Source: Oscillospiraceae bacterium
GTDB lineage: Bacteria; Bacillota; Clostridia; Oscillospirales; Oscillospiraceae
Reading direction: 5' to 3'
DNA length: 64,000 nucleotides
NCBI GenBank assembly: GCA_022800755.1
Contig: JAAWQX010000008.1
Location: forward strand, 16,675 to 80,674
The notes under the pieces: generated by a model
The model's input: only the letters and a program-made list of their open reading frames with translations
Told to the model about the DNA's origin: nothing
Databases searched by the model: none
Shown here: piece after piece, positions 1-64,000 of the stretch
How the letters are laid out: the number at the start of each line of letters is the position of its first letter
How positions within the stretch are numbered: the first letter of the stretch is position 1
Program-made: the position numbers and the translations under genes

Positions 1-47
1 GGGCATATCACTGCGACCTGGCCGCGCCGGGGAATGAATGAGGAAGT

Positions 48-935
48 ATGGAACGTCGTGACGCTTTTTCCGGCTGCCACCCGCTGGTGCAGCTTGTTTA
101 TTTCGCGCTGGTGCTGGTGCTGGGGATGTTTGTGATGCATCCGGCATGCTTGCTGGCGTCTTTGGCGTGCGCGGCGGGGTATTTGACGGTGCTCCGGGGC
201 GGAAAGGCGCTGGGACGGCTGGCGCGGGTGCTGGCGCCTATGGCGCTGATGGCGGCGGTGGTGAATCCGGCGTTCAATCACCGGGGCGTTACGGTTTTGG
301 GGCATTTTCCGTCGGGGAATCCGCTGACGCTGGAGAGTATCCTTTATGGGCTGGCGGCGGCGGTGATGCTGGCGGCGGTGGTCTTGTGGTGCACGTGCTG
401 CTCCGCGGTGATGACCTCGGACCGGGTGCTGTATCTGGTGGGACGGGGCGCGCCGTCCCTGGCGCTGCTGCTGTCGATGGTGCTGCGGTTTCTGCCCCGG
501 TGCAGGGCGCAGTATCAGGCGGTTCGGGAAGCGCAGATGGGATTGTCGGGGCCGCCCCGGGGCGGCTTGGAGCGGGCGCGGATGACCGGGAAGCTGGCGT
601 CTGTTACGGTCACCTGGGCGCTGGAAAACGCTGTGGCGGCGGCGGAGAGTATGAAAAGCCGGGGATATGGGTTGCCGGGGCGTACGGCTTATTCCCGGTA
701 CCGCTTTGATTCCAGGGACCGCCGGGTGCTGGGCTGGGTCTTGCTTTGGGGCGGCGTGTGCCTTTGGGGCTGGGCTGCCGGGGCGCTGGGCTGGCACTGG
801 TTTCCCATGGTGGGCGGCGCGGTCTCGCCGGCGGCGGGAGCGTGTCTGGTGGCGCAGCTTGCCCTTGGTTTGACCCCGGTGATCCTACACGCGAAGGAGG
901 CGAGGACATGGAAACGCTTGCACTCTGCCATTTGA
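48..935 (+). CDS. ecfT: ECF transporter transmembrane (T) component, EcfT/CbiQ family
   Basis: 295-aa polytopic membrane ORF with EcfT/CbiQ-like sequence. Its 3' end overlaps the start of the downstream ECF ATPase gene. Confidence 0.75.
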   Translation: MERRDAFSGCHPLVQLVYFALVLVLGMFVMHPACLLASLACAAGYLTVLRGGKALGRLARVLAPMALMAAVVNPAFNHRGVTVLGHFPSGNPLTLESILYGLAAAVMLAAVVLWCTCCSAVMTSDRVLYLVGRGAPSLALLLSMVLRFLPRCRAQYQAVREAQMGLSGPPRGGLERARMTGKLASVTVTWALENAVAAAESMKSRGYGLPGRTAYSRYRFDSRDRRVLGWVLLWGGVCLWGWAAGALGWHWFPMVGGAVSPAAGACLVAQLALGLTPVILHAKEARTWKRLHSAI

Positions 936-3265
936 GTTTTTCCTATCCAAACGCCCGGGAAAAGGCGCTGGAAGATGTGTGCCTGTCCTTGGAGAACGGG
1001 GAATTTTGCGTGCTGTGCGGGCCGTCGGGCAGCGGGAAAAGTACATTATTGCGGCAGTTGAAGACGGACCTGACGCCCCGGGGGACCCGGACGGGGGAGG
1101 TCTTGTTTTACGGCGCAGAGCTGTCGGAGATTGACCGCCGGACCCAGTGTGGGCGCATTGGGTTCGTGGGGCAGTCGCCGGAGGATCAGATCGTGACGGA
1201 TAAGGTGTGGCATGAACTGGCCTTTGGGCTGGAGAGCCTTGGGGAAGATACGCTGGCGATCCGCCGGAGGGTGTCGGAAATGGCCAGCTTTTTCGGGATG
1301 CAGACCTGGTTCGACCGGGATACGGCGTCCCTGTCCGGCGGGCAGAAGCAATTGCTGAATCTGGCGTCGGTGATGGTGACACAGCCGTCTTTGCTGGTGC
1401 TGGACGAGCCTACCAGCCAGTTGGACCCCATCGCGGCGGCGGAGTTTCTTTCCATGCTGGGGCGGCTGAACCGGGAATTCGGCACGACGATCTTGCTCAG
1501 TGAGCATCGGCTGGAAGAGGCGTTTCCTCTGGCGGGGAGCGTGGCGGTGCTGGACGCGGGGCGTTTGGTGTTCCGGGGAACGCCCCGGGAAGTGGGGCGC
1601 GCGCTGAAACGGCTGGGGCACCCCATGTTTTTGGCGATGCCTACGGCGATGCGGGTCTGGGCTGCGGTTTCCGGCGGAGAGGACGTGCCGGTGACGGTGG
1701 GCGAGGGCCGGGCGTGGCTGGAGAAGTACGGGGCGGAGCACTCCTTATTGCCTGTACCCGCGGCGGCGGAGCATCCTTGCGGGGATGTGGCCTTGCGGGC
1801 GGAGGAACTGTGGTTCCGGTATGAGAAAAACGCGCCGGATGTGGTGCAAAATCTGTCCGTTACGGTGCGAAAAGGTGAATTTTTGGCCCTGTTGGGCGGG
1901 AATGGTACCGGGAAAACCACCGCTTTGCGGCTGATGGCGGGGCTGCTGCGGCCGTACCGGGGACGGGTGAAGTCCGCGGGACGGGTGGCGCTGCTGCCCC
2001 AGTCGACTCAGGCGCTATTTGTGAAAAAAACCGTGGAAGAGGACCTGAAGGATGTGCGGGGCGGCGGGGCGGATTTCCGGCGCGTGGTTGAGTTGTGCGG
2101 GCTGGGACATCTGCTGGAGTGTCATCCCTACGATTTGTCCGGGGGCGAGCAGCAGCGGGCGGCGCTGGCGAAAGTGCTGCTGACGAAGCCGGATATTTTG
2201 CTGCTGGATGAGCCGACCAAGGGGCTTGACCTGGAATTTAAGCGGATGCTGGGGGAGACTTTGGAGACGCTGTGCCGGCAGGGGAAAACGGTGGTCGTGG
2301 TGAGCCATGACATTGAGTTTTGCGCCGGGTATGCCCACCGCTGCGGCTTGTTTTTTGCCGGGGATATCGTCGCGGCGGACGCGCCCCGGGCCTTTTTCCG
2401 GGGAAACAGCTTTTATACTACCGCCGCCAACCGGATGGGGCGGACGCTGGCGCCGGAGGCGGTCACGGCGAAGGACCTCATTGCCGTGTGCGGCGGGGCG
2501 CCGGAGGCGTATGTGTCCGGGCCGGGGGAGGGGAAAGCGCCCGCGGAGACGGGGGACATGCCGGAGCAAACTCGGGCGAAGCCCGGGTGGCGGGCGGTGC
2601 TGGCGTCGGCTTTGTTGCTGCTGCTGATCCCGGCGACGGTCTGGTGCGGCGCACGCTGGAGCGGCGGGCGGTATACGGCGGTGTCTTTGCTGGTGCTGCT
2701 GGAGGCGATGCTGCCGTTTTTCCTGTGCTTTGAAAGCCGCAGGCCCCAGGCACGGGAACTGGCGGTCATCGCGGGGCTTTGCGCTGTGGCGGTGGCCGGG
2801 CGGGCGGCGCTGTTCATGCTGCCCCAATGCAAGCCGGTGCTGGCCGTGGCGATCATCGCCGGGGCCGCGCTGGGGGGCGAGACAGGCTTTTTGGTGGGCG
2901 CGGTGTCGATGCTGGCGTCCAATATGCTGTTTGCCCAGGGACCCTGGACCCCGTGGCAGATGTTCGCGGCGGGGATCATCGGATTCTTGGGCGGAAAGCT
3001 GTTTTCCGTCAGGCGGGGCCGGGGGGCGATGGCGCTGTTCGGCGCGGCGGCTTCCGTTGTGATCTACGGCGGGCTGCTGAACACCGCGTCTGCGCTGCTT
3101 TGGGCGGATACGCCGACTTGGCCGCTGCTGTTGAGTTATTACGTGGCGGGGCTGCCGATGGACTGCGTGCAGGGGGTGGCGACGGCGCTGTTTTTGTGGT
3201 TTGCGGCGGGACCGATGCTGGAAAAGCTCGATCGGCTCAAGGTGAAATACCGACTAATGGAATAA
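908..3265 (+). CDS. Fused ECF-type ABC ATPase (two nucleotide-binding domains) with a C-terminal S-component-like membrane domain
   Basis: The internal ATG at 908 (METLALCHLSFSY) is in frame within track ORF 746..3265. Two Walker A motifs (GPSGSGKST, GGNGTGKTT) and two signature motifs (LSGGQKQ, LSGGEQQ). The C-terminal ~250 aa are multi-TM with an S-component-like stretch (GETGFLVGAVSMLASNMLFAQGPWTPWQMF). Confidence 0.8.
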   Translation: METLALCHLSFSYPNAREKALEDVCLSLENGEFCVLCGPSGSGKSTLLRQLKTDLTPRGTRTGEVLFYGAELSEIDRRTQCGRIGFVGQSPEDQIVTDKVWHELAFGLESLGEDTLAIRRRVSEMASFFGMQTWFDRDTASLSGGQKQLLNLASVMVTQPSLLVLDEPTSQLDPIAAAEFLSMLGRLNREFGTTILLSEHRLEEAFPLAGSVAVLDAGRLVFRGTPREVGRALKRLGHPMFLAMPTAMRVWAAVSGGEDVPVTVGEGRAWLEKYGAEHSLLPVPAAAEHPCGDVALRAEELWFRYEKNAPDVVQNLSVTVRKGEFLALLGGNGTGKTTALRLMAGLLRPYRGRVKSAGRVALLPQSTQALFVKKTVEEDLKDVRGGGADFRRVVELCGLGHLLECHPYDLSGGEQQRAALAKVLLTKPDILLLDEPTKGLDLEFKRMLGETLETLCRQGKTVVVVSHDIEFCAGYAHRCGLFFAGDIVAADAPRAFFRGNSFYTTAANRMGRTLAPEAVTAKDLIAVCGGAPEAYVSGPGEGKAPAETGDMPEQTRAKPGWRAVLASALLLLLIPATVWCGARWSGGRYTAVSLLVLLEAMLPFFLCFESRRPQARELAVIAGLCAVAVAGRAALFMLPQCKPVLAVAIIAGAALGGETGFLVGAVSMLASNMLFAQGPWTPWQMFAAGIIGFLGGKLFSVRRGRGAMALFGAAASVVIYGGLLNTASALLWADTPTWPLLLSYYVAGLPMDCVQGVATALFLWFAAGPMLEKLDRLKVKYRLME

Positions 3266-3273
3266 ATAGCAAA

Positions 3274-3310
3274 CGCCCCGGAAGATTTTACCTTCCGGGG
3301 CGCTTTTTTA
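3274..3310. terminator. Rho-independent terminator between convergent genes
   Basis: Perfect 11-bp stem cgccccggaag/cttccggggcg followed by cttttttatt. Confidence 0.8.
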
Positions 3311-3315
3311 TTTCG

Positions 3316-3945
3316 TTATTCTGCCGCCTGGGTGCAGAAACGGGCCAGGACACAGGCGACCTGGGCGCGGGTAGCGGGGAGACTGCCGCCCAGGGTGGCG
3401 TCTGTCATGCCGGCGATGAGATGGGCGGCGACGGCCCATTTCATGTTTTCCGCGGCGTAGGCGCTGAGGGCACCGGCGTCGGTATAGGCGCTGAGGTCGG
3501 CCCGGGCGGATACGTCATGGCCTTTGTACGCGGCGTAGCGGTAGAGCATGGCAATGAACTGCTCCCGGGTGATGGGGTCGTCAGGGCCGAAAATATCCGC
3601 GCTGTAACCGCTGATGATCCCGTTGGAAGCGCCCCAGGCGACGGCATTGGCGTAGTACGCGTCCGGCTTTACGTCTTGGAAATCGGAGAGATTCGGCGTG
3701 TCCGCGCCGTCGAGACGGTACAGGACGGCGGCAATCATGCCCCGGGTCGTGTGAGCTTCGGGGCGGAAGCTGCCGTCGTCGAAGCCGGACATCAGGGACT
3801 TGCTGTGTACGAAAGATACCGCGTCGTGGTACCAGGCGCCGGTTTGAATGTCAGGATAGGACATGGGAACGGGCGGGGTGGTTTCGGGGCGCTCGGGCTT
3901 GGGGTCCGGCTTGCTGCTGTCGATGCCCGCGATGGGGATGTACAC
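3316..3945 (-). CDS. Protein with three S-layer homology (SLH) repeats; no signal peptide in the called ORF
   Basis: Three SLH-like repeats (YPDIQTGAWYHDAV..; FQDVKPDAYYANAVAWGASNGIISGY..ITREQF; YTDAGALSAYAAENMKWAV..ATRAQV). GTG start. Pro-rich N-terminus. Confidence 0.7.
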   Translation of the reverse strand: MYIPIAGIDSSKPDPKPERPETTPPVPMSYPDIQTGAWYHDAVSFVHSKSLMSGFDDGSFRPEAHTTRGMIAAVLYRLDGADTPNLSDFQDVKPDAYYANAVAWGASNGIISGYSADIFGPDDPITREQFIAMLYRYAAYKGHDVSARADLSAYTDAGALSAYAAENMKWAVAAHLIAGMTDATLGGSLPATRAQVACVLARFCTQAAE

Positions 3946-3969
3946 CGGCGGGCGCGGGCGGCTCGTGAT

Positions 3970-4551
3970 TTATTTGTAATGTATCATGTCTCCAACTGCT
4001 GCCAGTGGGTCCACATCCCACTGGATCACTTGAATGCCCATTTCGTTAATCGTGGACACGACATGGTCGTCGTATTCGCCGTAGGGACAGCGGAACAGCG
4101 TCGGGCGCTGGCCGGTGATCGTCTCGATCTTGTCACAGCAGGCGTTTACATTGTCCCGAATCTCCTGGGCAGACAGCTTGGAAAAATGGGCGTGGTCGTT
4201 GGAATGGTTCATGACCTCCATGCCCGCGTCGTGGAGCGCCTTGACCGATTCCGGGTACCGATCTACCCAGTCGCCTACCAGAAAGAACGTGGCTTTGACG
4301 TTGTACTGGCCCAAAATGTCGATCAGCATTTGCGTATCCTCGTTGCCCCAGGCCGCGTCGAAGGTCAGGGACACCGCCTTGTTGTCCCGCTCTACGCAGT
4401 AGATGGGCAGTACCCGTTCCGTGGCCGCCGCGCCTACGATCTGGGGCGCGTTCACTGCGTAGAACATCAGGCAGATCACCAGGACCAGCGCCAGGGCTGA
4501 CAGTAGTTTTTTGCGCTTTGCCAGCGCGTTTGTAAGTTGTTTCATGAACAT
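3970..4551 (-). CDS. Polysaccharide deacetylase (NodB/CE4) family, N-terminal membrane anchor, C-terminally truncated
   Basis: NodB motifs LTFDAAWGNEDT, HSNDH, RCPYGEY and WDVD are present. The ORF stops shortly after WDVD, so the DW and LxH motifs are missing. Confidence 0.7.
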   Translation of the reverse strand: MFMKQLTNALAKRKKLLSALALVLVICLMFYAVNAPQIVGAAATERVLPIYCVERDNKAVSLTFDAAWGNEDTQMLIDILGQYNVKATFFLVGDWVDRYPESVKALHDAGMEVMNHSNDHAHFSKLSAQEIRDNVNACCDKIETITGQRPTLFRCPYGEYDDHVVSTINEMGIQVIQWDVDPLAAVGDMIHYK

Positions 4552-4794
4552 CCCTCCTGACAGTTTTGGTACATCATATCGCCTCGTCCGGCAAATTATG
4601 CCCGTCCCGCCGGGAAACCGTCAATAAAATGTTTCTGTTTCTTAATCAAGGCTTAAGCTTTTCGGGGATTGTTTCTTAAACGTGATTTTTCTATACTTTT
4701 TTACAGAGAATAGTTGACAAGGAGATTTGCTTGTGCTATTTTACTATTGTATTAAGTTGATAATGCAATACGAGATGTTTTGAGGTGAAGCAAT

Positions 4795-5964
4795 ATGAAA
4801 GTCTTGCTGACATCTGATTGGAATATGGATGCGGTCAACGGAGTGGTGACATCTGTGATAAACCTGCGACGGGGGCTGGAGGAACGGGGGCATGAGGTCC
4901 GGATCCTGACCTTGTCACCTACCGCGCATTCCTGGGAACGGGACGGCGTGACTTATATTGGGTCGGTGAATGTGGAGCGGATCTATCCCGGCGCGCGGCT
5001 GCGGACCGCCGGGGGGCGCTCGCTGATCCGCGAACTGATCCGGTGGCATCCCGATGTGGTCCATTCCAACTGTGAGTTCAGTACCTTTTTTATGGCCCGG
5101 CATATTTCCGAGCGGCTGCGGGTGCCGTTGGTGCATACCTATCATACGGTGTATGAGGATTATACCCATTACTTCTGCCGCAATGAGGAATTAGGGCAAT
5201 ATCTGGTGGAAAAATTCTCCCGGTGGATTGCCGGACGCACTGACTGCGTGGTCGTGCCGTCTGAGAAAGTGGCGAGGCTGCTGACGGGGTATAACGTGAC
5301 GGCACCGATCTATGTGGTGCCGACGGGGATCGAGCAGGGACGCTTTGCCGCTTCCAACGAGGAAGGGGCCGCCGTGCGGCGGGCACTGGGATTGCCGGAA
5401 GATTGCATGGTGCTGGTATCCGTGGGGCGGCTGGCCAGAGAGAAAAATTACGGGGAATTGCTGCGACTGATGGCCGGGATGCGGACGCTTCCTGTGCGGC
5501 TGCTTTTGGTGGGCGACGGTCCGGCCCGGGAAGAACTGGAGCGGCAAGCCCGGGAACTGGGCGTGGCTGACCGGGTGGTGTTTACTGGGATGGTCCCGCC
5601 GGAAGAAGTCGGGCGGTATTACAAGGCCGGAGACCTGTTCGTCAGCGCGTCCACCAGTGAGACCCAGGGCTTGACCTATTTTGAGGCGTTGTCCGCGGGA
5701 CTGCCTATGCTGTGCCGGGCGGATGCGTGTCTGGACGGCATTGTGATCGACGGGGAAAATGGCTGGCAGTATCAGACAGAGGCGGAAGCCATTGCCCGGG
5801 TGCGGCAGCTGATCGACCATCCGGAACTGCGGGGGCCAATGAGCGCGGCTGCGCTGCGGACGGGGCGGCAGTATTCCGTTCCCGCCTTTGCTGAGAGCAT
5901 TGAACAGGTATATCGAGAACAAATGGCCTGGCGGCGCTCGCCGCTGCGGGAGGTCTCCGCATGA
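4795..5964 (+). CDS. Glycosyltransferase family 4 (glycolipid/diacylglycerol glycosyltransferase-like)
   Basis: GT4/GT-B sequence: N-terminal MKVLLTSD..NGVVTSV and C-terminal ETQGLTYFEALSAGLP (E-x7-E region). Confidence 0.75.
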   Translation: MKVLLTSDWNMDAVNGVVTSVINLRRGLEERGHEVRILTLSPTAHSWERDGVTYIGSVNVERIYPGARLRTAGGRSLIRELIRWHPDVVHSNCEFSTFFMARHISERLRVPLVHTYHTVYEDYTHYFCRNEELGQYLVEKFSRWIAGRTDCVVVPSEKVARLLTGYNVTAPIYVVPTGIEQGRFAASNEEGAAVRRALGLPEDCMVLVSVGRLAREKNYGELLRLMAGMRTLPVRLLLVGDGPAREELERQARELGVADRVVFTGMVPPEEVGRYYKAGDLFVSASTSETQGLTYFEALSAGLPMLCRADACLDGIVIDGENGWQYQTEAEAIARVRQLIDHPELRGPMSAAALRTGRQYSVPAFAESIEQVYREQMAWRRSPLREVSA

Positions 5965-6551
5965 GCCGGGCAGGGGTACAGATCAGCCGGTATCTGCCGA
6001 TGCTGGGGCTGGCCGCCTGCGCGGCGCTGGCGGTCTGGGGCTGGCAGAGCGGGGTGCTTACCTCCCAAGAGGCCATGGAGGCGCTTGTGGCCCGGGTGGG
6101 CTTCTGGGGGCCGGTAATCTTTACCGTCATTCAGGCGGTGCAGGTGGTCATCCCCATTTTGCCCGGCGCCATCGGCTGTGTGGTGGGGGTCATCATGTTC
6201 GGGCCGCTGTGGGGGTTTGTGTACAGTTATGTGGGCATCTGCGTGGGGTCTATGCTGGCGTTCGCCGTGGCGAAGACCTACGGACGGCCCCTGCTGCCCC
6301 GGCTGTTTCAGCAAAAGACCATTGATAAATACGATACTTGGACGAAAAAGGGAAAGTTTGACCTGTGGTTCGCCATCGCTATTTTTCTGCCGGTGGCGCC
6401 GGATGACTTCCTGTGCTATCTGGCAGGGACGACGACTATGAGCTGGCGGCGGTTCACCGCGATCATCTGGGCGGGCAAGCCCTTTGCCATCGCGGCGTAC
6501 AGCCTGATTTTGAACACGGCTTGGACGCAGGTTTTGAATTGGTTAGGATAA
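5961..6551 (+). CDS. TVP38/TMEM64 (DedA-related) family membrane protein
   Basis: Multi-TM 196-aa ORF with LPVAPDDFLCYLAGTT motif. ATGA overlap with the upstream GT4 gene. Confidence 0.75.
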   Translation: MSRAGVQISRYLPMLGLAACAALAVWGWQSGVLTSQEAMEALVARVGFWGPVIFTVIQAVQVVIPILPGAIGCVVGVIMFGPLWGFVYSYVGICVGSMLAFAVAKTYGRPLLPRLFQQKTIDKYDTWTKKGKFDLWFAIAIFLPVAPDDFLCYLAGTTTMSWRRFTAIIWAGKPFAIAAYSLILNTAWTQVLNWLG

Positions 6552-6562
6552 GGGTGATCGAA

Positions 6563-7615
6563 ATGTCAGTTTATCTGTATACCGGAGGGGAACGCATCGT
6601 AGGGAAAAGCGGCGTGGGACAGGCTATCGCCCACCAGCGGGGCGCGCTGCGGGCTGTGGGACTGCCGCCGGACGCGCGTATGGACCGGGGCACCCAGGTG
6701 GTGCATATCAATACGGTGCTGCCGGATTCGCCTGTGATGGCGATGCTGGCCCGGATGCGGCGGAAAAAGGTGGTCTATTACGCCCATTCCACCATGGAGG
6801 ATTTTCGCTGCTCCTTCCGGGGCTCCAATCTGCTTGCGCCGCTGTTTAAGCAGTGGATCCGCTTTTGCTACCGCAGGGGCGATGTGATCTTGACCCCTAC
6901 GGCGTATTCCCAGGAAATTTTGCAGGGGTATGGGCTGAAAAAGCCGATCTACCATATCTCCAACGGTATCGATACGGAATTTTTCCGTCCCAGCCGGGAA
7001 CGGCGTGCGGCGTTTCGGGAGGCTTATGGACTGTCGGACGGGGAACGCGTTGTGATTTCCGTGGGGCATCTGATGGAGCGCAAGGGAATCTTGGATTACA
7101 TCGAACTGGCCCGGCAGATGCCGGAGACACGGTTTTTCTGGTTCGGCTATACCGACCCGAAGCTCATTCCCACCCCGGTGCAGCAGGCCATCGACGGCGC
7201 GCCGGAGAATCTGACCTTTGCCGGGTTCGTGGACCAGGCGGCGCTGCGGGACGCTTACTGCGGCGCGGACGCTTTTGCGTTTTTGAGCCATGAGGAGACG
7301 GAGGGCATCGTGGTGCTGGAAGCGCTGGCCTGCGGGACCCCGACGCTGCTGCGGGATATCCCGGTGTATGACGGCTGGCTGGGGGCCGGGCGGGATGTGT
7401 ATATGTCCGACGGTGTGGAGGGCTTTGAACAGACCCTCGCCGGGATGCTGGACGGTACACTGCCGGACCTGACCGAACAGGGGCGGGCTGTAGCCCGTTC
7501 CCGGAGCCTTGCCGCTGTGGGGGAGCGGCTGCGGGAAATTTATCAGAGCGAAGGGCTGATGGATACCCGTAAATCGAAATTGGCCTGGGCGCGGAAAATC
7601 TATTCCCGGACGTAA
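6563..7615 (+). CDS. Glycosyltransferase family 4
   Basis: Internal ATG at 6563 (MSVYLYTGGERIVGKSGVGQA) is in frame within track ORF 6413..7615. GT4 C-terminal motif HEETEGIVVLEALACGTP. Confidence 0.75.
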   Translation: MSVYLYTGGERIVGKSGVGQAIAHQRGALRAVGLPPDARMDRGTQVVHINTVLPDSPVMAMLARMRRKKVVYYAHSTMEDFRCSFRGSNLLAPLFKQWIRFCYRRGDVILTPTAYSQEILQGYGLKKPIYHISNGIDTEFFRPSRERRAAFREAYGLSDGERVVISVGHLMERKGILDYIELARQMPETRFFWFGYTDPKLIPTPVQQAIDGAPENLTFAGFVDQAALRDAYCGADAFAFLSHEETEGIVVLEALACGTPTLLRDIPVYDGWLGAGRDVYMSDGVEGFEQTLAGMLDGTLPDLTEQGRAVARSRSLAAVGERLREIYQSEGLMDTRKSKLAWARKIYSRT

Positions 7616-7616
7616 C

Positions 7617-7648
7617 AGAAAAGACGCTCCAACGGAGCGTCTTTTCTT
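7617..7648 (+). terminator. Rho-independent terminator
   Basis: aaaagacgctcc-aac-ggagcgtctttt followed by cttg. Confidence 0.8.
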
Positions 7649-7701
7649 GCATCTTGGGTGCGGTTCTGCTACAATGGCTCAAGGAAAGGGGGAAACAGGT
7701 T

Positions 7702-8538
7702 ATGAAGCGGATCGTGACAATGCAGGATATTTCCTGCGTGGGGAAGTGCTCGCTGACGGTGGCGCTGCCGGTGCTGTCGGCCATGGGCGTGGAAACGGCG
7801 GTGATCCCGACGGCGGTGCTGTCCGCCCATTCCGTGTTTCCCGACTTCACGTTCCGGGACTTGACGGAAGAGCTGCTGCCCATTGCCCGGCACTGGAACA
7901 GCCAGGGGCTGCGCTTTGACGCCGCGTATACCGGCTATCTGGGGTCCCGGGAACAAATCGACGTGGTTTGCGCCGTTTTGGATACGGTCGCGACCCCGGA
8001 GACGCTGATTTTTGTTGACCCCGCCATGGCAGACCAGGGGCGGCTGTACGCAGGGTTTGACCTGGCGTTTGCACGGAAAATGGCGGAGCTTTGCCGCCGG
8101 GCGGATTATATCGACCCCAATGTGACGGAGGCCTGTTTCCTGACGGATACGCCTTACCGGACGGAGTACGATGAAGCGTATCTTGACCTGCTGCTGGACA
8201 GGCTCCGGGATATTTGCCCGGGGACTGTGGTTCTGACCGGGGTGCGTCTGCGGGAGGGAAAAACCGGCGTGGTGAGCGTTATGCCGTCGGGGGAGCGGTC
8301 GGCGTATTTTCACGATACCGTACCCGGGCAGTTCCACGGAACGGGGGATGTGTTCTCCAGCGCGGTGGTGGGGGCGCTTATGCGGGGACTGGGCCTGGAC
8401 GCGGCCCTGCGGCTGGCGGCGGATTTCACTTACGCGTGCATTCAGGCTACGGTGAATGACCCCGATGCCCGCTGGTACGGGGTCTCTTTTGAGGCGGCTT
8501 TGCCCGATTTGATCCGAAATCTGTCGAGTTTCACATAA
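7702..8538 (+). CDS. pdxK: Pyridoxal/pyridoxamine kinase (ribokinase superfamily)
   Basis: MKRIVTMQDISCVGKCSLTVALPVLSAMGVE N-terminus and GTGDVFSS near the C-terminus, typical of PdxK/PdxY. RBS ggggga upstream of the ATG at 7702. Confidence 0.75.
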   Translation: MKRIVTMQDISCVGKCSLTVALPVLSAMGVETAVIPTAVLSAHSVFPDFTFRDLTEELLPIARHWNSQGLRFDAAYTGYLGSREQIDVVCAVLDTVATPETLIFVDPAMADQGRLYAGFDLAFARKMAELCRRADYIDPNVTEACFLTDTPYRTEYDEAYLDLLLDRLRDICPGTVVLTGVRLREGKTGVVSVMPSGERSAYFHDTVPGQFHGTGDVFSSAVVGALMRGLGLDAALRLAADFTYACIQATVNDPDARWYGVSFEAALPDLIRNLSSFT

Positions 8539-8608
8539 TCTTCATATTGTTTTCTTGCAATGTTCACAAAAGTGGTGTATGATAGTCCCACAGGAAAGGA
8601 GGAATGTC

Positions 8609-9268
8609 ATGCTCACTTTTAAAGACATTCAAGAAAACAAAGCCATTCATACTTACATCAAAAAAGCGGACGCGTCCCTGGTCGCCCTGGGTTATACGGA
8701 ACACAGCTTTGCCCATGTGACGATGGTGGCGGAGAACGCCGGATATATTTTGGAGACGCTTGGGTATCCCGCTCGGGAGATCGAACTGGTCAAAATCGCG
8801 GCGTATCTCCATGATATCGGGAATCTGGTCAACCGGGTGGACCACTCCCAATCTGGGGCGGTCATGGCCTTTCATATTCTGAACGACCTGCACATGGACC
8901 CCGCGGAAATCGCGGAAGTGGTCACCGCCATCGGTAACCACGATGAGGGCACCGGAAAGTCCGTCAGCCCCATGTCCGCGGCGCTGATTTTGGCGGATAA
9001 GTCAGATGTGCGCCGCAGCCGGGTGCGCAATGAGGATATCACGACCTTTGATATTCACGACCGGGTGAATTATTCGGTGAAAAAGTCGGAACTGAAGATC
9101 AATGAGACCCACACCATTATTAAGCTGAAGCTGTCAGTAGACACGCGGTATGGCTCGGTGATGGATTATTTTGAGATTTTCCTAAACCGTATGGTCATGT
9201 GCCGCAAGGCCGCGGAAAGTCTCGGACTGCAATTCAAGCTGATCATCAATGAGCAGCAGCTTATTTAA
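8609..9268 (+). CDS. HD-domain phosphohydrolase
   Basis: HD motif (AAYLHDIGN ... GNHDEG). RBS aggagg 5 nt upstream of the ATG at 8609. Confidence 0.7.
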   Translation: MLTFKDIQENKAIHTYIKKADASLVALGYTEHSFAHVTMVAENAGYILETLGYPAREIELVKIAAYLHDIGNLVNRVDHSQSGAVMAFHILNDLHMDPAEIAEVVTAIGNHDEGTGKSVSPMSAALILADKSDVRRSRVRNEDITTFDIHDRVNYSVKKSELKINETHTIIKLKLSVDTRYGSVMDYFEIFLNRMVMCRKAAESLGLQFKLIINEQQLI

Positions 9269-9301
9269 AAAGACCACAGGATAAAATCCTGTGGTCTTTT
9301 T
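9269..9301. terminator. Bidirectional rho-independent terminator
   Basis: aaaagaccacagga-taaaa-tcctgtggtctttt between convergent genes. Confidence 0.8.
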
Positions 9302-9305
9302 CGTT

Positions 9306-11192
9306 TTACAGCAGCCCGGACAGGTCTTCCCAGTCCGCGTAGAGTTGTTCCAACTGGGCGGTGATGGTTTCCTTTTCCTCGGCGATGTCCAGCAGTTTTT
9401 GATAGTCCGAGGCGAATTCCTCTGACTGCGCGTCCAATTGGGCGCTTTGGGCTTCCAGTTTTTCGATCTCTTTTTCCAGCTTCGCGATCTGCTTTTCGAT
9501 GTTGGGCGGACGCTTGCGCTGCTCTTTTTTCGGCTTCGGCGCGTCCTGCTTTTCCGCATTTTTTGCCGCCTGTACGAATTGAGCTTGGCGGGCTTTGTAT
9601 TCCCGGTACTGGGAAAAAGTCCCCTTGTAGTCAGTGATGTGCCCGTCCCGGAGTTCCCAGACCCGGGTGGCGAATTTTTCGATGAAATAGCGGTCATGGG
9701 ACACGAACAGCAGCGCTTCCGTGTAGTCGGATAAGGCATCCTCCATCCATTCACGGCTGGCGATGTCCAGATGGTTCGTCGGCTCGTCGAGAATGAGCAG
9801 ATTGACTTGCTCGCCCATGAGCATACACAGCTTCAAGCGGCTGCGCTCGCCGCCGGACAGGGCGCCTACGGGCTTGAACACGTCCTCGCCCATGAAGCCG
9901 AAAGCGGCCAGACGGTCCCGGGCGCCTTGGGGGGTGCATTTCGTCTCGTAGAGCATGGTGTCGTAAATGGAGCGCTCTGCGACCGGGAAGGTCACGATCT
10001 GCGGCAGGTACGCCGTGCGCACCGCCGGGCCTTTGCGGATAAAGCCGGTGTCCGGCGTTTCCTCGTTCATGATGAGCTTCAGGAACGTGGATTTTCCGGT
10101 GCCGTTGTCGCCGATGAGGGCGATGCGCTCGCCGCCGCGGATGTCCAAGGTCAAGTCGGAAAACAGCGTGCGGTCTCCGAACGCTTTGGAGACGTTGTCT
10201 ACGACCATGACTTCGTCGGCGAGAAACTCGCTCTCCTGAAACTTGACGGTGAGCTTGCGGTCTGTTTTGGGCCGCTCGGTCTGCTGGAGCTTTTCCATGC
10301 GCTTTTCCATGGAAAATGCCCGCTTGTGCAGCTTGTCGTTGCCCATAAAGGCCCATAGGTGAAGCTGTGCCGCGGCTTTTTGCAGCTGCTCCAGCTTGGC
10401 TTGGTCTTTCTCGTATTTTTTCAGCTGCTCGTCGAAACGCCGCTGGCGCTCGACCACGTAAAAACTGTAATTGCCGTTGTAAAACTCCGCCTTGCCGTCG
10501 TGGATCTCGATGGAGCGCTGGGTCACCTGGTCCAGAAAATAGCGGTCATGGCTGATGGCCAGCACGGTACCGTGGAATTTCCGCAGGTAGTCTTCCAGCC
10601 ACTCTGTGGCGTTCAGGTCCAGATGGTTGGTCGGCTCATCCAGCAGGAGGATGTCCGTGTCCTCCAAAATCAGACGGGCCAGATTCACCCGGGTCTTTTC
10701 GCCGCCGGACAGGGAATCGAAAGGCTGGGCGCGCATGGCCGGGGGAATGTCCAGGCCGTTGGCGACCCGGTTGCGCTCCCGCTCCATGTCATACCCGCCG
10801 CAGCGTTGGAATTCCGCGCTCAGGCGGTCGTATTCCTCCAAAACCTGCGGGGAGTGGTCGCTGGCCATCTCTGCAGTCAGGGCGTTGATACGCTCCTGCA
10901 TGGCATACAGCCGGCGGTGGGCATCCTGAAGGACCATGTCTGTGGTATAGCCCTCGGGGTAAACGGGGATTTGAGAAATCAGGCCCAGGCGCTTGCCCTT
11001 ATAAATCGATACGGTGCCTTCATCCGAACGCAGTTCACCGGTGAGGATCCGGAACAGTGTGGTTTTGCCGCAGCCGTTCCGGCCCAGGATGCCCACCCGC
11101 TCACCGGTGTTTACCTCAAAGGATAAGCCGTCTAATATGTTTTTGTCCTGCTCAAAGGACTTTACCAGCCCTTTGACTGAAATGTCGATCAT
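9306..11192 (-). CDS. ABC-F family ATPase (translation/ribosome-associated type) with C-terminal coiled coil
   Basis: Two ABC cassettes without a TM domain (GRNGCGKTT, GDNGTGKST; LSGGEKTR, LSGGERSR), an inter-domain linker, and a KLEKEIEKLEAQ coiled-coil tail. Confidence 0.85.
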   Translation of the reverse strand: MIDISVKGLVKSFEQDKNILDGLSFEVNTGERVGILGRNGCGKTTLFRILTGELRSDEGTVSIYKGKRLGLISQIPVYPEGYTTDMVLQDAHRRLYAMQERINALTAEMASDHSPQVLEEYDRLSAEFQRCGGYDMERERNRVANGLDIPPAMRAQPFDSLSGGEKTRVNLARLILEDTDILLLDEPTNHLDLNATEWLEDYLRKFHGTVLAISHDRYFLDQVTQRSIEIHDGKAEFYNGNYSFYVVERQRRFDEQLKKYEKDQAKLEQLQKAAAQLHLWAFMGNDKLHKRAFSMEKRMEKLQQTERPKTDRKLTVKFQESEFLADEVMVVDNVSKAFGDRTLFSDLTLDIRGGERIALIGDNGTGKSTFLKLIMNEETPDTGFIRKGPAVRTAYLPQIVTFPVAERSIYDTMLYETKCTPQGARDRLAAFGFMGEDVFKPVGALSGGERSRLKLCMLMGEQVNLLILDEPTNHLDIASREWMEDALSDYTEALLFVSHDRYFIEKFATRVWELRDGHITDYKGTFSQYREYKARQAQFVQAAKNAEKQDAPKPKKEQRKRPPNIEKQIAKLEKEIEKLEAQSAQLDAQSEEFASDYQKLLDIAEEKETITAQLEQLYADWEDLSGLL

Positions 11193-11206
11193 GGGTAACT
11201 CCTAAA

Positions 11207-12484
11207 TCAATTTGCGACTGCCTTTTGCAGTACCCGGTTGGCAATGGCTCCGGCGACGGACAGCCCGCCGCCGCCCCGCTCCACCTGCACAACGAAGGCG
11301 TAGGGGTGTGCCTCGTCGTCCAGGAAGCCCACGAACCAGGCATGGTCTGTGCCGTCGCCCACCTCGGCGGTGCCGGTTTTGGCACAGACGTTCAAGCCCG
11401 GGAATGACCCGGCACCGTATGCGTACTGTACGTTATAGTTCATCATGGACGCCATTTTCTCCGCGGTATCCGCGTCCAGCAGCTTTGTGGTTTTCTGGCT
11501 CCGGCCGTGGCCTACCATGGTAGGTTCCACCAGGGTGCCGCCGTTGCCGATGGCGGATACCAGGCGCAGCATGGTGTTGGGACAGACCAGGTCTGTGGAT
11601 TGCCCGATGGCGGACCAGGACAGGTTGATGTTGCCTTTTTCGTAGGGGTCGATGCTGCCCGCCGTGGTGTAGATGCCGTCGATGGCGTGGCTTTCCGTGA
11701 TGCCCAGTTTCTTCGCGTAAGCCAGCAGCACGTCGGAGCCGAGGGTCTGGGCCAGCTCGGAAAAGGCGCAGTTGCAGGAATTCGCCAGCGCCTGCTCGAT
11801 GGTCTGGTTCCCGTGTACACCGGTGCAGTTGAGCTGGTCGGCGCCTACCATGACGCTTCCGCCGCAGTAGAAAGTGCGGTCGTAAATATCGTCGATGGTT
11901 TCCAGCGCCGCGGCAAGCGTTACCAGCTTGAAGACCGAGCCGGGGACGTATGCGGCGCTGATGGCCCGGTTGAGGTAAGCGCCGTCGGGGATGTTGTCCG
12001 GGGTATTCGGGTCCATGGACGGGGAGGAGACCATGCACAGCAGTTCCCCGGTCTTGTAATTGACAATTTGCACCGAGCCTTTTCGCCCGGCCAAGGCGGC
12101 GTAGGCTTCATTATTGAGATTCGCGTCCACGGTGAGGTGGGCTTTGTGAACTTGGGGGTGATAGGTGCCGTTGATGAGATCAAAGCCCGCCAGTTCTCCG
12201 GTGAGCCGGGTCAGCGCGCCGGTGCCTACGTTGCCGATGTAATCGCCGGTGACATGGAAATTTGCCACGCGGGTGGTGTAGTCGTCAGAATATGTTTTTG
12301 CTCCGGCATCAGCCAGAAGTATGTCATTTCGGTCATAGAGCAGTCCCATGGTGGTGCCGCCGCCGGAAAAGGACGCCCATTCCCGCCCATGGAGTACGTA
12401 CCGGGCGCAGTATAGGGCCAGGCCCAGGGCGCAAAACAGCGCGATCAGCAGTACAAAAGCGCCTCTGTTTTTTACTTTTTTCAT
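11207..12484 (-). CDS. Penicillin-binding transpeptidase (class B, PbpA/FtsI-like)
   Basis: N-terminal TM. SxxK (SVFK), SxN (SCN) and KTG (KTGTAE) motifs. Confidence 0.8.
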   Translation of the reverse strand: MKKVKNRGAFVLLIALFCALGLALYCARYVLHGREWASFSGGGTTMGLLYDRNDILLADAGAKTYSDDYTTRVANFHVTGDYIGNVGTGALTRLTGELAGFDLINGTYHPQVHKAHLTVDANLNNEAYAALAGRKGSVQIVNYKTGELLCMVSSPSMDPNTPDNIPDGAYLNRAISAAYVPGSVFKLVTLAAALETIDDIYDRTFYCGGSVMVGADQLNCTGVHGNQTIEQALANSCNCAFSELAQTLGSDVLLAYAKKLGITESHAIDGIYTTAGSIDPYEKGNINLSWSAIGQSTDLVCPNTMLRLVSAIGNGGTLVEPTMVGHGRSQKTTKLLDADTAEKMASMMNYNVQYAYGAGSFPGLNVCAKTGTAEVGDGTDHAWFVGFLDDEAHPYAFVVQVERGGGGLSVAGAIANRVLQKAVAN

Positions 12485-14178
12485 GCTTTTGCACCCCGTT
12501 TCCGCTGCTTGATCTCCGCACGCTTGACCACGAAGCTGGCGTCTTTCCGGGTGTCCGCCGCTTTGATGAAGGCAAGGAGCATCCAGCAGGACAGCAGGCT
12601 GGTCCCGCCTTTGGAGACAAAGGGGAAGGTCACACCGGTGAAAGGCAGGATGTCCAGAGAACCGAAGATATTCAGCGCCATCTGGATCATCAGCAGGGCG
12701 ACAGACGCGCCCGCCGCGATGACGTAGTAGGTGGAACGCCCGTGGGACGCGGAACGGAACACGAACAGCGCCAGGGCGATAATGGACAAAGCGGCGATGA
12801 TCGCCACGATCAGGCCCAGTTCCTCGCAGATGACAGCGAAGACCATGTCCGTGTTGGCGGCTACGATATTTTTCAGCCAGCCCTCACCGGCGCCGTGTCC
12901 GAACAATCCGCCGGAAGCGGCCGCGGACAGCGCGCGGGTCTGCTGGAAGCCCGCCCCGTATGGGTCAGCCCAGACATGGCCCCAGGTGGCGAAGCGCTGG
13001 GCGATATACGGCTTCATGGTGAACACCAGAAAGCCCGCCATGGCCGCGCCGGAGATTGCCAGAAAGACCGTGGCGATGGAGCCGGAGCGCATGAAAGAGA
13101 TGATCAGGAAGGTCACAAAGAAAATGACTGCTGTGCCGTAGTCGCCCATTAAGGCCAGGGCCATGACGCAAATGGCGGAAAAAGCGATGAAAAACAGCAG
13201 GTTCCGCCGGGCGAACAGACGCTCCAGAGAGGCCGCGCCTGCATAGATATACAGTACCTTTACCAGTTCTGAGGGCTGGAGGGAGAAGCCACCGATGTAC
13301 AGCCAGTTTTTCGCGCCGAATACGTATTCGCTCAAGATAAGGTTGACGAAGAGAAAGCCCATGGCGGCGATGACCGCCGGCCAGCGAAGGGCCTTGGCAC
13401 GCCGCAGGTCCCGCAGCCACCAGCCCATGGCGAAAAACAAAGCCACGCCCATGATGAGCAGCAGCAGCGTTTTCACCAGCGCTTCGGGCGTAGACGACGC
13501 GACGATGGACAGGCCCAGGGTGGTCAGGAAAAACGCGATGGTCTCTACCTCAAAGCCATTGCGCCGGATGGAGCGGATCAGCAGGTAGCACAGCCATTCA
13601 ATGGCCAGCAGCGCGAAAAAGGAAAGGCAGGTGACAATCAGGTATTCATCCTTGGCGGTAAAGCAGTATTGCAGCATGATGAGCGCCTGGAACAATGACA
13701 AAACCAGCAGCGTCGCTCCGGGGTTGATGCTCGTTCCGGCGGCGGTGCGGGACTTGTCCACGCTGCGCAGTTCGCCGGCGGTCACGTCTGCGAAGCCCAG
13801 GGTGGTGGAAGCCAAACGTATTTTATCTCCGTTTTTTACTTCCAGGCCCCTTCTGGGGACCTTTTCTTTGCCCACATACACCCCACCACGGGAATTTATA
13901 TCGAAAATGCGCCAGATGCCCTTGTCGTTGCGGATCAGTACCGCGTGGATGCGGGATACGTCCGGCGCGTTCACCACGATGTCTGAAGTTTTCGCCCGGC
14001 CGATCACGCACTCCCAATGGGGCAGCGGCGCGGCGCTGGCGTCCGGGAAAATGAGGTGTCCCCAGACTTCCGGCTCGTATTTTTCACTGAGCATGGAACG
14101 CAGGCAGCGCGCCACCACCCAGGCCGCCAGGATCGGCAGGAGATACCGGGTCAGCGTAATGACCGCAGTTCCCGTCAT
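12481..14178 (-). CDS. FHA domain fused to FtsW/RodA/SpoVE (SEDS) family protein
   Basis: Start taken at MTGTAVITL (cat at 14176-14178) with a GGAGG 8 nt upstream. FHA-like segment VIGRAKTSDIVV..VSRIHAVLIRND..NSRGGVYVG, then about 10 TM of SEDS sequence (FSLQPSELVK, GHGAGEG, PFVSKGGTS). 4-nt overlap with the PBP gene. Confidence 0.8.
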   Translation of the reverse strand: MTGTAVITLTRYLLPILAAWVVARCLRSMLSEKYEPEVWGHLIFPDASAAPLPHWECVIGRAKTSDIVVNAPDVSRIHAVLIRNDKGIWRIFDINSRGGVYVGKEKVPRRGLEVKNGDKIRLASTTLGFADVTAGELRSVDKSRTAAGTSINPGATLLVLSLFQALIMLQYCFTAKDEYLIVTCLSFFALLAIEWLCYLLIRSIRRNGFEVETIAFFLTTLGLSIVASSTPEALVKTLLLLIMGVALFFAMGWWLRDLRRAKALRWPAVIAAMGFLFVNLILSEYVFGAKNWLYIGGFSLQPSELVKVLYIYAGAASLERLFARRNLLFFIAFSAICVMALALMGDYGTAVIFFVTFLIISFMRSGSIATVFLAISGAAMAGFLVFTMKPYIAQRFATWGHVWADPYGAGFQQTRALSAAASGGLFGHGAGEGWLKNIVAANTDMVFAVICEELGLIVAIIAALSIIALALFVFRSASHGRSTYYVIAAGASVALLMIQMALNIFGSLDILPFTGVTFPFVSKGGTSLLSCWMLLAFIKAADTRKDASFVVKRAEIKQRKRGAKA

Positions 14179-14287
14179 AGGCAAGGCCTCCTCTCGGAAA
14201 AAGAACAATGATTCTCATAAGTATAACATTGTTCGGCGGATTTTACAATATAAAATGGACGGGGCCGAAAAGATACGCAAAAAACCA

Positions 14288-14316
14288 TTGACAACGCCGA
14301 AAAACCTTGCTAAAAT
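14288..14316 (+). promoter_or_regulatory. Sigma-A-type promoter for T-box/ilvE copy 1
   Basis: TTGACA, 17 nt spacer, TAAAAT. Confidence 0.55.
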
Positions 14317-14324
14317 GAATCCAG

Positions 14325-14622
14325 CGATTTTATATCGGGTCATAAACGCGATGAAGGGAACAGGTTTCGCGCTGTTGCTTGCACAGAGAACCGGCCGGGT
14401 GGTGTAAGGCCGGAGAAGCGGTCCGCGGGGCGTCCTCCCGGAGCGGCATTGCCCAAGGGTGTTTTGCCTTGTAAGCAATGACGGGAACTGCCGTTAAAAC
14501 AGTGGGATTTCCTCGGGAATCCATAAGGTGCGCCCAATTTGGGCGAAGAAGAGTGGTACCGCGAAAAGTTTCGGCTTTCCGTCTCTTTGCAGTCAGCAGG
14601 GAGCGGAGGGCTTTTTTGTTTG
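14325..14622 (+). promoter_or_regulatory. T-box riboswitch leader (copy 1)
   Basis: K-turn-like CGCGAUGAAGGG start, AGAGA bulge, GGUGGUG distal element, conserved T-box sequence GAGUGGUACCGCG (14551-14563), and a terminator hairpin ending in CUUUUUUGUUUG. Confidence 0.8.
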
Positions 14623-14666
14623 TCCGTTTCCCAGTTCTACGAAACGTCGAAAAGGAGAGAAACAGC

Positions 14667-15731
14667 ATGGAAATCAAAATCAACAAAACCACTGCACCGA
14701 AAACCAAGCCCCCGGTGGTTGGCCTGCCCTTCGGCAAGGAATTTACCGACCATATGTTCCTGATGGATTATGACGCGGCTACCGGCTGGCATGATCCCCG
14801 GATCGTTCCCTACGCGCCCATCCAGCTGGAGCTTGGCGCGGTGGTGTTCCATTACGGGCAGGAAATTTTCGAGGGCATGAAAGCGTACCGCACCAAGGAA
14901 GGGAACATTCAGATGTTCCGGCCTATCGAGAATATCCGGCGTATGAATAATACCGCGGAGCGTTTGTGCGTACCGCCTATTGACGAACAGGACTTCATGC
15001 AGGCTCTTAAAACGCTGCTGGAAGTCGAAAAAGACTGGGTGCCCAGCGAAGAGGGGACCAGCCTGTATATTCGTCCGCTGACCATCGCGACGGAATCCCA
15101 GCTGGGGGTTCACGCGTCCCAGAAATACCTGTTTGCCATTATCTGCTGCGTGGTGGATAAGTATTACAAAGAAGGTCTGAACCCCGTCAAGATTATGGTG
15201 GAAGACCACGACGTGCGTGCGGTGCGGGGCGGCACGGGCTATACCAAGTGCGGCGCGAACTACGCCATTTCCCTGCGGGCCGGCGAAGTCGCCGCGAAAA
15301 AGGGCTTTTCCCAGGTGCTTTGGCTGGACGGTGTGCATCAGAAGTACGTGGAAGAGGTCGGGTCCATGAACGTTATGTTCAAGATCGCGGGGAAGATCGT
15401 GACCCCGTCTCTGGATGGCAGCATTTTGCCCGGCGTCACGAGAAAGTCCTGCCTGGAGCTGCTACGCAGTTGGGGCATGGAAGTGGAGGAACGGCTGCTG
15501 AGCATCGACGAACTGATTGAGGCGGCCCAGAGCGGCGCGTTGGAGGAAGCCTGGGGCACCGGCACCGCCGCGGTCATCTCGCCCATCGGGGAACTGTATT
15601 TCCACGACAAGGGCTACACCATCGCGGGCAACAAGATCGGCCCTGTGTCCCAGAAACTGTACGATACCCTGACGGGCATCCAGTGGGGGACCGCGCCGGA
15701 TACCTTCGGCTGGGTCGAGCCGGTGTGCTGA
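14667..15731 (+). CDS. ilvE: Branched-chain amino acid aminotransferase (copy 1)
   Basis: MEIKINKTTAPK...FEGMKAYR...GTGYTKCGANYA...EEAWGTGTAAV, typical class IV BCAT. RBS aaaggagaga upstream. Confidence 0.9.
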   Translation: MEIKINKTTAPKTKPPVVGLPFGKEFTDHMFLMDYDAATGWHDPRIVPYAPIQLELGAVVFHYGQEIFEGMKAYRTKEGNIQMFRPIENIRRMNNTAERLCVPPIDEQDFMQALKTLLEVEKDWVPSEEGTSLYIRPLTIATESQLGVHASQKYLFAIICCVVDKYYKEGLNPVKIMVEDHDVRAVRGGTGYTKCGANYAISLRAGEVAAKKGFSQVLWLDGVHQKYVEEVGSMNVMFKIAGKIVTPSLDGSILPGVTRKSCLELLRSWGMEVEERLLSIDELIEAAQSGALEEAWGTGTAAVISPIGELYFHDKGYTIAGNKIGPVSQKLYDTLTGIQWGTAPDTFGWVEPVC

Positions 15732-15819
15732 AAAATAGAATTGCACCTTTGCGTTTTCGTCGAGTCTGTGGTAAACTATATTCTGCATTTTTTGAGATCA
15801 ATAAAAAGGAGTTTGAATC

Positions 15820-16209
15820 ATGCATCGGAAACGTTTGATCGCCGGGAGCTTGGCGGCTTTGATGGTTGCTTTGCTGGTCATCCCGGTATCCGCCCACTGC
15901 GGCCGCCGGCGCGCGGCGGCACCCGCGAATACGGCTTGCTATGTATGCGAGGTGGAAGGCTGCACGAAGTTGGGGCGGCACAGCCATGACGGGACCGTTT
16001 ACTGCGGCTATGACCACGAAAACGGGATCTGCGACGGCAAATGCTTGGCCATCTGCGCCGACGAGGACTGCACGATTGCCGGATGCCATACGCATAACGG
16101 AACGACTTACTGCGGCACCCACCACGAGGCGGGCTTTTGCGACGGGAACTGCCAGACCTATGTGGCCCCAAACGGACACCATCGCGGTCACGGCGGGCAT
16201 CACTGCTGA
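15820..16209 (+). CDS. Small secreted Cys/His-rich protein with an internal ~35-aa tandem repeat and His-rich tail (unknown function)
   Basis: RBS aaaggag 9 nt upstream of the ATG. Signal peptide MHRKRLIAGSLAALMVALLVIPVSA. Repeat C-x4-C-x5-H-x-H-x-G-T-x-Y-C-G-x2-H-E-x-G-x-C-D-G-x-C occurs twice. C-terminus HHRGHGGHHC. Strong terminator immediately downstream. Confidence 0.6.
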   Translation: MHRKRLIAGSLAALMVALLVIPVSAHCGRRRAAAPANTACYVCEVEGCTKLGRHSHDGTVYCGYDHENGICDGKCLAICADEDCTIAGCHTHNGTTYCGTHHEAGFCDGNCQTYVAPNGHHRGHGGHHC

Positions 16210-16212
16210 ATC

Positions 16213-16250
16213 AAAAAGACGTCTGAACCTCTGGTTCAGACGTCTTTTTC
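16213..16250. terminator. Bidirectional rho-independent terminator
   Basis: aaaaagacgtctgaacc-tct-ggttcagacgtcttttt (13-bp perfect stem flanked by A and T runs). Confidence 0.85.
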
Positions 16251-16390
16251 AAATATCAGGTCGATTCGGAGATATCTTCCATAAGAGGTGGCTTCTGTGG
16301 GAATAAAGCCAATATAGCGGTACCCCTTTTGGCATATGTGGTGATGATTTCCCGGTGCTTAATGGTTTTGCCGACAACCCAGCCGCTCAC
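16236..16390 (-). pseudogene. Possible decayed C-terminal remnant of a GNAT-like acetyltransferase
   Basis: Two minus-strand frames read GKTIKHREIITTYAKR and then GYRYIGFIPTEATSYGRYLRIDLIFEKDV-stop, joined by a frameshift near ccaaaagggg. There is no N-terminal part. Confidence 0.3.
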
Positions 16391-16415
16391 GCTTTACAGC
16401 AATAAAATTTTCCTC

Positions 16416-16443
16416 TTGACATTTTTCGCCGCCGTGCTATAAT
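16416..16443 (+). promoter_or_regulatory. Sigma-A-type promoter for T-box/ilvE copy 2
   Basis: TTGACA, 16 nt spacer, TATAAT. Confidence 0.55.
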
Positions 16444-16449
16444 AGATCC

Positions 16450-16722
16450 AATTTCAAACGCGTTGACGAGAAGTAGTACCCCTGCAAAACTGCGCAGAGA
16501 GCCGGCCGGGCGGTGGAAGGCCGGAGAGGGATGCGGGGCGAACTGGTCTTACCAGCGGCTCTGCTGAACCACAGTAGGCAGGGACGGGAGCCTCCGTTAG
16601 ATGGGCAGGACGTAGCAGCGCCCGTGAGTGCGTCCGTAAGGGCGAAAAAGAGTGGTACCGCGAAAAGCTTCAGCTTTCCGTCTCTTTGCAAACAAGCAAG
16701 GGGGATGGAAGGCTTTTTTGTT
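16450..16722 (+). promoter_or_regulatory. T-box riboswitch leader (copy 2)
   Basis: UUGACGAGAAGUAGUA K-turn/S-turn-like start, CAGAGAG bulge, GGCGGUGGAA distal element, T-box sequence GAGUGGUACCGCG (16650-16662), and a terminator ending in GGCUUUUUUGUUU. The 3' half is nearly identical to copy 1. Confidence 0.8.
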
Positions 16723-16757
16723 TCCCTTTGCAAACCTGAAAGAAAGAGGAGAACACC

Positions 16758-17825
16758 ATGGAAATCAAAATCACCAAGACCACTGCCCCCAAGCAGAAGC
16801 CCGACGAGCACAATCTGCCCTTTGGCACCTATATGACCGACCACATGTTCGTGATGCACTACGATACCGACCAGGGCGGCTGGCACGACCCGGAGATCAA
16901 GCCCTATGGCCCCATTGAGCTGCTGCCGGCCTGCTCCGTGTTCCATTATGCCCAGGAGTGCTTCGAGGGCATGAAGGCGTACCGCACCGACGAGGGCAAG
17001 GTGCAGTTGTTCCGGCCTATGGAAAATGTCCGCCGGATGAATACCTCCTGCGAGCGTCTTTGCATCCCCGAGCTGCCGGAGGATGTGATGTACAACGCCA
17101 TCAAGACACTGGTGACGGTGGACGAGGAATGGGTGCCTCATCTGCCGGGGACGAGTCTGTATATCCGGCCATTCGTGTTCGGGACGGAAAATTACGTGGG
17201 TCTGCGCATCCCCGACCATTACCTGTGCATGATCATCTGCTGCCCAGTGGGTAACTACTATAAAGAGGGCATCAACCCGGTGAAGATCATCATTGAGGAA
17301 CGGGACGTGCGCGCGGTGCGGGGCGGCACGGGCTATACCAAGGCCGGCGCGAACTACGCCATTTCCATGCGTGCGGAGAATGTTGCTGAGCGGAGCGGCT
17401 ATACCCAGGTGCTTTGGCTGGACGGTGTGCACCGCAAGTATATCGAGGAAGTTGGGTCTATGAACGTGATGTTTAAAATTGCCGGCAAGGTGGTCACACC
17501 GGCGCTGGAGGGCAGCGTTTTGCCCGGCATCACCCGGAAGTCCTGCATTGAGGTCATGAAAAGCTGGGGGCTGGCGGTGGAGGAACGGCATATCTCCATT
17601 GACGAACTGATGGAGTGCATCAAGAACGGCACCCTGGAGGAAGCCTGGGGCACTGGTACCGCTGCGGTGGTGTCGCCCATCGGCGTGCTGAACTACGAGG
17701 GGAAGGAATATACCGTGGGCAGCGGCGGCATTGGGGAAGTGACCCAGCGGCTGTACGACGAACTGACCGGCATCCAGTGGGGCAAGCGCCCTGACCCGTT
17801 TGGGTGGACTGATCCGGTGTGCTGA
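16758..17825 (+). CDS. ilvE: Branched-chain amino acid aminotransferase (copy 2, paralog)
   Basis: Colinear with copy 1 along its whole length and roughly two-thirds identical by eye. Same catalytic-region motifs. Confidence 0.9.
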   Translation: MEIKITKTTAPKQKPDEHNLPFGTYMTDHMFVMHYDTDQGGWHDPEIKPYGPIELLPACSVFHYAQECFEGMKAYRTDEGKVQLFRPMENVRRMNTSCERLCIPELPEDVMYNAIKTLVTVDEEWVPHLPGTSLYIRPFVFGTENYVGLRIPDHYLCMIICCPVGNYYKEGINPVKIIIEERDVRAVRGGTGYTKAGANYAISMRAENVAERSGYTQVLWLDGVHRKYIEEVGSMNVMFKIAGKVVTPALEGSVLPGITRKSCIEVMKSWGLAVEERHISIDELMECIKNGTLEEAWGTGTAAVVSPIGVLNYEGKEYTVGSGGIGEVTQRLYDELTGIQWGKRPDPFGWTDPVC

Positions 17826-17848
17826 ACTTGTTTTATTATGTATCTGGA

Positions 17849-17887
17849 CCGTCCCTGTGTGCTGGGAGCACACAGGGACGGTTTTTG
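17849..17887 (+). terminator. Rho-independent terminator
   Basis: ccgtccctgtgtgct-ggg-agcacacagggacgg followed by tttttg. Confidence 0.85.
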
Positions 17888-17971
17888 CCGCCGAAAAATT
17901 TATTGAAGATATTCAAACTTTTTATCCACACGAATTGTCTAATAACCAGAATACCAAAAGGAGAGAGAAAC

Positions 17972-18562
17972 ATGAAAAAGGGAATCATCTGGTTGCTGCT
18001 GGTCGCCATACTGCTGGCAGTCATGACCGGCTGCGGTGGGCAAAGGCAGACAGAAGAAACGGGAGCGGACGCTCCGCCGGAGGAATCCATTCAGCCCGAG
18101 GAGCCGGCCGTGGAGACGGAATCTCCTGCCCAGATTGAAACGCCGGAACCGCCGGCCGAGTCACCGGAAGTGACTGTTGAACCGAAGCCCGAACCGGAGC
18201 CGCCTGCAGGAGTGACCTATGCAGACAACTTTTCCGTCAGCAGCGAGGCTGCTTCCTCTTACGCCCAGCAGATACAGCAGGTGGTGAAGGATAAAGACTT
18301 GGAGACTTTTACAGAAATGATCGCGTTTCCAATTTATGTAATGGGTGCGGATAACGGACAATCCATTTCTTCCGCTTCTGACTTCAAGGCGCTGGGGGAG
18401 GAGAATATCTTCACTGATGCCTTTGTTACAGAAATCGTCAGTGCTAATACGGATGGGCTGAATCCCAGCCAGGCTGGTTTTGTTCTTTCCGCTACTGGAC
18501 GGCCGAACCTGGTGTTCGGTGTTGCGAACGGAGAACTGCACATTGTCAGCCTTAACTATTAA
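17972..18562 (+). CDS. Lipoprotein of unknown function with Pro/Glu-rich linker
   Basis: Internal ATG at 17972 with RBS aaaggagag. Lipobox LAVMTGC. PE-rich linker followed by a ~110-aa globular region. Confidence 0.65.
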   Translation: MKKGIIWLLLVAILLAVMTGCGGQRQTEETGADAPPEESIQPEEPAVETESPAQIETPEPPAESPEVTVEPKPEPEPPAGVTYADNFSVSSEAASSYAQQIQQVVKDKDLETFTEMIAFPIYVMGADNGQSISSASDFKALGEENIFTDAFVTEIVSANTDGLNPSQAGFVLSATGRPNLVFGVANGELHIVSLNY

Positions 18563-18681
18563 ATTTCTTTGTGATAAGAATGACAGACGAAATTGTTGAC
18601 TTCATTGGTTTTCCGGGTATAATAGACATATACCGAAAACCCCGTATCCGGGAAATGAAACTATGATTGCGAGGTCAACCT

Positions 18682-19509
18682 ATGAGCGACTGCACACATG
18701 ATTGCTCCAACTGCGGTGAAAGCTGCGCCGAGCGGGAGGAACAGGGAATCCAGAAAGAAAAGCTCCACGAGGGCGCGAAGGTAAAAAAAGTCATTGCCGT
18801 TATGAGCGGCAAGGGCGGCGTAGGCAAGTCCTTGGTGACCAGCCTGCTGGCCTGCGAGATGCAGCGCAGGGGCTTCAATACCGCCATTCTGGATGCCGAT
18901 ATGACCGGCCCGTCCATTCCCCAGGCCTTTGGCATCCATGAAAACGCCATCGGCACGGAGGATTTCATCCTGCCCAGCCGAGCGAAAAACGGCACCCAGG
19001 TCATGTCCATGAATATTCTGCTGCCGGACGAGACGGAACCCGTCGTCTGGCGCGGTCCGGTAATCGCCGGGATGGTCACGCAGTTTTGGACGGAGGTCAT
19101 GTGGGAAGACGTGGACTATATGTTCGTTGACATGCCTCCCGGCACCGGCGATGTGCCGCTGACGGTGTTCCAGTCTTTGCCTGTGGATGCAGTGGTCATC
19201 GTGACGTCGCCTCAGGAACTGGTTTCCATGATTGTGGAAAAGTCCGTAAAGATGACTGCGATGCTCAATCTGCCGGTGATCGGCGTGGTGGAGAATATGT
19301 CCTACTTCAAGTGTCCCGACTGTGGTAAGGAGCACAACATCTACGGCCGAAGTGTCATCAATCAGGTGGCGGCGAAATACGGCATCGAGATTGTGGAACG
19401 GCTGCCTATCGACCCTGCCATCGCCAACGCGGTGGATGACGGAAAGGTGGACACGCTGCCTGGCGGCTATGTGTCGGAGATTTGCGATTTTATCAAATTG
19501 GCACTGTAA
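18682..19509 (+). CDS. Mrp/NBP35/ApbC family Fe-S cluster carrier ATPase
   Basis: N-terminal CxxC-rich MSDCTHDCSNCGESC, deviant Walker A SGKGGVGKS, and CPDCG motif. Confidence 0.85.
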   Translation: MSDCTHDCSNCGESCAEREEQGIQKEKLHEGAKVKKVIAVMSGKGGVGKSLVTSLLACEMQRRGFNTAILDADMTGPSIPQAFGIHENAIGTEDFILPSRAKNGTQVMSMNILLPDETEPVVWRGPVIAGMVTQFWTEVMWEDVDYMFVDMPPGTGDVPLTVFQSLPVDAVVIVTSPQELVSMIVEKSVKMTAMLNLPVIGVVENMSYFKCPDCGKEHNIYGRSVINQVAAKYGIEIVERLPIDPAIANAVDDGKVDTLPGGYVSEICDFIKLAL

Positions 19510-19512
19510 CAG

Positions 19513-19547
19513 AAAACAGGTATCCCAAATTGGGATACCTGTTTTTC
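19513..19547 (+). terminator. Rho-independent terminator
   Basis: acaggtatccca/tgggatacctgt stem followed by ttttt. Confidence 0.8.
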
Positions 19548-19668
19548 GTGTAGAGGGGGCAAATTGTCTTTCTATATAGTTTTTAAAACGAATTTATAGC
19601 GTTATCAAAAAAAGATTTGCAATTATTTGAAAAAGGCGTTATAATAAGCGGCAACATATAAACGGGAG

Positions 19669-20181
19669 TTGAGCTGCTTGACTGAAGATTTAGATGCCTT
19701 GAATGAATACTTGCAGTCCCAAGCTGAAAAAATGCTGCCGCCATGGAATGAACTGCCGGATATTGAATTGTATATGGATCAGCTCACAGGGCTGGTGAAC
19801 CGCTACCTTGGGAATAACACGAAGGACCGGATGCTCACACCTGCCATGGTGAACAATTATGTCAAAATGAAGGTCATGCCCGCTCCGGTGAAAAAGAAAT
19901 ACGGCCGGGTGCATCTGGTGTATTTGCTGCTGATTTGCATTTTGAAGCAGATAATGCCGCTTTCGTCGGTGGAGGCGGTGCTTCGTTCGGGGTTGGAGCA
20001 GGCCGAACCGGAGAGGTTTTATGAAAATGTGCGGCGGCTGTACGCAGCGTCGTTCCAAGAAGCTGCGGGCATCGCGGAAACGATGATCGGCCAGGGGGAG
20101 ATGCTCCACAAGATGACCCTCGCCCTGGCGCTCAAGGCCCACGCGGAACAGGCGCTGGCCCAGGGCCTGCTGGAACTGTGA
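19669..20181 (+). CDS. DUF1836-like protein (start codon uncertain, TTG in track)
   Basis: MLTPAMVNNYVKMKVMPAPVKKKYGRVHLVYLLLICILKQ resembles the DUF1836 family as I remember it. Confidence 0.55.
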   Translation: MSCLTEDLDALNEYLQSQAEKMLPPWNELPDIELYMDQLTGLVNRYLGNNTKDRMLTPAMVNNYVKMKVMPAPVKKKYGRVHLVYLLLICILKQIMPLSSVEAVLRSGLEQAEPERFYENVRRLYAASFQEAAGIAETMIGQGEMLHKMTLALALKAHAEQALAQGLLEL

Positions 20182-20187
20182 GATTGG

Positions 20188-20225
20188 AAAAACGGGAATA
20201 TCCATCGGATGTTCCCGTTTTTTGT
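20188..20225. terminator. Bidirectional terminator between convergent genes
   Basis: aacgggaa-13 nt-ttcccgtt flanked by A and T runs. Confidence 0.65.
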
Positions 20226-20470
20226 TATGCGTTCGCCGCGATCTCGCGCTCAATGGCCAGGACGATCTCGCTCATGGGAACGTCCAGGGCATTGCTGATG
20301 CGATACAAAGTTTCAAGCGTTGGCTTGCGTTCTCCCCGCTCGATGGCGCTCAGGTGGGTGCGGCCGATATCAGACAGGCCGCTGAGCACCTCTTGGGTGA
20401 TCCCCCGCTGCAAACGATAGCGCGCGATCACTGTGCCCACCAGGACAGGGTCAAGTTGCTGCACTCCCAT
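20225..20470 (-). CDS. XRE-family helix-turn-helix transcriptional regulator (81 aa)
   Basis: Start at MGVQQLD (cat 20468-20470) with RBS aggtg. HTH GITQEVLSGLSDIGRTHLSAIERGERKPTLETL. Confidence 0.8.
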   Translation of the reverse strand: MGVQQLDPVLVGTVIARYRLQRGITQEVLSGLSDIGRTHLSAIERGERKPTLETLYRISNALDVPMSEIVLAIEREIAANA

Positions 20471-20571
20471 AGATAACACCTCTGTTGTAGTGTATGCGAT
20501 AGGAGTGCGGACTATGAATACAAATGTTGACATTTGAACACTTATGTATTATAGTAGCTAAGGGTGCGAGA

Positions 20572-21249
20572 TTAACATAATTCGACAGGAATTTCCTTAT
20601 CTGCGATGAGACTGTCCGGCGTGACGATGCAGTCCACGGCGCGGAGATCCACTCCGGCTCTGGCAGCATAACGCAGGGCGGCGCCGAATTCCGGGTGCGT
20701 GGCGTTGTTGGGACGGAAGACGGTAACGCCTTTCATTTGGATGATGAACAGCACCATGGCACGGTATCCGTCCTCCCGGCAGCGGGCCAGTTCCTGAACA
20801 TGCTTCAGGCCCCGGAGGGTGGGCGCGTCGGGAAACAGGGCGACGCCGTCTTTCTCCAAGGTCACGCCTTTGACCTCAATAAAGCGGCGCTCCCGGGGCG
20901 TTTCCAGGTAGAAGTCGAAGCGGGAATCGCCGTACTTTACCTCCGGGCGCAGCTGCGTCAAGTCCGGAAACAGGCGGGTGAGATACTCCGCGGCGGCCTT
21001 GTTGGGGGCCTGGGCGTCCATGTTGATGAGCAGGCTGCCCTTTTCCACGGCAATCAGGTCGTATTGGGTCTTTCGCGTGGGCGTGGGACAGTGCTGGACG
21101 TAAACCCGGACACCGGGGCGTAGTAACTCTTTGCACCGTCCGGTGTTCTTCACGTGGACGGTTTCTATTTTCCCGTTGATTTCAATGTGGGCGATGAAGC
21201 GATTGGGACGGTCCAGAAAAGTGCCGGGGAGGATTCGGTCGTAGGTCAT
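20572..21249 (-). CDS. sfsA: Sugar fermentation stimulation protein SfsA
   Basis: MTYDRILPGTFLDRPNRFIAHIEINGK...VKNTGRCKELL is a typical SfsA N-terminus. Confidence 0.85.
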   Translation of the reverse strand: MTYDRILPGTFLDRPNRFIAHIEINGKIETVHVKNTGRCKELLRPGVRVYVQHCPTPTRKTQYDLIAVEKGSLLINMDAQAPNKAAAEYLTRLFPDLTQLRPEVKYGDSRFDFYLETPRERRFIEVKGVTLEKDGVALFPDAPTLRGLKHVQELARCREDGYRAMVLFIIQMKGVTVFRPNNATHPEFGAALRYAARAGVDLRAVDCIVTPDSLIADKEIPVELC

Positions 21250-21599
21250 CCGTTCAGCGCTTCCAGCCATTCGACTTCCTTGAAGCCGGGCAGCACCTTG
21301 TCCCCGCACAGCAGGATGGGGCGCTTGACCAGCATACCGTCTGTGGCTAAAAGGGCGTATTGTTCATCTTCGGTCATGGCAGGGAGCTTGTCTTTCAACT
21401 CCAGGGCTTTGTATTGCAGGCCGCTGGTATTGAAAAACCGCTTGAGGGGCAGGCCGCTTTGCTTGTGCCATTGGCGCAATTCCGCTTCGGTGGGATTTTC
21501 CGTTTTGATGTCCCGGATGTCAAACGCCGCGCCTTGGGATTCCAGAAAGGCCTGGGCTTTTTTGCAGGTGGTGCATTTGGGGTGGCAGAGGAATGTCAT
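21246..21599 (-). CDS. ArsC/Spx-family (arsenate reductase-like, YffB-type) protein
   Basis: MTFLCHPKCTTCKKAQAFLES...LVKRPILL. 4-nt overlap with sfsA. Confidence 0.8.
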   Translation of the reverse strand: MTFLCHPKCTTCKKAQAFLESQGAAFDIRDIKTENPTEAELRQWHKQSGLPLKRFFNTSGLQYKALELKDKLPAMTEDEQYALLATDGMLVKRPILLCGDKVLPGFKEVEWLEALNG

Positions 21600-22016
21600 A
21601 TTGGAGTCTCCTTTGTCTGATAGAATGGAATCAGCATAGCACGGCGGCTCGAATGCGTCAAGACATGGCAAAACGCACAAGGATAAATGCTTGCTGTTGT
21701 GCAGTCCTACAAAAGCAAAATTTTTCCCCGAAATCCCGTGACTTTTTGCCGTGAAAAGGTGTCTAATATACGAATCTTGCAAAAGCATACAGGTTGACAT
21801 AATTTGTTACCGAATTTTATGAAAATCTTAAGTTTCCCTATATTGACAAAGGGATGGGGCAGGGGGTATACTTTTAATACTACAACTGTATTAACAGAAA
21901 CAACACAATTTTTTTGAAGAATCCGGGCATTCGGATGCAAGTTTGATGCAAACAGGCTATATGATGCCTTGGAACCTGGAAGTTACTTTCACATCATATA
22001 AACAGGAGGAATGAAA

Positions 22017-24449
22017 ATGAAACAGTTCAAGCGTGTTGTCTGCCTGCTGCTGTGCCTGGCCATGGTGTTGGCGCTGGCGGCGTGCGGCAAGGACGAGAAC
22101 AAGGGAAACAATACCGCTGAAGGCTATGTCTATGTGCCGACGTATACCAAGGTACAGGGCGATTTCCCCAATGGCGTGGGACGGTCTATCTACGCTGACG
22201 GCAAGTTCTACACGATGGTGTATGAATACGACAATTACGAGACCTACGAGGGCGGTCGGCAGGTGCTGTACACCATCGACCTGGAGGGCAAGGCCACAAA
22301 GCTGTCCGGTTTTGTTCCGACGGTGTCTGAAGACGAGGACAGCTATAACAATATCAACGGCATGTGCGTAGATAAGGACGGCAAGCTGTGCTTCCTGGAG
22401 ACGAAGACGAAGCAGTTTTTCAACGCGCCGGAGGGGACAGCTAAGGAGGACCGCTGGGATTACTACGACCACTCCGAGAGCACCTATACCCTCAAGTGGC
22501 TGAAAGAGGACGGCAGCGTGGAGCGCGAGACGGAACTGGGCGACATGATCCCAGAGGAGACTTACATCGGTAACTTCCAGATGGACAATGACGGAAATGT
22601 GTACGTTCAGGCGGATACCAAGGTCATCGTGATCGGTGCCGACGGCGAGAAGCTGTTTGAGTATGAAGATGAGGACGGCAACTGGATCGACAGCATGATG
22701 AAGTTGGGTGACGGCTCTGTTGTGTTCTCGGTGTACAGCGGCGAACGCGGCTACAATATCATGAAGCTGAACCTGGAATCCAAACAGGCGGAACTGTACG
22801 CCACCACGGACAGCTATTTCTATAATACCTGCCCCGGCGATGACGATTACGCGTTCTATTATAGCAACGGCTCTTACCTCAACGGCCTGAAAGTAGCGGA
22901 CGGCGTAGGCACCGAAGAGCGTATCCTCACCTGGATCAACAGCGACGTGGACGGCGACGAGATGCAGAACTTCTTCATCAATCCCGAAGGGCAAATCATC
23001 GCACTGACCGAGGAGTACATCGAAAATCCCGCTAAGAAAGACAGCGAGAGCGATAAGAAAATGGAAGTGAGCGCGGATGGAAGCATCACGGTGAGTTCCT
23101 ATGCGGACCGCAACGGCACTTATGACGTGAAGATCCTCACCTTGGTCAAGACTCCCGCCAAGGACGTGGCGCAGAAAACCACCCTGACCCTGGCGACCCA
23201 GTACATGGGCTGGGATACCCGCAAGGCGGTCTTGAAATTTAACCGCGCAAATTCCGAATATAGGATTGAAATTAAGGACTATTCCGAGTACAATGATTAC
23301 GAAAGCGAAGACGGCTACGACGCGGGCGTGAAAAAGCTGACCACGGAGATCATGTCCGGCGATGTGCCAGATATCATCTATACCGAGGGACTGCCCGTGG
23401 CGAAAATGGCCGCCAAGGGTCTGCTGGTGGACCTGTACACCTTTATGGACGGGGACAAGGAACTGAGCAAAGATAAGTTCATTCCCAGCGTGCTGAACCT
23501 CATGGAAACCGACGGGCACCTGTACCAAACACCCACCAGATTTTCAATCATGACCGTCATCGGCAACAAAAATGTTGTGGGTGACACCCCGGGCTGGACG
23601 GTAGATGACTTGAAAGCCGCGCTGGCCGCTATGCCCGCCGGCTGCACGGTGTTCAGCCAGTCCACCACCCAAAGTGATATCCTGCAATATATGCTGTATA
23701 TGGATATGAACGATTATGTGGACTGGGCCGCGGGTTCCTGCAATTTCGACAGCCAGCAGTTTATTGACCTGCTGGAGTTCGTGAAGCTGTTCCCCTCCGA
23801 GTTCGACTGGGAGAACTTTGACTGGTCCACCGAGGAGAGCGAACAGGCCCGCATCGCCAGCGGCAAGCAGCTTTTGCAGGCGACCGGGTTCAGCGATTTC
23901 TGGGATTTCCAGTACAATATGGTAGCCTTTGGGGATGACGGTGTGATGATCGGATTCCCGACCACAGAGGGCGTGGGCAACGCTATGATGTTCAACAGCA
24001 GCTACGCCATTTCTGAAAAGTGCGCCAACAAAGATGTGGCCTGGCAGTTCGTGCGGGGCTTCATCACCGGCGAGTACGGCGATAGCTGGGGCTTCTCTCC
24101 TGTGCAGGAGACTTTCGACGCGGCGCTGAAAGACGCCATGACGCCCCAGTACGAGAAGAACGAGGACGGCAGCTTCAAGCTGGACGAGAACGGCAACAAG
24201 ATCGAAATTTCCACCGGCAGCTGGAGCGACGGTATCAATAACTATGATATGTATGCCATGACCCAGAAGCAGGCGGACCAGCTCCAGGAGCTGATCGACA
24301 ACTGCACCAAGACCATCAATACCGATGACAGTCTGATGGATATCATCAAGGAAGAGGGCGCGGCCTTCTTCAACGGACAAAAGAGCGCGGAAGAGACCGC
24401 GAAAATGGTCCAGAGCCGCGCCAGCGTCTATGTGAAAGAGCAGGCGTGA
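22017..24449 (+). CDS. Lipoprotein: ~360-aa repeat-containing N-terminal domain fused to a family-1 extracellular solute-binding domain
   Basis: Second ATG (22017) has good spacing from AGGAGG. Lipobox LALAAC. The C-terminal ~420 aa are SBP_bac_1-like. The N-terminal half carries recurring D/G-x-G-hydrophobic strands. Confidence 0.8.
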   Translation: MKQFKRVVCLLLCLAMVLALAACGKDENKGNNTAEGYVYVPTYTKVQGDFPNGVGRSIYADGKFYTMVYEYDNYETYEGGRQVLYTIDLEGKATKLSGFVPTVSEDEDSYNNINGMCVDKDGKLCFLETKTKQFFNAPEGTAKEDRWDYYDHSESTYTLKWLKEDGSVERETELGDMIPEETYIGNFQMDNDGNVYVQADTKVIVIGADGEKLFEYEDEDGNWIDSMMKLGDGSVVFSVYSGERGYNIMKLNLESKQAELYATTDSYFYNTCPGDDDYAFYYSNGSYLNGLKVADGVGTEERILTWINSDVDGDEMQNFFINPEGQIIALTEEYIENPAKKDSESDKKMEVSADGSITVSSYADRNGTYDVKILTLVKTPAKDVAQKTTLTLATQYMGWDTRKAVLKFNRANSEYRIEIKDYSEYNDYESEDGYDAGVKKLTTEIMSGDVPDIIYTEGLPVAKMAAKGLLVDLYTFMDGDKELSKDKFIPSVLNLMETDGHLYQTPTRFSIMTVIGNKNVVGDTPGWTVDDLKAALAAMPAGCTVFSQSTTQSDILQYMLYMDMNDYVDWAAGSCNFDSQQFIDLLEFVKLFPSEFDWENFDWSTEESEQARIASGKQLLQATGFSDFWDFQYNMVAFGDDGVMIGFPTTEGVGNAMMFNSSYAISEKCANKDVAWQFVRGFITGEYGDSWGFSPVQETFDAALKDAMTPQYEKNEDGSFKLDENGNKIEISTGSWSDGINNYDMYAMTQKQADQLQELIDNCTKTINTDDSLMDIIKEEGAAFFNGQKSAEETAKMVQSRASVYVKEQA

Positions 24450-24464
24450 TTTAGAGAGAAACAG

Positions 24465-24488
24465 GCAGGGGAGGGCGACCTCCCCTGC
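24465..24488 (+). other. Intercistronic GC-rich stem-loop (no U tract)
   Basis: gcaggggagg-GCGA-cctcccctgc directly after the SBP gene. Likely an mRNA-stabilising or processing hairpin rather than a terminator. Confidence 0.5.
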
Positions 24489-24505
24489 GCGGGAACCGGA
24501 TTGCC

Positions 24506-25441
24506 ATGAAAAAACCGAATTTCAAATTACATAAACAAAACGACGCGCAGGAGAAACCGCCGAAAAATCCGCTCACTGCCGCGCAGAGAACGGATTTCCT
24601 GCGCAGCATGTGCTTTTTGGGGCCGAGCCTTCTGGGCGTGATCGTCTTTTTCGTGGTACCGTTTATTGTGGTGATTTACTACGCGTTCGTCACCGGCGGT
24701 TCCAATTCTACCTTTGCGGGGCTGGATAACTTCAAGGCATTGCTGGGCAACGGCGCGTTCCGGCTGGCCGCGGGCAATACGCTGAAGTTCTCCGCCGCGG
24801 CAGTGCCCTTGGCGGTGATTTTGCCCATCGTGCTGGCGCTGATGCTGGAAGCACGTATCCCCTTGAAAAGCCAATTCCGCACGTTTTTCCTCAGCCCCAT
24901 TATGGTGCCGGTAGCTTCGGTGGTGCTGATTTGGCAGGTGCTGTTCAATTATAATGGTACCTTTAACGCGTTTCTGGCCAATTTCGGCGTGGATAAGATT
25001 GACTGGCTGAAATCCGATTTCAGTTTAATGGTAGTGACGATTTTGTACCTGTGGAAAAACCTGGGGTACAATATGATTCTGTTCATGTCAGGTCTGGCGA
25101 ATATCCCCCGAGAACTTCTGGAAGTGGCGGATGTAGAGGGCGCGAGCCCGGTGTACAGCTTTTTCGCCATTAAGATGCGGTACCTCTCGCCGACGATTTT
25201 GTTTGTGGCGATTTTGTCCATGATCAATTCCTTTAAGGTCTTCCGTGAAGTCTATCTGCTGACCGGCAGTTACCCGGTGGACGCGCTGTATATGCTGCAG
25301 CATTTCATGAACAACATGTTCAGCGGCATGGATTACCAGAAGCTGTCGGCGGCGGCCATTGTCATCGCCTTGTTTATGATCCTTCTCATCGCTGTTTTGT
25401 TCAAGGTGGAAGACCTGTTCGGAAAGGATGTGGAAGGATGA
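24506..25441 (+). CDS. Carbohydrate ABC transporter permease (MalF/UgpA-like)
   Basis: 6-TM BPD_transp_1 type with EAA-like loop (REVYLLTG region). Confidence 0.85.
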   Translation: MKKPNFKLHKQNDAQEKPPKNPLTAAQRTDFLRSMCFLGPSLLGVIVFFVVPFIVVIYYAFVTGGSNSTFAGLDNFKALLGNGAFRLAAGNTLKFSAAAVPLAVILPIVLALMLEARIPLKSQFRTFFLSPIMVPVASVVLIWQVLFNYNGTFNAFLANFGVDKIDWLKSDFSLMVVTILYLWKNLGYNMILFMSGLANIPRELLEVADVEGASPVYSFFAIKMRYLSPTILFVAILSMINSFKVFREVYLLTGSYPVDALYMLQHFMNNMFSGMDYQKLSAAAIVIALFMILLIAVLFKVEDLFGKDVEG

Positions 25442-26316
25442 GAAAAAAACGCTATTTTTCCCGCACCGTGGTGTTTTTGCTGTGTCTGGTGTTTGCCGTG
25501 GCGTTTTTGCTGCCCACGGTACTCACCATTACCAACTCCTTTATGACGGAGGCGGAGATCACCTCCAATTATGGTACGGTGTTCAATACATCTAAAAGCA
25601 ACAGCTATCAATCAGAGACCGTGAACCTGAAATTCATTCCGGACAAGGTCACCATGTCCCAGTATGTCAACGGCTTGGTGCGTTCGCCGGAGTATCTCAT
25701 TAAGTTTTGGAACAGCGTGTTTTTGACGCTGCCCATCGTACTGTTTCAGGTGGCCATTGCGTCTTTGGCGGCCTATGGCTTCACCCGCTGGCGGGGGAAG
25801 GTCCGGGCGCTCATCTTCTTTTTCTATGTCATTTTGATGCTCATGCCCTATCAGGTGACTTTGGTGCCAAACTACTTGGTCAGCAAGTGGATGCACATCT
25901 TTGACACGCGGTGGGCAATTATCCTACCGGGCACATTTGCACCGTTTTCGGTGTTTTTGCTGACAAAATTCATGCGCCGGATCCCATATTCGCTCATCGA
26001 AGCGGCGAAGATCGAAGGCGCCGGAGAATGGTATATCTTTACCAGAATCTGCCTGCCTCAGTGCCGGGCGGCACTGTATTCTATCGTGATTTTAGTCTTT
26101 ATCGACTACTGGAACATGGTTGAGCAGCCCCTTATTTTGCTCAATGACCCGGAAAAACAGCCCTTGTCCGTGTTCCTGTCCACGATCAACCAAGGAGAAA
26201 TCGGCCTGGCGTTTGCCATGGCTACGATATATATGATCCCCTCACTGCTGCTGTTCCTCCATGGCGAAGAATACTTGGTGGAAGGCATCGCCCATCAGGG
26301 CAGTGTGAAGGGATAA
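25438..26316 (+). CDS. Carbohydrate ABC transporter permease (MalG/UgpE-like)
   Basis: IEAAKIEGAGEWYIFTRICLP EAA motif. 4-nt overlap with the upstream permease gene. Confidence 0.85.
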   Translation: MRKKRYFSRTVVFLLCLVFAVAFLLPTVLTITNSFMTEAEITSNYGTVFNTSKSNSYQSETVNLKFIPDKVTMSQYVNGLVRSPEYLIKFWNSVFLTLPIVLFQVAIASLAAYGFTRWRGKVRALIFFFYVILMLMPYQVTLVPNYLVSKWMHIFDTRWAIILPGTFAPFSVFLLTKFMRRIPYSLIEAAKIEGAGEWYIFTRICLPQCRAALYSIVILVFIDYWNMVEQPLILLNDPEKQPLSVFLSTINQGEIGLAFAMATIYMIPSLLLFLHGEEYLVEGIAHQGSVKG

Positions 26317-26360
26317 TGATGATTTTATGAGCCGAATTTTGATATGCGAGGTCGAAACCT

Positions 26361-28280
26361 ATGGATGAAATGAAGGTAAAAAAGCGCGGATGGATCAAGA
26401 ACGCGGTGATCGTGTTTTTGTCGATCATGCTGATTTTGACGTTCTTTTCCAATACGTTTATGAACCGCTCTTTATCGGAGGTCTCTACCAAGCTGGTAAT
26501 CAGCGGTGAGATCACCGCTCAGGTGCGGGGCGGCGGTGTTGTCACGGCAAACGAGACTTACAATGTGACGCTGCCACAGACCCGGGAAGTGGAGTCAGTC
26601 AAGGTCAAGGCCGGGGACGAGGTGAACGAGGGCGACGTCCTGTTTACCCTGTCCGGCAATGTCAGCGATGAGCTGCGGGCCGCGGAAAAGGCCGTGCATT
26701 CGGCCAATGTGGCGTATCAGAAAGCGCTGATCGAGGCCTCGGAGACGGACTATGCCCGGGACAACCGGGATATCCAGGACGCCCGGGAGGATCTGAGTGC
26801 GGCGCAGAATCTGCTGAATTATTACGGTGCCGGCGGCATTTCCGTGATCGACGCCAAGGCCGCGGTGGACAAGGCCAAGGTGGCGGAGACCGATGCGAAA
26901 AAGCTGGTGGACCAGTACACCAAGGAACTTGCCGACCTGAAAGAGGAAGACGTTGATAATGACAAATACTGGGATGCCTATAACGCGCTGAGCGATGCAC
27001 AGAGTGTTTTTAGTGGAAGTGTGAAGTCTTATAAGGGCGCGTGGACGAAAATTGCAGAAGATATAATCAAGTATCAGTTGGAAGAAGCAAAGCATACTGG
27101 CGTTGATAAATTGGCAGAAGCGTGCGCGGAGTTGGCATTTGCGGAGTTCGCGGGGACGAGTACCTCTACCGCACAGGATACCATTGCAAGTATTACCAAG
27201 GACAATACGGCGATGACTGCGGCGTACAATACGTATAATCAGAGCATAAAGTCGAGTTTGAGCACATATATGACCCAGGCTGCGAATAACGCATATAGCG
27301 GAGTAACCGTGTCGCCGGAAGATGCGCTGGGTTATACAAATCTTGTGTCGGCGAAGCGCGAAGTGGAGCGCGCGCAGGAGAAACTTGATGCTACGGAAAT
27401 GACCGTGGGCGGCAGCAATTCTACTGCCCGCAAAAATTTGCAGGATAAGCTGAAAAAAGCCCAGGAAGACTATGACAAGGCCGTGACTGCCCGGGAAAAG
27501 GCGGAAACGGTCCAGACCGCTGCAGAAGAGGCGCGTACGAAAGAGCGCGCTTTGGAAGATAAGATCTTTGAACTGGAGCAAAAGCAAAAAGAGGACAACA
27601 AAAACGCGCAGTTGGCGCAACTGAACCTGGAAGAGCTGCGTTACGCCATCTCTGAGGCCCAGCAGAATCTGGCCGAACTGCAAAAAGATGCCACCGAACC
27701 GGAGGTCAAGGCTAAGGTAAGCGGCATCATCGGCGAGATCAATGTCACCGCCGGCAAGCAGGCTGAGGCAGGACAGACCCTATGCACCATTACGGTTCCG
27801 GATATGGGCTACAATGTCAGCTTTTCCGCATCCAGCGAGCAGGCCCGCCGGGTGCGGGTAGGGGATACGGCGACCATCGCCAACAACTGGCGGGGCGGTA
27901 TCTCCGCGACGGTGTCTAATATCAAGACCGACCCCAAAAATCCCCAGACCAGCAAGATCATCACCTTTGATATTACCGGCGATGTGGAGCCGGGGACCAG
28001 CTTGAACCTGACGGTAGGTTCTCGTGGCGAGCAGTATGAGACCATCGTACCCAACAGTGCGCTGCGCAGTGATTCCAACGGCGATTTTGTGTTGGTGGTC
28101 ACATCCCGCTCCAGCCCGCTGGGCAACCGTTATATTGCTACCCGGGTAAATGTGGAGAAAAAAGCCAGCGATGATACCAATACCGCTGTGACCGGCGAAC
28201 TCAGCGCCAATGATTACGTCATTACCACCAGCAGCAAGCCCATCAAGGACAAGGACATGGTCCGCCTTGCGGGAGAGTGA
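26361..28280 (+). CDS. HlyD/membrane-fusion-protein-like periplasmic adaptor with a very long alpha-helical insertion
   Basis: N-terminal TM. Split lipoyl-like motif (VKVKAGDEVNEGDVLFTL ... AKVSGIIGEINVTAGKQAEAGQTLCTI) separated by ~350 mostly helical residues. C-terminal beta-barrel/MP-like region. Confidence 0.75.
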   Translation: MDEMKVKKRGWIKNAVIVFLSIMLILTFFSNTFMNRSLSEVSTKLVISGEITAQVRGGGVVTANETYNVTLPQTREVESVKVKAGDEVNEGDVLFTLSGNVSDELRAAEKAVHSANVAYQKALIEASETDYARDNRDIQDAREDLSAAQNLLNYYGAGGISVIDAKAAVDKAKVAETDAKKLVDQYTKELADLKEEDVDNDKYWDAYNALSDAQSVFSGSVKSYKGAWTKIAEDIIKYQLEEAKHTGVDKLAEACAELAFAEFAGTSTSTAQDTIASITKDNTAMTAAYNTYNQSIKSSLSTYMTQAANNAYSGVTVSPEDALGYTNLVSAKREVERAQEKLDATEMTVGGSNSTARKNLQDKLKKAQEDYDKAVTAREKAETVQTAAEEARTKERALEDKIFELEQKQKEDNKNAQLAQLNLEELRYAISEAQQNLAELQKDATEPEVKAKVSGIIGEINVTAGKQAEAGQTLCTITVPDMGYNVSFSASSEQARRVRVGDTATIANNWRGGISATVSNIKTDPKNPQTSKIITFDITGDVEPGTSLNLTVGSRGEQYETIVPNSALRSDSNGDFVLVVTSRSSPLGNRYIATRVNVEKKASDDTNTAVTGELSANDYVITTSSKPIKDKDMVRLAGE

Positions 28281-28286
28281 TGTGCC

Positions 28287-29414
28287 ATGAAAAAGCTGAA
28301 ACGGCTGGATCTGCGGCAACTGCGGCAGATCGATTGGCGTGGGGTACTGCGAAAAAAATGGGTTTGGTTCACCGCGGTGAGCGTGCTGACCTTTCTGATT
28401 GGCCTGTGCTTTTTCACGGCGTTCCGCCACGCGGGCAATACCCTGCGCAGCCAGCACATGGCGGAAGAGTTCACCGGAGACGGGGAACTGGAATTTGCCC
28501 AGGTATCCGTATTTTTGCCGGAGGGGAATTCCATCGGGGATGACGATATCTGGAAATTCCGGGAGACGACCCGGGTCAATACCCAGGATTTAGTGCCGGA
28601 AACAGTGAAGAACCTCTACCTGGACGCATGGAGCACCAAGGGTAGTGTGAACGTGAAAGGGGAGCATGGCAGTTCGGACGCGACGGCTACTGCCGTGGGT
28701 GGGGACTTTTTCCTGCTCCATCCGCAAAATCTCCTGAGCGGAGGCTATATCTCCAGCGACGATTTGATGCATGACCGGGTCATTTTGGACGAGGAATTGG
28801 CGTGGAAGCTGTTCGGCGGCTATGATCTGACCGGGCTGCCGGTGGAGATCGGCGGCAGTACGTTCTATGTGGCCGGCGTCATCGCGCGGGAGACAGACTG
28901 GGCGACGGAAAAGGCTTATACGGACGGCGCGGGACTGTATATGTCCTACGAGGCGTACAAAGCCATGAACGAGGGCGCGTATATCAGCTGCTATGAAGCG
29001 ATCATCCCGGAGCCTGTGGAGAACTTCGCGAAAATGCATGTGGCAGATAATTTCGCGCCAAAGGACGCCGTTGTTATGGTGAACAGCGGGCGGTATTCCG
29101 TGGGGAATGTGTTTTCTTTGCTGAAAAATATGGGCCAGCGGACGATGCGCACGGATACGGTGTACTATCCGTATTGGGAGAACGCCGCGCGGCTGGTGGA
29201 GAACCGGTGCATGGTGCTGCTGGTGCTTGCCGTGCTGTTTTGGGTCTGTCCGGCGGTGTTTGCCGTCACCATAGCAGTGAAGACCTACCGAAAGAGCAAG
29301 CGGAAACTGCATGAGACTTATTTGGATCTGAAAGACCAGTACGAAAACCGGGTGCTGTTCCAAAATCTCAAAGAGAAATTGAAAGGAAAGAAGCATGGCG
29401 GGACTGACTCTTAA
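28287..29414 (+). CDS. Bitopic membrane protein with a MacB-like periplasmic core domain but no FtsX 4-TM module
   Basis: TM near residue 35. Extracytoplasmic domain with [42 protein letters not shown] (MacB_PCD-like). A single C-terminal TM and a basic tail. Confidence 0.6.
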
Positions 29415-30549
29415 AAATGTCAAAAAGATATACGACAACCAGGTGCTCGCTGTGGCCGATTTCAGCATCGACATCGCGGACAAGGAATTCATCGTCTTGG
29501 TCGGGCCTTCCGGCTGCGGAAAATCCACCGCGCTGCGGATGATTGCAGGGCTGGAGGAGATTACTGACGGCGAGCTTTATATCGACGGGGAACTGATGAA
29601 CAATGTGGAACCCAAGGACCGGGATATTTCCATGGTGTTTCAGAACTATGCCCTGTTCCCCCATATGACGGTGTATGACAATATTGCCTTTGGACTCAAG
29701 CGCCGGAAAGTGCCGAAAAACGAGATCGACCAAAAAGTGCAGGAAGTCGCGGAGATTTTGCAGATCTCCGAACTGCTCCAGCGCAAACCCAAGGCATTGT
29801 CCGGCGGCCAGCGCCAGCGCGTAGCCATTGGCCGGGCCATCGTGAGAAATCCCAAGGTGTACCTGATGGATGAACCTTTGTCCAATCTGGACGCGAAGCT
29901 GAGAAACCAGATGCGCGCGGAACTGAAAAAACTCCATAAGCGCATGAATACGACCTTTATCTATGTCACCCATGACCAGACCGAGGCAATGACCCTGGGT
30001 GACCGGATCGTGGTCATGAAAAGGGGCTATATCCAGCAGATCGGAACGCCCCATGAGGTGTTCGACCATCCCCGGAACCTCTTTGTCGCGGGCTTTATCG
30101 GCACGCCGCAGATGAATTTTATCGATGTGGAACTGGTGCTGGAAAACGGCAAGCCTTGGGCGAAAGTGATGGGCGCGGAGATCCCGCTGGAACTGCCCAT
30201 GGATATTGCCTTGGCGCCGGGAGAGCGGCGCAAGGCGGTGCTGGGCATCCGGCCGGAATATGTAGAGACCGGCGTCAGCGGCGGCATTGCTGCGAGGATT
30301 GCTATGCAGGAACTTTTGGGCAGTACGGTGCAGGTCCACCTGGAACTGGGGGACACCGAACTGATCGCCGTGGTCCCCGTGGCCGATGCGGAAAAGCTGC
30401 CTGCGGTGGGAATGCTGAATGTTTCCCTGCCGCCGGATAAAATTCAGCTGTTCGACCCGGAATCCAAATTGAATTATGAGATCATCTACGGCAGCGGGGA
30501 AGACCCTTTGGCACACCTCCGGGAGCCGGTTGATCCGGACGAACTCTGA
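29395..30549 (+). CDS. MalK/MsmK/UgpC-type sugar ABC transporter ATPase with C-terminal regulatory (TOBE-like) domain
   Basis: [67 protein letters not shown]. 20-nt overlap with the upstream gene. Confidence 0.9.
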
Positions 30550-30551
30550 CA

Positions 30552-30585
30552 AAAAAAGCAACGGCGGCCCCGTTGCTTTTTTATT
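30552..30585 (+). terminator. Rho-independent terminator
   Basis: aagcaacgg-cggcc-ccgttgctt followed by ttttatt. Confidence 0.8.
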
Positions 30586-30647
30586 TGACACATGGCGGGC
30601 ATTGGCATATAATCTACTCTGTAAGATTATGTAAAGGAGTGCAATTC

Positions 30648-31364
30648 ATGGAACAGGCCATCGAAACGCTGCGGCAATGGGTCGCGGAAAGTGACAATAT
30701 CGTATTTTTCGGCGGGGCGGGCGTGTCTACGGAAAGCGGCATCCCGGATTTCCGCAGTGTGGACGGGCTGTATCATCAAACATATAAATTCCCGCCGGAG
30801 ACCATTCTTTCGTACTCCTTTTTCCGGCGCGACCCGGAAGAGTTTTTCATATTCTACCGGGACAAGCTGATCGTAAAGGACGCAAAGCCCAACGCGGCAC
30901 ATTTGAAGCTGGCGGAGTGGGAACAGGCAGGGAAACTCAAGGCGGTCGTGACCCAGAATATTGACGGGCTGCACCAACAGGCAGGAAGCAATAGCGTGCT
31001 GGAACTGCACGGAAGCGTTCACCGCTGTTACTGCGAGAAATGCCGCAAGCCCTACCCTGAGGCGTTTATCAATGACGGTACCGGCGTTCCCCGGTGTGTC
31101 TGCGGCGGCATCGTGCGGCCGGATGTGGTGCTGTACGAAGAGGGTCTGGACGATCGGATCATGTCCGAATCCATTCACCACATTAGAAACGCGGATATCC
31201 TCATCATCGGCGGCACGTCTTTAAATGTATATCCCGCGGCGGGGCTGATCAATTACTACCGGGGACACAAACTGGTGCTCATCAATTTGTCAGAGACCCC
31301 GGCAGATTCCATGGCGGACTTAGTCATTCATGGGAAAATCGGTGAGGTGCTGGGACAGTTATGA
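30648..31364 (+). CDS. cobB: NAD-dependent protein deacylase, Sir2 family
   Basis: FFGGAGVSTESGIPDFRS, QNIDGLH, and Zn-ribbon CxxC...CxC. Confidence 0.85.
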   Translation: MEQAIETLRQWVAESDNIVFFGGAGVSTESGIPDFRSVDGLYHQTYKFPPETILSYSFFRRDPEEFFIFYRDKLIVKDAKPNAAHLKLAEWEQAGKLKAVVTQNIDGLHQQAGSNSVLELHGSVHRCYCEKCRKPYPEAFINDGTGVPRCVCGGIVRPDVVLYEEGLDDRIMSESIHHIRNADILIIGGTSLNVYPAAGLINYYRGHKLVLINLSETPADSMADLVIHGKIGEVLGQL

Positions 31365-32083
31365 GCAGAATCGAGATATTAGGTGTACCCTTTGACAATG
31401 TGACGATGGAGGAAGCCATAGACCGGGCTATGGCGCTGATCGAGGCCCGGCGCGGCGCTTATGTGGTTACGCCGAACCCGGAGATTGTTATGGCAGCCCG
31501 GGAGGACGCGGAGCTGATGGGCGCGGTGAGGGATGCCGCGCTGGTGCTGCCGGATGGTATCGGCGTGATCTATGGCGGGAAAATTTTAGGTACGCCGCTG
31601 AAAGAAAAGACCCCCGGCATCGACTTTGCCGCGGGTGTGATAGAGCGCTTGTCCCACAAGGGCGGGAGCGTGTTTTTGTTTGGCGCCAAGCCCGGCGTGG
31701 CGGAACTGGCGGCGCAAAATCTCTCGAGGAGGTTCCCAGGGCTGGTCATTGCCGGGACCAGTGACGGATATTTTTCCGATGACGCGCCCATCGTGGAGCG
31801 CATCGCCGCGGCGAAGCCTGATTTGCTGCTAGTATGCCTGGGCATGCCTAAGCAGGAGTTTTGGATGCAGGCTCACGCCGGGCAATTGGATGTGGGCTTG
31901 ATGGCCGGTCTGGGGGGAAGTTTGGATGTGTTCGCCGGCGTGGTGGAACGCGCGCCGGAGCGTTGGCAAAAATTGGGTCTGGAGTGGCTCTACCGGCTTT
32001 TGAAGCAGCCCAGCCGGGCCGGGAGAATGATGAAACTGCCCAAATTCGTGCTGTGCGCCGTGAAAGAGAGAGTGACAAGATGA
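31361..32083 (+). CDS. WecB/TagA/CpsF-family glycosyltransferase
   Basis: ILGVPFDNVTMEEAI...VTPNPEIV...LPDGIGV...GAKPGV. Overlaps both neighbouring genes by 4 nt. Confidence 0.8.
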   Translation: MSRIEILGVPFDNVTMEEAIDRAMALIEARRGAYVVTPNPEIVMAAREDAELMGAVRDAALVLPDGIGVIYGGKILGTPLKEKTPGIDFAAGVIERLSHKGGSVFLFGAKPGVAELAAQNLSRRFPGLVIAGTSDGYFSDDAPIVERIAAAKPDLLLVCLGMPKQEFWMQAHAGQLDVGLMAGLGGSLDVFAGVVERAPERWQKLGLEWLYRLLKQPSRAGRMMKLPKFVLCAVKERVTR

Positions 32084-32754
32084 GCGGAAAACTGATCGTG
32101 TTTGAGGGAATCGACGGCAGCGGGAAATCGACCCAGTTCCGCTTGCTGTGCGAGCGCTGCCGCAGCGAGGGACTGGAATTCCGAAATATTGTGTTTCCCC
32201 GGTACGACAAGCCCTCTTCAGCCTTGATCCGTATGTATCTCGGCGGTGAGTTCGGAAAGAACCCATCGGATGTGAACGCTTACGCGGCGTCAACATTCTA
32301 TGCGGTGGACCGTTACGCGTCTTTCGTTACTGACTGGGGCGGGTATTATCGTGACGGCGGATTAATCTTGTCCGACCGGTATACGACCTCCAATGCGGTG
32401 CATCAGGGAAGTAAACTGCCGGAACCGCAGCTTTCTTCTTTTTTCGACTGGCTGTATGATTTAGAATATACCCGTATGGAGTTGCCAAAGCCTGATTTAG
32501 TCATCTATTTAGATGTGGATGTGGAGACTTCCTTATCCCGCATGGCTCAGCGCCGGGCGGAAGACGGCAGCGCCGCGGATATCCATGAAAAGGATGCCGA
32601 ATATCTGGCGCGGTGTTTAGACCTGGGGCATAAGGCCGCCGCCCACTATGGATGGACACTGGTTGACTTTCAAAAAAACGGCAAAATGAGATCTGTTGAG
32701 GACAAGCACGAGGAGATTTATGAGATCGTAAAAGGGGTACTCACCTGTGGCTGA
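32080..32754 (+). CDS. Thymidylate kinase-family (dTMP kinase-like) protein
   Basis: IVFEGIDGSGKST P-loop and DRYTTSNAVHQ motif. ATGA overlap with the upstream gene. Confidence 0.65.
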   Translation: MSGKLIVFEGIDGSGKSTQFRLLCERCRSEGLEFRNIVFPRYDKPSSALIRMYLGGEFGKNPSDVNAYAASTFYAVDRYASFVTDWGGYYRDGGLILSDRYTTSNAVHQGSKLPEPQLSSFFDWLYDLEYTRMELPKPDLVIYLDVDVETSLSRMAQRRAEDGSAADIHEKDAEYLARCLDLGHKAAAHYGWTLVDFQKNGKMRSVEDKHEEIYEIVKGVLTCG

Positions 32755-33295
32755 ATGCAAGCAGGCGCTGCGGAATAGCGTGCGGGCTGCGATTTCACGC
32801 ATGTCCGACGCGGAGGTGCGGCGCTCTGACAAGGCCATCCGGCTGCATGTACTAGACAGTGCGGTCTACCGGGACGCACGGCGTGTTTTTTGCTATTACA
32901 GCATGGATAGGGAGGTTTCCACCCGGGAACTGATCGCGGATGCGGTCAGCCGGGGCAAAGCAGTCGCGCTGCCGGTGTGCGCGGCGAATGGAGAGATGTC
33001 TTTTTACCGCTATTCGGGCGGCTTGCGGCCGGGGCGGTATGGAATCATGGAGCCTGAACCGTTGGAACCCCTGATTCCCGGGAAAGATGATTTAATCGTT
33101 GTTCCGGGCCTGTGCTATGATCGGACAGGCTACCGTCTGGGACAGGGCGGCGGATACTATGACCGATATTTGGCACGGCATAGGGGCGTTACGCTGGGGC
33201 TTTGCAGGGAAACGCTGCTATACGGCGAACTGCCCAGAGAATGGAATGATTTTCCGATGGAATACGTCTTTACAGAAGCCGGGGTGCTGGAATAA
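32747..33295 (+). CDS. 5-formyltetrahydrofolate cyclo-ligase
   Basis: LIVVPGLCYDRTGYRLGQGGGYYDRYL motif. GTG start overlaps the upstream stop. Confidence 0.8.
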   Translation: MAECKQALRNSVRAAISRMSDAEVRRSDKAIRLHVLDSAVYRDARRVFCYYSMDREVSTRELIADAVSRGKAVALPVCAANGEMSFYRYSGGLRPGRYGIMEPEPLEPLIPGKDDLIVVPGLCYDRTGYRLGQGGGYYDRYLARHRGVTLGLCRETLLYGELPREWNDFPMEYVFTEAGVLE

Positions 33296-33323
33296 AAAAG
33301 CGGGACTTCCGAAGAAGTCCCGC
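33294..33323 (-). terminator. Rho-independent terminator for the minus-strand small ORF (also closes the plus-strand operon)
   Basis: gcgggacttc-cgaa-gaagtcccgc. The A run at 33294-33299 gives a U tract on the minus strand. Confidence 0.7.
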
Positions 33324-33336
33324 ACAGGGATGGTGC

Positions 33337-33480
33337 TTAGCAGCAGCAGTTATTGTTGCAGCAGTCGTTGCAGCAGCAATTGTTGTTGCAGCCGCCGCCG
33401 AAGCCGCAGCCACCGCAGCAGAACAGAAGAATGAGGATGATGATGATCCAGAGGCAGTTACCACCGTTTCCGCAGAACAT
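33337..33480 (-). CDS. Unlisted 47-aa Cys-rich single-TM peptide (tentatively YjcZ-like tiny TM sporulation-type peptide)
   Basis: Hand translation: MFCGNGGNCLWIIIILILLFCCGGCGFGGGCNNNCCCNDCCNNNCCC-stop. RBS GGAGAAAGGG about 8 nt upstream of the ATG. Terminator 14 nt downstream. Below the track's size cut-off. Confidence 0.55.
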   Translation of the reverse strand: MFCGNGGNCLWIIIILILLFCCGGCGFGGGCNNNCCCNDCCNNNCCC

Positions 33481-33657
33481 AAAAATAACCCTTTCTCCGC
33501 ACCAATGTAGGTTGCGCGGTCAGTCTCCCCGTGCGGTCAGGGAATTCGACGCGTGAGCTTCTTCGGTTCGGGAGGGAGGGATTTCCTCCACCCGCAACAT
33601 ACTATGCCCGGTCCCGGGATCGGGTTACAATTTGGCAGCATGTCAAGGAGAAACACT

Positions 33658-34947
33658 ATGGCTGATAACGAGAAAAAATTTGAAGAGATGTTTGGCACTA
33701 ACGCCCAGCAGCCTGTGCCGCCGGACCGTACAGGACACGATCGGCCGGAAAAGTATCCGAAAAAAGACCACAAGGACAAAAAGCGTCAGGCATCCCGGCC
33801 TGTGGCAGACGATTTGGACTACCTGCCCATCCGTAAGAGTCGGGAAATGAAGGTAGGATGTCTGGGCGGCATGATGTATTTTGTGTTCGTGGTGAGCGTG
33901 AGCGTTATTTTTGCTTGCTTGGCCTGGATGGCGGCATCCGATGTACTGGCACTAAATAAGCCGCACATCACCGCGGTCATCGACCTGGACGAGAGTGTAT
34001 TCACCCAGCGCGAGGTAGAGACCACTGACGGCAACGGGAATCCGACGACGAAAACCGTCAATATTGCGGACATCGATTACGTGGCGGACCGCCTGAAAGC
34101 GGAGGGGTTGATCTCCTATAAATCCCTGTTCAAATTTTTCTGTAAGATCTCTGACGCGGAAGAGAAACTGGACCCCGGCTCCTATGAACTGTCTACGGAT
34201 TTTGACTACCGGGCGCTGGTAAAGAAAATGAATCAGGGTTCCGGCGCGGCGGTAACGGTGGAGATCACTTTCCCTGAGGGCTTTACGATGGATCAGATCT
34301 TCCGGCGGCTGGAAGAGAATAATGTCAGCACCTATGAAAACCTCATGAAAGCCGCGGCGAACTTCTCTTATAATTATACGTTCCTGGAGGGTGCGGAGTC
34401 CGGTGCGGCTGAACGTTTGGAGGGATATCTGTTCCCGGACACCTACCAGTTTTTCGCGTTTATGGAGCCGTCTTCTGCCATTGGAAAGCTGCTGGATAAT
34501 TACAGTACCCGGGTGACAGAGGAAATGGAACAGCAGGCCGCGGACCGGGGCATGTCCATGCGGGAAGTGCTGATTGTGGCGTCAATGATCGAGAAAGAGG
34601 CGGCCAATGCCGAGGAAGCGCCCACGGTCGCGTCTGTCATCTATAATCGGCTGGCTGGCAATATGCCGCTGCAAATCGATGCGACGACGGATTACGCCAT
34701 GCAGCTCGCGGGCCGTGGTAATGAGAAGACAGATTACAACATTGACAGCCCTTACAACACGTATGTAGTCACAGGCCTGCCTGCCGGGCCAATCTGTAAT
34801 CCGGGCCTGTCGTCCATCAAAGCGGCGCTGGCGCCGGCGGATACGCAGTATTATTACTACGCGCTGGATGTGGAAGCGGGAACCCACCGGTTCTTCAATG
34901 ACTATAATTCCCATCAGGCGTTCGTGGCCACGCAGAATTACGGTTGA
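33658..34947 (+). CDS. mltG: Endolytic murein transglycosylase MltG (YceG-like) with extended cytoplasmic N-terminus
   Basis: ATG at 33658 with RBS aaggag. TM. YceG motifs (ASMIEKEA, YNRL, LQIDATTDY, YNTY..GLP.GPICNPG). Confidence 0.85.
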   Translation: MADNEKKFEEMFGTNAQQPVPPDRTGHDRPEKYPKKDHKDKKRQASRPVADDLDYLPIRKSREMKVGCLGGMMYFVFVVSVSVIFACLAWMAASDVLALNKPHITAVIDLDESVFTQREVETTDGNGNPTTKTVNIADIDYVADRLKAEGLISYKSLFKFFCKISDAEEKLDPGSYELSTDFDYRALVKKMNQGSGAAVTVEITFPEGFTMDQIFRRLEENNVSTYENLMKAAANFSYNYTFLEGAESGAAERLEGYLFPDTYQFFAFMEPSSAIGKLLDNYSTRVTEEMEQQAADRGMSMREVLIVASMIEKEAANAEEAPTVASVIYNRLAGNMPLQIDATTDYAMQLAGRGNEKTDYNIDSPYNTYVVTGLPAGPICNPGLSSIKAALAPADTQYYYYALDVEAGTHRFFNDYNSHQAFVATQNYG

Positions 34948-34951
34948 GCCT

Positions 34952-36193
34952 ATGGAACAGAACAAACAGATCAGGCCGGAGCTTCTTGCTCCGGCCGGTG
35001 ACTTTGAAAAGCTGGCGATGTGCGTCCACTATGGCGCGGACGCAGTCTATCTGGCGGGGAAAGAGTTCGGGATGCGGGCCGCTTCCGGCAATTTTGATCC
35101 GGAGGAATTGCTGCAGGCCATTCAATACTGCCATGAGCGGGGTGTGAAGGTCTATGTCACCTGCAATACCCTGCCCAGAGAGGATGAACTCAAGCGGCTG
35201 CCGGCGCACTTGGAACAGGTGCAGTCCGCGGGGGCCGACGGCCTTATTATTGCTGACTTGGGGGTATTCGCGCTGGCGCGGCAATATGCGCCGAAGGTGC
35301 CGGTCCATGTCAGTACCCAGCTGGGCGTGGTGAACAGCGCTACAGTGAATGCGCTTTATGATATGGGGGCGACCCGTGTGGTGTTGGCCCGGGAACTGTC
35401 CATGACGGAAATTCGGGAATTGAGAGGGAATATCCCGGCGGATATGGAGATCGAGGCGTTTGTCCACGGCGCCATGTGCGTGTCTTTTTCCGGACGGTGT
35501 TTGCTGTCCAATTATTTTACGGGCCGACGGGATGCCAACCGTGGGGAGTGCGCCCAGCCCTGCCGCTGGAAATACGCGCTTATGGAAGAAAAGCGGCCGG
35601 GGGAATATTTTCCCATCGGCGAGGATGGCGGAACATACATACTGAATTCCCGGGACATGTGTATGATCGAACATATTCCGGAGCTGCGTGAAGCAGGTGT
35701 GACCAGTTTCAAAATCGAGGGACGAATGAAATCCGCTTATTACGCTGCCGCGGTGACAAATGCGTACCGCCATGCCATTGACGATGTGCTGGAAGGCAGG
35801 GAGGTATCCGAACTATGGATAGAGGAGACGGAAAAACTCAGTCATCGACCGTACAGTACGGGATTTTACTACGGACAACCCGGTCAATATACACAGGACA
35901 GCGCCTATTTTTCCGGCGCGGAGATCTGCGCCGTGGTGGAAGCTTGCGGCCCGGACGGGATCGCCCGGCTGACCCAGCGCAACAAATTTTGCCGGGGAGA
36001 CCGGTTGGAATTGCTGACCAGCGACGGACCACCCCTGTCGTTTATCGCGGATGGGATGCGGGAAATGGACGGCACTGCCATTGATGCTACGCCCCGGGCC
36101 ATGATGGAATTCACCATGCCGCTCCCAAAGATTTGCGGGCCGTTATCCATCTTGCGCAGGGTAAAGGGGGAGACGGAACGTGTCAGAAAATGA
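34952..36193 (+). CDS. Peptidase U32 family protein
   Basis: ELLAPAGDFEKL...GADAVY...E.FVHGAMCVSFSGRCLLS signature. Confidence 0.85.
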   Translation: MEQNKQIRPELLAPAGDFEKLAMCVHYGADAVYLAGKEFGMRAASGNFDPEELLQAIQYCHERGVKVYVTCNTLPREDELKRLPAHLEQVQSAGADGLIIADLGVFALARQYAPKVPVHVSTQLGVVNSATVNALYDMGATRVVLARELSMTEIRELRGNIPADMEIEAFVHGAMCVSFSGRCLLSNYFTGRRDANRGECAQPCRWKYALMEEKRPGEYFPIGEDGGTYILNSRDMCMIEHIPELREAGVTSFKIEGRMKSAYYAAAVTNAYRHAIDDVLEGREVSELWIEETEKLSHRPYSTGFYYGQPGQYTQDSAYFSGAEICAVVEACGPDGIARLTQRNKFCRGDRLELLTSDGPPLSFIADGMREMDGTAIDATPRAMMEFTMPLPKICGPLSILRRVKGETERVRK

Positions 36194-37100
36194 GTCCATG
36201 AAGGGGCAGGACCAGACAAAATATGTTGCCGCTGTGGTGATTGCCGGAACTTTATGGGGCTTTATGGGCCTGTTTCGCCGGAATCTGGCGGATTTGGGCA
36301 TTTCAGCCGGCGGGATCGTATTCATCCGGTGCGGTCTGGCGGCGGTACTGCTGCTGGCAACGCTTCTGGTACGGGACCGGGCGGCGCTGAAGATCAAACT
36401 GCGGGACTTGTGGTGCTTTTTGGGGTCAGGGCTTTGCAGTATGCTGTTTTTTACGTATTGCTATTATCAAGCCATGAACTACATGTCATTGTCCGTAGCG
36501 GCGATTCTGTTGTATACGGCGCCGATCATCGTAGTGGTGTTATCGGCGGCGCTGTTTCGCGAGAAATTCACTGGAAGAAAGCGCACGGCGTTGCTTCTGG
36601 CCTTTTTGGGCTGCTGTCTGGTGTCCGGACTTGGCAGTGACACGCGGCTGTCCTGGATCGGAATTTTTTATGGTTTAGGGTCCGGGTTTGGCTACGCGTT
36701 GTACAGCATTTTTGCCCGGCTTGCCCTGGAACGGGGATATTCCAGCCTGACTGTGACCTTTTATACCTGCCTGTTTGCCGCGATTGGCGCCGGGGTGATT
36801 TGGGGAGTTTATGAGCCTGTGACGTTGATGTTTGTGTCAAAGCAGGGAATTTTCTGGAGCTTGGGCATCGCGTTTTTTACCTGTTACCTGGCTTACTTGC
36901 TGTATACATACAGCTTGACGGGCTTGGAGACCGGGAAAGCGTCTATTTTTGCCAATATTGAGCCGGTAGTCGCGACAGTGGTGGGGATGGCAGTATTTCA
37001 TGAACCTATGACACTGCTGAATCTTTTGGGCATCTTAAGTGTACTGGCGGCCGTTGTTTTGTTGAGTGTGAAAGACAGGAAAGAAGAAAACCAAGCATAA
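36180..37100 (+). CDS. EamA/DMT-family transporter (start 36180 GTG or 36198 ATG)
   Basis: 10-TM drug/metabolite transporter-like sequence with two EamA halves. Confidence 0.8.
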   Translation: MSENESMKGQDQTKYVAAVVIAGTLWGFMGLFRRNLADLGISAGGIVFIRCGLAAVLLLATLLVRDRAALKIKLRDLWCFLGSGLCSMLFFTYCYYQAMNYMSLSVAAILLYTAPIIVVVLSAALFREKFTGRKRTALLLAFLGCCLVSGLGSDTRLSWIGIFYGLGSGFGYALYSIFARLALERGYSSLTVTFYTCLFAAIGAGVIWGVYEPVTLMFVSKQGIFWSLGIAFFTCYLAYLLYTYSLTGLETGKASIFANIEPVVATVVGMAVFHEPMTLLNLLGILSVLAAVVLLSVKDRKEENQA

Positions 37101-37103
37101 AAT

Positions 37104-37141
37104 ACCGCGCCGGGTGCGCAAAACAGTGCGCCCGGCGCGGT
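37104..37141. terminator. GC-rich hairpin between convergent genes (probable terminator)
   Basis: accgcgccggg...cccggcgcggt stem. The flanking A/T runs are short. Confidence 0.55.
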
Positions 37142-37151
37142 AAATTTGATT

Positions 37152-38228
37152 TTAATCGGCGGAATCCCGCGAATAGTCTTTCCAGGTCAGCCAGGTGGAA
37201 AGCTCGGTCATGACGCTGTCGGTCAAGGTAGTTCCATATCCGGACCAGGGGACCATAAGCGTGGTATCCGATTTTCGGGTGAAGCGGGCGGCGATGGTAG
37301 AACCTTTTCCCGGAGCGCTTTGGATGATGATGGTTCCATTGTGCAGCCGGGCGATTTGTTCCGCTACGGCTAGGCCCAAACCGGCGGAGATTTGTCCGCT
37401 GTCCAGCACCACAGGCTTGTTATACCGGGAGAAAATGCCGGACAACTCCTCCGGCGGAATGCCGTTGCCGTTGTCAGCCACGGTAATGGAAAATTGGGTC
37501 GTGTTAGCCCGCAGAATCAGCTGAATTTTACCGCCGGAGGGCGTGTTGATGAGGCTGTTGGACAGAAGATTCAGCAGCATTACCCGGCATAACTCCGGGT
37601 CCACGCTGGCCAGCACTTCAGTCTCCGGGACGAACTCCAGCTTGATACCATGGGCTTGCGCCAGGTCAAATACAGCTTCTACCACAGCGGCGCATATCTG
37701 GTTAACGGATACCGTGATCGGCTGAAATGGCTGCGTGTTGCTCATGCAGGCGGTAAGCAGGGAATAATTGCTTACCAGGCGCTTGAGTTTGCTGGAATTA
37801 TGGAGCATAATGGCTGCGTAACGGTCCATTTTTTCGTCGTGGTAGCGTTCAGACTGATGCATGATCTGTCCCGAGGTGACCTTGATCGTGTTGGCGAGTT
37901 CCCGGATATAGACGGAAAAAGGAAGCTGCACAGGTTTTTCTTCCCCAAGATCGGGAATGATAAAGCTGAACAAACGGAGATCCGCAAAGCTGGTGCAGGA
38001 GATCGTAGCAGTTTTCCCCTCAATGACCGCCGACGCGATGAACGGATACTCCCGCACAGACAGTACGGTTTCCGGGACGATCTCGGAGATCAGATGTCTG
38101 GTCAGATCGGAGCCAAACAGCGTTACGGCAGAGGGATTCATGCTGACGATCAGTCCGTTGCGCTCGCAGACGACAGGGTCACGGGACAGGGAAAACAATT
38201 GGCCAATGCTGGGTGTATCGATTTTCAT
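37152..38228 (-). CDS. Orphan cytoplasmic histidine-kinase-like protein (PAS-like N-terminus, DHp-like, HATPase_c)
   Basis: Start at MKIDTPSIG (cat 38226-38228) with RBS GGAGG. N box LLNLLSNSLINT, G1 DNGNGI, G2 GLGLAVA. No TM. No response regulator nearby. Confidence 0.75.
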   Translation of the reverse strand: MKIDTPSIGQLFSLSRDPVVCERNGLIVSMNPSAVTLFGSDLTRHLISEIVPETVLSVREYPFIASAVIEGKTATISCTSFADLRLFSFIIPDLGEEKPVQLPFSVYIRELANTIKVTSGQIMHQSERYHDEKMDRYAAIMLHNSSKLKRLVSNYSLLTACMSNTQPFQPITVSVNQICAAVVEAVFDLAQAHGIKLEFVPETEVLASVDPELCRVMLLNLLSNSLINTPSGGKIQLILRANTTQFSITVADNGNGIPPEELSGIFSRYNKPVVLDSGQISAGLGLAVAEQIARLHNGTIIIQSAPGKGSTIAARFTRKSDTTLMVPWSGYGTTLTDSVMTELSTWLTWKDYSRDSAD

Positions 38229-38353
38229 GGAAAACCTCCGGCAATGAAAAATCATATTCTGGGCAGTTTTTGTTAAAAAAACTACTTGAAGAAATTTACA
38301 ATTCGTATTATTATAATACACGACATGGTCTCAAAACTCAATGAATTTGTTGA

Positions 38354-39469
<1,116 letters not shown>

Positions 39470-39493
39470 GCCACGGAATTTACAAAAAGTTCA

Positions 39494-39534
39494 AAGCGGA
39501 GACCGCCGATGTGACGGTCTCCGCTTGATTTTTC
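39494..39534 (+). terminator. Rho-independent terminator
   Basis: aagcggagaccg-9 nt-cggtctccgctt followed by gattttt. Confidence 0.8.
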
Positions 39535-39605
39535 CTGCGGGATAGTGTATCATTGCCAAGTATTTGAAGAACGAAAAGCATTTTGCAGGATTCGGAGGCG
39601 ATGAT

Positions 39606-41216
39606 TTGGCTGGCGCGAAGAAGCAGAACTTTCTCCACGGCGCGGTGATCTTAACGGTGGCATTGATTGTTGTAAAGATACTGGGCGCTGTTTATAAAAT
39701 CCCTCTGGGGAACATCCTGGGGGATGACGGTTATGGTTATTTTCTGGCGGCCTATACGGTGTATAACGTGTTTTACACGGTGTCCACGGCCGGTGTGCCG
39801 GTGGCATTGTCCCGATTGATCGCGGCATCTGAGGCCAATGAGCGGACCATGCAGATCCGGCGGTATTTCCGGGTGGCGCTGATCACTTTTTTTGTGGTAG
39901 GCGTGATTTGCTCGCTGGTGATGTTCGTATTCCCCAATGAACTGGCGACGATGATCCATCATCCCCGGTCTGCCCAGAGCATTTGGGCGCTGGCGCCCAG
40001 CGTGCTGCTGTGCTGTATGCTGGCAGTGTACCGCGGATATTTCCAGGGACGCTCCAATATGTTTCCCACGGCGGTATCTCAGGTGCTGGAGGTACTATTT
40101 AAGGTCATATTCGGACTGGCGCTGGTAGTGGTGTTCCGAAACATGGGGCGCAGTCTTCCGCTGCAAAGCGCTGCGGCGATCTCCGGGGTGACAGTGGGTT
40201 CACTGGCGGCGCTGTTGTATCTCATTGTCCATAAGCGCAGGAACTATGGGGATACGCCGCTGCCGGCGCAGCAGGCGGATGTCCCCGACAGCTACATCAA
40301 TACGCTCAAGGCACTGCTCATTGTAGCCATCCCAATTTCTATCGGCGCATCGGTGCAGAGCGTGATTAACCTCATCGATACTTGGCAGATGGGCCTGCTG
40401 CAAAGCGGCGCGGGCTTATCCCAGCCGGTGGCTGACGTGTTGTACGGTGTGTATGGTAAGGCTCAAACCCTGTACAATCTGCCGGCGACCATTATCTCTT
40501 CTTTGTCTGTGAGTGTGGTGCCGGCGGTGGCGGCGCAGTTGGCACTGAAAAATTTCCGAAGCGCGAAAAAAACATCGGAGACTGCGCTGCGCATTACGGC
40601 AGTTTTGGCTTTGCCTATGGCGGTTGGGCTTTGCGTGTTGAGTACGCCCATTATGAAAGTCATCTACTGGAGTGCCGCGGAGCAGGGCGGACAATTGCTG
40701 ATGATTTTGGGCGCGGCATCGTTCTTCCTTTGTATGGTGACGGTGATGACCGGAATTTTACAGGCGGCAGGGAAGGAGCGGCTGCCCGTAATCGCGGCGG
40801 TGATTGGCGGCATCGTGAAGATCGGTGTGAACTGGATGCTCATTTCCCGGCCGGAAGTGAATATTTTCGGCGCTGCCATCGGGACTGTGTGCTGTTTCTT
40901 TGTGATTTGCCTGTTGGATTTCCTGTTTATGAAGCAGTGCTTCGGGGAATATCCTCATTTGGGGAAGATCCTGATTCGGCCGCTCGTCAGTACGGCGGTG
41001 ATGGGGCTTTCAGCCTTTGGTGTATACCAACTTTGTCGCTTGATCGTTGGCGATGATCCTGGACGAATGCTCATGATGGTCTACCTGGCGGCATCCATCG
41101 GTGCGGCGGTGATCGTGTATTTGGTGATGATCATTGTGACCCGGTCTGTCACGGAGGAGGATATGAAGCTGGTACCTGGGGGCGAGAAAATCGCCAAAAT
41201 CTTGAAAATGTCTTGA
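39606..41216 (+). CDS. MOP-superfamily flippase, SpoVB/MurJ-like (start uncertain, 39564-39606)
   Basis: The in-frame TTG at 39606 is preceded by GGAGG with a 7-nt spacer. 14-TM polysaccharide-biosynthesis/SpoVB-like sequence (ILGAVYKIPLGNILGDDGYGYF). Confidence 0.7.
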   Translation: MAGAKKQNFLHGAVILTVALIVVKILGAVYKIPLGNILGDDGYGYFLAAYTVYNVFYTVSTAGVPVALSRLIAASEANERTMQIRRYFRVALITFFVVGVICSLVMFVFPNELATMIHHPRSAQSIWALAPSVLLCCMLAVYRGYFQGRSNMFPTAVSQVLEVLFKVIFGLALVVVFRNMGRSLPLQSAAAISGVTVGSLAALLYLIVHKRRNYGDTPLPAQQADVPDSYINTLKALLIVAIPISIGASVQSVINLIDTWQMGLLQSGAGLSQPVADVLYGVYGKAQTLYNLPATIISSLSVSVVPAVAAQLALKNFRSAKKTSETALRITAVLALPMAVGLCVLSTPIMKVIYWSAAEQGGQLLMILGAASFFLCMVTVMTGILQAAGKERLPVIAAVIGGIVKIGVNWMLISRPEVNIFGAAIGTVCCFFVICLLDFLFMKQCFGEYPHLGKILIRPLVSTAVMGLSAFGVYQLCRLIVGDDPGRMLMMVYLAASIGAAVIVYLVMIIVTRSVTEEDMKLVPGGEKIAKILKMS

Positions 41217-41294
41217 TTTTTAAGGATTTTTATTGACTTTTCTGGTACAAAATGATATAACCATATCTGTTGTTATTTTCCGTGAGGGTTTGCT

Positions 41295-42128
41295 ATGAAA
41301 GGGTTTACGCCAAAACAGCAGTATGATTTCAGTGACTTTGTGTCTCTGATTGCATTTCTTCGTTCGAAGGACGGCTGCCCTTGGGACCAGGTGCAGACTC
41401 ACCAGAGTATTCGGCGCAACCTTTTGGAAGAGGCCTATGAGTTGTGTGAGACTATCGATGACGAAGATACCGCGCATATGCAGGAAGAATTAGGCGATGT
41501 GCTCATGCAGGTACTGTTCCATACGGATATGGAAGCCAGCGCCGGACATTTTACACTGGATGATGTGGCGGATATGGCCTGTAAGAAGCTGGTTTACCGG
41601 CACCCAAACCTGTTCGGAGAGAAAACGGACCTGGATTGGGAAGCACTGAAGCGCAGTGAGCGTGGTCAGGAGACGATTGCTTCCACCATGGCGTCAGTGG
41701 CAAAGTCGCTGCCAGCCTTGTGGCGGGCGGAGAAGATTCAGAAAAAAGCCGCGAAGGTAGGCTTTGACTGGCCGGATGTCCACGATGCACTGGAGAAGGT
41801 AGCGGAAGAGGCACAGGAACTGCGCCAGGGAATCGACCGAAATGACCGGGAGAATATGATGGAAGAAGTTGGCGACCTTATATTTGCCGCCGTGGATGTG
41901 GCCCGTATGTGCGGGATCGATCCAGAACAAGCTGTCCATCAAGCCTGTGAAAAATCTATGCGCCGCTTCGCGTTTATTGAATCCGAAGCCGCAAAATCAG
42001 GGCGGCACCTGGAAGATATGACCCTAGGCGAGTTGGAGGAACTGCACCAGAAAGCCCGGCAGACGCTGGAGGGGAAAACTCCGGTGTATGACAAGCTGGA
42101 GTATTTTAACTCCCTGAAATCGCAATAA
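41295..42128 (+). CDS. mazG: MazG nucleoside triphosphate pyrophosphohydrolase (tandem MazG domains)
   Basis: CPWDQVQTHQSIRRNLLEEAYE and a second EE.GDL.F motif. Confidence 0.85.
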   Translation: MKGFTPKQQYDFSDFVSLIAFLRSKDGCPWDQVQTHQSIRRNLLEEAYELCETIDDEDTAHMQEELGDVLMQVLFHTDMEASAGHFTLDDVADMACKKLVYRHPNLFGEKTDLDWEALKRSERGQETIASTMASVAKSLPALWRAEKIQKKAAKVGFDWPDVHDALEKVAEEAQELRQGIDRNDRENMMEEVGDLIFAAVDVARMCGIDPEQAVHQACEKSMRRFAFIESEAAKSGRHLEDMTLGELEELHQKARQTLEGKTPVYDKLEYFNSLKSQ

Positions 42129-42184
42129 ATCGCTATGGGGCGGTTTATGATAGAAAGAATTTGAACTTTAGGAGGAAATTAGGC

Positions 42185-42460
42185 ATGAACAAGACCGAAC
42201 TCGTCGCTTCCGTAGCGGAGAAGGCAGAACTGTCTAAGAAAGATGCGGAGAAAGCCGTCGCCGCGATGCTGGAGAGCGTTGAAGAAGCGCTGAAGGCTGG
42301 CGATAAGGTTGCACTGGTCGGCTTTGGCACTTTTGAAGTCAAAGAGCGTGCCGCTCGCACCGGCAAGAATCCCCGTACTGGCGAGGCTGTCAAAATCCCC
42401 GCTGCCCGCGTTCCCGTATTCAAGGCCGGCAAGGGCTTGAAGGACGTTGTGGCGAAGTAA
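42185..42460 (+). CDS. hup: HU-family DNA-binding protein
   Basis: MNKTELVASVAEKAELSKKDAEKAV...RTGKNPRTGE..IPA. RBS aggagg. Confidence 0.9.
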   Translation: MNKTELVASVAEKAELSKKDAEKAVAAMLESVEEALKAGDKVALVGFGTFEVKERAARTGKNPRTGEAVKIPAARVPVFKAGKGLKDVVAK

Positions 42461-42597
42461 TCCAAAACAGAGAAAAAGACGTCTTTAGAAACAGGGTCTG
42501 CTCCGTGGGAGTGGGCCTTGTTTCGCTTTTTTCGGATTCGTCATTTCCGGGCTTGAAATTCTATGATCCGCCCGCAGGTTCCGACGGACTTTTTTGA

Positions 42598-42621
42598 TTA
42601 ACATAATTATAATTATGTTAA
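42598..42621. repeat. Perfect 24-bp palindrome overlapping the putative -10 of spoIIE
   Basis: TTAACATAATTA|TAATTATGTTAA, checked base by base. Contains TATAAT. Lies 28 nt upstream of the spoIIE ATG. Confidence 0.9.
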
Positions 42622-42648
42622 CGAGTTAGACCATCGGAGGACAAAACA

Positions 42649-44970
42649 ATGGCAGATAGGATCAAACAGGCGATCATGACCCGGCGGGGCGGCGCGGATG
42701 AGGAAACACAGAAAAAGGCCATGGGTGCGGCATTGTATTTTGCCTTGGGCTTTGCGATGTCCGGGGCGAAAATGATCGGGGAAGTATCTCCCTTCGGCGC
42801 GGCGCTGGTGGCGGCTGCGGGACCGGGCTTAGGCGGCGTGGCGGCGCTGCTGGGCGCGTGCCTGGGTTATGTGCTGCTGGGTGGTTTGGACTGGGGGATC
42901 AAATATGTTGCTTGCTGCGTTTTGATCTATACTGCGTCATTTGCCTTTCAAGACTTGACTTTGAGCAGGAAGCCGGCGTTCATGCCCTGCATTACAGCTG
43001 CTATTGCATTGATGACTGCCATGCTGGGGAGCATTTCCATCACCCGGCAGACCCTTCCCACGGCCGCGCGGCTGTTTTTGGAGGTCGTTTTAGCAGGCGG
43101 GTGCGCGTATTTCTTTGCGGATGCCTTGTCCGGGACGGAACGGGTCACGGAACGCGGCGAAACACGCCGGAGTATTGCCTGGGTGATTCTGTTGGCCTGC
43201 TTGATGATGTCGGTGTCCCGGCTGACGATATTTGGCTTTATTTCTATCGGGCGCATCGGGTGTAACCTGATCGTTATGCTCTCAGCTTTGACGGCGGGCA
43301 TGTTCACCGGCTGCACGGTGGGGACCGCTATGGGCATCGCGATGGACGCGGCAATTTCCATGGCACCGTTTTTCACGATGGCTTACGCACTGTGCGGCGT
43401 GCTCTCTGGGGTGTTTTCCAAGCATGGAAAGCTGGTGTTCCTGCTGTCCTATATCGCGGCTAATACGCTGGCTGTGATCTGCGCGTGGACCACAGGCAGC
43501 CGGATCGAATCGATGTATGAAGTGTTCATAGCGTCTGTGATTTTTTTGCTTGTCCCCAAAAGCACGTTGGGAAAATTGGGCATTTTGTTTAAAAGTACGT
43601 CCATGGGCTGTGGGGATGTGGGTCTGCGCCGGTATACGGCGGGACGCATTTACGGCATGGGGACTGCTTTTTCCTCCTTATGCGACGCAGTCAAAAACGC
43701 AGCGGAGGCGGAGAGCAATGATAATGACATTTCCACTGTGTTCGATCGGGCGGCAGACCAGGTGTGCGTCAAATGCAAACGGAAAAGTGAGTGCTGGACG
43801 AAGCATTACATAGATACGCTGAACGTTTTGAACGATGCCACGGCAAATATGCGGACCCGGGGGAAATTGGAAGAGGACGATCTGCCGGACTATTTCCGGG
43901 AACAGTGCAGCCATCTTGCCGCGTTTGTGTCTGCGGTGAACGAGGAATTGCGGCGCAGTGCCTATCGGAATATGATGAAGATGCGGCTGGACGAAAATAC
44001 CCGGGCGGTTTTGGGGCAGTACGCGGATTTTTCTGACATTTTGTGCGAGGTATCTCAAGAAATGGGCGGGCCTTACGGCGCTGATCCGTTGGCGGAACGG
44101 CGGTTGATCCGATATCTGAATTCCTTGGACATTCCGGCAGATACGGCGGTGTTCCGGGACGGAACAGGCCGGCTGCGCATTACCATTGAAAGCGGACGGC
44201 TGGCGGCGCTGACCGGGATACCGGGGTACCTGGACAAGCTGTCCGAAGTTCTGGGGGTGCGGTTGTGCCGCCCAGAAGAAACCCAAAGCGCCCAAGGACG
44301 GCTGCTGTTGTTGGAGGCTGAACCCTTGGCGGTCACAGTTGGGATCGCGGCTATGAAAAAGAAAGGGGAGAAGGTCAACGGAGATAAGGGGCGGTATTTC
44401 AAGACCGACAGCGGGGAATTGTGCGTGATTTTGTCCGACGGGCTGGGGACCGGTCCGGACGCTGCCAAGGAAAGCACCGTGGTGGTCGATCTGCTGGAAA
44501 AATTTCTCCGCAGCGGCGTGTCTCCGTCGGCGGCCATGAAAATCCTAAATTCCGTGATGCTGTTGAAAAACCGGGACGAGTGGGGCTACGCTACCATTGA
44601 CTTAATGTGTGTGGACCTGTTTTCCGGGGAAGCCTGTTTTTATAAATACGGCGCCGCGCCGTCTTATATTAAGACAGCCAAGGGGATTCGCAAGATCAAA
44701 TGTGATACGCTGTGTGCCGGAATGGGAACCGGAGGACAAAGTTCACCGGATATAGTACGGATGATGCTTCGGCCTGGGAATATCGCTGTAATCGCCAGCG
44801 ATGGCGTTACCGCCGGAAAAACAGATGAGGAAATGAAAGAATTGATCGAAGCCAACGCAGATGCGGAAATGAAGGATCTGGCCCGTCAGGTGCTTCTGGC
44901 GGCGCAGCAGGAAGATGGGCAAAGCGACGATATGACGGTATTGGCCGTCCGTTTGGAGGCGCGCAAATGA
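42649..44970 (+). CDS. spoIIE: Stage II sporulation protein E (membrane PP2C phosphatase)
   Basis: About 10 N-terminal TM segments, a central regulatory region, and a C-terminal PP2C/SpoIIE domain (LSDGLGTGPDAAKES ... IASDGV ... DDMTVLAVRL). Confidence 0.9.
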   Translation: MADRIKQAIMTRRGGADEETQKKAMGAALYFALGFAMSGAKMIGEVSPFGAALVAAAGPGLGGVAALLGACLGYVLLGGLDWGIKYVACCVLIYTASFAFQDLTLSRKPAFMPCITAAIALMTAMLGSISITRQTLPTAARLFLEVVLAGGCAYFFADALSGTERVTERGETRRSIAWVILLACLMMSVSRLTIFGFISIGRIGCNLIVMLSALTAGMFTGCTVGTAMGIAMDAAISMAPFFTMAYALCGVLSGVFSKHGKLVFLLSYIAANTLAVICAWTTGSRIESMYEVFIASVIFLLVPKSTLGKLGILFKSTSMGCGDVGLRRYTAGRIYGMGTAFSSLCDAVKNAAEAESNDNDISTVFDRAADQVCVKCKRKSECWTKHYIDTLNVLNDATANMRTRGKLEEDDLPDYFREQCSHLAAFVSAVNEELRRSAYRNMMKMRLDENTRAVLGQYADFSDILCEVSQEMGGPYGADPLAERRLIRYLNSLDIPADTAVFRDGTGRLRITIESGRLAALTGIPGYLDKLSEVLGVRLCRPEETQSAQGRLLLLEAEPLAVTVGIAAMKKKGEKVNGDKGRYFKTDSGELCVILSDGLGTGPDAAKESTVVVDLLEKFLRSGVSPSAAMKILNSVMLLKNRDEWGYATIDLMCVDLFSGEACFYKYGAAPSYIKTAKGIRKIKCDTLCAGMGTGGQSSPDIVRMMLRPGNIAVIASDGVTAGKTDEEMKELIEANADAEMKDLARQVLLAAQQEDGQSDDMTVLAVRLEARK

Positions 44971-45347
44971 TGGGGATGCCGGAAAAAACCCGAAAACAGC
45001 GCTTGTATAACTCCGCCAGATTTCGGTTAAACTGGAATCATCGACCCAAAAGACAGGAGGCAGGCAGTGTGTTAAAGGGCCTTTCACGAAAAGTGATTAT
45101 CGTCAAATCGCCGGACCCAGAAATTTTTGAGCAGGCGATCTTCATTGTGCGGGATGATTTTTTGTCCAGCCAGGGCATCGGGGAAAAGGAATTACTCCGG
45201 CAAGCCCAGGCGGCGGCGAACGGTTATGTGGAAAATACCCACGGTTGGCATCGGTTTCACCGGCTGCCCGCTTGGGGCTGGGCCGGAATCGGCGCGGGAC
45301 TTCTGAGCTGCGGCTGGGTCCTGCTGCGGGTGTTCGGTGTGGCGTAA
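44967..45347 (+). CDS. Hypothetical protein with C-terminal TM segment
   Basis: ATGA overlap with spoIIE. Basic N-terminus and C-terminal hydrophobic WGWAGIGAGLLSCGWVLLRVF. I do not recognise a family. Confidence 0.4.
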   Translation: MMGMPEKTRKQRLYNSARFRLNWNHRPKRQEAGSVLKGLSRKVIIVKSPDPEIFEQAIFIVRDDFLSSQGIGEKELLRQAQAAANGYVENTHGWHRFHRLPAWGWAGIGAGLLSCGWVLLRVFGVA

Positions 45348-45356
45348 AAGATCTGA

Positions 45357-45390
45357 AACGCTCTTCGCTTACTGCGAAGGGCGTTTTTTC
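45357..45390 (+). terminator. Rho-independent terminator
   Basis: aacgctcttcgc-ttact-gcgaagggcgtt followed by tttttc. Confidence 0.75.
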
Positions 45391-45482
45391 TGGCCGAGAT
45401 GGCCTATTTTTGTGTTGTACATTTCAAAAGAAAGTGGTAAAATACATTGTTATGAGAATCGCGCCGGAAGGGAGGGCTTGTG

Positions 45483-46877
45483 ATGACCAATCAGAATTAC
45501 GATTACGACGCATTACGCGCGCAGATGCAGGCCCTGCTGGCAGAAAAACGCACGACCGGGCTTCGATCGCTGCTGACTGAAATGAACAGCTTTGACGTCG
45601 CGGAGTTCCTTACGGAACTGCGGGAGGACAGCGAGCAGCTGATGGTACTGGTCTATCTGCTGCTGTCCAAGGAGCAGGGGGCGGAAGTGTTCGCGGAACT
45701 GGATACTCCGGAACAGGAGCTTATCATCAATTCTATTTCCGATTCCCAATTGGGCGCGATTATCGAGGAAATGTATGTGGACGATGCGGTAGACTTGATG
45801 GAGGAACTGCCGGCGAATGTGGTCAAACGCGTGATGCGCGCGGCTACGCCGGAGACGCGGACGCTCATCAATCAATATCTGAAATACCCGGAAAATTCCG
45901 CCGGCAGCATCATGACCGCGGAATTCATCGACTTGAAAAAATACATGAATGTCCGGGAATCCATTGCCCGTATCCGCCGGATCGGCGAGGATAAGGAGAC
46001 CATTTACGTCTGTTATGTGACCAGCGCCGACCGCAAGCTGGAAGGGGTCGTCACGGTAAAGGACCTGCTTTTGCACGACGATGACGATGTGATCTCCGAC
46101 ATCATGGATACAAATGTGATCTATACCCATACCACCGTGGACCAGGAGGACGTGGCGGACCTGATCTCTGACTACGACTTATTGGCGGTTCCTGTGGTGG
46201 ATAAGGAAAACCGTCTGGTGGGCATCATCACCGTTGACGACATCATTGACGTTATCGAAGCGGAAAATACCGAGGATATCGAAAAAATGGCCGGTATTGT
46301 CCCTACGGATACGCCTTACGCCCGGTCCAGGGTGCTTGAGATTTGGAAAAGCCGCATTCCGTGGCTGTTGTTTTTGATGCTGTCGGCCACTTTGACACAA
46401 ATGGTGCTGACGCATTATGAAGACGCGCTGGCGGTTCAGGCGGTGTTGACGGCGTATATTCCCATGCTGATGGGAACCGGAGGCAATTCCGGCAGCCAGG
46501 CGTCCACGGCGGTTATCCGCAGTTTGTCTTTGGGCGAGACGGAACCGTCTGACGTGATAAAAGTTATTTGGAGAGAGATTCGCGTAGCCGCCCTGTGCGG
46601 TGTGACATTGGCGACGGTGAATTTTATCAAGCTGCTGGCGGTGGACCGGTTGCTGCTGCAAAATCCGGCGGTGACGGTACCCGTGGCACTGACAATTTGT
46701 TTGACGCTGGTGCTGGTGGTAGTGTTCGCCAAAATGGTGGGCAGTACACTGCCTCTGCTGGCGGAAAAAATCGGAGTAGACCCGGCCGTGATGGCGGCGC
46801 CATTGATTTCCACGCTGACGGATACGGTCTCACTGTTGATTTATTTCCAATTTGCGCGTTTGGTGCTGCGCATATAA
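45483..46877 (+). CDS. mgtE: Magnesium transporter MgtE
   Basis: MgtE_N, tandem CBS and 5-TM MgtE domains (PMLMGTGGNSGSQAST). Confidence 0.9.
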   Translation: MTNQNYDYDALRAQMQALLAEKRTTGLRSLLTEMNSFDVAEFLTELREDSEQLMVLVYLLLSKEQGAEVFAELDTPEQELIINSISDSQLGAIIEEMYVDDAVDLMEELPANVVKRVMRAATPETRTLINQYLKYPENSAGSIMTAEFIDLKKYMNVRESIARIRRIGEDKETIYVCYVTSADRKLEGVVTVKDLLLHDDDDVISDIMDTNVIYTHTTVDQEDVADLISDYDLLAVPVVDKENRLVGIITVDDIIDVIEAENTEDIEKMAGIVPTDTPYARSRVLEIWKSRIPWLLFLMLSATLTQMVLTHYEDALAVQAVLTAYIPMLMGTGGNSGSQASTAVIRSLSLGETEPSDVIKVIWREIRVAALCGVTLATVNFIKLLAVDRLLLQNPAVTVPVALTICLTLVLVVVFAKMVGSTLPLLAEKIGVDPAVMAAPLISTLTDTVSLLIYFQFARLVLRI

Positions 46878-46899
46878 AGAGAAAGGGAATCTTACATAT

Positions 46900-47814
46900 A
46901 TGTCCGAAGTGATAAGCAAAATGATTATGCTGGTGGCGCTGATGTTTATCGGCTATTTTTGCGCCAAGCTGAAGATCACGGGGCCGGAATTCAACAAGAA
47001 TATCAGTGCCGTAATGATGGATGTGTTCCTGTCGGCTACAATTTTGAACTCAGTAATCAATGTGGAACCGACCATGAGCAATGGAGAAATTTTTTACATT
47101 GTCCTGCTGTTTGGCTTGATGATGGCAATTGCCATCGCCTTGAGTTGGCTGACTGTGAAGTTGCTGCGGGTGCCAAAAAGTGAGTCCGGCATCATCATGT
47201 GTTTGGTGACTTATATGAACACTGCGTTTGTGGGCTTTCCCATTGTGGAAACCGTCTATGGACCGGAAGCGGTGTTTTACGCGTCGCTGTCCGGCATTCC
47301 GTTTAACCTCATTATCTATTCTGTCGGAACCATCACCCTTTGCGGCGGCGCGACGGGGGAGAAGATCCCGCTGAAAAAAATATTCACCCCGCCGCTGGTG
47401 GTGACATTGATCGGCGCGGTGATTTTCGCGTTCCGTATCCCGTTTCCTAAGGTCGTGGAAGATACCGTTTCGACTCTGGCTGGTGCGACCATCCCCATTT
47501 CCATGCTGATCATCGGTACGAGTCTGGGCGCGATCCCCATCAAGGCGGCGGTGACGAACTGGCGAATTTATCTGGTGAGCCTGATTCGACTACTGGTATG
47601 TCCCATCGTGACGTATTTCCTATTGTCCTTGTTTGTATCCAATGAGGTGATCGTGGGCATCATCACCATTGAGGCGGCGACCCCCGCGGCCATGGTGCTG
47701 GCGGTACTGTGCATCCAGTATGACTTGGACGACAGCATTGCCTCGGAGGGAATTTTTATCAGTACGGTGATGTCCATGGTGACGATTCCGTTTGTGATCT
47801 GGCTGTTGTTGTAA
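46900..47814 (+). CDS. AEC (auxin efflux carrier) family transporter
   Basis: 10-TM membrane-transport-like sequence. ATG at 46900. Confidence 0.8.
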   Translation: MSEVISKMIMLVALMFIGYFCAKLKITGPEFNKNISAVMMDVFLSATILNSVINVEPTMSNGEIFYIVLLFGLMMAIAIALSWLTVKLLRVPKSESGIIMCLVTYMNTAFVGFPIVETVYGPEAVFYASLSGIPFNLIIYSVGTITLCGGATGEKIPLKKIFTPPLVVTLIGAVIFAFRIPFPKVVEDTVSTLAGATIPISMLIIGTSLGAIPIKAAVTNWRIYLVSLIRLLVCPIVTYFLLSLFVSNEVIVGIITIEAATPAAMVLAVLCIQYDLDDSIASEGIFISTVMSMVTIPFVIWLLL

Positions 47815-47824
47815 GGAGAGCGAA

Positions 47825-49183
47825 ATGAATGTAGTCATCGTAGGCGCGGGCAAGGTAGGCTATTCCCTGGCGCGGCAGTTGTCCATGGAAAACCATGACG
47901 TGACGGTCATTGACGCGAAAGCGGAGCGGATCGAGTTTGTCAGCTCCAATTTGGACGTATTTGCCCTCATGGGCAACGGCGCCAGCTTTGAGATCCAGAA
48001 ATCCGCCGGCGTGGAGAACGCAAACCTGCTCATTGCCGCGACCAATATGGACGAGGTAAACATCCTGTGCTGCATCGTGGCGAAAAAATTGGGGGTGCCC
48101 CACACCATTGCCCGGGTGCGCAATCCTGAGTACACCAAGCAGGTGGTATTCCTCCGGGACGAATTGGGTCTTTCCATGTCCATCAATCCCGAACAGGCCA
48201 CGGCGGAGGAAATCTCCCGGGTGCTGCGGTTCCCGTCGGCGTCGAAAATGGAGCCTTTTGCCAAGGGCAGGGCAGAATTGGTGGAACTGCGCATCCCGGA
48301 ATCAAGCCCGCTGTGCGGCATGACGGTGAGCGATATCCACCCAAAATATAAGGTAAAAATTCTGGTCAGCGTGGTAGAACGCGCCGGCCGGGCTGTGATT
48401 CCCAGCGGCGATTTTGCGCTCCGTCCCGGGGATAAAATCAGTATTGTGGGCAGCCCTGTGGAGCAAAGCCGCTTTTTCCAGGTCATCGGCATGAAAAAGG
48501 ACCGAGTGCGCAATGTTATGGTTATCGGCGCGGGCAAGATCACGGTCTATCTGACCCAGCAGCTGCTGGATATGGGGATGCATGTAAAAATCATTGAGAA
48601 AGACCGGGAAAAGTGCCTGGCGCTGAAAAACAAACTGGAAAGGGCGACAGTCGTTTGCGGAGACGGTACCAAGCCGGAGCTGCTGATGGAAGAGGGGCTT
48701 GCGGAGGCGGATGCCGTTATTGCTTTGACGGGAATGGATGAAAGCAATATCATTACCGCGGTCTATGCCAAAACGGCCTGCCGGGGTGTGGTTATTGCCA
48801 AGGTGAACGAGACCCATTTCAGCACGGTTCTGGAACGGACAGGCATTGACGTGACCGTACAGCCCTCCAGCGTTACGGTGCAGCGCATTGTCCACTATGT
48901 TCGGGCAATGGAAAATACCAAAAGCAGCACCATGGAAACGCTTTACCTGCTCAATGACGGCAAAGTGGAAGCGATCCAATTCAAAGTCGGCGGCGCGGTT
49001 GAACAGGCGGGTACGGCGATCAAAGACATGCGGATCCGCAAGGACGTGCAGATCTCCGCCATCCTTCGGGACGGAAAGTGCCTAATCCCTGGCGGCAACG
49101 ACACCATCCGCACCGGAGATGACGTGATCGTCACCACGACCAGCCACGATATCGGCCAGATCGGCGATATATTTGAGGGGTAA
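47825..49183 (+). CDS. trkA: Trk system potassium uptake protein TrkA
   Basis: Two TrkA_N (GAGKVG, GAGKIT) and two TrkA_C domains. Confidence 0.9.
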   Translation: MNVVIVGAGKVGYSLARQLSMENHDVTVIDAKAERIEFVSSNLDVFALMGNGASFEIQKSAGVENANLLIAATNMDEVNILCCIVAKKLGVPHTIARVRNPEYTKQVVFLRDELGLSMSINPEQATAEEISRVLRFPSASKMEPFAKGRAELVELRIPESSPLCGMTVSDIHPKYKVKILVSVVERAGRAVIPSGDFALRPGDKISIVGSPVEQSRFFQVIGMKKDRVRNVMVIGAGKITVYLTQQLLDMGMHVKIIEKDREKCLALKNKLERATVVCGDGTKPELLMEEGLAEADAVIALTGMDESNIITAVYAKTACRGVVIAKVNETHFSTVLERTGIDVTVQPSSVTVQRIVHYVRAMENTKSSTMETLYLLNDGKVEAIQFKVGGAVEQAGTAIKDMRIRKDVQISAILRDGKCLIPGGNDTIRTGDDVIVTTTSHDIGQIGDIFEG

Positions 49184-49188
49184 ACGAT

Positions 49189-50637
49189 ATGAATTATCGC
49201 TTGATCTCGCAGATTTTAGGCCGGGTTGTCGCGCTGGAGGCGGCTTTGATGCTGATTCCGGTGCTGGTATCACTGTATCACGGAGAGTCCATAGGTCATT
49301 TTGTCGTGACAATCCTGCTGGCGGCGGTGCTGGCGCTCCTGTTGATGCGCCCCAAGGTTCGGACGCGGAATTTTTACGCCAAAGAGGGCTTCGTCACGGT
49401 CGCGTTTTCCTGGATTTCCATGGCGCTGATCGGTGCGCTGCCGTTTGTGTTCAGCGGACAGATCCCCAGCTTTGTGGATGCCCTGTTTGAAACAGTTTCC
49501 GGCTTCACCACCACAGGAGCGAGTATTGTGCCTAAGGTGGAGGACCTGAGTTACGGCATTTTACTGTGGCGCTGTCTGACCATTTGGCTGGGCGGCATGG
49601 GCGTTTTGGTATTCGTAATGTTTGTGGTGCCCTTGAGCGAGGAACATTCCATGCACATCATGCGGGCAGAGATGCCCGGCCCGACTGTGGGCAAACTGGT
49701 GCCGCGTATCCGCAAAACGGCCATGATTTTGTACATTATCTACACGGCCATGACCATTGTGATGGCTATTCTCCTGCGGCTGGGCGGCATGAGTTGGTTT
49801 GACGCGGTCACGCACGCCATGAGCACTGCCGGCACTGGTGGTTTCTCCAATCACGGTACCAGTGTGGCCTTTTTCGGCAGCGCTTATATTGAGGGCGTTA
49901 TCGGTGTGTTTGCATTACTGTTCGGCATCAATTTTAACCTGTATTACTTCCTGCTGATCCGGCACTTTCGGGATGCGTTCTGCAATGAGGAACTGCGCTG
50001 GTATCTGGGCATTTCCGCCTTTGCCATCGTGAGCATTATGGTGAGCCTGCTGGTGAACGGTGTGTATGACAATATCCTCACTGCGTTCCGGTATTCGGGC
50101 TTCCAGGTAGCGTCTATCATCACGACGACGGGGCATGTAACGGCGGATTTTGACCTGTGGCCCATGTACGCGAAGTGTATGCTGCTGGTGCTTATGGTCA
50201 TCGGCGGCTGCGCCGGGAGTACCAGCGGCGGCATCAAGGTATCCCGGTTGATGATCATGCTCAAAACCGTCCGAAACGACGTAAACCATCAAATACAGCC
50301 ACGGGCGGTGCATACAGTGAAAGTCAACGGCGCGGTGATTTCCAGGGCGACCCAGCACACAACGCTGATCTTTTTGTCTTTGTACGTAATCATTGTGTTT
50401 ATCAGCACATTGCTGGTATCTTTGGACCACATGGACTTCACCAGTACGTTTACCAGCGTGATTGCCTGTGTGGGCAATGTCGGTCCCGCCCTGGGCATAG
50501 CCGGACCTACGGGAAGTTATGCAGGTTTCTCCGTTTTGTCAAAGCTGGTATTGACAGCGGACATGCTGCTGGGACGGCTGGAGATTTTGCCCATTGTGAT
50601 GCTTTTCTGCCCGTCGTTGTGGAAGCGGAGTTTTTGA
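49189..50637 (+). CDS. trkH: TrkH-family potassium uptake membrane protein
   Basis: Polytopic. GFTTTGAS and GGCAGSTSGGIK selectivity-filter-like motifs. Confidence 0.9.
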   Translation: MNYRLISQILGRVVALEAALMLIPVLVSLYHGESIGHFVVTILLAAVLALLLMRPKVRTRNFYAKEGFVTVAFSWISMALIGALPFVFSGQIPSFVDALFETVSGFTTTGASIVPKVEDLSYGILLWRCLTIWLGGMGVLVFVMFVVPLSEEHSMHIMRAEMPGPTVGKLVPRIRKTAMILYIIYTAMTIVMAILLRLGGMSWFDAVTHAMSTAGTGGFSNHGTSVAFFGSAYIEGVIGVFALLFGINFNLYYFLLIRHFRDAFCNEELRWYLGISAFAIVSIMVSLLVNGVYDNILTAFRYSGFQVASIITTTGHVTADFDLWPMYAKCMLLVLMVIGGCAGSTSGGIKVSRLMIMLKTVRNDVNHQIQPRAVHTVKVNGAVISRATQHTTLIFLSLYVIIVFISTLLVSLDHMDFTSTFTSVIACVGNVGPALGIAGPTGSYAGFSVLSKLVLTADMLLGRLEILPIVMLFCPSLWKRSF

Positions 50638-50649
50638 GGGAGAAACGAT

Positions 50650-50997
50650 ATGAAAAAATGGTACGATGAAGAATATGAATTTGAGGTAGAAGTGATTGGC
50701 TTTCTCCGGGGTGAGCATACAGAGCACTATTGTCGGAATGGGGAAGAGGTTGGCGATAAGTACACGTGTACCTATGGCTGTCCCGTAAATGCGGAGGGCT
50801 ATGGAATCTGCTCCAAAACGATGTTGCTGTTGTACCCAATCATGGAATCGGTGAGAAGCGGCGGCGATTTGGAAAATATCGGGGGAGACGGGAAATACAG
50901 TAAGGTAGTCGTTTGCCCCGACGGTTGTGTGATGTTTCGTCTGACGGCGAAACCGCTGGGAAATGAGAACTTTTTTAAAGGTAAGTTTTTTGCGTAG
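50650..50997 (+). CDS. Small Cys-containing protein, TIGR04076-like (tentative)
   Basis: The pattern C..G..VGD...C..GCP....G.C......L.P......GG ... VCPDG.VMFRL resembles my memory of TIGR04076. Confidence 0.45.
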   Translation: MKKWYDEEYEFEVEVIGFLRGEHTEHYCRNGEEVGDKYTCTYGCPVNAEGYGICSKTMLLLYPIMESVRSGGDLENIGGDGKYSKVVVCPDGCVMFRLTAKPLGNENFFKGKFFA

Positions 50998-51017
50998 AGA
51001 TGAAAGAGAAGTGTGAG

Positions 51018-51214
51018 ATGATCTGCCCGTTTTGCGGCGAAGAAATGACGGCGGGGTATTTAAAAAGCAAGAGAAAGGTGGCTTTTTTACCGGGAGATTC
51101 CGGCTGCCCAAAGGCGCGGTCGTGCTGACAAAGGATAACTGGGTCGACCCGTCCTGTGCGGCACATTACTGCGACGGCTGCAAAATCGCCATTGCTGCGT
51201 ATTCCGAGGGATAA
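51018..51214 (+). pseudogene. Frameshifted small zinc-ribbon protein (CPFCG ... CDGCK)
   Basis: Frame 1 gives MICPFCGEEMTAGYLKSKR... and stops at 51126-51128. The +1 frame continues GGFFTGRFRLPKGAVVLTKDNWVDPSCAAHYCDGCKIAIAAYSEG to 51214. The switch point is at the A5 run, 51062-51066. Confidence 0.5.
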
Positions 51215-51250
51215 AAACGCCCCCACTCCAATGAGTAGGGGCGTTTTTAT
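51213..51250. terminator. Bidirectional rho-independent terminator
   Basis: aaaaacgcccc.actc-caat-gagt.ggggcgttttt between convergent genes. Confidence 0.8.
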
Positions 51251-51297
51251 CAGCAAAAAATATCCGGGACTTCTTAAAGCCCCGGATATAATCGTTT

Positions 51298-52236
51298 TTA
51301 CAGACCCTTTGCCAGTCTCTCGACTTCGGCGGCGTAGTCCTCTTCCTTTTTCTCAATGCCCTCGCCGGTGGCGAAACGGACATAGCCCTTTACGGTGATG
51401 CTGCCGCCGCAAGCCTTGGCGACTTCGGCAACGTGCTTCTCCACGGAGACCTTGTTCTCCTTGACGAAAGCCTGCTGCAGCAGGCAGTTTTCTTCGTAGT
51501 ACTTACCCACGCGGCCCATGACCATCTTCTCAATGATCTCCTGGGGCTTGGGCTTCGCAGCGATCTTGTTCTCCTCGATGGCCTGAGCCAGCAGGATCTC
51601 GCGCTCCTTATCCAACACGGAAGCGTCCACATCGGACTTATCCAAATACGTGGGGTTCATAGCCGCGATCTGCATGGCGATGTCCTTGCCCAGCTCCATG
51701 ACTTCAGCCTTGGACTCCAAGCCCGCGGACACGTCCATGTTCACCAGAACACCGATCTTGCCGCCGGCGTGGATATAGGGAACAGTCATGCCGGAATCAT
51801 ACCGGGCAAAGCGGCGGACATTGATATTCTCACCGATGACCAGAACCTTTTCGTTCTGCTCTTCCTTCACGGTGTGGCCGGTGCCGGGGAACTGGCAGGC
51901 CATCAAAGCGTCCAGATCAGCGGGATTCTCCTTGGCGACGACCTCGGCCACGCCCTGCACGTAAGCGACAAACAGTTCGTTTTTCGCCACGAAGTCAGAC
52001 TCCGCGTTTACTTCCACAACAACGCCGATGCCGTCAATCACAGCGGCGTGGCTCATGCCCTCCGCGGCGATGCGGTTGGCTTTCTTCTGCGCGGCGGCCA
52101 AGCCCTTTTCACGCAGCCAGGCAACCGCCTTGTCCATATCACCGTCGCACTCAGTCAAGGCCTTTTTGCAGTCCATCATGCCAACGCCGGTCATTTCACG
52201 CAGATTCTTGACATCTGCGGCACTAAAATTTGCCAT
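51298..52236 (-). CDS. tsf: Translation elongation factor Ts
   Basis: MANFSAADVKNLREMTGVGMMDCKKAL..., typical EF-Ts. Confidence 0.95.
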   Translation of the reverse strand: MANFSAADVKNLREMTGVGMMDCKKALTECDGDMDKAVAWLREKGLAAAQKKANRIAAEGMSHAAVIDGIGVVVEVNAESDFVAKNELFVAYVQGVAEVVAKENPADLDALMACQFPGTGHTVKEEQNEKVLVIGENINVRRFARYDSGMTVPYIHAGGKIGVLVNMDVSAGLESKAEVMELGKDIAMQIAAMNPTYLDKSDVDASVLDKEREILLAQAIEENKIAAKPKPQEIIEKMVMGRVGKYYEENCLLQQAFVKENKVSVEKHVAEVAKACGGSITVKGYVRFATGEGIEKKEEDYAAEVERLAKGL

Positions 52237-52269
52237 TTTGGTTTCCTCCTAACGTAGATTCAGCAGGGA

Positions 52270-53010
52270 TCATTCCGCGGCGGGCGCTTCCGCTGCCACA
52301 GAGGCTTCCGCCTCAGCCATGGCGTCCACACCCTGACGGCCCTCGATCACGGCGTTGGCCATGGTGGAGGCAATCAGGCGGATGGCGCGGATGGCGTCAT
52401 CATTGGCGGGAATGACGTAATCGACTTCGTCGGGATCACAGTTGGTATCCACGATGGCGACGATGGGAATTCCCAGCTTACGGGCCTCGGCGATGGCATT
52501 GTGCTCCTTGCGGGGGTCAACAATGAACATAGCGCCGGGGAGCTTGTTCATTTTCTTTACGCCGCCCAGGTACTTCTCCAGCTTTTCCATCTCACCCATG
52601 AGCTTGATGACTTCCTTTTTGGGGAGCATGTCAAAAGTGCCGTCTTCCTGCATCTTCTTCAGCTGCGCCAGACGGTCGATACGGGTGCGCATGGTCTTGA
52701 AGTTGGTGAGCATACCGCCCAGCCAGCGGGCGTTCACATAGTACATGCCGCAGCGCTCGGATTCCTCACGGATCGCCTCAGCGGCCTGCTTTTTTGTGCC
52801 GACAAACAGAAGGGAATCGCCCTTTTGGGCCAAATCGCGCACGAAGTTGTACGCCTCTTCCAGTTTGCCGACGGTTTTCTGCAGATCGATGATATAGATG
52901 CCGTTACGCTCACAATAAATGTACTCGGCCATCTTGGGGTTCCATCTGCGGGTCTGGTGGCCGAAGTGTACGCCGGCCTCCAGCAGCTGTTTCATTGATA
53001 CGACTGCCAT
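52270..53010 (-). CDS. rpsB: 30S ribosomal protein S2
   Basis: Start at [27 protein letters not shown] (cat 53008-53010) with RBS aggagg. Confidence 0.95.
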
Positions 53011-53158
53011 TACGTTTTTCCTCCTTATTTGTTGAACCTCCGGAGCCTTCAAATCCCGTACCCGGCCCGGTGGGCCACACGGCGTGAGATCAGGTCTCCG
53101 TGCGTAATGCTGAAATATATTACCAGAAATCCCGGATAATTGCAAGTCTTTTTTACAT

Positions 53159-53446
53159 CTAATATAGACAATTTTGAAAATTTTTCCCGGAATGATGCTT
53201 TTGTCGGGGATCATAGCCCTCAAGACTGATCAAGATGGTGTCATCGCCCATGCGAACGATGCTTTCCCACGGGAAAATATAGTCCACATCCCCCGGCAAA
53301 AGTCCGAAGAATCGCCGGGGGCCGGGAACAATAAAGGATAGGATGCGGCCGTTCTGAATATCGAACTCCGCGTCGGAGATATACCCCATCCGCTGCCCGG
53401 TGGAGACATTGATGACCTCTTTATAATGCAAATCGCCGATGCGCAT
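53159..53446 (-). CDS. YlmC/YmxH-family sporulation protein (PRC barrel)
   Basis: [42 protein letters not shown]. Confidence 0.8.
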
Positions 53447-53495
53447 AAAAATTCCCCCTCATGCTGGATTATATCCGAAAAAGGGGGAATTTATG

Positions 53496-54056
53496 TCAGG
53501 TTTCGATGCTTTTAAGATAGCTTTGCCGTGCGGTCTCGTAATAATCGCCGCCGTGGGCGTCCAGAATCACCACGGCAGGGAAGTTTTCAATGGTGAGCTT
53601 CCGCACAGCTTCTGTGCCCAGTTCGGGAAAGGCGACCATCTCCGCCGTCTTGACGCACCGGGCCAGCATGGCCCCAGCGCCGCCGGTGGCGGCCAAGTAG
53701 ACCGCGCCGTTGCGGACGACTGCATCCTTCACTGTCTGGGAACGCTTTCCTTTGCCCAGCATTACCCGTAGGCCGGCATCCAGCATGTCGGGGGTGTATT
53801 TGTCACACCGGGAACTGGTCGTGGGACCGGCGGAGCCCACCGCCATACCAGGCTGGGCAGGGGAGGGGCCTACATAATAAATGCTTGCACCGTTTAAATC
53901 GAAAGGAAGCGATCCACCTGCCTGCATCATTTCATAAAGCCGCTTATGGGCCGCATCCCGGGCGGTATAGATCGTGCCGGACAGCAGAACACTGTCTCCA
54001 GCACGCAGAGACGTAGCGGCTTCTTTTGTCATAGGGAGCGAAATTTGAATGGCCAT
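53496..54056 (-). CDS. Fe-S type hydro-lyase beta subunit (class I fumarate/tartrate dehydratase, C-terminal domain)
   Basis: GTIYTARDAAHKRL...GPTTSSR...LGKG motifs. 1-nt overlap with the alpha subunit gene. Confidence 0.85.
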   Translation of the reverse strand: MAIQISLPMTKEAATSLRAGDSVLLSGTIYTARDAAHKRLYEMMQAGGSLPFDLNGASIYYVGPSPAQPGMAVGSAGPTTSSRCDKYTPDMLDAGLRVMLGKGKRSQTVKDAVVRNGAVYLAATGGAGAMLARCVKTAEMVAFPELGTEAVRKLTIENFPAVVILDAHGGDYYETARQSYLKSIET

Positions 54057-54892
54057 CAGAGCACCTCCGTTGCGTGTCTGCTGCTATGGCAGTTGATATT
54101 CACCGCGCAGGGCAGACCCGCGATGTGGGTCGCCATGGTCTCTATGGACAGCCATAGTGCCGTGGTTTTGCCGCCAAGCCCTTGGGGGCCGATGCCCAGG
54201 CAGTTGATCGTATCCAACAGCTCGGTTTCCAGCTTTGCGTAAAGCAGATTAGAATGATGCACGCCCATTTCCCGCAGAAGGGCTTTTTTTGCCAGCAGCG
54301 CCGCTTTGTCAAAGGTGCCGCCGATACCCACGCCCACGGTCAACGGGGGACAGGCGTTCGGCCCGGCGTTCTCTACGGTCTCGATGACGAACTGCTTCAC
54401 GCCCTCAACGCCGTCGGCGGGCTTGAGCATGGTGACACGGCTCATGTTCTCACTGCCGAAGCCCTTGGGCGCTACGGTGATGGTGAGACGGTCGCCGGGT
54501 ACGATATCCGTGTAAATCATGGCCGGGGTATTGTCGCCGGTGTTAACACGTTCCAACGGGTCGCCCACCACGGATTTGCGCAGTAAGCCCTCTGTGTAGC
54601 CTTGAGCAACACCTTGATGCACAGCCTCATACAAATTTCCGCCGGTGATATGGACCTCCTGTCCCAATTCCAGAAACACGCATGCCATGCCGGTATCTTG
54701 ACATAAGGGAATCGGGCCGTTGGTCTCAAAATTTTCGATGATAACATCTAAGATATCCTGTGCTGTGGGCCATGGTTCTGCTTGCCGGGCGCTTTTAATG
54801 CGTCCTTTCACATCTTCCGTCAGCACCGTACAGGCCCGGGTACACAGCCGTGCTACCGCTTTTGCTATATCGTTTGCTTGAATTTCCCGCAT
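54056..54892 (-). CDS. Fe-S type hydro-lyase alpha subunit (class I fumarate hydratase, N-terminal domain)
   Basis: Start at MREIQANDIAKAV (cat 54890-54892). CQDTGMA motif. Confidence 0.85.
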   Translation of the reverse strand: MREIQANDIAKAVARLCTRACTVLTEDVKGRIKSARQAEPWPTAQDILDVIIENFETNGPIPLCQDTGMACVFLELGQEVHITGGNLYEAVHQGVAQGYTEGLLRKSVVGDPLERVNTGDNTPAMIYTDIVPGDRLTITVAPKGFGSENMSRVTMLKPADGVEGVKQFVIETVENAGPNACPPLTVGVGIGGTFDKAALLAKKALLREMGVHHSNLLYAKLETELLDTINCLGIGPQGLGGKTTALWLSIETMATHIAGLPCAVNINCHSSRHATEVL

Positions 54893-54980
54893 AAAATTTT
54901 CCTCTCTGTCTTTACAGGCTCGTCTCTGACACGTATAATACTCTATATCGACACAAAAATCAAACTTGAGGTGAAAAAAT

Positions 54981-56156
54981 ATGACCATCGCGGAAGAAAG
55001 CCTGGCATTACATTATGAAAAGAAAGGGAAAATTGAGGTTGTATCCACGGTTCCCGTGGCTACAGCCCACGACCTGTCCTTAGCATATACCCCCGGCGTG
55101 GCGGCACCCTGTTTGGAAATCCAAGCGGATGTGAGCAAGTCTTACGAGCTGACCCGGCGGGGGAATCTCTGCCTGGTCGTCACGGACGGCAGCGCCGTGC
55201 TGGGGCTGGGAGATATCGGCCCGGAGGCGGGGATGCCGGTCATGGAGGGCAAGTGCGTGCTGTTCAAGGCCTTGGGCGGGGTGGACGCGTTTCCCTTGTG
55301 CGTCAAGACACAGGATGTGGACGAGTTCGTGAACACCGTGTATCTGATTTCCGGCAGCTTCGGCGGCGTGAATTTGGAAGACATTGCCGCGCCCCGGTGT
55401 TTTGAGATTGAGGAGAAGCTGAAAGCCAAGTGTGACATTCCCATTTTCCACGATGACCAGCACGGCACCGCCATCACGATTCTGGCGGGCATCACAAACG
55501 CCATGCGGGTGGTAGGGAAGAAGCTGGATGAAATCAAGGTCATCATCAATGGAGCGGGCGCGGCGGCGACCGCCATCGCTTATCTGCTCCACGACGCAGG
55601 GATCCCAGATATTACCGTCTGTGACCGCACGGGGCTGATCTATGCGGGGCGTCCGGAGCATATGAATCCCGCCAAAGAGAAGCTGGCGGCGTTTACCAAC
55701 CCCCGGATGGTCAAGGGAAGCTTGGCTGACGGCGTGAAAGGGGCCGATGTGTTCATCGGCGTTTCGGCCCCCGGTGTGCTCACGCAAGACATGGTGCGTA
55801 CTATGGCGGACAAAGCGGCGATTTTTGCCTGCGCTAACCCCACGCCGGAGATTTTCCCCGATGAAGCCAAAGCCGCTGGCGCTGCGGTGGTTGGCACGGG
55901 ACGCAGTGATTTCCCCAACCAGTTGAATAACGCGTTGGTATTCCCGGGCTTGTTCCGTGGTACGTTCGACGTGCGGGCAAGTGAGATCAATCAGGAAATG
56001 AAGCTGGCGGCCGCCTACGCATTGGCCGGAATGGTCACAGAAGAGATGCTCTCCGCCGATTACATCCTGCCTCCGGTATTTGACCAGGATGTACCAAAGG
56101 TCATCGCCGCCGCCGTGGCAGAAGCGGCGCGGAAGACAGGTGCGGCGCGGATTTGA
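54981..56156 (+). CDS. NAD(P)-dependent malic enzyme (oxaloacetate-decarboxylating malate dehydrogenase)
   Basis: LSLAYTPGVA, VVTDGSAVLGLGDIG, FGGVNLEDI, GAGAAA. Confidence 0.9.
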   Translation: MTIAEESLALHYEKKGKIEVVSTVPVATAHDLSLAYTPGVAAPCLEIQADVSKSYELTRRGNLCLVVTDGSAVLGLGDIGPEAGMPVMEGKCVLFKALGGVDAFPLCVKTQDVDEFVNTVYLISGSFGGVNLEDIAAPRCFEIEEKLKAKCDIPIFHDDQHGTAITILAGITNAMRVVGKKLDEIKVIINGAGAAATAIAYLLHDAGIPDITVCDRTGLIYAGRPEHMNPAKEKLAAFTNPRMVKGSLADGVKGADVFIGVSAPGVLTQDMVRTMADKAAIFACANPTPEIFPDEAKAAGAAVVGTGRSDFPNQLNNALVFPGLFRGTFDVRASEINQEMKLAAAYALAGMVTEEMLSADYILPPVFDQDVPKVIAAAVAEAARKTGAARI

Positions 56157-56165
56157 GGGACCGTC

Positions 56166-56465
56166 ATGCTGATATACAACGGTACTGACTATACCATCCC
56201 TGTATTTGTGATGGTTTCCGCCATCATTCTGTTTGCACTGCAATCCACATTGTGCAAGCGGTGCAGACGACTGTGGGTGAAGCTGCTGCCGCTGTTGTAT
56301 GTCTTACTGTGGCTGGTCCTGGCGGTACATGCCTTATTGAGTGAACCCGGCGGATTCATTGATTTACGAGGCTTAGTGGCAATGATGTTTGCCATCTATG
56401 CACTGATTTGCGCAGTGTCCATTGGCTTGGCCTGGCTGATTGGTTGGTTGAAAAGCAGAAAATAA
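56166..56465 (+). CDS. Small 3-TM membrane protein, unknown function
   Basis: 99-aa hydrophobic ORF 10 nt after the malic enzyme gene, followed by a terminator. Confidence 0.4.
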   Translation: MLIYNGTDYTIPVFVMVSAIILFALQSTLCKRCRRLWVKLLPLLYVLLWLVLAVHALLSEPGGFIDLRGLVAMMFAIYALICAVSIGLAWLIGWLKSRK

Positions 56466-56467
56466 TA

Positions 56468-56494
56468 GAAGCCCGGTCGTATGACCGGGCTTTC
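56468..56494. terminator. Bidirectional rho-independent terminator
   Basis: gaagcccggtc-gtat-gaccgggcttt. Confidence 0.75.
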
Positions 56495-57274
56495 TTATAC
56501 ATAAATTTCCTTTTTGATCTGCGAAATGGCGTTTTTCTCCAATCGCGACACCTGCGCCTGGGAAATGCCGATCTCCGACGCCACTTCCATCTGCGTTTTG
56601 CCGTCCATATACCGCAGCGCCAGAATTTGCCGTTCCCGGTTGCACAGGTGCTCTACCGCGTCATTCAGCGCGATTTTTTCCAGCCAGTGCTCGTCGGTAT
56701 CCTTGGTGTCCCGGACCTGGTCCATGATACACACGCTGTCTCCGCTGTCGGAATACACTGGCTCATTGAGGGATATGGTGTCGGAAATGGCCTCCATGGC
56801 GAATACCACATCTTCACGGCGTATTTCAAGCATTTCCGCGATTTCCGTTTCGTTTGGCTCTCGGCCGTTTTCCGCAATGAATTTTTCCTTGGCCTGCAAG
56901 ACCCGGTACGCCGTATCCCGCAGGCTGCGGCTGATGCGCACGCTGCTGTTGTCCCGCAGATACCGCCGTACCTCGCCGGCGATCATGGGGACGCCGTAAG
57001 TGGAAAAGCGCACATCATGTGCCTCACTGTCAAAATTGTCGATGGCCTTAATGAGTCCGATACAGCCCACTTGGAACAGATCGTCCATATTCTCGCCCCG
57101 GCCGGTGAATTTTTGGATGACGCTCAGCACCAGCCGCAGATTGCCGGAAATGAGGGTTTCCCTGGCAGAGGTATCTCCGGCACGGCTCCTTTTCAAGAGT
57201 TCCCGGGTCTCCTCATTTTTCAGTACGGGCAGTTTTGCCGTATTCACACCGCAGATCTCAACTTTGCATTGCAT
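56495..57274 (-). CDS. sigG: Sporulation sigma factor SigG
   Basis: MQCKVEICGVNTAKLPVLKNEE...GNLRLVLSVIQKF..DDLFQVGCIGL..RYLRDNSSVRISRS...ISQAQVSRLEK matches B. subtilis SigG along its whole length. The second ATG (57274) has better GGAGG spacing. Confidence 0.85.
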   Translation of the reverse strand: MQCKVEICGVNTAKLPVLKNEETRELLKRSRAGDTSARETLISGNLRLVLSVIQKFTGRGENMDDLFQVGCIGLIKAIDNFDSEAHDVRFSTYGVPMIAGEVRRYLRDNSSVRISRSLRDTAYRVLQAKEKFIAENGREPNETEIAEMLEIRREDVVFAMEAISDTISLNEPVYSDSGDSVCIMDQVRDTKDTDEHWLEKIALNDAVEHLCNRERQILALRYMDGKTQMEVASEIGISQAQVSRLEKNAISQIKKEIYV

Positions 57275-57299
57275 GGACATTACCTCCCGTTTGTGATGG

Positions 57300-57329
57300 T
57301 AGTTTTTCCATGGAAACAAAGTTTGATAC
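57300..57329 (-). promoter_or_regulatory. Candidate forespore (sigma-F/sigma-G type) promoter of sigG
   Basis: Minus strand reads GTATC, 15 nt spacer, GGAAAAACTA, which resembles the GTATA-15-GGnnAnAnTA consensus. Confidence 0.4.
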
Positions 57330-57355
57330 AACCATTTTTTTCTTGTGAAAAAGGC

Positions 57356-57384
57356 TTGACAAGCTTTACAATTACTGGTAGAAT
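57356..57384 (+). promoter_or_regulatory. Sigma-A-type promoter of the rplJ-rplL operon
   Basis: TTGACA, 17 nt spacer, TAGAAT. Confidence 0.6.
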
Positions 57385-57390
57385 ACACGA

Positions 57391-57533
57391 GCGCTCCGGA
57401 GACAGCAGGTGGCAGTTTTTGTCGTAAGTCCTGCCGAGGAAGCAAACGAAAGTTGCTGACCGTCTCCGTACGCTTATGCGTATGGGGATTTTTCTTTATG
57501 GGCGCGATAAAATTCACGGAGGTGAAAACATCT
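57391..57533 (+). promoter_or_regulatory. Probable ribosomal protein L10 leader (autoregulatory 5' UTR)
   Basis: ~140-nt structured leader with long-range ggagac/gtctcc pairing, a ggcag/ctgcc helix, and a tacgc-ttat-gcgta hairpin followed by a U-rich tract. Position matches the L10 leader of Firmicutes. Confidence 0.5.
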
Positions 57534-58187
57534 ATGCCTAACGCAAAAGTTCTCAGCGAGAAGCAGGCCATCGTGGAAGCACTGACCAGCCGTTTGAAGG
57601 AAGCGAGCGCCGGTATCGTCATCGATTACCGCGGCATCACAGTTCTGGAAGACACCGAGCTGCGTTCTGAGATGCGTAAGAACGAAGTGGAGTATTCCGT
57701 TGTGAAAAATACGCTGCTTCGCTTTGCCGCTAACAACGCGGGCCTGTCCGATCTGGACACCGTTTTGAACGGCACCACATCTCTGGCGACTACCACGGCC
57801 GACCCCATTGCACCGTTCCGCATCGTCAAGGAGTATTCTTCCAAGATGACTACGGCGGAGAGCGGCCCCCGTTTCGTGATCAAGGCTGCGTTTATGGACG
57901 GTAAGATGCTGTCCGAGAGTGAGTGCAGCGAGATTGCTGCACTGCCCTCTAAGGACGCACTGTACGCCAAGGTGCTGGGCACCATGCTGGCGCCTATCAC
58001 GAGCCTGGCTGTCGTGCTGAACCAGATCGCCGAAAAGGGCGGCGCGTCCGCTGCAGCACCTGCCGCCGAGGAACCCGCTGCCGAAGCGCCTACCGCTGAA
58101 GCCGCACCCGAGGCCCCCGCAGAAGCAGCTGCTGAGGCTGCACCCGAAGCCGCGCCCGAGGCGCCGGCTGAGCCCGCTGCTGAATAA
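57534..58187 (+). CDS. rplJ: 50S ribosomal protein L10 with a ~45-aa Ala/Pro/Glu-rich C-terminal extension
   Basis: MPNAKVLSEKQAIVEALTSRLKEASAGIVIDYRGITV... is typical L10. RBS ggaggtg. Tail is AAPAAEEPAAEAPTAEAAPEAPAEAAAEAAPEAAPEAPAEPAAE. Confidence 0.9.
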   Translation: MPNAKVLSEKQAIVEALTSRLKEASAGIVIDYRGITVLEDTELRSEMRKNEVEYSVVKNTLLRFAANNAGLSDLDTVLNGTTSLATTTADPIAPFRIVKEYSSKMTTAESGPRFVIKAAFMDGKMLSESECSEIAALPSKDALYAKVLGTMLAPITSLAVVLNQIAEKGGASAAAPAAEEPAAEAPTAEAAPEAPAEAAAEAAPEAAPEAPAEPAAE

Positions 58188-58220
58188 GCAGACAATTCAT
58201 TACATTGGAGGAAATTGAAA

Positions 58221-58604
58221 ATGGCAAGCGAAAAAGTAACTGCTGTTATTGAAGAGATCAAAGTTCTGTCCGTTCTGGAGCTGTCCGAACTGGTACACGC
58301 TCTGGAAGAGGAGTTCGGCGTTTCCGCCGCCGCTGCTGTTGCCGCGCCCGCCGCTGGCGGTGCCGCCGGTGGCGCTGCCGCCGCGGAAGAGAAGACCGAG
58401 TTCGACGTTGTTCTGGCTGAGGTCGGCGCTGAGAAGATCAAGGTCATCAAGGAAGTTCGCGGCATCACCAACCTGGGTCTGGCGGAAGCCAAGGCTCTGG
58501 TCGAGGCTGCCCCCAAGGCCATCAAGGAAGGCGTGAGCAAGGACGAGGCCGAGGCCATGAAGGCTCAGCTGGAAGCTGTCGGCGCCAAGGTCGAACTGAA
58601 GTAA
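58221..58604 (+). CDS. rplL: 50S ribosomal protein L7/L12
   Basis: [25 protein letters not shown]...[22 protein letters not shown]. Confidence 0.95.
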
Positions 58605-58627
58605 TTTCGCTCAAATCGAAGTTCAAG

Positions 58628-58658
58628 CACCCGGTTATCAATAACCGGGTGTTTTTTA
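58628..58658 (+). terminator. Rho-independent terminator
   Basis: cacccggttat/ataaccgggtg stem followed by ttttttatt. Confidence 0.85.
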
Positions 58659-58717
58659 TTTCCATTTCCCGGGAAATGTGATAGAATATGAAAGAATCAC
58701 AAAGAGGATGGTGCAGC

Positions 58718-60211
58718 ATGAACATCAGCGAAGCGAAACAGCAGATCAAAAACGCCGTACGTGCTTATTTGACCCGGGACGAATTCGGCGGCTACCGCAT
58801 CCCCCTGGAAAAACAGCGCCCAATTTTCCTGATGGGTCCTCCGGGCATCGGCAAAACCGCGATCATGGAGCAAATCGCCGGAGAATTGGGTGTCGGCCTG
58901 GTATCCTATTCCATGGCGCACCACACAAGGCAAAGCGCCCTGGGCCTGCCATTCATTGTAACGAAAACCTATGGCGGCGCGGAGTATCAGGTGTCTGAAT
59001 ACACCATGAGCGAGATCATCGCGTCGGTATACGATATGATGGAGGAAACAGGGGTTACCGAGGGCATTTTGTTCTTGGACGAGATCAACTGTGTATCCGA
59101 AACGCTCGCACCTACTATGCTGCAATTTCTGCAATATAAAATTTTTGGCCGCCACCGGGTACCCGAGGGTTGGATCGTCGTGACCGCCGGAAACCCACCG
59201 GCTTACAACAAATCCGTGCGGGAATTTGACATTGTGACCTGGGACCGGCTGAAGCGGATCGACGTGGAACCGGACCTGGAAGCATGGAAAGCCTATGCCT
59301 ATTCTGCCGGCGTCCATGGTGCGGTGATGACCTATCTGTCCATCAAGCAGGACGATTTTTATAAGGTGGAAACCACCATAGAGGGCAAGTGTTTTGTGAC
59401 GGCCCGGGGTTGGGAGGACCTGTCCCGGATGATGCAGGTCTGCGAGGAGCAGGGTATTGGGATCGATGAAAAACTCATTGCCCAGTACATTCAAGACCCG
59501 TCCATTTCCAAGGATTTTGCGGTGTATTACGATTTATATAATAAATACCGGGGCAGCTATCAGGTAGAAGAGATCCTTGCCGGTCGGGCGTCAGAAGCCA
59601 TCCGCCAGCGGGCCAGGGACGCGAGGTTCGATGAACGGCTGTCCCTGATCGGCCTGCTGTTAGACGCTGTCAACAACGAGACCCGGGCGTGTGTCCGCAG
59701 AGAAGCGGTCATGACCCGTCTGCTTGCAGTGCTGAAAGAAGTCAAAGAAGGCACAGCGCCTGTGGTTACGCGGCTGGCCGGAAAATTGGAAGAGGAAAAG
59801 GCGAGGCTTGCCGCTGGAAAGCAAGCCGCGTCTCTGACAGCGGAGGAATTGTATCTGACCCGCAGCTTACTGCGGATTTTGGAAGAGGATATGCTGTTGC
59901 TGTCTGGGGCGAAAAAACCGGATTTTTCTGTGCTGAAAGCGGATTTTGACCGCCGTGTCGCGGAAATGAAATCTGCCGCACAGGAGACCGGTTCCCATCT
60001 GGACAACCTCTTTTCTTTTTGTGACGATGTATTTCCCAACGGGCAGGAACTTCTCATTCTGGTCACGGAATTGACCCTAAGCGACCATAGCGCCCGGTTT
60101 ATTGCCCGGTACGGATGCAAGGCGTATTTTGCGCACAACAAGGAAATGCTGTTTTACGAACGCCAGCAGGAGCTGCTGGACAAACTGGACGAGCTGGAGG
60201 ATACCCTGTGA
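58718..60211 (+). CDS. AAA_5 (MoxR/CbbQ/NorQ-like) ATPase with ~250-aa helical C-terminal extension
   Basis: ATG at 58718. Walker A GPPGIGKT, Walker B ILFLDEIN, sensor VVTAGNPP. Long helical tail. Confidence 0.8.
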   Translation: MNISEAKQQIKNAVRAYLTRDEFGGYRIPLEKQRPIFLMGPPGIGKTAIMEQIAGELGVGLVSYSMAHHTRQSALGLPFIVTKTYGGAEYQVSEYTMSEIIASVYDMMEETGVTEGILFLDEINCVSETLAPTMLQFLQYKIFGRHRVPEGWIVVTAGNPPAYNKSVREFDIVTWDRLKRIDVEPDLEAWKAYAYSAGVHGAVMTYLSIKQDDFYKVETTIEGKCFVTARGWEDLSRMMQVCEEQGIGIDEKLIAQYIQDPSISKDFAVYYDLYNKYRGSYQVEEILAGRASEAIRQRARDARFDERLSLIGLLLDAVNNETRACVRREAVMTRLLAVLKEVKEGTAPVVTRLAGKLEEEKARLAAGKQAASLTAEELYLTRSLLRILEEDMLLLSGAKKPDFSVLKADFDRRVAEMKSAAQETGSHLDNLFSFCDDVFPNGQELLILVTELTLSDHSARFIARYGCKAYFAHNKEMLFYERQQELLDKLDELEDTL

Positions 60212-61023
60212 GCAGCCTGTGGTTGGACGGCGGCGTCCTCCGGGGCTATTACGGCGAGGGCGGAGACGTGGTTCTGCCGGATTTCATCTACGATGTGGGC
60301 GGATATGTGTTCCGCAATCATACCGGGGTGCGGAGCGTTACCGTCCCGGACGGGGCGCTGGACATTGGCTACGGCACATTTTCCGGCTGTACGGGTCTGG
60401 TGAAGGTCACTTTGCCGGACAGCATCCAGCGCATCGATATGTACGCGTTTTCCGGCTGCGAGCGTCTGCCGGAGGTGCGGCTGCCCGCCAGACTGAAAAT
60501 ACTGCGGGACAGCACGTTTATCAACTGCGTATCCCTACGCCGGGTACACATCCCAGAGGGCGTGGAGACCATAGAATTCCACGCCTTTTACGGCTGTGAC
60601 AGCCTTACGGAACTATTAGCCGCCGGCGTAACCATGGTGGAAGACCCCATTATCGATCGCACGGCAAAGTGCGTTTTGCCGAAACTGCCTATTGATGCGT
60701 TGGAATCCCAGGCCATGAAAGACAATGGGACCCTCGGCTATTGCACACGGCCGGAATTGTATTCCGATACCGCGGCAGGTTATGCTACCTATGCCGAAAA
60801 ACATAGCGAAGCGTTAATTGAGGCTTCCATCCGCTGCGACTTTCCGGAGCCTTTGCGGTATTTCAAAAGCGCGGGACTTTTGTCCGCGGAGCGTCTGCCG
60901 AGGTATCTGGAGCTATCCCAACAGTGTAAAAACGCGGAGATCACAGCGTTTTTACTGGAATGTGGTGCCGGAAATGAGGTCGGTCAGTTTTGGGTGGAAT
61001 TTGAGAAGGAATTTGAACTATAA
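60208..61023 (+). CDS. Leucine-rich repeat (BspA/LRR_5-type) protein with helical C-terminal domain
   Basis: The GTG at 60208 overlaps the TGA of the ATPase gene (ctGTGA). Repeats: VTVPDGALDIGYGTFSGCTGLVKVTLPDSIQRIDMYAFSGCERLPEVRLPARLKILRDSTFINCVSLRRVHIPEGVETIEFHAFYGCDSL. Confidence 0.75.
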   Translation: MSSLWLDGGVLRGYYGEGGDVVLPDFIYDVGGYVFRNHTGVRSVTVPDGALDIGYGTFSGCTGLVKVTLPDSIQRIDMYAFSGCERLPEVRLPARLKILRDSTFINCVSLRRVHIPEGVETIEFHAFYGCDSLTELLAAGVTMVEDPIIDRTAKCVLPKLPIDALESQAMKDNGTLGYCTRPELYSDTAAGYATYAEKHSEALIEASIRCDFPEPLRYFKSAGLLSAERLPRYLELSQQCKNAEITAFLLECGAGNEVGQFWVEFEKEFEL

Positions 61024-62432
61024 TGGATGAAAAAGTGATCCAAAAACAACAGGCAGAACACCTGGCGAAAGAGATTTTGACCTTTTCCAGAAATACCCTG
61101 CTGGTGCATCTGCGCTTTCTGGATGCGGCGCTGTGCAAATTTGTGCAGACCCCGGTGCAGATTACGGACACCATCGCCACCGACGGGGAGCACCTGTATT
61201 ACAATACCCGCTGTGTTCTGGAGCGGTACCGACAGGGCAGAGAAATACTGGCGCGGGATTACCTCCATGCGACCCTGCACTGCATTTTCCACCATCCCTT
61301 TGTCCATACCTTAGTAGATATGGAATTGTGGGATTTATGCTGTGATATAGCAGTGGAGAGTATGATTGATGAACTGGGTCTCCCTTGCGTCAACGCACCC
61401 CGAGCGGCGGCGCAGATGGAGATTTTGTCGGATTTGAAGTCAGAATTAAAACTGCTCAACGCTGAACGCATTTACCGCTATTATTTGGACAGCGGTATCA
61501 CGCCCGAGCGGATAAAGGATCTGCGGGAAGCATTTGAAGCGGACGATCACGACATCTGGTATATTCGGGGAAAAAGCGCGCCCGAGGGCGACGGAGAGGC
61601 CACCGGGAGCAAGGAAAAACGCGCACCGGACCAGCCGGGAACGGGGAGCGCCCGTTCCAATGACGACAGCCGGCTGGCAGGTCATATGGATGACCGGGAG
61701 CGTACGGAGCGGGAATGGGAAGAGCTCAGCCGCAGGGCAAAGGTCGATTTGGAAACCGCCAGCCGGGATTGGGGAGACCGCGCCGGGAACCTGACCCAGG
61801 CTCTGCGGGCCATGCACCGCCAACGCTATGATTACAGCGACTTTTTGCGGAAATTTGCCGTTGCCACGGAGACTATGAAAGTCAGCGACGAGGAATTTGA
61901 CTATATTTATTACCATTACGGCATGGAATTGTATGAAAATCTGCCATTGATCGAACCGCTGGAGTATCAGGACGTACCGAAAATCCGGGAATTTGTCATT
62001 GCTATTGATACATCAGGCTCGGTTTCCGGGGAGTTGGTGCAGCGGTTTGTGGAAAAGACGTACAATATCCTGAAATCCACGGAAAATTTTGCGGGTGAAA
62101 TGAACCTGCATATCATCCAGTGCGACGCGGAGATACAATCGGACAAAAAAATCACAAAACAAGAGGAATTTGATGCGTATCTGCGTACTATGACGCTCAG
62201 CGGCTTCGGCGGCACGGATTTTCACCCGGTATTCCGCTATGTAGATGAGTTGATCCGGGAAAAGGAATTTACCGACCTGCGTGGGCTGATTTATTTCACC
62301 GACGGAAAAGGCGCGTTTCCGACGTCGCCTCCCGGTTATCAGACCGCGTTCATTTTTCTGGACGATGGCTTTAACGACCCGCAAGTCCCGGTGTGGGCGA
62401 TGAAGCTGATCTTGCGGGAAGAGGAATTATAA
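61023..62432 (+). CDS. DUF2201-like protein: degenerate zincin-like N-domain plus VWA domain
   Basis: TAATG overlap with the LRR gene. ATDGEHLYYN and YLHATLHCIFHH sit where the family has HExxH. MIDAS-like DTSGS. C-terminal VWA-like fold (IYFTDGKG). Confidence 0.75.
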   Translation: MDEKVIQKQQAEHLAKEILTFSRNTLLVHLRFLDAALCKFVQTPVQITDTIATDGEHLYYNTRCVLERYRQGREILARDYLHATLHCIFHHPFVHTLVDMELWDLCCDIAVESMIDELGLPCVNAPRAAAQMEILSDLKSELKLLNAERIYRYYLDSGITPERIKDLREAFEADDHDIWYIRGKSAPEGDGEATGSKEKRAPDQPGTGSARSNDDSRLAGHMDDRERTEREWEELSRRAKVDLETASRDWGDRAGNLTQALRAMHRQRYDYSDFLRKFAVATETMKVSDEEFDYIYYHYGMELYENLPLIEPLEYQDVPKIREFVIAIDTSGSVSGELVQRFVEKTYNILKSTENFAGEMNLHIIQCDAEIQSDKKITKQEEFDAYLRTMTLSGFGGTDFHPVFRYVDELIREKEFTDLRGLIYFTDGKGAFPTSPPGYQTAFIFLDDGFNDPQVPVWAMKLILREEEL

Positions 62433-62434
62433 AA

Positions 62435-62468
62435 AATAGGGGTAAGACATTTGTCTTACCCCTATTTC
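62435..62468. terminator. Bidirectional rho-independent terminator
   Basis: aataggggtaagac-attt-gtcttacccctatt flanked by an A run and a T-rich tract. Confidence 0.8.
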
Positions 62469-62479
62469 TATGGGAAGAT

Positions 62480-62677
62480 TTACTTCATGCCGTTTTCGTA
62501 GGCCTGAATCATCTTTTTGACCATCTGACCACCAACGGAGCCGGCCTGGCGGCTGGTGAGATCGCCGTTGTAACCCTGCTTCAGGTTCACGCCGACCTCA
62601 GCAGCGGCCTCCATCTTGAACTTGTCCATAGCGTCACGGGCGTTGGGGTTCATGATGTTGTTAGAAGAGCTCGTCAT
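62480..62677 (-). CDS. Alpha/beta-type small acid-soluble spore protein
   Basis: MTSSSNNIMNPNARDAMDKFKMEAAAEVGVNLKQGYNGDLTSRQAGSVGGQMVKKMI, the canonical SASP signature. Confidence 0.9.
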   Translation of the reverse strand: MTSSSNNIMNPNARDAMDKFKMEAAAEVGVNLKQGYNGDLTSRQAGSVGGQMVKKMIQAYENGMK

Positions 62678-62963
62678 AATTCGTTTCACTCCTTATCGTG
62701 ATGTTAATCATCTGCTCGATGATTTCGCTATTATCTTTACCCAAGAGAAAAAGCTTATTCAATTTTTTAGTGGCAATATCTGTCAGGACTGATACGTTGG
62801 AAACGAAAAGTGAATGTGGCATAAAACCGGAGCGGCAGGCCAGCATTTTTTGTAAGAAATGACGTTGCGCACGGCATTGCAAAGAAAATGATAAAGGAGT
62901 ATACTTTAAAGTGTTAAATCAAACCGATTTGACTGGGAATTGATATGAAAGAAGGAATGAAAC

Positions 62964-64000
62964 GTGAGAAAAAGAATCGTGACATTGCTGATAACTGTGG
63001 TTATGCTTTTTAGTATCGCTGTTCCGGCCTATGCTATACCGGAAGGTTATGTACAGGACGCGGATGTGATCAAAGTGATTGCCAGTTATCATCCGTACGA
63101 TATGGTTTCAGTAAAAATGTTGAATGAACTGTATGGAGCAATTGACAGCAATGTGATAGTTACATCTGCTACGCAGCAGGATGCAGTGATATTTGCCTTA
63201 CGATATGCGGGCATGACGGACAATCAATTATCAACTGCGGCTCCTGATACGGAGCAATTTGCCTATGACTGCACAGAACTTGCAAAAAGCATGGGGATTT
63301 TGTCCTGGTTTTATTCCGCAAATGACACACTTTCCGTAGCGGAACTGGGCACGATTCTTCAGCGAGTAGCGTTTTTGTATAATGCATTACATGCGGACAA
63401 GCTGCAACCGCTGTTTATGAACGGCATGGCACAGCCCATTTTTCCGTATACCAGCGGTATCCCTGCTGACGGCAGCGTATACAGCAACGCTGACAGTGAT
63501 ATCATCCGCTTTTGCGTATACGTGGAGACCAACTATGATACCGACGGCGACGGCAAGCTGGACCTCGTAAAAGCACTGGTGCAGCTTCCCCGGGCCGCGA
63601 TGGAGGGGGACTACAAGGCCGCGACGATTTATGAAGCCCGTCCCTATATTACCGGCTGCACCGATGGAGAAACACCCAGCGTGGAAGGCGGAACCTACGA
63701 TTTGAATGCCATGTATAGTAGGCCTGTGGCCCGGGTCCCTGCGGGGACTGCCACCACAGCGGAGGCCGCGGCACAGGCGAAGTCTGAGGAATGGTATTAC
63801 TGGAACCCCTATGAGGAGATGTACGACTACGAAGACCTCACCTGGTACGACTATTATCTCGTCCGCGGCTATGCGGTGGTAGAGTGCGGCGGACTTGGCA
63901 CCAAAGACTCTGACGGCTTCGAGACCTGCGGCACCGATTTGGAGATCGATGCGTTCAAATGCGTTATCGAATGGCTCCATGGTGACCGGACAGCCTATAC
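62964..64000 (+). CDS. Secreted Xaa-Pro dipeptidyl-peptidase-like (S15/PepX, CocE/NonD family) hydrolase, 5' partial (runs off the window)
   Basis: Not in the ORF track because it has no stop in the window. GTG at 62964 after GAAGGAA. Hand translation gives signal peptide RKRIVTLLITVVMLFSIAVPAYA, then ...YVETNYDTDGDGKLDLV...YYLVRGYAVVECGGLGTKDSDG...EIDAFKCVIEWLHGDRTAY. Confidence 0.75.
   Translation, partial: MRKRIVTLLITVVMLFSIAVPAYAIPEGYVQDADVIKVIASYHPYDMVSVKMLNELYGAIDSNVIVTSATQQDAVIFALRYAGMTDNQLSTAAPDTEQFAYDCTELAKSMGILSWFYSANDTLSVAELGTILQRVAFLYNALHADKLQPLFMNGMAQPIFPYTSGIPADGSVYSNADSDIIRFCVYVETNYDTDGDGKLDLVKALVQLPRAAMEGDYKAATIYEARPYITGCTDGETPSVEGGTYDLNAMYSRPVARVPAGTATTAEAAAQAKSEEWYYWNPYEEMYDYEDLTWYDYYLVRGYAVVECGGLGTKDSDGFETCGTDLEIDAFKCVIEWLHGDRTAY

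Follow-up and report, generated by a model that had tools for sequence, protein, structure and literature searches.

Organization of the operon

The window analysed here is a 64-kb stretch of DNA. At positions 22011–30549 of its forward strand lies a tightly packed operon of six genes, which encode, in this order, a binding protein (SBP), two permeases (P1 and P2), a membrane fusion protein (MFP), a protein built around a periplasmic core domain (the PCD-only protein) and an ATPase. The original prediction had read this order from the letters as SBP, MalF-like, MalG-like, HlyD-like, PCD-only and MalK-type, and domain searches bore it out. The P1 and P2 genes overlap by 4 nt, the MFP gene starts 44 nt after P2 and the PCD gene 6 nt after the MFP gene, and the PCD and ATPase genes overlap by 20 nt. 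The earlier statement that all gaps are of 44 nt or less, or are overlaps, holds for these junctions but not for that between the SBP and P1 genes, which is 56 nt long. The 6-nt gap and the overlaps form an arrangement set for translational coupling.

A candidate sigma-70-like promoter (TTGACA-18-TATACT, 11/12, a consensus match only) is located 5′ of the SBP gene at 21843–21872 (+). A clean intrinsic terminator (GCAACGG-loop-CCGTTGC followed by a T-run) was found 3′ of the ATPase gene at about 30559–30585 (+), where it had been predicted. The SBP–P1 intergenic region contains a GC-rich hairpin without a U-tract at 24465–24488 (+), with a 10-bp stem, a centroid energy of −23.8 kcal/mol, an MFE of −25.7 kcal/mol and a z of −3.4. 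By analogy with the SBP/permease gaps of other importers, this hairpin is probably an mRNA-stabilising or attenuating element. An internal promoter for the MFP–PCD pair was considered and rejected: the 44-nt gap 5′ of the MFP gene holds no promoter-like site, and the region as a whole has 12 such sites against 8.7 ± 2.4 in shuffled sequence, which is not above expectation. A separate promoter for the pair, which would have spoken against the original prediction, was thus not seen in that gap.

A search for a paralogue elsewhere in the window gave none. The operon is flanked in the window by envelope genes (TagA/WecG, YceG/MltG, PBP and FtsW).

Importer-type components

The first gene (22011–24449, +) encodes a lipoprotein SBP of 812 aa with the lipobox LAAC-G, in which Cys25 is invariant; as a start, the ATG at 22017 has the better spacing from the GGAGG. 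The N-terminal domain of ~370 aa is atypical for a sugar SBP; searches gave weak hints of a beta-propeller, and on these hints the domain is probably a propeller. The C-terminal part is a CUT1-type sugar SBP domain, with residues 436–810 matching sugar SBPs in the PDB, namely CbpC (7x0o, E 9e-13) and maltose-binding proteins. The window protein itself has no Pfam match, and PF01547 is present in its homologues.

P1 (311 aa; 24506–25441, +; MalF/UgpA/SugA-like) and P2 (292 aa; 25438–26316, +; MalG/UgpE/SugB-like) each carry a BPD_transp_1 domain (PF00528) and an EAA loop. Their best PDB matches were SugA/SugB, AlgM1/M2 and MalF/G, and the alignments to SugA/SugB and MalF/MalG span the EAA region. 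P2 is the most conserved protein of the cassette. In a search for its homologues, the best 120 matches were all at least 79% identical. The ATPase (384 aa; 29395–30549, +) is of the MalK/UgpC type, with an OB_MalK and TOBE (TOBE_2) regulatory domain, and scored 475.8 bits against the UgpC subfamily model (cut-off 432).

Three sequence hallmarks of a CUT1, or type I, importer are present: two EAA-loop permeases, a MalK-type NBD with OB/TOBE, and a sugar-type lipoprotein SBP. Judged by type, the operon appears to encode an SBP-dependent importer, which would carry sugars inward. It resembles MalFGK2-MalE, LpqY-SugABC and AlgM1M2SS-AlgQ2 in its pair of six-helix BPD_transp_1 permeases, both with an EAA loop, in its MalK-type ATPase bearing a regulatory domain, in its sugar-type SBP and in the hairpin that separates SBP and permease genes. 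It differs from them in its SBP, which is twice the usual size and has the N-terminal propeller-like domain. None of these systems is known to include an MFP or PCD subunit.

The MFP and the PCD-only protein

The MFP (639 aa; 26361–28280, +) is of the YknX/MacA type and has the adaptor hallmarks: an N-terminal anchor, a split lipoyl domain with an inserted alpha-hairpin, and a beta-barrel, followed by a C-terminal domain. Its single TM helix spans residues 12–34, the lipoyl halves lie at ~55–97 and 448–478, and the barrel comprises residues 484–552. The 343 helical residues measured between the lipoyl halves agree with the ~350 predicted. The hairpin had further been described as overlong; this stands for the inserted helical length, but the hairpin proper, with one 92-residue return helix of ~138 Å in the AF2 secondary structure, is EmrA/HlyD-like, and the surplus is an apical helical insert of ~150 residues (200–348). 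Among homologues the insert varies from 82 to 203 aa. Family matches were Biotin_lipoyl_2 (twice), HlyD_3 and TIGR01730; the homologues carry Pfam BSH_YknX and YknX_C, and Foldseek returned EmrA, MacA, HlyD and Spr0693. Conservation was 0.81 for the TM helix and N-terminus and 0.79 for the C-terminal domain, compared with 0.33 for the apical insert. The C-terminal segment, a putative membrane-proximal domain, is aligned by TIGR01730 up to residue 635, but was modelled at a pLDDT of only ~30.

The PCD-only protein (375 aa; 28287–29414, +) consists of TM1 (24–50), the PCD (~54–290), TM2 (~307–333) and a charged helical cytoplasmic tail. Pfam assigned MacB_PCD (PF12704; E 1.8e-8, 35.4 bits, cut-off 27), and there is no NCBIfam model for the protein. 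The AF2 model (pLDDT 84) matched MacB, YknZ, Spr0694-0695, LolCDE, HrtBA and BceAB in Foldseek, all with probability 1.0. PDB sequence searches with the MFP and with this protein gave nothing significant, and the folds of both were therefore set by AF2 and Foldseek.

Measured against MacB and the type VII family, the protein keeps the PCD (Porter and Sabre fold), placed between TM1 and TM2. There are exactly two hydrophobic helices; the four-helix FtsX-type domain (TM3–TM4) is absent, and no NBD was found in it. Nor does a MacB/FtsE/LolD-type NBD follow TM2 through a coupling helix, the only ATPase of the operon being MalK-type. AF2, Foldseek and Pfam thus agree with the predicted layout of a MacB-like PCD between two TM helices. 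The family comprises 672 clusters at E ≤ 1e-30. Its best 150 representatives are mostly of 320–450 aa, and the 10 longest of these carry no FtsX domain. The juxtamembrane motif YPYWENAAR (residues 294–302) is invariant and the pre-TM2 motif has a conservation of 0.77; the TM helices are moderately conserved (0.48 and 0.53) and the tail after TM2 poorly (0.38). For both the MFP and the PCD protein, conservation drops with distance from the membrane.

The nearest relatives of the pair are found in YknWXYZ of Bacillus and Spr0693-0694-0695 of Streptococcus pneumoniae, which likewise have a monoderm host, a TM-anchored YknX-type MFP and no outer-membrane partner, and whose YknZ/Spr0695 share the PCD fold. 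Unlike in those systems, the PCD protein here has two TM helices instead of four, and neither an FtsX domain nor a MacB-type NBD; the MFP is ~250–300 residues longer, with its apical insert; and the partner genes are those for CUT1 permeases, SBPs and a MalK-type ATPase.

Recurrence of the cassette

The cassette was detected in 471 or more species-representative genomes, as well as in many assemblies from the human gut, its range covering hundreds of Oscillospiraceae-type gut Clostridia, which we take to be monoderm. Synteny was surveyed at 160 loci (80 species genomes and 80 metagenome contigs), and the gene order was repeated in all of them where the contig permits. The MFP gene lies directly 5′ of the PCD gene in 149/149 loci (79/79 species-genome, 70/70 metagenome), and P1–P2 precede the MFP gene in 110/110 (63/63 and 47/47). 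P1–P2–MFP–PCD is thus an invariant core, kept across PCD identities of 27–80% to the window protein. An SBP gene is located upstream in 48/53 species-genome and 36/36 metagenome loci, a second SBP follows downstream in 66/66 loci of a distant subfamily, and one permease pair can be accompanied by as many as three SBP paralogues. Median identity to the window proteins decreases from P2 (76%) through P1 (68%), the ATPase (61%), the PCD protein (42%) and the MFP (37%) to the SBP (34%).

The original prediction had asked whether the MFP and PCD genes always sit between MalG-like and MalK-like genes. Upstream they do, in the 110/110 loci given above; downstream they do not, an ATPase gene being adjacent in only 35/66 species-genome loci and at no locus of the distant subfamily. 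With an ATPase neighbour at only about half of the loci, the pair is tied to the permeases and not to the motor. Shared MsmK-type ATPases are common for CUT1 importers in Firmicutes, and the 35/66 is consistent with such sharing.

If the MFP and the PCD protein were a degenerate MacAB/YknXYZ-like remnant, non-functional or served by an unlinked FtsX/NBD partner, their place in the operon would be incidental. At one locus (L043), genes for an FtsX-type permease and an ATPase do lie immediately 5′ of P1. This we regard as a coincidence, because such a permease is missing from the other 55 of 56 neighbourhoods; the MacB/FtsX-type partner elsewhere, which would have spoken against the original prediction, was accordingly seen nearby in a single locus. 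Incidental co-location is contradicted by the unbroken P1–P2–MFP–PCD linkage, by the genes being set for translational coupling, and by invariant motifs kept across at least 672 clusters, and is largely refuted.

A gene for a TolC-like outer-membrane factor did not recur in the 160 neighbourhoods, and neither a glycoside hydrolase nor a sugar-catabolic gene was found to recur beside the cassette in the surveyed neighbourhoods.

In one subclade (17/80 species loci), orthologous genes for an OmpR-type response regulator and a HAMP/HisKA kinase are placed divergently upstream of the SBP gene. The PCD protein and the MFP might monitor transporter activity or an envelope ligand and report to a histidine kinase, as BceB does to BceS, the importer working alone; the structural matches of the PCD protein include BceAB. 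But a neighbouring two-component system is missing from the window and from most other loci, the kinase already has an extracellular loop of its own, and signalling would not require an MFP of 600 aa with a hairpin of 14 nm. A sensory role of this kind is therefore highly improbable. A response regulator downstream of the second SBP gene in the metagenome set was set aside, as a thiamin pyrophosphokinase gene intervenes and the loci are near-identical and not independent evidence.

A proposed importer with an extracytoplasmic tower

The six genes are best read as encoding one CUT1 (type I, MalFGK2-like) importer machine of Oscillospiraceae-type monoderm Clostridia. In the reading that we prefer, with a probability of about 0.45, this SBP-dependent importer has the MFP and the PCD protein as obligate extracytoplasmic subunits, which would form a MacA6-MacB2-like tower of ~25 nm through the Gram-positive wall; its mechanism and substrate are inferred. 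The original prediction had offered an importer with a recruited accessory complex as one of two options, and the invariance of P1–P2–MFP–PCD, together with the multiple SBPs, favours it. A permease pair with several SBP paralogues is typical of importers, which supports import. The PCD family also includes one member that is a PCD–SBP fusion.

The PCD protein may dimerise through TM1 and TM2 as MacB does, with an MFP hexamer seated on the dimer; an MFP6:PCD2 stoichiometry is likely by analogy with MacAB-TolC, with which the two folds are shared. TolC, the outer membrane, TM3–TM4, the coupling helices and the fused NBD of MacAB-TolC have no counterpart here, and the direction of transport is probably the opposite, inward. 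The tower would be held in the membrane beside or around the P1–P2 core, and the contact zone might comprise the invariant TM helix and outer-leaflet motif of the MFP, the YPYWENAAR motif of the PCD protein and the unusually constrained permeases. Its ~25 nm would be made up of barrel and lipoyl rings (~6–7 nm), the hairpin (~14 nm) and the apical bundle, reaching into or through the wall; the term ‘wall-spanning’ thus describes a geometry estimated from the monomer model. Gram-positive MFPs have been proposed to form channels across a periplasm-like zone, and YknX binds peptidoglycan (PMC5985334).

Such a tower could serve import as a path for bulky glycans to the membrane-anchored, propeller-bearing SBPs. 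Alternatively, it could dock large SBPs over the permease, as the P2 loop of MalF does in cis; the TM–ectodomain–TM topology of the PCD protein recalls that MalE-docking loop. Only a MalK-type dimer, seated on the EAA loops of the two permeases, would use ATP; its gene may belong to the operon or lie elsewhere.

Several points count against the importer reading. The MacA channel in MacAB-TolC works outward through a one-way gate, and we know of no import role for any MFP. An SBP of ~90 kDa is too large for a MacA-like lumen, which complicates any path that leads through the tower and the SBP into the permease. The lack of a recurrent catabolic neighbour, the two-component system of the subclade, which is more typical of envelope functions, and the low model confidence of the MFP C-terminal domain weigh in the same direction.

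The machine might instead perform an outward task, rocking of P1–P2 in the MalK cycle being passed through the PCD TM helices so that the PCD and the MFP do work outside. In the manner of MacAB, LolCDE and FtsEX, they could drive or pull a molecule out of the outer leaflet or the wall zone, or switch on a wall enzyme. The SBPs would then be acceptors or sensors instead of import receptors. The PCD fold is that of mechanotransducers (the Foldseek matches above). TM1–PCD–TM2, the layout of the window protein, corresponds to the moving stalk of MacB (PMC5985334). The greater conservation of P1 and P2 than of the ATPase, the envelope genes that flank the operon in the window, the lack of catabolic neighbours and the OmpR-type system of the subclade fit as well. 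In FtsEX (PcsB/CwlO/EnvC) and LolCDE (LolA), too, a PCD-type ectodomain recruits an extracytoplasmic coiled-coil or carrier and transmits force; those two systems differ in their four-helix FtsX domains, in an FtsE/LolD ATPase of their own and in the hydrolase or carrier, in whose place the present operon has only SBPs. On the other hand, the coupling helix between TM2 and NBD of MacB has no conserved counterpart in the PCD tail (0.38), the PCD TM helices are conserved only moderately, and the multiple SBP paralogues and the MalK regulatory domain point to nutrient import. Moreover, no type I importer fold is known to drive export or mechanotransmission. We consider such outward work unlikely. 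The other option of the original prediction, in which the adaptor–PCD pair borrows the MalK motor, was weakened by the ATPase adjacency and the poorly conserved PCD tail, and also because the EAA loops of both permeases are expected to fill both MalK grooves.

Returning to the importer with its tower, the parts (CUT1 importer, MFP, MacB-type PCD) are all known. Literature searches for a sugar-importer operon with an MFP and a two-helix PCD found no description of the combination, in line with the earlier remark that no characterised example was known. Tentatively, and with rather less confidence than in the tower itself, the operon could represent an ABC machine without precedent, its type I (MalFGK2-fold) importer core coupled, physically and mechanically, to a type VII-derived two-helix PCD and MFP tower, as a wall-spanning import conduit or an importer-powered mechanotransducer. 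Such a hybrid would bridge two ABC superfamilies that are regarded as functionally distinct. Should the MFP and the PCD protein prove to be true subunits, ABC classification would gain a type I/type VII hybrid, the MacB TM1–PCD–TM2 module would be seen to work free-standing, and there would be a new testable case for the old problem of the role of membrane fusion proteins in cells that lack an outer membrane. Monoderm gut bacteria would also offer a defined system for the passage of large glycans across a thick wall to lipid-anchored binding proteins; the Oscillospiraceae and Ruminococcaceae are abundant in gut and rumen and still poorly characterised.

Organization of the cassette

Six co-directional ORFs fill 22011-30549 on the (+) strand. 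Searches of Pfam, NCBIfam and the PDB matched the gene order and domain identities of the original prediction. The first ORF encodes an 812-aa solute-binding lipoprotein (SBP), whose residues 436-810 correspond to sugar-binding proteins in the PDB (CbpC, 7x0o, E 9e-13; maltose-binding proteins). Next come P1 and P2, UgpAE/MalFG/SugAB-type permeases with a BPD_transp_1 domain and an EAA loop each (Pfam, NCBIfam, PDB). They are followed by a 639-aa membrane fusion protein (MFP), in which Pfam and NCBIfam find two Biotin_lipoyl_2 domains, HlyD_3 and, over residues 374-635, TIGR01730. A 375-aa protein with the MacB periplasmic core domain (PCD) as its sole Pfam domain, and an ATPase of the UgpC/MalK type that has OB_MalK and TOBE domains (Pfam, NCBIfam), complete the operon.

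The P1 and P2 genes overlap by 4 nt and the PCD and ATPase genes by 20 nt. A gap of 44 nt separates P2 from MFP, and one of 6 nt separates MFP from PCD, whose RBS lies within the 3' end of the MFP gene. The SBP-P1 gap is 56 nt, slightly wider than the predicted limit of 44 nt. A sigma-70-like promoter (11/12 match; 21843-21872) lies 5' of the cassette. Behind the ATPase gene, as had been read from the sequence, there is a clean terminator (about 30559-30585), and the next gene, Sir2, has a perfect promoter directly after it. In the SBP-P1 gap, a GC hairpin of 10 bp that lacks a U-tract spans 24465-24488 (+) (centroid -23.8 kcal/mol, z -3.4). Hairpins of this kind are common between importer SBP and permease genes, and this one could fix the SBP:permease expression ratio.

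Distribution and synteny

A word-indexed search for the PCD-only family gave 463 clusters at 90% identity, and an exhaustive search gave 1552 at 50% identity (E<=1e-3), 672 of them at E<=1e-30. The best 150 of the 1552 were mostly 320-450 aa, and no FtsX domain was present in the ten longest of these 150 (0/10). When one genome per GTDB species was scanned, relatives were found in 471 species. The best 80 of these were Oscillospiraceae, Ruminococcaceae or unclassified Clostridia, with Oscillibacter, Sporobacter, Butyricicoccus and Ruminococcus bicirculans among the named carriers. Locus L069, assigned to R. bicirculans, and locus L072, assigned to a Pseudobutyrivibrio sp. bin, carry near-identical cassettes, probably because one of these assemblies contains misbinned sequence.

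A further 80 loci came from a metagenome scan that started from the most distant members available, and the six window proteins were mapped onto all 160 (80 species-genome and 80 metagenome). MFP lay directly 5' of PCD in 79/79 and 70/70 loci of the two sets, respectively, and P1 and P2 lay 5' of MFP in 63/63 and 47/47. Therefore, P1-P2-MFP-PCD is the invariant core, and the arrangement is not due to chance; that the genes are together by accident, with an FtsX partner at an unlinked site, is essentially excluded by this synteny. Nearly every locus also has SBP genes, between one and three of them (usually one or two): 5' of P1 in 48/53 and 36/36 loci, and as a second SBP 3' of PCD in 66/66 of the metagenome set, with none detected there in the species-genome set. 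The ATPase is optional. The pair had been placed between MalG-like and MalK-like genes; the permease side held throughout, but a MalK-type ATPase was adjacent in only 35/66 species-genome loci and in none of the metagenome set. A locus without its own ATPase is usual for Firmicutes CUT1 importers that share an MsmK-type ATPase.

Among the clustered neighbour ORFs of the cassette loci there was no recurrent glycoside hydrolase and no recurrent FtsX/MacB permease, which speaks against a pairing of MFP and PCD with such a transporter elsewhere. An FtsX-type permease 5' of the cassette at L043 was taken as coincidence, as it occurred at that one locus only. The sole recurrent extra, seen in 17 species, was an orthologous OmpR-type response regulator with a HAMP/HisKA kinase, both encoded divergently from the SBP gene (loci L005, L010, L023, L027, L033, L037, L045, L050, L054, L057, L058, L060, L063, L067, L073, L076 and L078). 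The regulators are 54-62% identical to one another, and the genes mostly lie about 0.1-0.3 kb 5' of that for SBP (further off in L033 and L076). The majority of these loci are without an adjacent MalK-type ATPase. That the cassette is a Bce-like sensory module we consider very improbable.

Structure and conservation of the components

The AF2 model of the PCD-only protein (pLDDT 84) has three parts: TM1 (24-50), an alpha/beta ectodomain (54-290) and a long single helix (296-368) that comprises TM2 (about 307-333) and continues into the cytoplasm as a charged segment. By hydropathy, the protein has exactly two TM segments, and Foldseek matched MacB, the YknZ ectodomain, Spr0694-0695, LolCDE, HrtBA and BceAB, each with probability 1.0, bearing out the predicted MacB-type core between two single TMs. 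Conservation was highest (0.77) in YPYWENAAR, an outer-leaflet motif that immediately precedes TM2 and of which PxWEN (P295, W297, E298, N299) is invariant, the distant set included. Scores were lower for both TM helices (0.48, 0.53) and for the cytoplasmic tail (0.38), and no conserved coupling helix was found in the protein. In P0465, a 1089-aa metagenome protein of the family, a PCD-only protein is fused in frame to a cassette-type SBP that keeps its lipoprotein signal peptide. In the distant subfamily, PCD and SBP2 genes follow each other in just this order. P0465 may be a real fusion or may stem from two genes merged in gene calling.

In the AF2 model of MFP (pLDDT 74), a TM helix (12-34) is followed by lipoyl halves (55-97 and 448-478) and a beta-barrel (484-552). 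Between the halves lie three 'up' helices (103-192), an apical helical bundle modelled with confidence (200-348) and a single return helix of 92 residues, about 138 A (354-445). The model matches EmrA, MacA, HlyD, AcrA and Spr0693 (Foldseek), and YknX-specific Pfam families are present on MFP homologues. The adaptor is unusually long, as predicted, but this layout and these matches indicate a hairpin proper of EmrA/HlyD size, with an apical insert accounting for the excess.

Conservation of MFP depends on distance from the membrane. It was 0.81 for the TM helix and juxtamembrane stretch (invariant R9, W11, K13, N14 ... F28, F29, S30, N31, T32, N35, S37, L38, E40), 0.79 for the C-terminal domain, and lowest, 0.33, for the apical insert (82-203 residues). 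In the distant subfamily, roughly the first 120 residues are 43-59% identical, against 32-35% over the full protein. With the PCD scores, such a gradient, proximal parts fixed and distal parts fast-evolving, would be expected of a machine that is anchored to a conserved core in the membrane and exposes its tip at the surface.

Cassette SBPs are all about 760-860 aa, with Cys25 and Gly26 of the lipobox invariant. Their N-terminal domain (about 370 aa), built of repeated D-x-D/E-G-x-hydrophobic blades, gave only weak profile and Pfam matches, to the beta-propeller families Pizza/PknD, Reg_prop, SGL, SBBP and PQQ_2, and is likely a beta-propeller.

Median identities to the window proteins across species were 76% for P2, 68% for P1, 61% for the ATPase, 42% for PCD, 37% for MFP and 34% for SBP. 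Permeases more conserved than the NBD are unusual in ABC systems, and this ranking suggests extra interfaces on P1 and P2.

A putative accessory complex of an importer

Judged by sequence, the base system carries all hallmarks of a CUT1 importer. One permease pair is served by one or two SBP paralogues as a rule and by three at most, and several on one pair is an importer trait. Since EAA loops are kept in both permeases, P1 and P2 should fill both grooves of a MalK dimer. These features, with the lack of a conserved PCD coupling helix, favour MFP and PCD as extracytoplasmic accessory subunits of the importer (probability about 0.45 for this reading, including the tower described below) over the other option of the original prediction, an adaptor-PCD pair that borrows the MalK-type motor. 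It is unlikely that the same complex acts outward, its PCD and MFP moved by the importer TM domains much as happens in MacAB, Lol or FtsEX: such a role would suit where the PCD comes from, a neighbourhood without catabolic genes and a two-component system of the envelope type, but the type I fold is without precedent for it and the coupling element is missing.

What is established comprises folds, topologies, operon structure and linkage, whereas stoichiometry, contacts, height, transport direction and substrate of the predicted importer complex are inferred. MFP and PCD would be arranged like MacA6-MacB2 and held to P1-P2 by the invariant juxtamembrane motifs, and would rise as a tower roughly 25 nm tall that enters the wall or crosses it; the wall-spanning part of the original prediction is kept as a conjecture. 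The tower may deliver bulky glycans to the SBPs on their lipid anchors, or, like the MalF P2 loop but in trans, may dock these large SBPs above the permease. Its height would be similar to that of the wall and periplasm-like zone which MFPs of Gram-positive bacteria have been proposed to cross, and YknX binds peptidoglycan (PMC5985334).

Every part belongs to a known family, and the combination, with its free-standing TM1-PCD-TM2 protein, fits no characterised system. In the full-text literature outside subscription journals the arrangement was not found, the matches being MacAB, YknXYZ and Spr0693-0695 only, in line with the original prediction, which knew of no characterised example.

Other features of the window

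Positions 1-4000 have a GC content of 0.64-0.65 and a GC skew of 0.21-0.24, against a GC content of 0.52-0.57 in most of the remaining window; here, the product of ORF 746-3265 contains two ABC NBDs, and that of ORF 2779-4500 is without a Pfam match. On the (-) strand at 11207-14208, the gene for a 575-aa FtsW/RodA-family protein with an N-terminal FHA domain directly adjoins a PBP transpeptidase gene. A T-box leader (16454-16688 (+); Rfam, 97 bits) precedes a branched-chain aminotransferase-like ORF (16758-17825), and a second, paralogous aminotransferase-like ORF (about 14670-15731) is found just upstream. The 129-aa ORF at 15820-16209 (+) may be spurious; its product would start with a signal-like stretch and contain repeated motifs rich in Cys and His (CxxH...C). 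A ribosomal protein L10 leader (Rfam, 52 bits) is located at 57378-57503 (+).

Follow-up and report, generated by a model that had tools for sequence, protein, structure and literature searches.

Characterised MoxR/VWA systems such as NorQ-NorD, CbbQ-CbbO, CoxD-CoxE and RavA-ViaA associate an AAA_5-type ATPase with a VWA partner bearing a MIDAS, and the mechanistic precedent for MoxR-type AAA+/VWA systems comprises an ATPase ring, a VWA adaptor and an acidic residue on the client (PMC9976466, PMC13036017). In the MoxR-vWA ternary systems, a MoxR-like AAA+ ATPase and a vWA protein are joined by a variable third protein, of VMAP or beta-propeller type, that carries or recruits effector domains; inactive peptidase domains fused to the vWA component have been described, LRR proteins are not among the components, and the groups enriched in such systems are multicellular actinobacteria and cyanobacteria, not gut Clostridia (Kaur, Burroughs, Iyer and Aravind, 2020; PMC7159879). 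The canonical DUF2201 pairs, mostly borne by phages and plasmids and likewise uncharacterised, consist of a short MoxR-family ATPase and a 'VWA-like domain-containing protein', e.g., SGL_RS00750/00745 of Synechocystis pSYSA and gp34/gp30 of the Thermus phage phiFa. Finally, the uncharacterised yehI-yehK-yehL-yehM-yehP-yehQ cluster of Escherichia coli has genes for a MoxR ATPase of AAA_5 type and for a VWA protein beside that of a large DUF4132 protein.

The locus studied here encodes an AAA+ ATPase, a leucine-rich-repeat (LRR) protein and a VWA protein, and lies in a 64-kb stretch of an Oscillospiraceae genome (hereafter the window). This triad is probably a remodelling chaperone and, in our view, an undescribed variant of the MoxR-type AAA+/VWA systems; no description of an AAA+ ATPase-LRR-DUF2201 triad was found in the literature. 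Like the characterised systems, it pairs an AAA_5-type ATPase gene with the gene of a MIDAS-bearing VWA protein. Unlike them, its VWA protein belongs to DUF2201 rather than to VWA_CoxE or NorD, and it has a zincin-like N-domain, a 200-aa ATPase tail, an LRR subunit and no linked client gene in the window. Sequence matches to NorQ-NorD, CbbQ-CbbO, CoxD-CoxE and RavA-ViaA do not extend beyond the P-loop region.

A preliminary description of the sequence had placed the three genes between rplJL and a SASP gene, with overlapping stop and start codons and a strong terminator on each side. Pfam analysis confirms these neighbours (rplJ/rplL and SASP), and public gene calls give the same three products (Table 1). 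Both overlaps read as claimed (GTGA at 60208-60211, TAATG at 61021-61025), and the two hairpins are strong: the upstream one has a dG of -22.2 kcal/mol (z -7.8), and the downstream one -23.4 kcal/mol on the + strand and -25.1 kcal/mol on the - strand (z -5.5 and -7.7). The latter was missed by a terminator consensus scan because the T-run of its + strand is interrupted. The candidate promoter matches the consensus at 9 of 12 positions and includes the TG extension (TTTCCA-17-TGnTAGAAT). As judged from this layout, the genes are co-transcribed and translationally coupled as one self-contained operon, whose GC content matches that of the window.

Table 1. Features of the triad locus (window coordinates; residues are those of the respective protein).
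Feature	Residues	Position	Strand	Basis or remark
Upstream boundary, intrinsic terminator of rplJL		58625..58654	+	13-bp stem then T-run
Sigma-70-like promoter (TTTCCA, 17-nt spacer, TG-extended TAGAAT)		58659..58687	+	Consensus scan
Ribosome-binding site AAGAGGA		58702-58708	+	Read from sequence
AAA+ ATPase gene	497 aa	58718..60211	+	ORF, Pfam, motifs
Predicted AAA_5-type core with lid	1 to ~300			
Walker A GPPGIGKT	40-47	58835-58858	+	
Walker B ILFLDEIN	117-124	59066-59089	+	
Sensor 1 VVTAGN	154-159	59177-59194	+	
Sensor 2 region VTARGW	227-232	59396-59413	+	
C-terminal helical tail of ATPase	~301-497	59618..60208	+	Predicted structure
LRR protein gene	271 aa	60208..61023	+	ORF, Pfam; GTG start overlaps ATPase stop
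BspA-type LRR_5 domain	1 to ~160	60208-60687	+	
Helical C-domain of LRR protein	~161-271 (~100 aa)	60688..61020	+	Model, conservation
Motif NAEITAFLLEC in C-domain		60931-60963	+	
Acidic C-terminal tail EFEKEFEL		60997-61020	+	Conserved
VWA protein gene	469 aa	61023..62432	+	ORF, Pfam; ATG start overlaps LRR stop
Zincin-like DUF2201_N domain	38-282			Pfam; alignment of 30 homologues
HATLHCIFHH, Glu-less HExxHxxxxH metal site	82-91	61266..61295	+	
Clade-specific DIAVE (E112)		61344-61358	+	
Low-complexity linker	~185-230			
DUF2201 VWA domain	325-460			
MIDAS DTSGS	329-333	62007..62021	+	
MIDAS T398 in GGTDF		62208-62222	+	
MIDAS D427 in FTDG		62295-62306	+	
Downstream boundary, bidirectional terminator hairpin		62434..62467	both	Common to triad and convergent SASP gene

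The ATPase passes the Pfam cut-offs for both AAA (35.5 bits) and AAA_5 (33.9 bits, cut-off 22), and the Walker A, Walker B and sensor 1 motifs proposed for it were found. These three motifs, R168/R177/R180 in the Arg finger region and VTARGW are invariant in 25 homologues, and the protein carries the full set of AAA+ catalytic motifs. The label 'MoxR/CbbQ-like' holds at the AAA_5 level only: the bpMoxR profile scores below its cut-off (25.9 versus 27 bits), the AAA_3 profile gave no match, and a Foldseek search with the model returned generic AAA+ proteins (TM about 0.2), with NorQ amid RFC, FtsH and dynein, and does not discriminate between them. The closest PDB sequence match, midasin, is confined to the P-loop region. 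The clade 7 fold features a helix-2 insert and a pre-sensor-1 hairpin; the model has a beta-hairpin at 81-92 and an insert at 125-133, both with a pLDDT <50. We call the ATPase only weakly AAA_5-like. Residues 35-290 match the pSYSA partner ATPase (RefSeq 'MoxR family ATPase') with an hhalign probability of 99.1%, and the core is a homologue of the short ATPases found in the canonical DUF2201 pairs. The helical tail is present but comprises ~200 aa rather than the ~250 aa first estimated, the AAA+ module and lid reaching ~residue 300; its model has high-pLDDT helices at 304-343, 349-370, 375-397, 403-438 and 443-496. This tail is matched by 1119 representatives, always at the C-terminus among the full-length matches listed (~500 aa), and is missing from the plasmid and phage partner ATPases.

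The DUF2201-type layout proposed for the third protein was borne out, since both Pfam domains exceed their cut-offs: DUF2201_N (PF13203; E 1.1e-12, 48.6 bits, cut-off 23.2) and DUF2201 (PF09967; E 5.4e-14, 52.8 bits, cut-off 26.4). HATLH does align with the HELLH/HEVLH (HExxHxxxxH) of distant relatives; the Glu is absent from 78 of the 79 members of the Clostridial clade, all three His are invariant, and E112 stands where the canonical family has Asn. The DTSGS motif is intact as described: D329, S331, S333, T398 and D427 are invariant in alignments of homologues, and DxSxS is present in 71 of 79 clade members. The protein thus combines a complete MIDAS with a zincin-like N-domain in which three His remain and the catalytic Glu is lost, and this peptidase-like domain is likely to be non-catalytic. 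With the canonical pairs the triad shares the combination of ATPase and VWA genes, a VWA protein that can be aligned from end to end, and an intact MIDAS and His triad; however, the canonical pairs retain the Glu of HExxHxxxxH (HE is kept in 63 of 80 viral relatives), have a ~340-aa ATPase without the tail and include no LRR gene.

The LRR_5 assignment of the second protein is firm (Pfam, E 1.3e-24), and the 'about five' BspA-type repeats first described can be refined to 5-6 strands spaced 23 residues apart in a model with a pLDDT of 91.7. Its top PDB fold matches are TpLRR (6mlx) and BspA-like structures, including 'cell surface' LRR proteins of Bacteroides and Faecalibacterium, which have the same repeat type and fold. 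Known BspA-type LRR_5 proteins are described as surface or secreted proteins, whereas none of 100 operon-linked LRR proteins has a signal-peptide-like or hydrophobic N-terminus, in line with the earlier reading of a protein without signal peptide, and they carry a distinct helical C-domain. This C-domain, modelled as seven helices, is conserved in operon-linked LRR proteins and matched no Pfam family. It aligns with residues ~161-270 of an LRR_5-DUF4132 protein (hhalign probability 97%), and the larger LRR_5-DUF4132 proteins encoded beside the ATPase carry the same C-domain. Comparison with ankyrin repeats gave an hhalign probability of 10% over one repeat, and Ank_2 was matched in 1 of 23 members (E 0.049).

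Loci in which an LRR_5, C-domain and DUF4132 protein follows the ATPase parallel the yeh cluster. That cluster, however, also encodes DUF5682 and SWIM proteins, its YehP is a VWA_CoxE rather than a DUF2201 protein, and LRR_5 and zincin-like domains are absent; conversely, the LRR protein of the window lacks DUF4132.

A census of 82 related loci, 64 of which hold both the ATPase and the VWA genes, established that the LRR gene is not incidental but a regular, though variable, third partner across Clostridia. One or several LRR genes lie between the VWA and ATPase genes at 34 of these 64 loci, and an LRR gene directly flanks the pair at 10 others, so that the LRR protein stands as the variable third component of a recurrent unit (44/64), as had been suggested. 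LRR matches account for 57% of the sequence between the two genes, versus 2-9% of the flanks. Only the three families of the triad recur (at 76, 59 and 56 loci, the next one at 7); alternatives for the LRR slot had been envisaged, but no other gene family recurs across loci. At 17 of the 64 loci the pair has no adjacent LRR gene, an observation that counts against a remodelling machine. The triad occurs in many gut Clostridia, with relatives on at least 591 stretches of species-representative genomes. LRR partners are restricted to the Clostridial clade, which as a whole is marked by the Glu-less motif and the ~200-aa ATPase tail. Across Clostridial families, identity is ~60% for the ATPase, ~47% for the VWA protein and ~27% for the LRR protein, which is present in one to several copies per locus and varies from 177 to 1812 aa; within the lineage of the window, the three genes are equally diverged (71/71/71%).

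The genes around the loci are mostly ordinary or housekeeping genes, with a handful of defence-like ones among 149 flanking ORFs. Some loci adjoin genes for WYL, HEPN_Swt1, UvrD/PDDEXK, BRCT, SbcCD, Cas1, methyltransferase, primase/helicase, recombinase or mobile-element proteins; those beside WYL, HEPN, BRCT, Cas1 or mobile-element genes fit a remodelling machine less well, as do the weak AAA_5 likeness of the ATPase and the lack of a linked client gene, none being found in the window or at most loci. Relatives of the pair are also common in phages and plasmids, a poor fit to a metalloenzyme chaperone.

We give an about even chance to the reading that the three proteins work as a single ATP-driven machine for protein remodelling, of the MoxR-type AAA+/VWA kind. 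If NorQ-NorD, CbbQ-CbbO and CoxD-CoxE are a guide, the ATPase would form a hexameric ring, the VWA domain would dock onto this ring and pass on its force, and an acidic residue of the bound protein would complete the MIDAS metal. The LRR solenoid would choose the client, while the helical C-domain and acidic C-terminal tail of the LRR protein may anchor it on the ATPase tail, the MIDAS or both, and the Glu-less zincin domain may be a binding or metal-holding module, not a protease. We infer a recognition role for the LRR protein, an adaptor or a client being equally possible. A housekeeping-type role is suggested by the identities of ~60% and ~47%, the even divergence of the three genes, the number of relatives, the GC match and the ordinary flanks. 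A cellular protein complex seems to us a likelier client than an invader, and the data suggest a sole candidate, a molybdenum hydroxylase.

An anti-invader or conflict system, in which the LRR protein would sense a protein from a phage or mobile element, with the AAA+/VWA pair turning this binding into a response, seems unlikely to us, although several features agree with it. The LRR component varies in number and length and is far less conserved than the ATPase across families, but in the lineage of the window it evolves no faster than its partners. The genomic context is not conserved and some loci lie beside the genes listed above, from WYL to recombinase, but few of the flanking ORFs are defence-like. 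Canonical relatives are found in phages and, on pSYSA, amid toxin-antitoxin genes. PADLOC-DB 2.0 gave no match for the LRR or VWA protein and only weak IetA-like P-loop matches for the ATPase (E about 1e-5). No effector domain is evident in any of the three proteins, whether nuclease, TIR, pore or other, and the sole enzyme-like domain has no catalytic Glu. Membership in the MoxR-vWA ternary systems, the part of the preliminary description that did not stand, is disfavoured by the bpMoxR score, the missing effector and an LRR_5 third protein in place of VMAP or beta-propeller, the published systems having no LRR third component; its recurrent unit, variable LRR, Glu loss and MIDAS did stand. 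A conflict role is weakly supported.

Rather improbable, in our view, is a role dedicated to maturing an XDH/CODH-family molybdoenzyme, with the triad as a CoxD/CoxE analogue whose LRR protein holds the apo-enzyme. As with coxDE, one sub-clade follows coxMSL-like genes: at seven loci (L027, L038, L042, L058, L065, L068 and L079) the triad lies after the Mo subunit of a molybdenum hydroxylase on the same strand, at 130-220 bp in L027, L058 and L079, and at those reaching far enough (L027, L042, L058, L065 and L079) FAD and 2Fe-2S genes precede, giving the coxMSL order. The linkage is kept although the VWA proteins there are 53-72% identical to one another, and the LRR C-domains closest to that of the window come from these loci. 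One further triad (L099) lies amid XdhC, MoaA, MOSC, ModABC and MocA genes, and two loci (L071 and L078) have weaker XDH-like neighbours. This sub-clade points to metalloenzyme maturation, not conflict. However, the link concerns about 10 of 85 loci, the seven strongest forming one clade; neighbours are unrelated at most loci, the 64-kb window contains no XDH or Moco gene, and some chance adjacency is expected given the many XDH-family genes in Clostridia. Relatives of the pair are also common in phages and plasmids, a poor fit to a metalloenzyme chaperone.

We consider it very improbable that the triad is a prophage or mobile-element remnant or cargo serving that element. In its favour, the ATPase and the VWA protein match phrog_1297 (E 1e-37) and phrog_1314 (E 2e-40), respectively, and some loci adjoin mobile-element genes. 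However, the nearest isolate-phage and plasmid matches share 22-33% identity, and the Clostridial type occurs on only 4 of 2.9 million IMG/VR contigs. The locus itself, between rplJL and SASP and with the GC content of the window, has no phage or integrase genes nearby. Lastly, that the LRR gene is an incidental insertion in an ordinary ATPase-VWA pair is hardly credible and largely refuted by the census, for although LRR_5 genes abound in Clostridia and 17 pairs lack an adjacent one, 44 of 64 loci have the gene within the pair or immediately next to it in the same orientation, LRR matches concentrate in the gap, the gene of the window overlaps both neighbours at its start and stop codons and is the sole LRR_5 gene in the 64 kb, and the operon-linked LRR proteins are recognisable by a specific C-domain.

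The triad of the window, formed by an AAA+ ATPase, an LRR and a VWA gene, belongs to a Clostridial clade in which, as judged from alignments, two changes mark all members: a helical C-terminal tail on the ATPase and the loss of the Glu of the HExxH motif. The canonical pair, in which a short MoxR-family ATPase accompanies a VWA-like DUF2201 protein with intact HExxH, has neither, and the clade is therefore a derived form of this two-gene module, which is common in phages and plasmids. LRR partners were found in the Clostridial clade only, where they occur in about two thirds of the loci. The Clostridial type was found on four IMG/VR contigs only.

In the window, the previously proposed overlaps between the three genes (ctGTGA at 60208-60211 and TAATG at 61021-61025) are confirmed by the sequence, and a purine-rich ribosome-binding site can be read ahead of all three starts. 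The hairpin beyond the VWA gene serves the convergent SASP gene as well as the triad. On public contigs, gene calls made independently yield these three products too, flanked by rplJ/rplL and SASP; the DNA comes from a MAG of an uncultured Oscillospiraceae, and the names of its proteins are generic only. A recent horizontal acquisition of the window's triad was rejected on its GC content, which matches that of the window (53.7% versus 55.4%).

Coordinates of the features discussed (window positions unless a related locus from another genome, L-number, is given)
Feature	Coordinates	Strand	Basis or remark
Promoter-like site, strong	57356-57384		just ahead of L10 leader
Ribosomal protein L10 leader	57378-57503	+	Rfam RF00557
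Ribosomal protein L10 gene	57534-58187	+	217 aa
Sigma-70-family gene	56495-57274	-	
rplL terminator	58625-58654	+	13-bp hairpin + T-run; dG -22.2 kcal/mol, z -7.8
TG-extended promoter-like site	58659-58687	+	consensus match; directly after rplL hairpin; transcript expected to start near 58694
AAA+ ATPase ORF	58718-60211	+	ORF call, 497 aa
LRR ORF	60208-61023	+	ORF call, 271 aa, GTG start
VWA ORF	61023-62432	+	ORF call, 469 aa
DIAVE motif (VWA residues 108-112)	61344-61358		alignment
Downstream hairpin, 15-17 bp	62434-62467	both	-23.4 kcal/mol (+), -25.1 kcal/mol (-)
SASP gene	62480-62689	-	
LRR protein missed by precomputed Pfam	L007:9503-11659		direct LRR_5 scan
LRR protein missed by precomputed Pfam	L092:8168-9982		direct LRR_5 scan
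LRR protein missed by precomputed Pfam	L099:9518-11455		direct LRR_5 scan
LRR_5 + C-domain + DUF4132 protein	L092:11532-13931		799 aa
LRR_5 + C-domain + DUF4132 protein	L097:14519-16966		
Non-LRR middle protein	L095:9418-10344		
Non-LRR middle protein	L036:8399-9373		
Non-LRR middle protein	L061:2725-3669		

The VWA protein matches the Pfam families DUF2201_N (E 1.1e-12) and DUF2201 (E 5.4e-14), and neither sequence nor profile searches detected a relative in the PDB. Among 30 homologues with at least 50% identity, H82, H86 and H91 are invariant, and position 83 is occupied by A, V, I, M or L and in no case by E. Distant relatives encoded by Synechocystis pSYSA (HELLHxxxxH), a Simplicispira plasmid (HEVLHxxxxH) and Thermus phage phiFa (HELLHxxxxH) align over the full length of the protein; HATLH therefore fills the HExxH position, as stated in the preliminary description. 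Of 79 independent Clostridial loci, 78 have a residue other than Glu behind the first His; all 79 retain HxxxHxxxxH, and 71 have DxSxS. By comparison, HE is present in 63 of 80 IMG/VR viral loci; 58 of these 63 have a short partner ATPase nearby, and neither the ATPase tail nor an LRR gene occurs in any. E112, the last residue of the DIAVE motif, is invariant in the Clostridial clade and replaced by Asn in three aligned canonical proteins; it may represent a catalytic or ligand residue that has been relocated. Judged by these profiles and motifs, the window's protein belongs to the DUF2201 family as a divergent member lacking the HExxH feature.

The ATPase scores above the cut-offs of the Pfam families AAA (35.5 bits) and AAA_5 (33.9 bits) and just below that of bpMoxR (25.9 bits for a cut-off of 27), and all its AAA+ catalytic motifs are invariant across 25 homologues. 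Its structural model (pLDDT 78) comprises an AAA+ core and lid up to residue ~300, followed by long confident helices (304-496). Foldseek comparison of this model with the PDB gave generic AAA+ matches only, with low TM, and provided neither a MoxR-clade placement nor an identity for the tail. The core (residues 35-290) is homologous to a 341-aa ‘MoxR family ATPase’ encoded beside the pSYSA HExxH protein (hhalign probability 99.1%). A search with the tail (residues 251-497) retrieved 1119 representatives at 50% clustering; every listed full-length match (~500 aa) aligns at its own C-terminus, many other matches being shorter, apparently incomplete sequences. All Clostridial loci with a complete ATPase gene encode the tail, including those devoid of LRR genes.

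The LRR protein (LRR_5, E 1.3e-24) is modelled by AlphaFold (pLDDT 91.7) as five to six LRR strands with 23-residue spacing, followed from residue ~168 by a seven-helix domain (hereafter C-domain) whose last helix is of low confidence. Foldseek analysis of the whole model matched the LRR part alone, and only to BspA-type LRR structures. The last ~100 residues align with the post-repeat region of operon-linked LRR proteins from many loci, with the pattern A.xG[FY]..Y..Y[IA]....L..A[ID]....L......[LI]......E.A....n.E..A.LL[ED]Y[KR]. Scanning 23 C-domains against Pfam with E values as high as 5 detected no family, and the resemblance to ankyrin, limited to one repeat (hhalign probability 10%), is not significant. 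The C-domain profile matches residues ~161-270 of a protein whose gene directly follows that of the ATPase in locus L092 (hhalign probability 97%), in which LRR_5 (31-156) and the C-domain are followed by DUF4132 (508-666); locus L097 encodes a protein of the same layout, also right after the ATPase. The possibility that the C-domain is itself DUF4132 is ruled out by its position upstream of DUF4132 in these fusion proteins. A subset of C-domain proteins, including those of the window's lineage, has a conserved acidic end, [FY]-[DE]-x-[FY]-[DEA]-[LI]-COOH.

With each GTDB species represented by one genome, scanning yielded at least 591 stretches encoding a relative; the best 80 of these all show 42-56% identity and come almost exclusively from Clostridia or other Bacillota. 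The ATPase has more than 8000 matching clusters at 90% identity, and members of the clade abound in Clostridia of the gut and rumen; cultured carriers include Pseudoflavonifractor capillosus An827 and Ruminococcus sp. YRD2003. In 64 loci, the VWA and ATPase genes share a strand. One or more LRR genes lie between the pair in 32 of these with the order VWA-LRR-ATPase, and in two with the window's order, ATPase-LRR-VWA. The pair is adjacent with a same-strand LRR gene at most 1 kb away in 10 loci and with no LRR gene nearby in 17, the insert of the remaining three having no LRR match. Coverage by LRR matches amounts to 57% in the inter-gene gap versus 2-9% in the flanking DNA. This census and the gap coverage bear out the proposal that the LRR gene is a regular component and not an incidental insertion. 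All-against-all clustering of ORFs recovered three recurrent families only (VWA in 76 loci, LRR in 59, ATPase in 56), the next one being present in seven. A hydrophobic N-terminus was found in none of 100 LRR ORFs, and the 64-kb window contains no further LRR_5 gene. LRR partners are under-reported by context tables because precomputed Pfam gives ‘-’ for several operon-encoded LRR proteins, for which a direct scan with LRR_5 yields E 1e-119 to 1e-177. The one in L007 also bears BRCT and Zn-ribbon domains. In a few loci, the slot between VWA and ATPase is taken by a ~310-aa non-LRR protein without Pfam match, and one such locus occurs on more than 200 contig blocks. The middle proteins of L095 and L036 share 45% identity, and resemblance to the C-domain at the C-termini of those of L095, L036 and L061 is weak and inconsistent (52%, 1.5% and 4%, respectively).

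At the sequence level, the analysis shows the co-transcription of the triad, the integrity of its motifs, its homology to canonical pairs and its conserved three-way linkage. For its mode of action, the NorQ-NorD system offers a model: the AAA+ hexamer carries the VWA domain, a finger of which reaches into the pore, the MIDAS metal site of NorD is needed for the client and dispensable for ring binding, and ATP hydrolysis remodels a linker, which enables metal insertion (PMC9976466; PMC13036017). By analogy, the tailed ATPase would form a ring, the DUF2201 protein would be a force-transmitting MIDAS adaptor whose Glu-less zincin domain binds instead of cleaving, and the LRR protein would be the specificity subunit, tethered by its C-domain and acidic tail. 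We give about even chances to such a remodelling machine acting on a cellular client.

A role of the triad as a conflict sensor seems unlikely. In its favour, the loci have variable genomic contexts and widely varying LRR number and length, some adjoin WYL, HEPN, UvrD/PDDEXK, BRCT or mobile-element genes, and relatives exist in phages and plasmids. Against it, scanning the three proteins with PADLOC assigned the triad to no system, with no match for the LRR and VWA proteins, and no effector domain was found in any of the three. Across families, conservation is good for the ATPase (~60%) and the VWA protein (~47%), and the three genes have diverged equally in the window's lineage (71/71/71% identity between the window and locus L005). 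The 149 flanking ORFs show no clear enrichment as a defence island: their commonest Pfam domains are further LRR_5 (8), ABC_tran (5) and Ank_2 (3), HEPN_Swt1, SbcCD, Cas1, methyltransferase and reverse transcriptase occur as single or double cases only, and their PADLOC matches are probably for the most part generic ABC-ATPase cross-matches. The membership in MoxR-vWA ternary systems suggested earlier did not hold either, since the published systems have another third component and effectors, and LRR is not a component there.

That the remodelling model applies in a version dedicated to molybdoenzyme maturation is quite improbable, the 64-kb window having no molybdenum-hydroxylase gene, although seven loci (L027, L038, L042, L058, L065, L068 and L079) carry the triad behind a same-strand Mo subunit of this enzyme (Ald_Xan_dh_C + MoCoBD), at 130-220 bp in L027, L058 and L079. 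In L027, L042, L058, L065 and L079, which reach far enough upstream, FAD_binding_5/CO_deh_flav_C and Fer2_2 genes precede it, in coxMSL order. The Mo, FAD and 2Fe-2S subunits have 812, 293 and 160 aa (L058:3051-6868, upstream of the VWA gene at 7001). The Mo-linked loci form one sub-clade with the order VWA-LRR-ATPase, and pairwise identities among the seven are 53-72% for VWA versus 85-91% for Mo subunits. In L099 (1-17509), the triad is embedded among XdhC, MoaA, MOSC, ModABC and MocA genes. The cox cluster is ordered coxMSL-coxD(MoxR)-coxE(VWA), and the Mo-linked sub-clade resembles it in that coxMSL-like genes are followed by AAA+/VWA genes, as coxDE. For some of the family at least, this likeness points to a metalloenzyme as the client.

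Among bacterial chaperone systems, MoxR-type AAA+/VWA pairs rank with the most widespread but also with the least understood; to our knowledge, clients are known for only a few of these pairs. We found no functional study of DUF2201, COG3864, DUF4132 or MoxR together with LRR in the literature. The triad occurs widely, has not been characterised and has an architecture that lends itself to testing. It combines three derived features relative to the canonical pair: the motor bears a tail, the zincin domain of the VWA subunit lacks the Glu, and the third subunit is a cytoplasmic LRR protein with a new helical domain. Thematically, it comes closest to an uncharacterised cluster of E. coli, yehI(DUF4132)-yehL(AAA_5)-yehP(VWA_CoxE)-yehQ(SWIM), which the L092 and L097 fusion loci resemble; in E. 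coli (L094), the cluster also includes yehM(DUF5682), and yehL is of MoxR type. BspA-type LRR proteins have been regarded so far as surface adhesins. The triad gives their intracellular members a defined molecular partner, ties them to DUF4132 and the unexplained yeh cluster, and makes the roles of cytoplasmic LRR_5 proteins and DUF2201 directly testable with a three-gene construct. We would put little weight on an NLR-like surveillance system of gut Clostridia with a cytoplasmic BspA-type LRR as receptor, in which tailed AAA+ ring NTPase, MIDAS adaptor and LRR sensor are separate polypeptides and ATP-driven remodelling via the pseudo-protease/VWA subunit would be licensed once the LRR subunit has bound its ligand, as an immune or stress output; if true, it would provide a function for the very large intracellular LRR_5 family, DUF2201 and DUF4132.

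In the window, the rplJL-triad region is flanked by the SASP gene and by a sigma-70-family gene that we take to resemble the sporulation SigF/SigG type. In L005, the sigma-factor gene is still upstream, extra genes separate rplL from the triad, and no SASP gene follows it. This bracketing is therefore not taken as a functional link, and a sporulation link via the adjoining genes was rejected, the neighbours not being conserved even at 71% identity. The ribosomal protein L10 of the window has a ~45-residue Pro/Glu/Ala-rich C-terminal extension (AAAPAAEEPAAEAPTAEAAPEAPAEAAAEAAPEAAPEAPAEPAAE), its orthologue in L005 being 183 aa long, and the L10 leader upstream of rplJ scores 52.3 bits versus a gathering score of 44.
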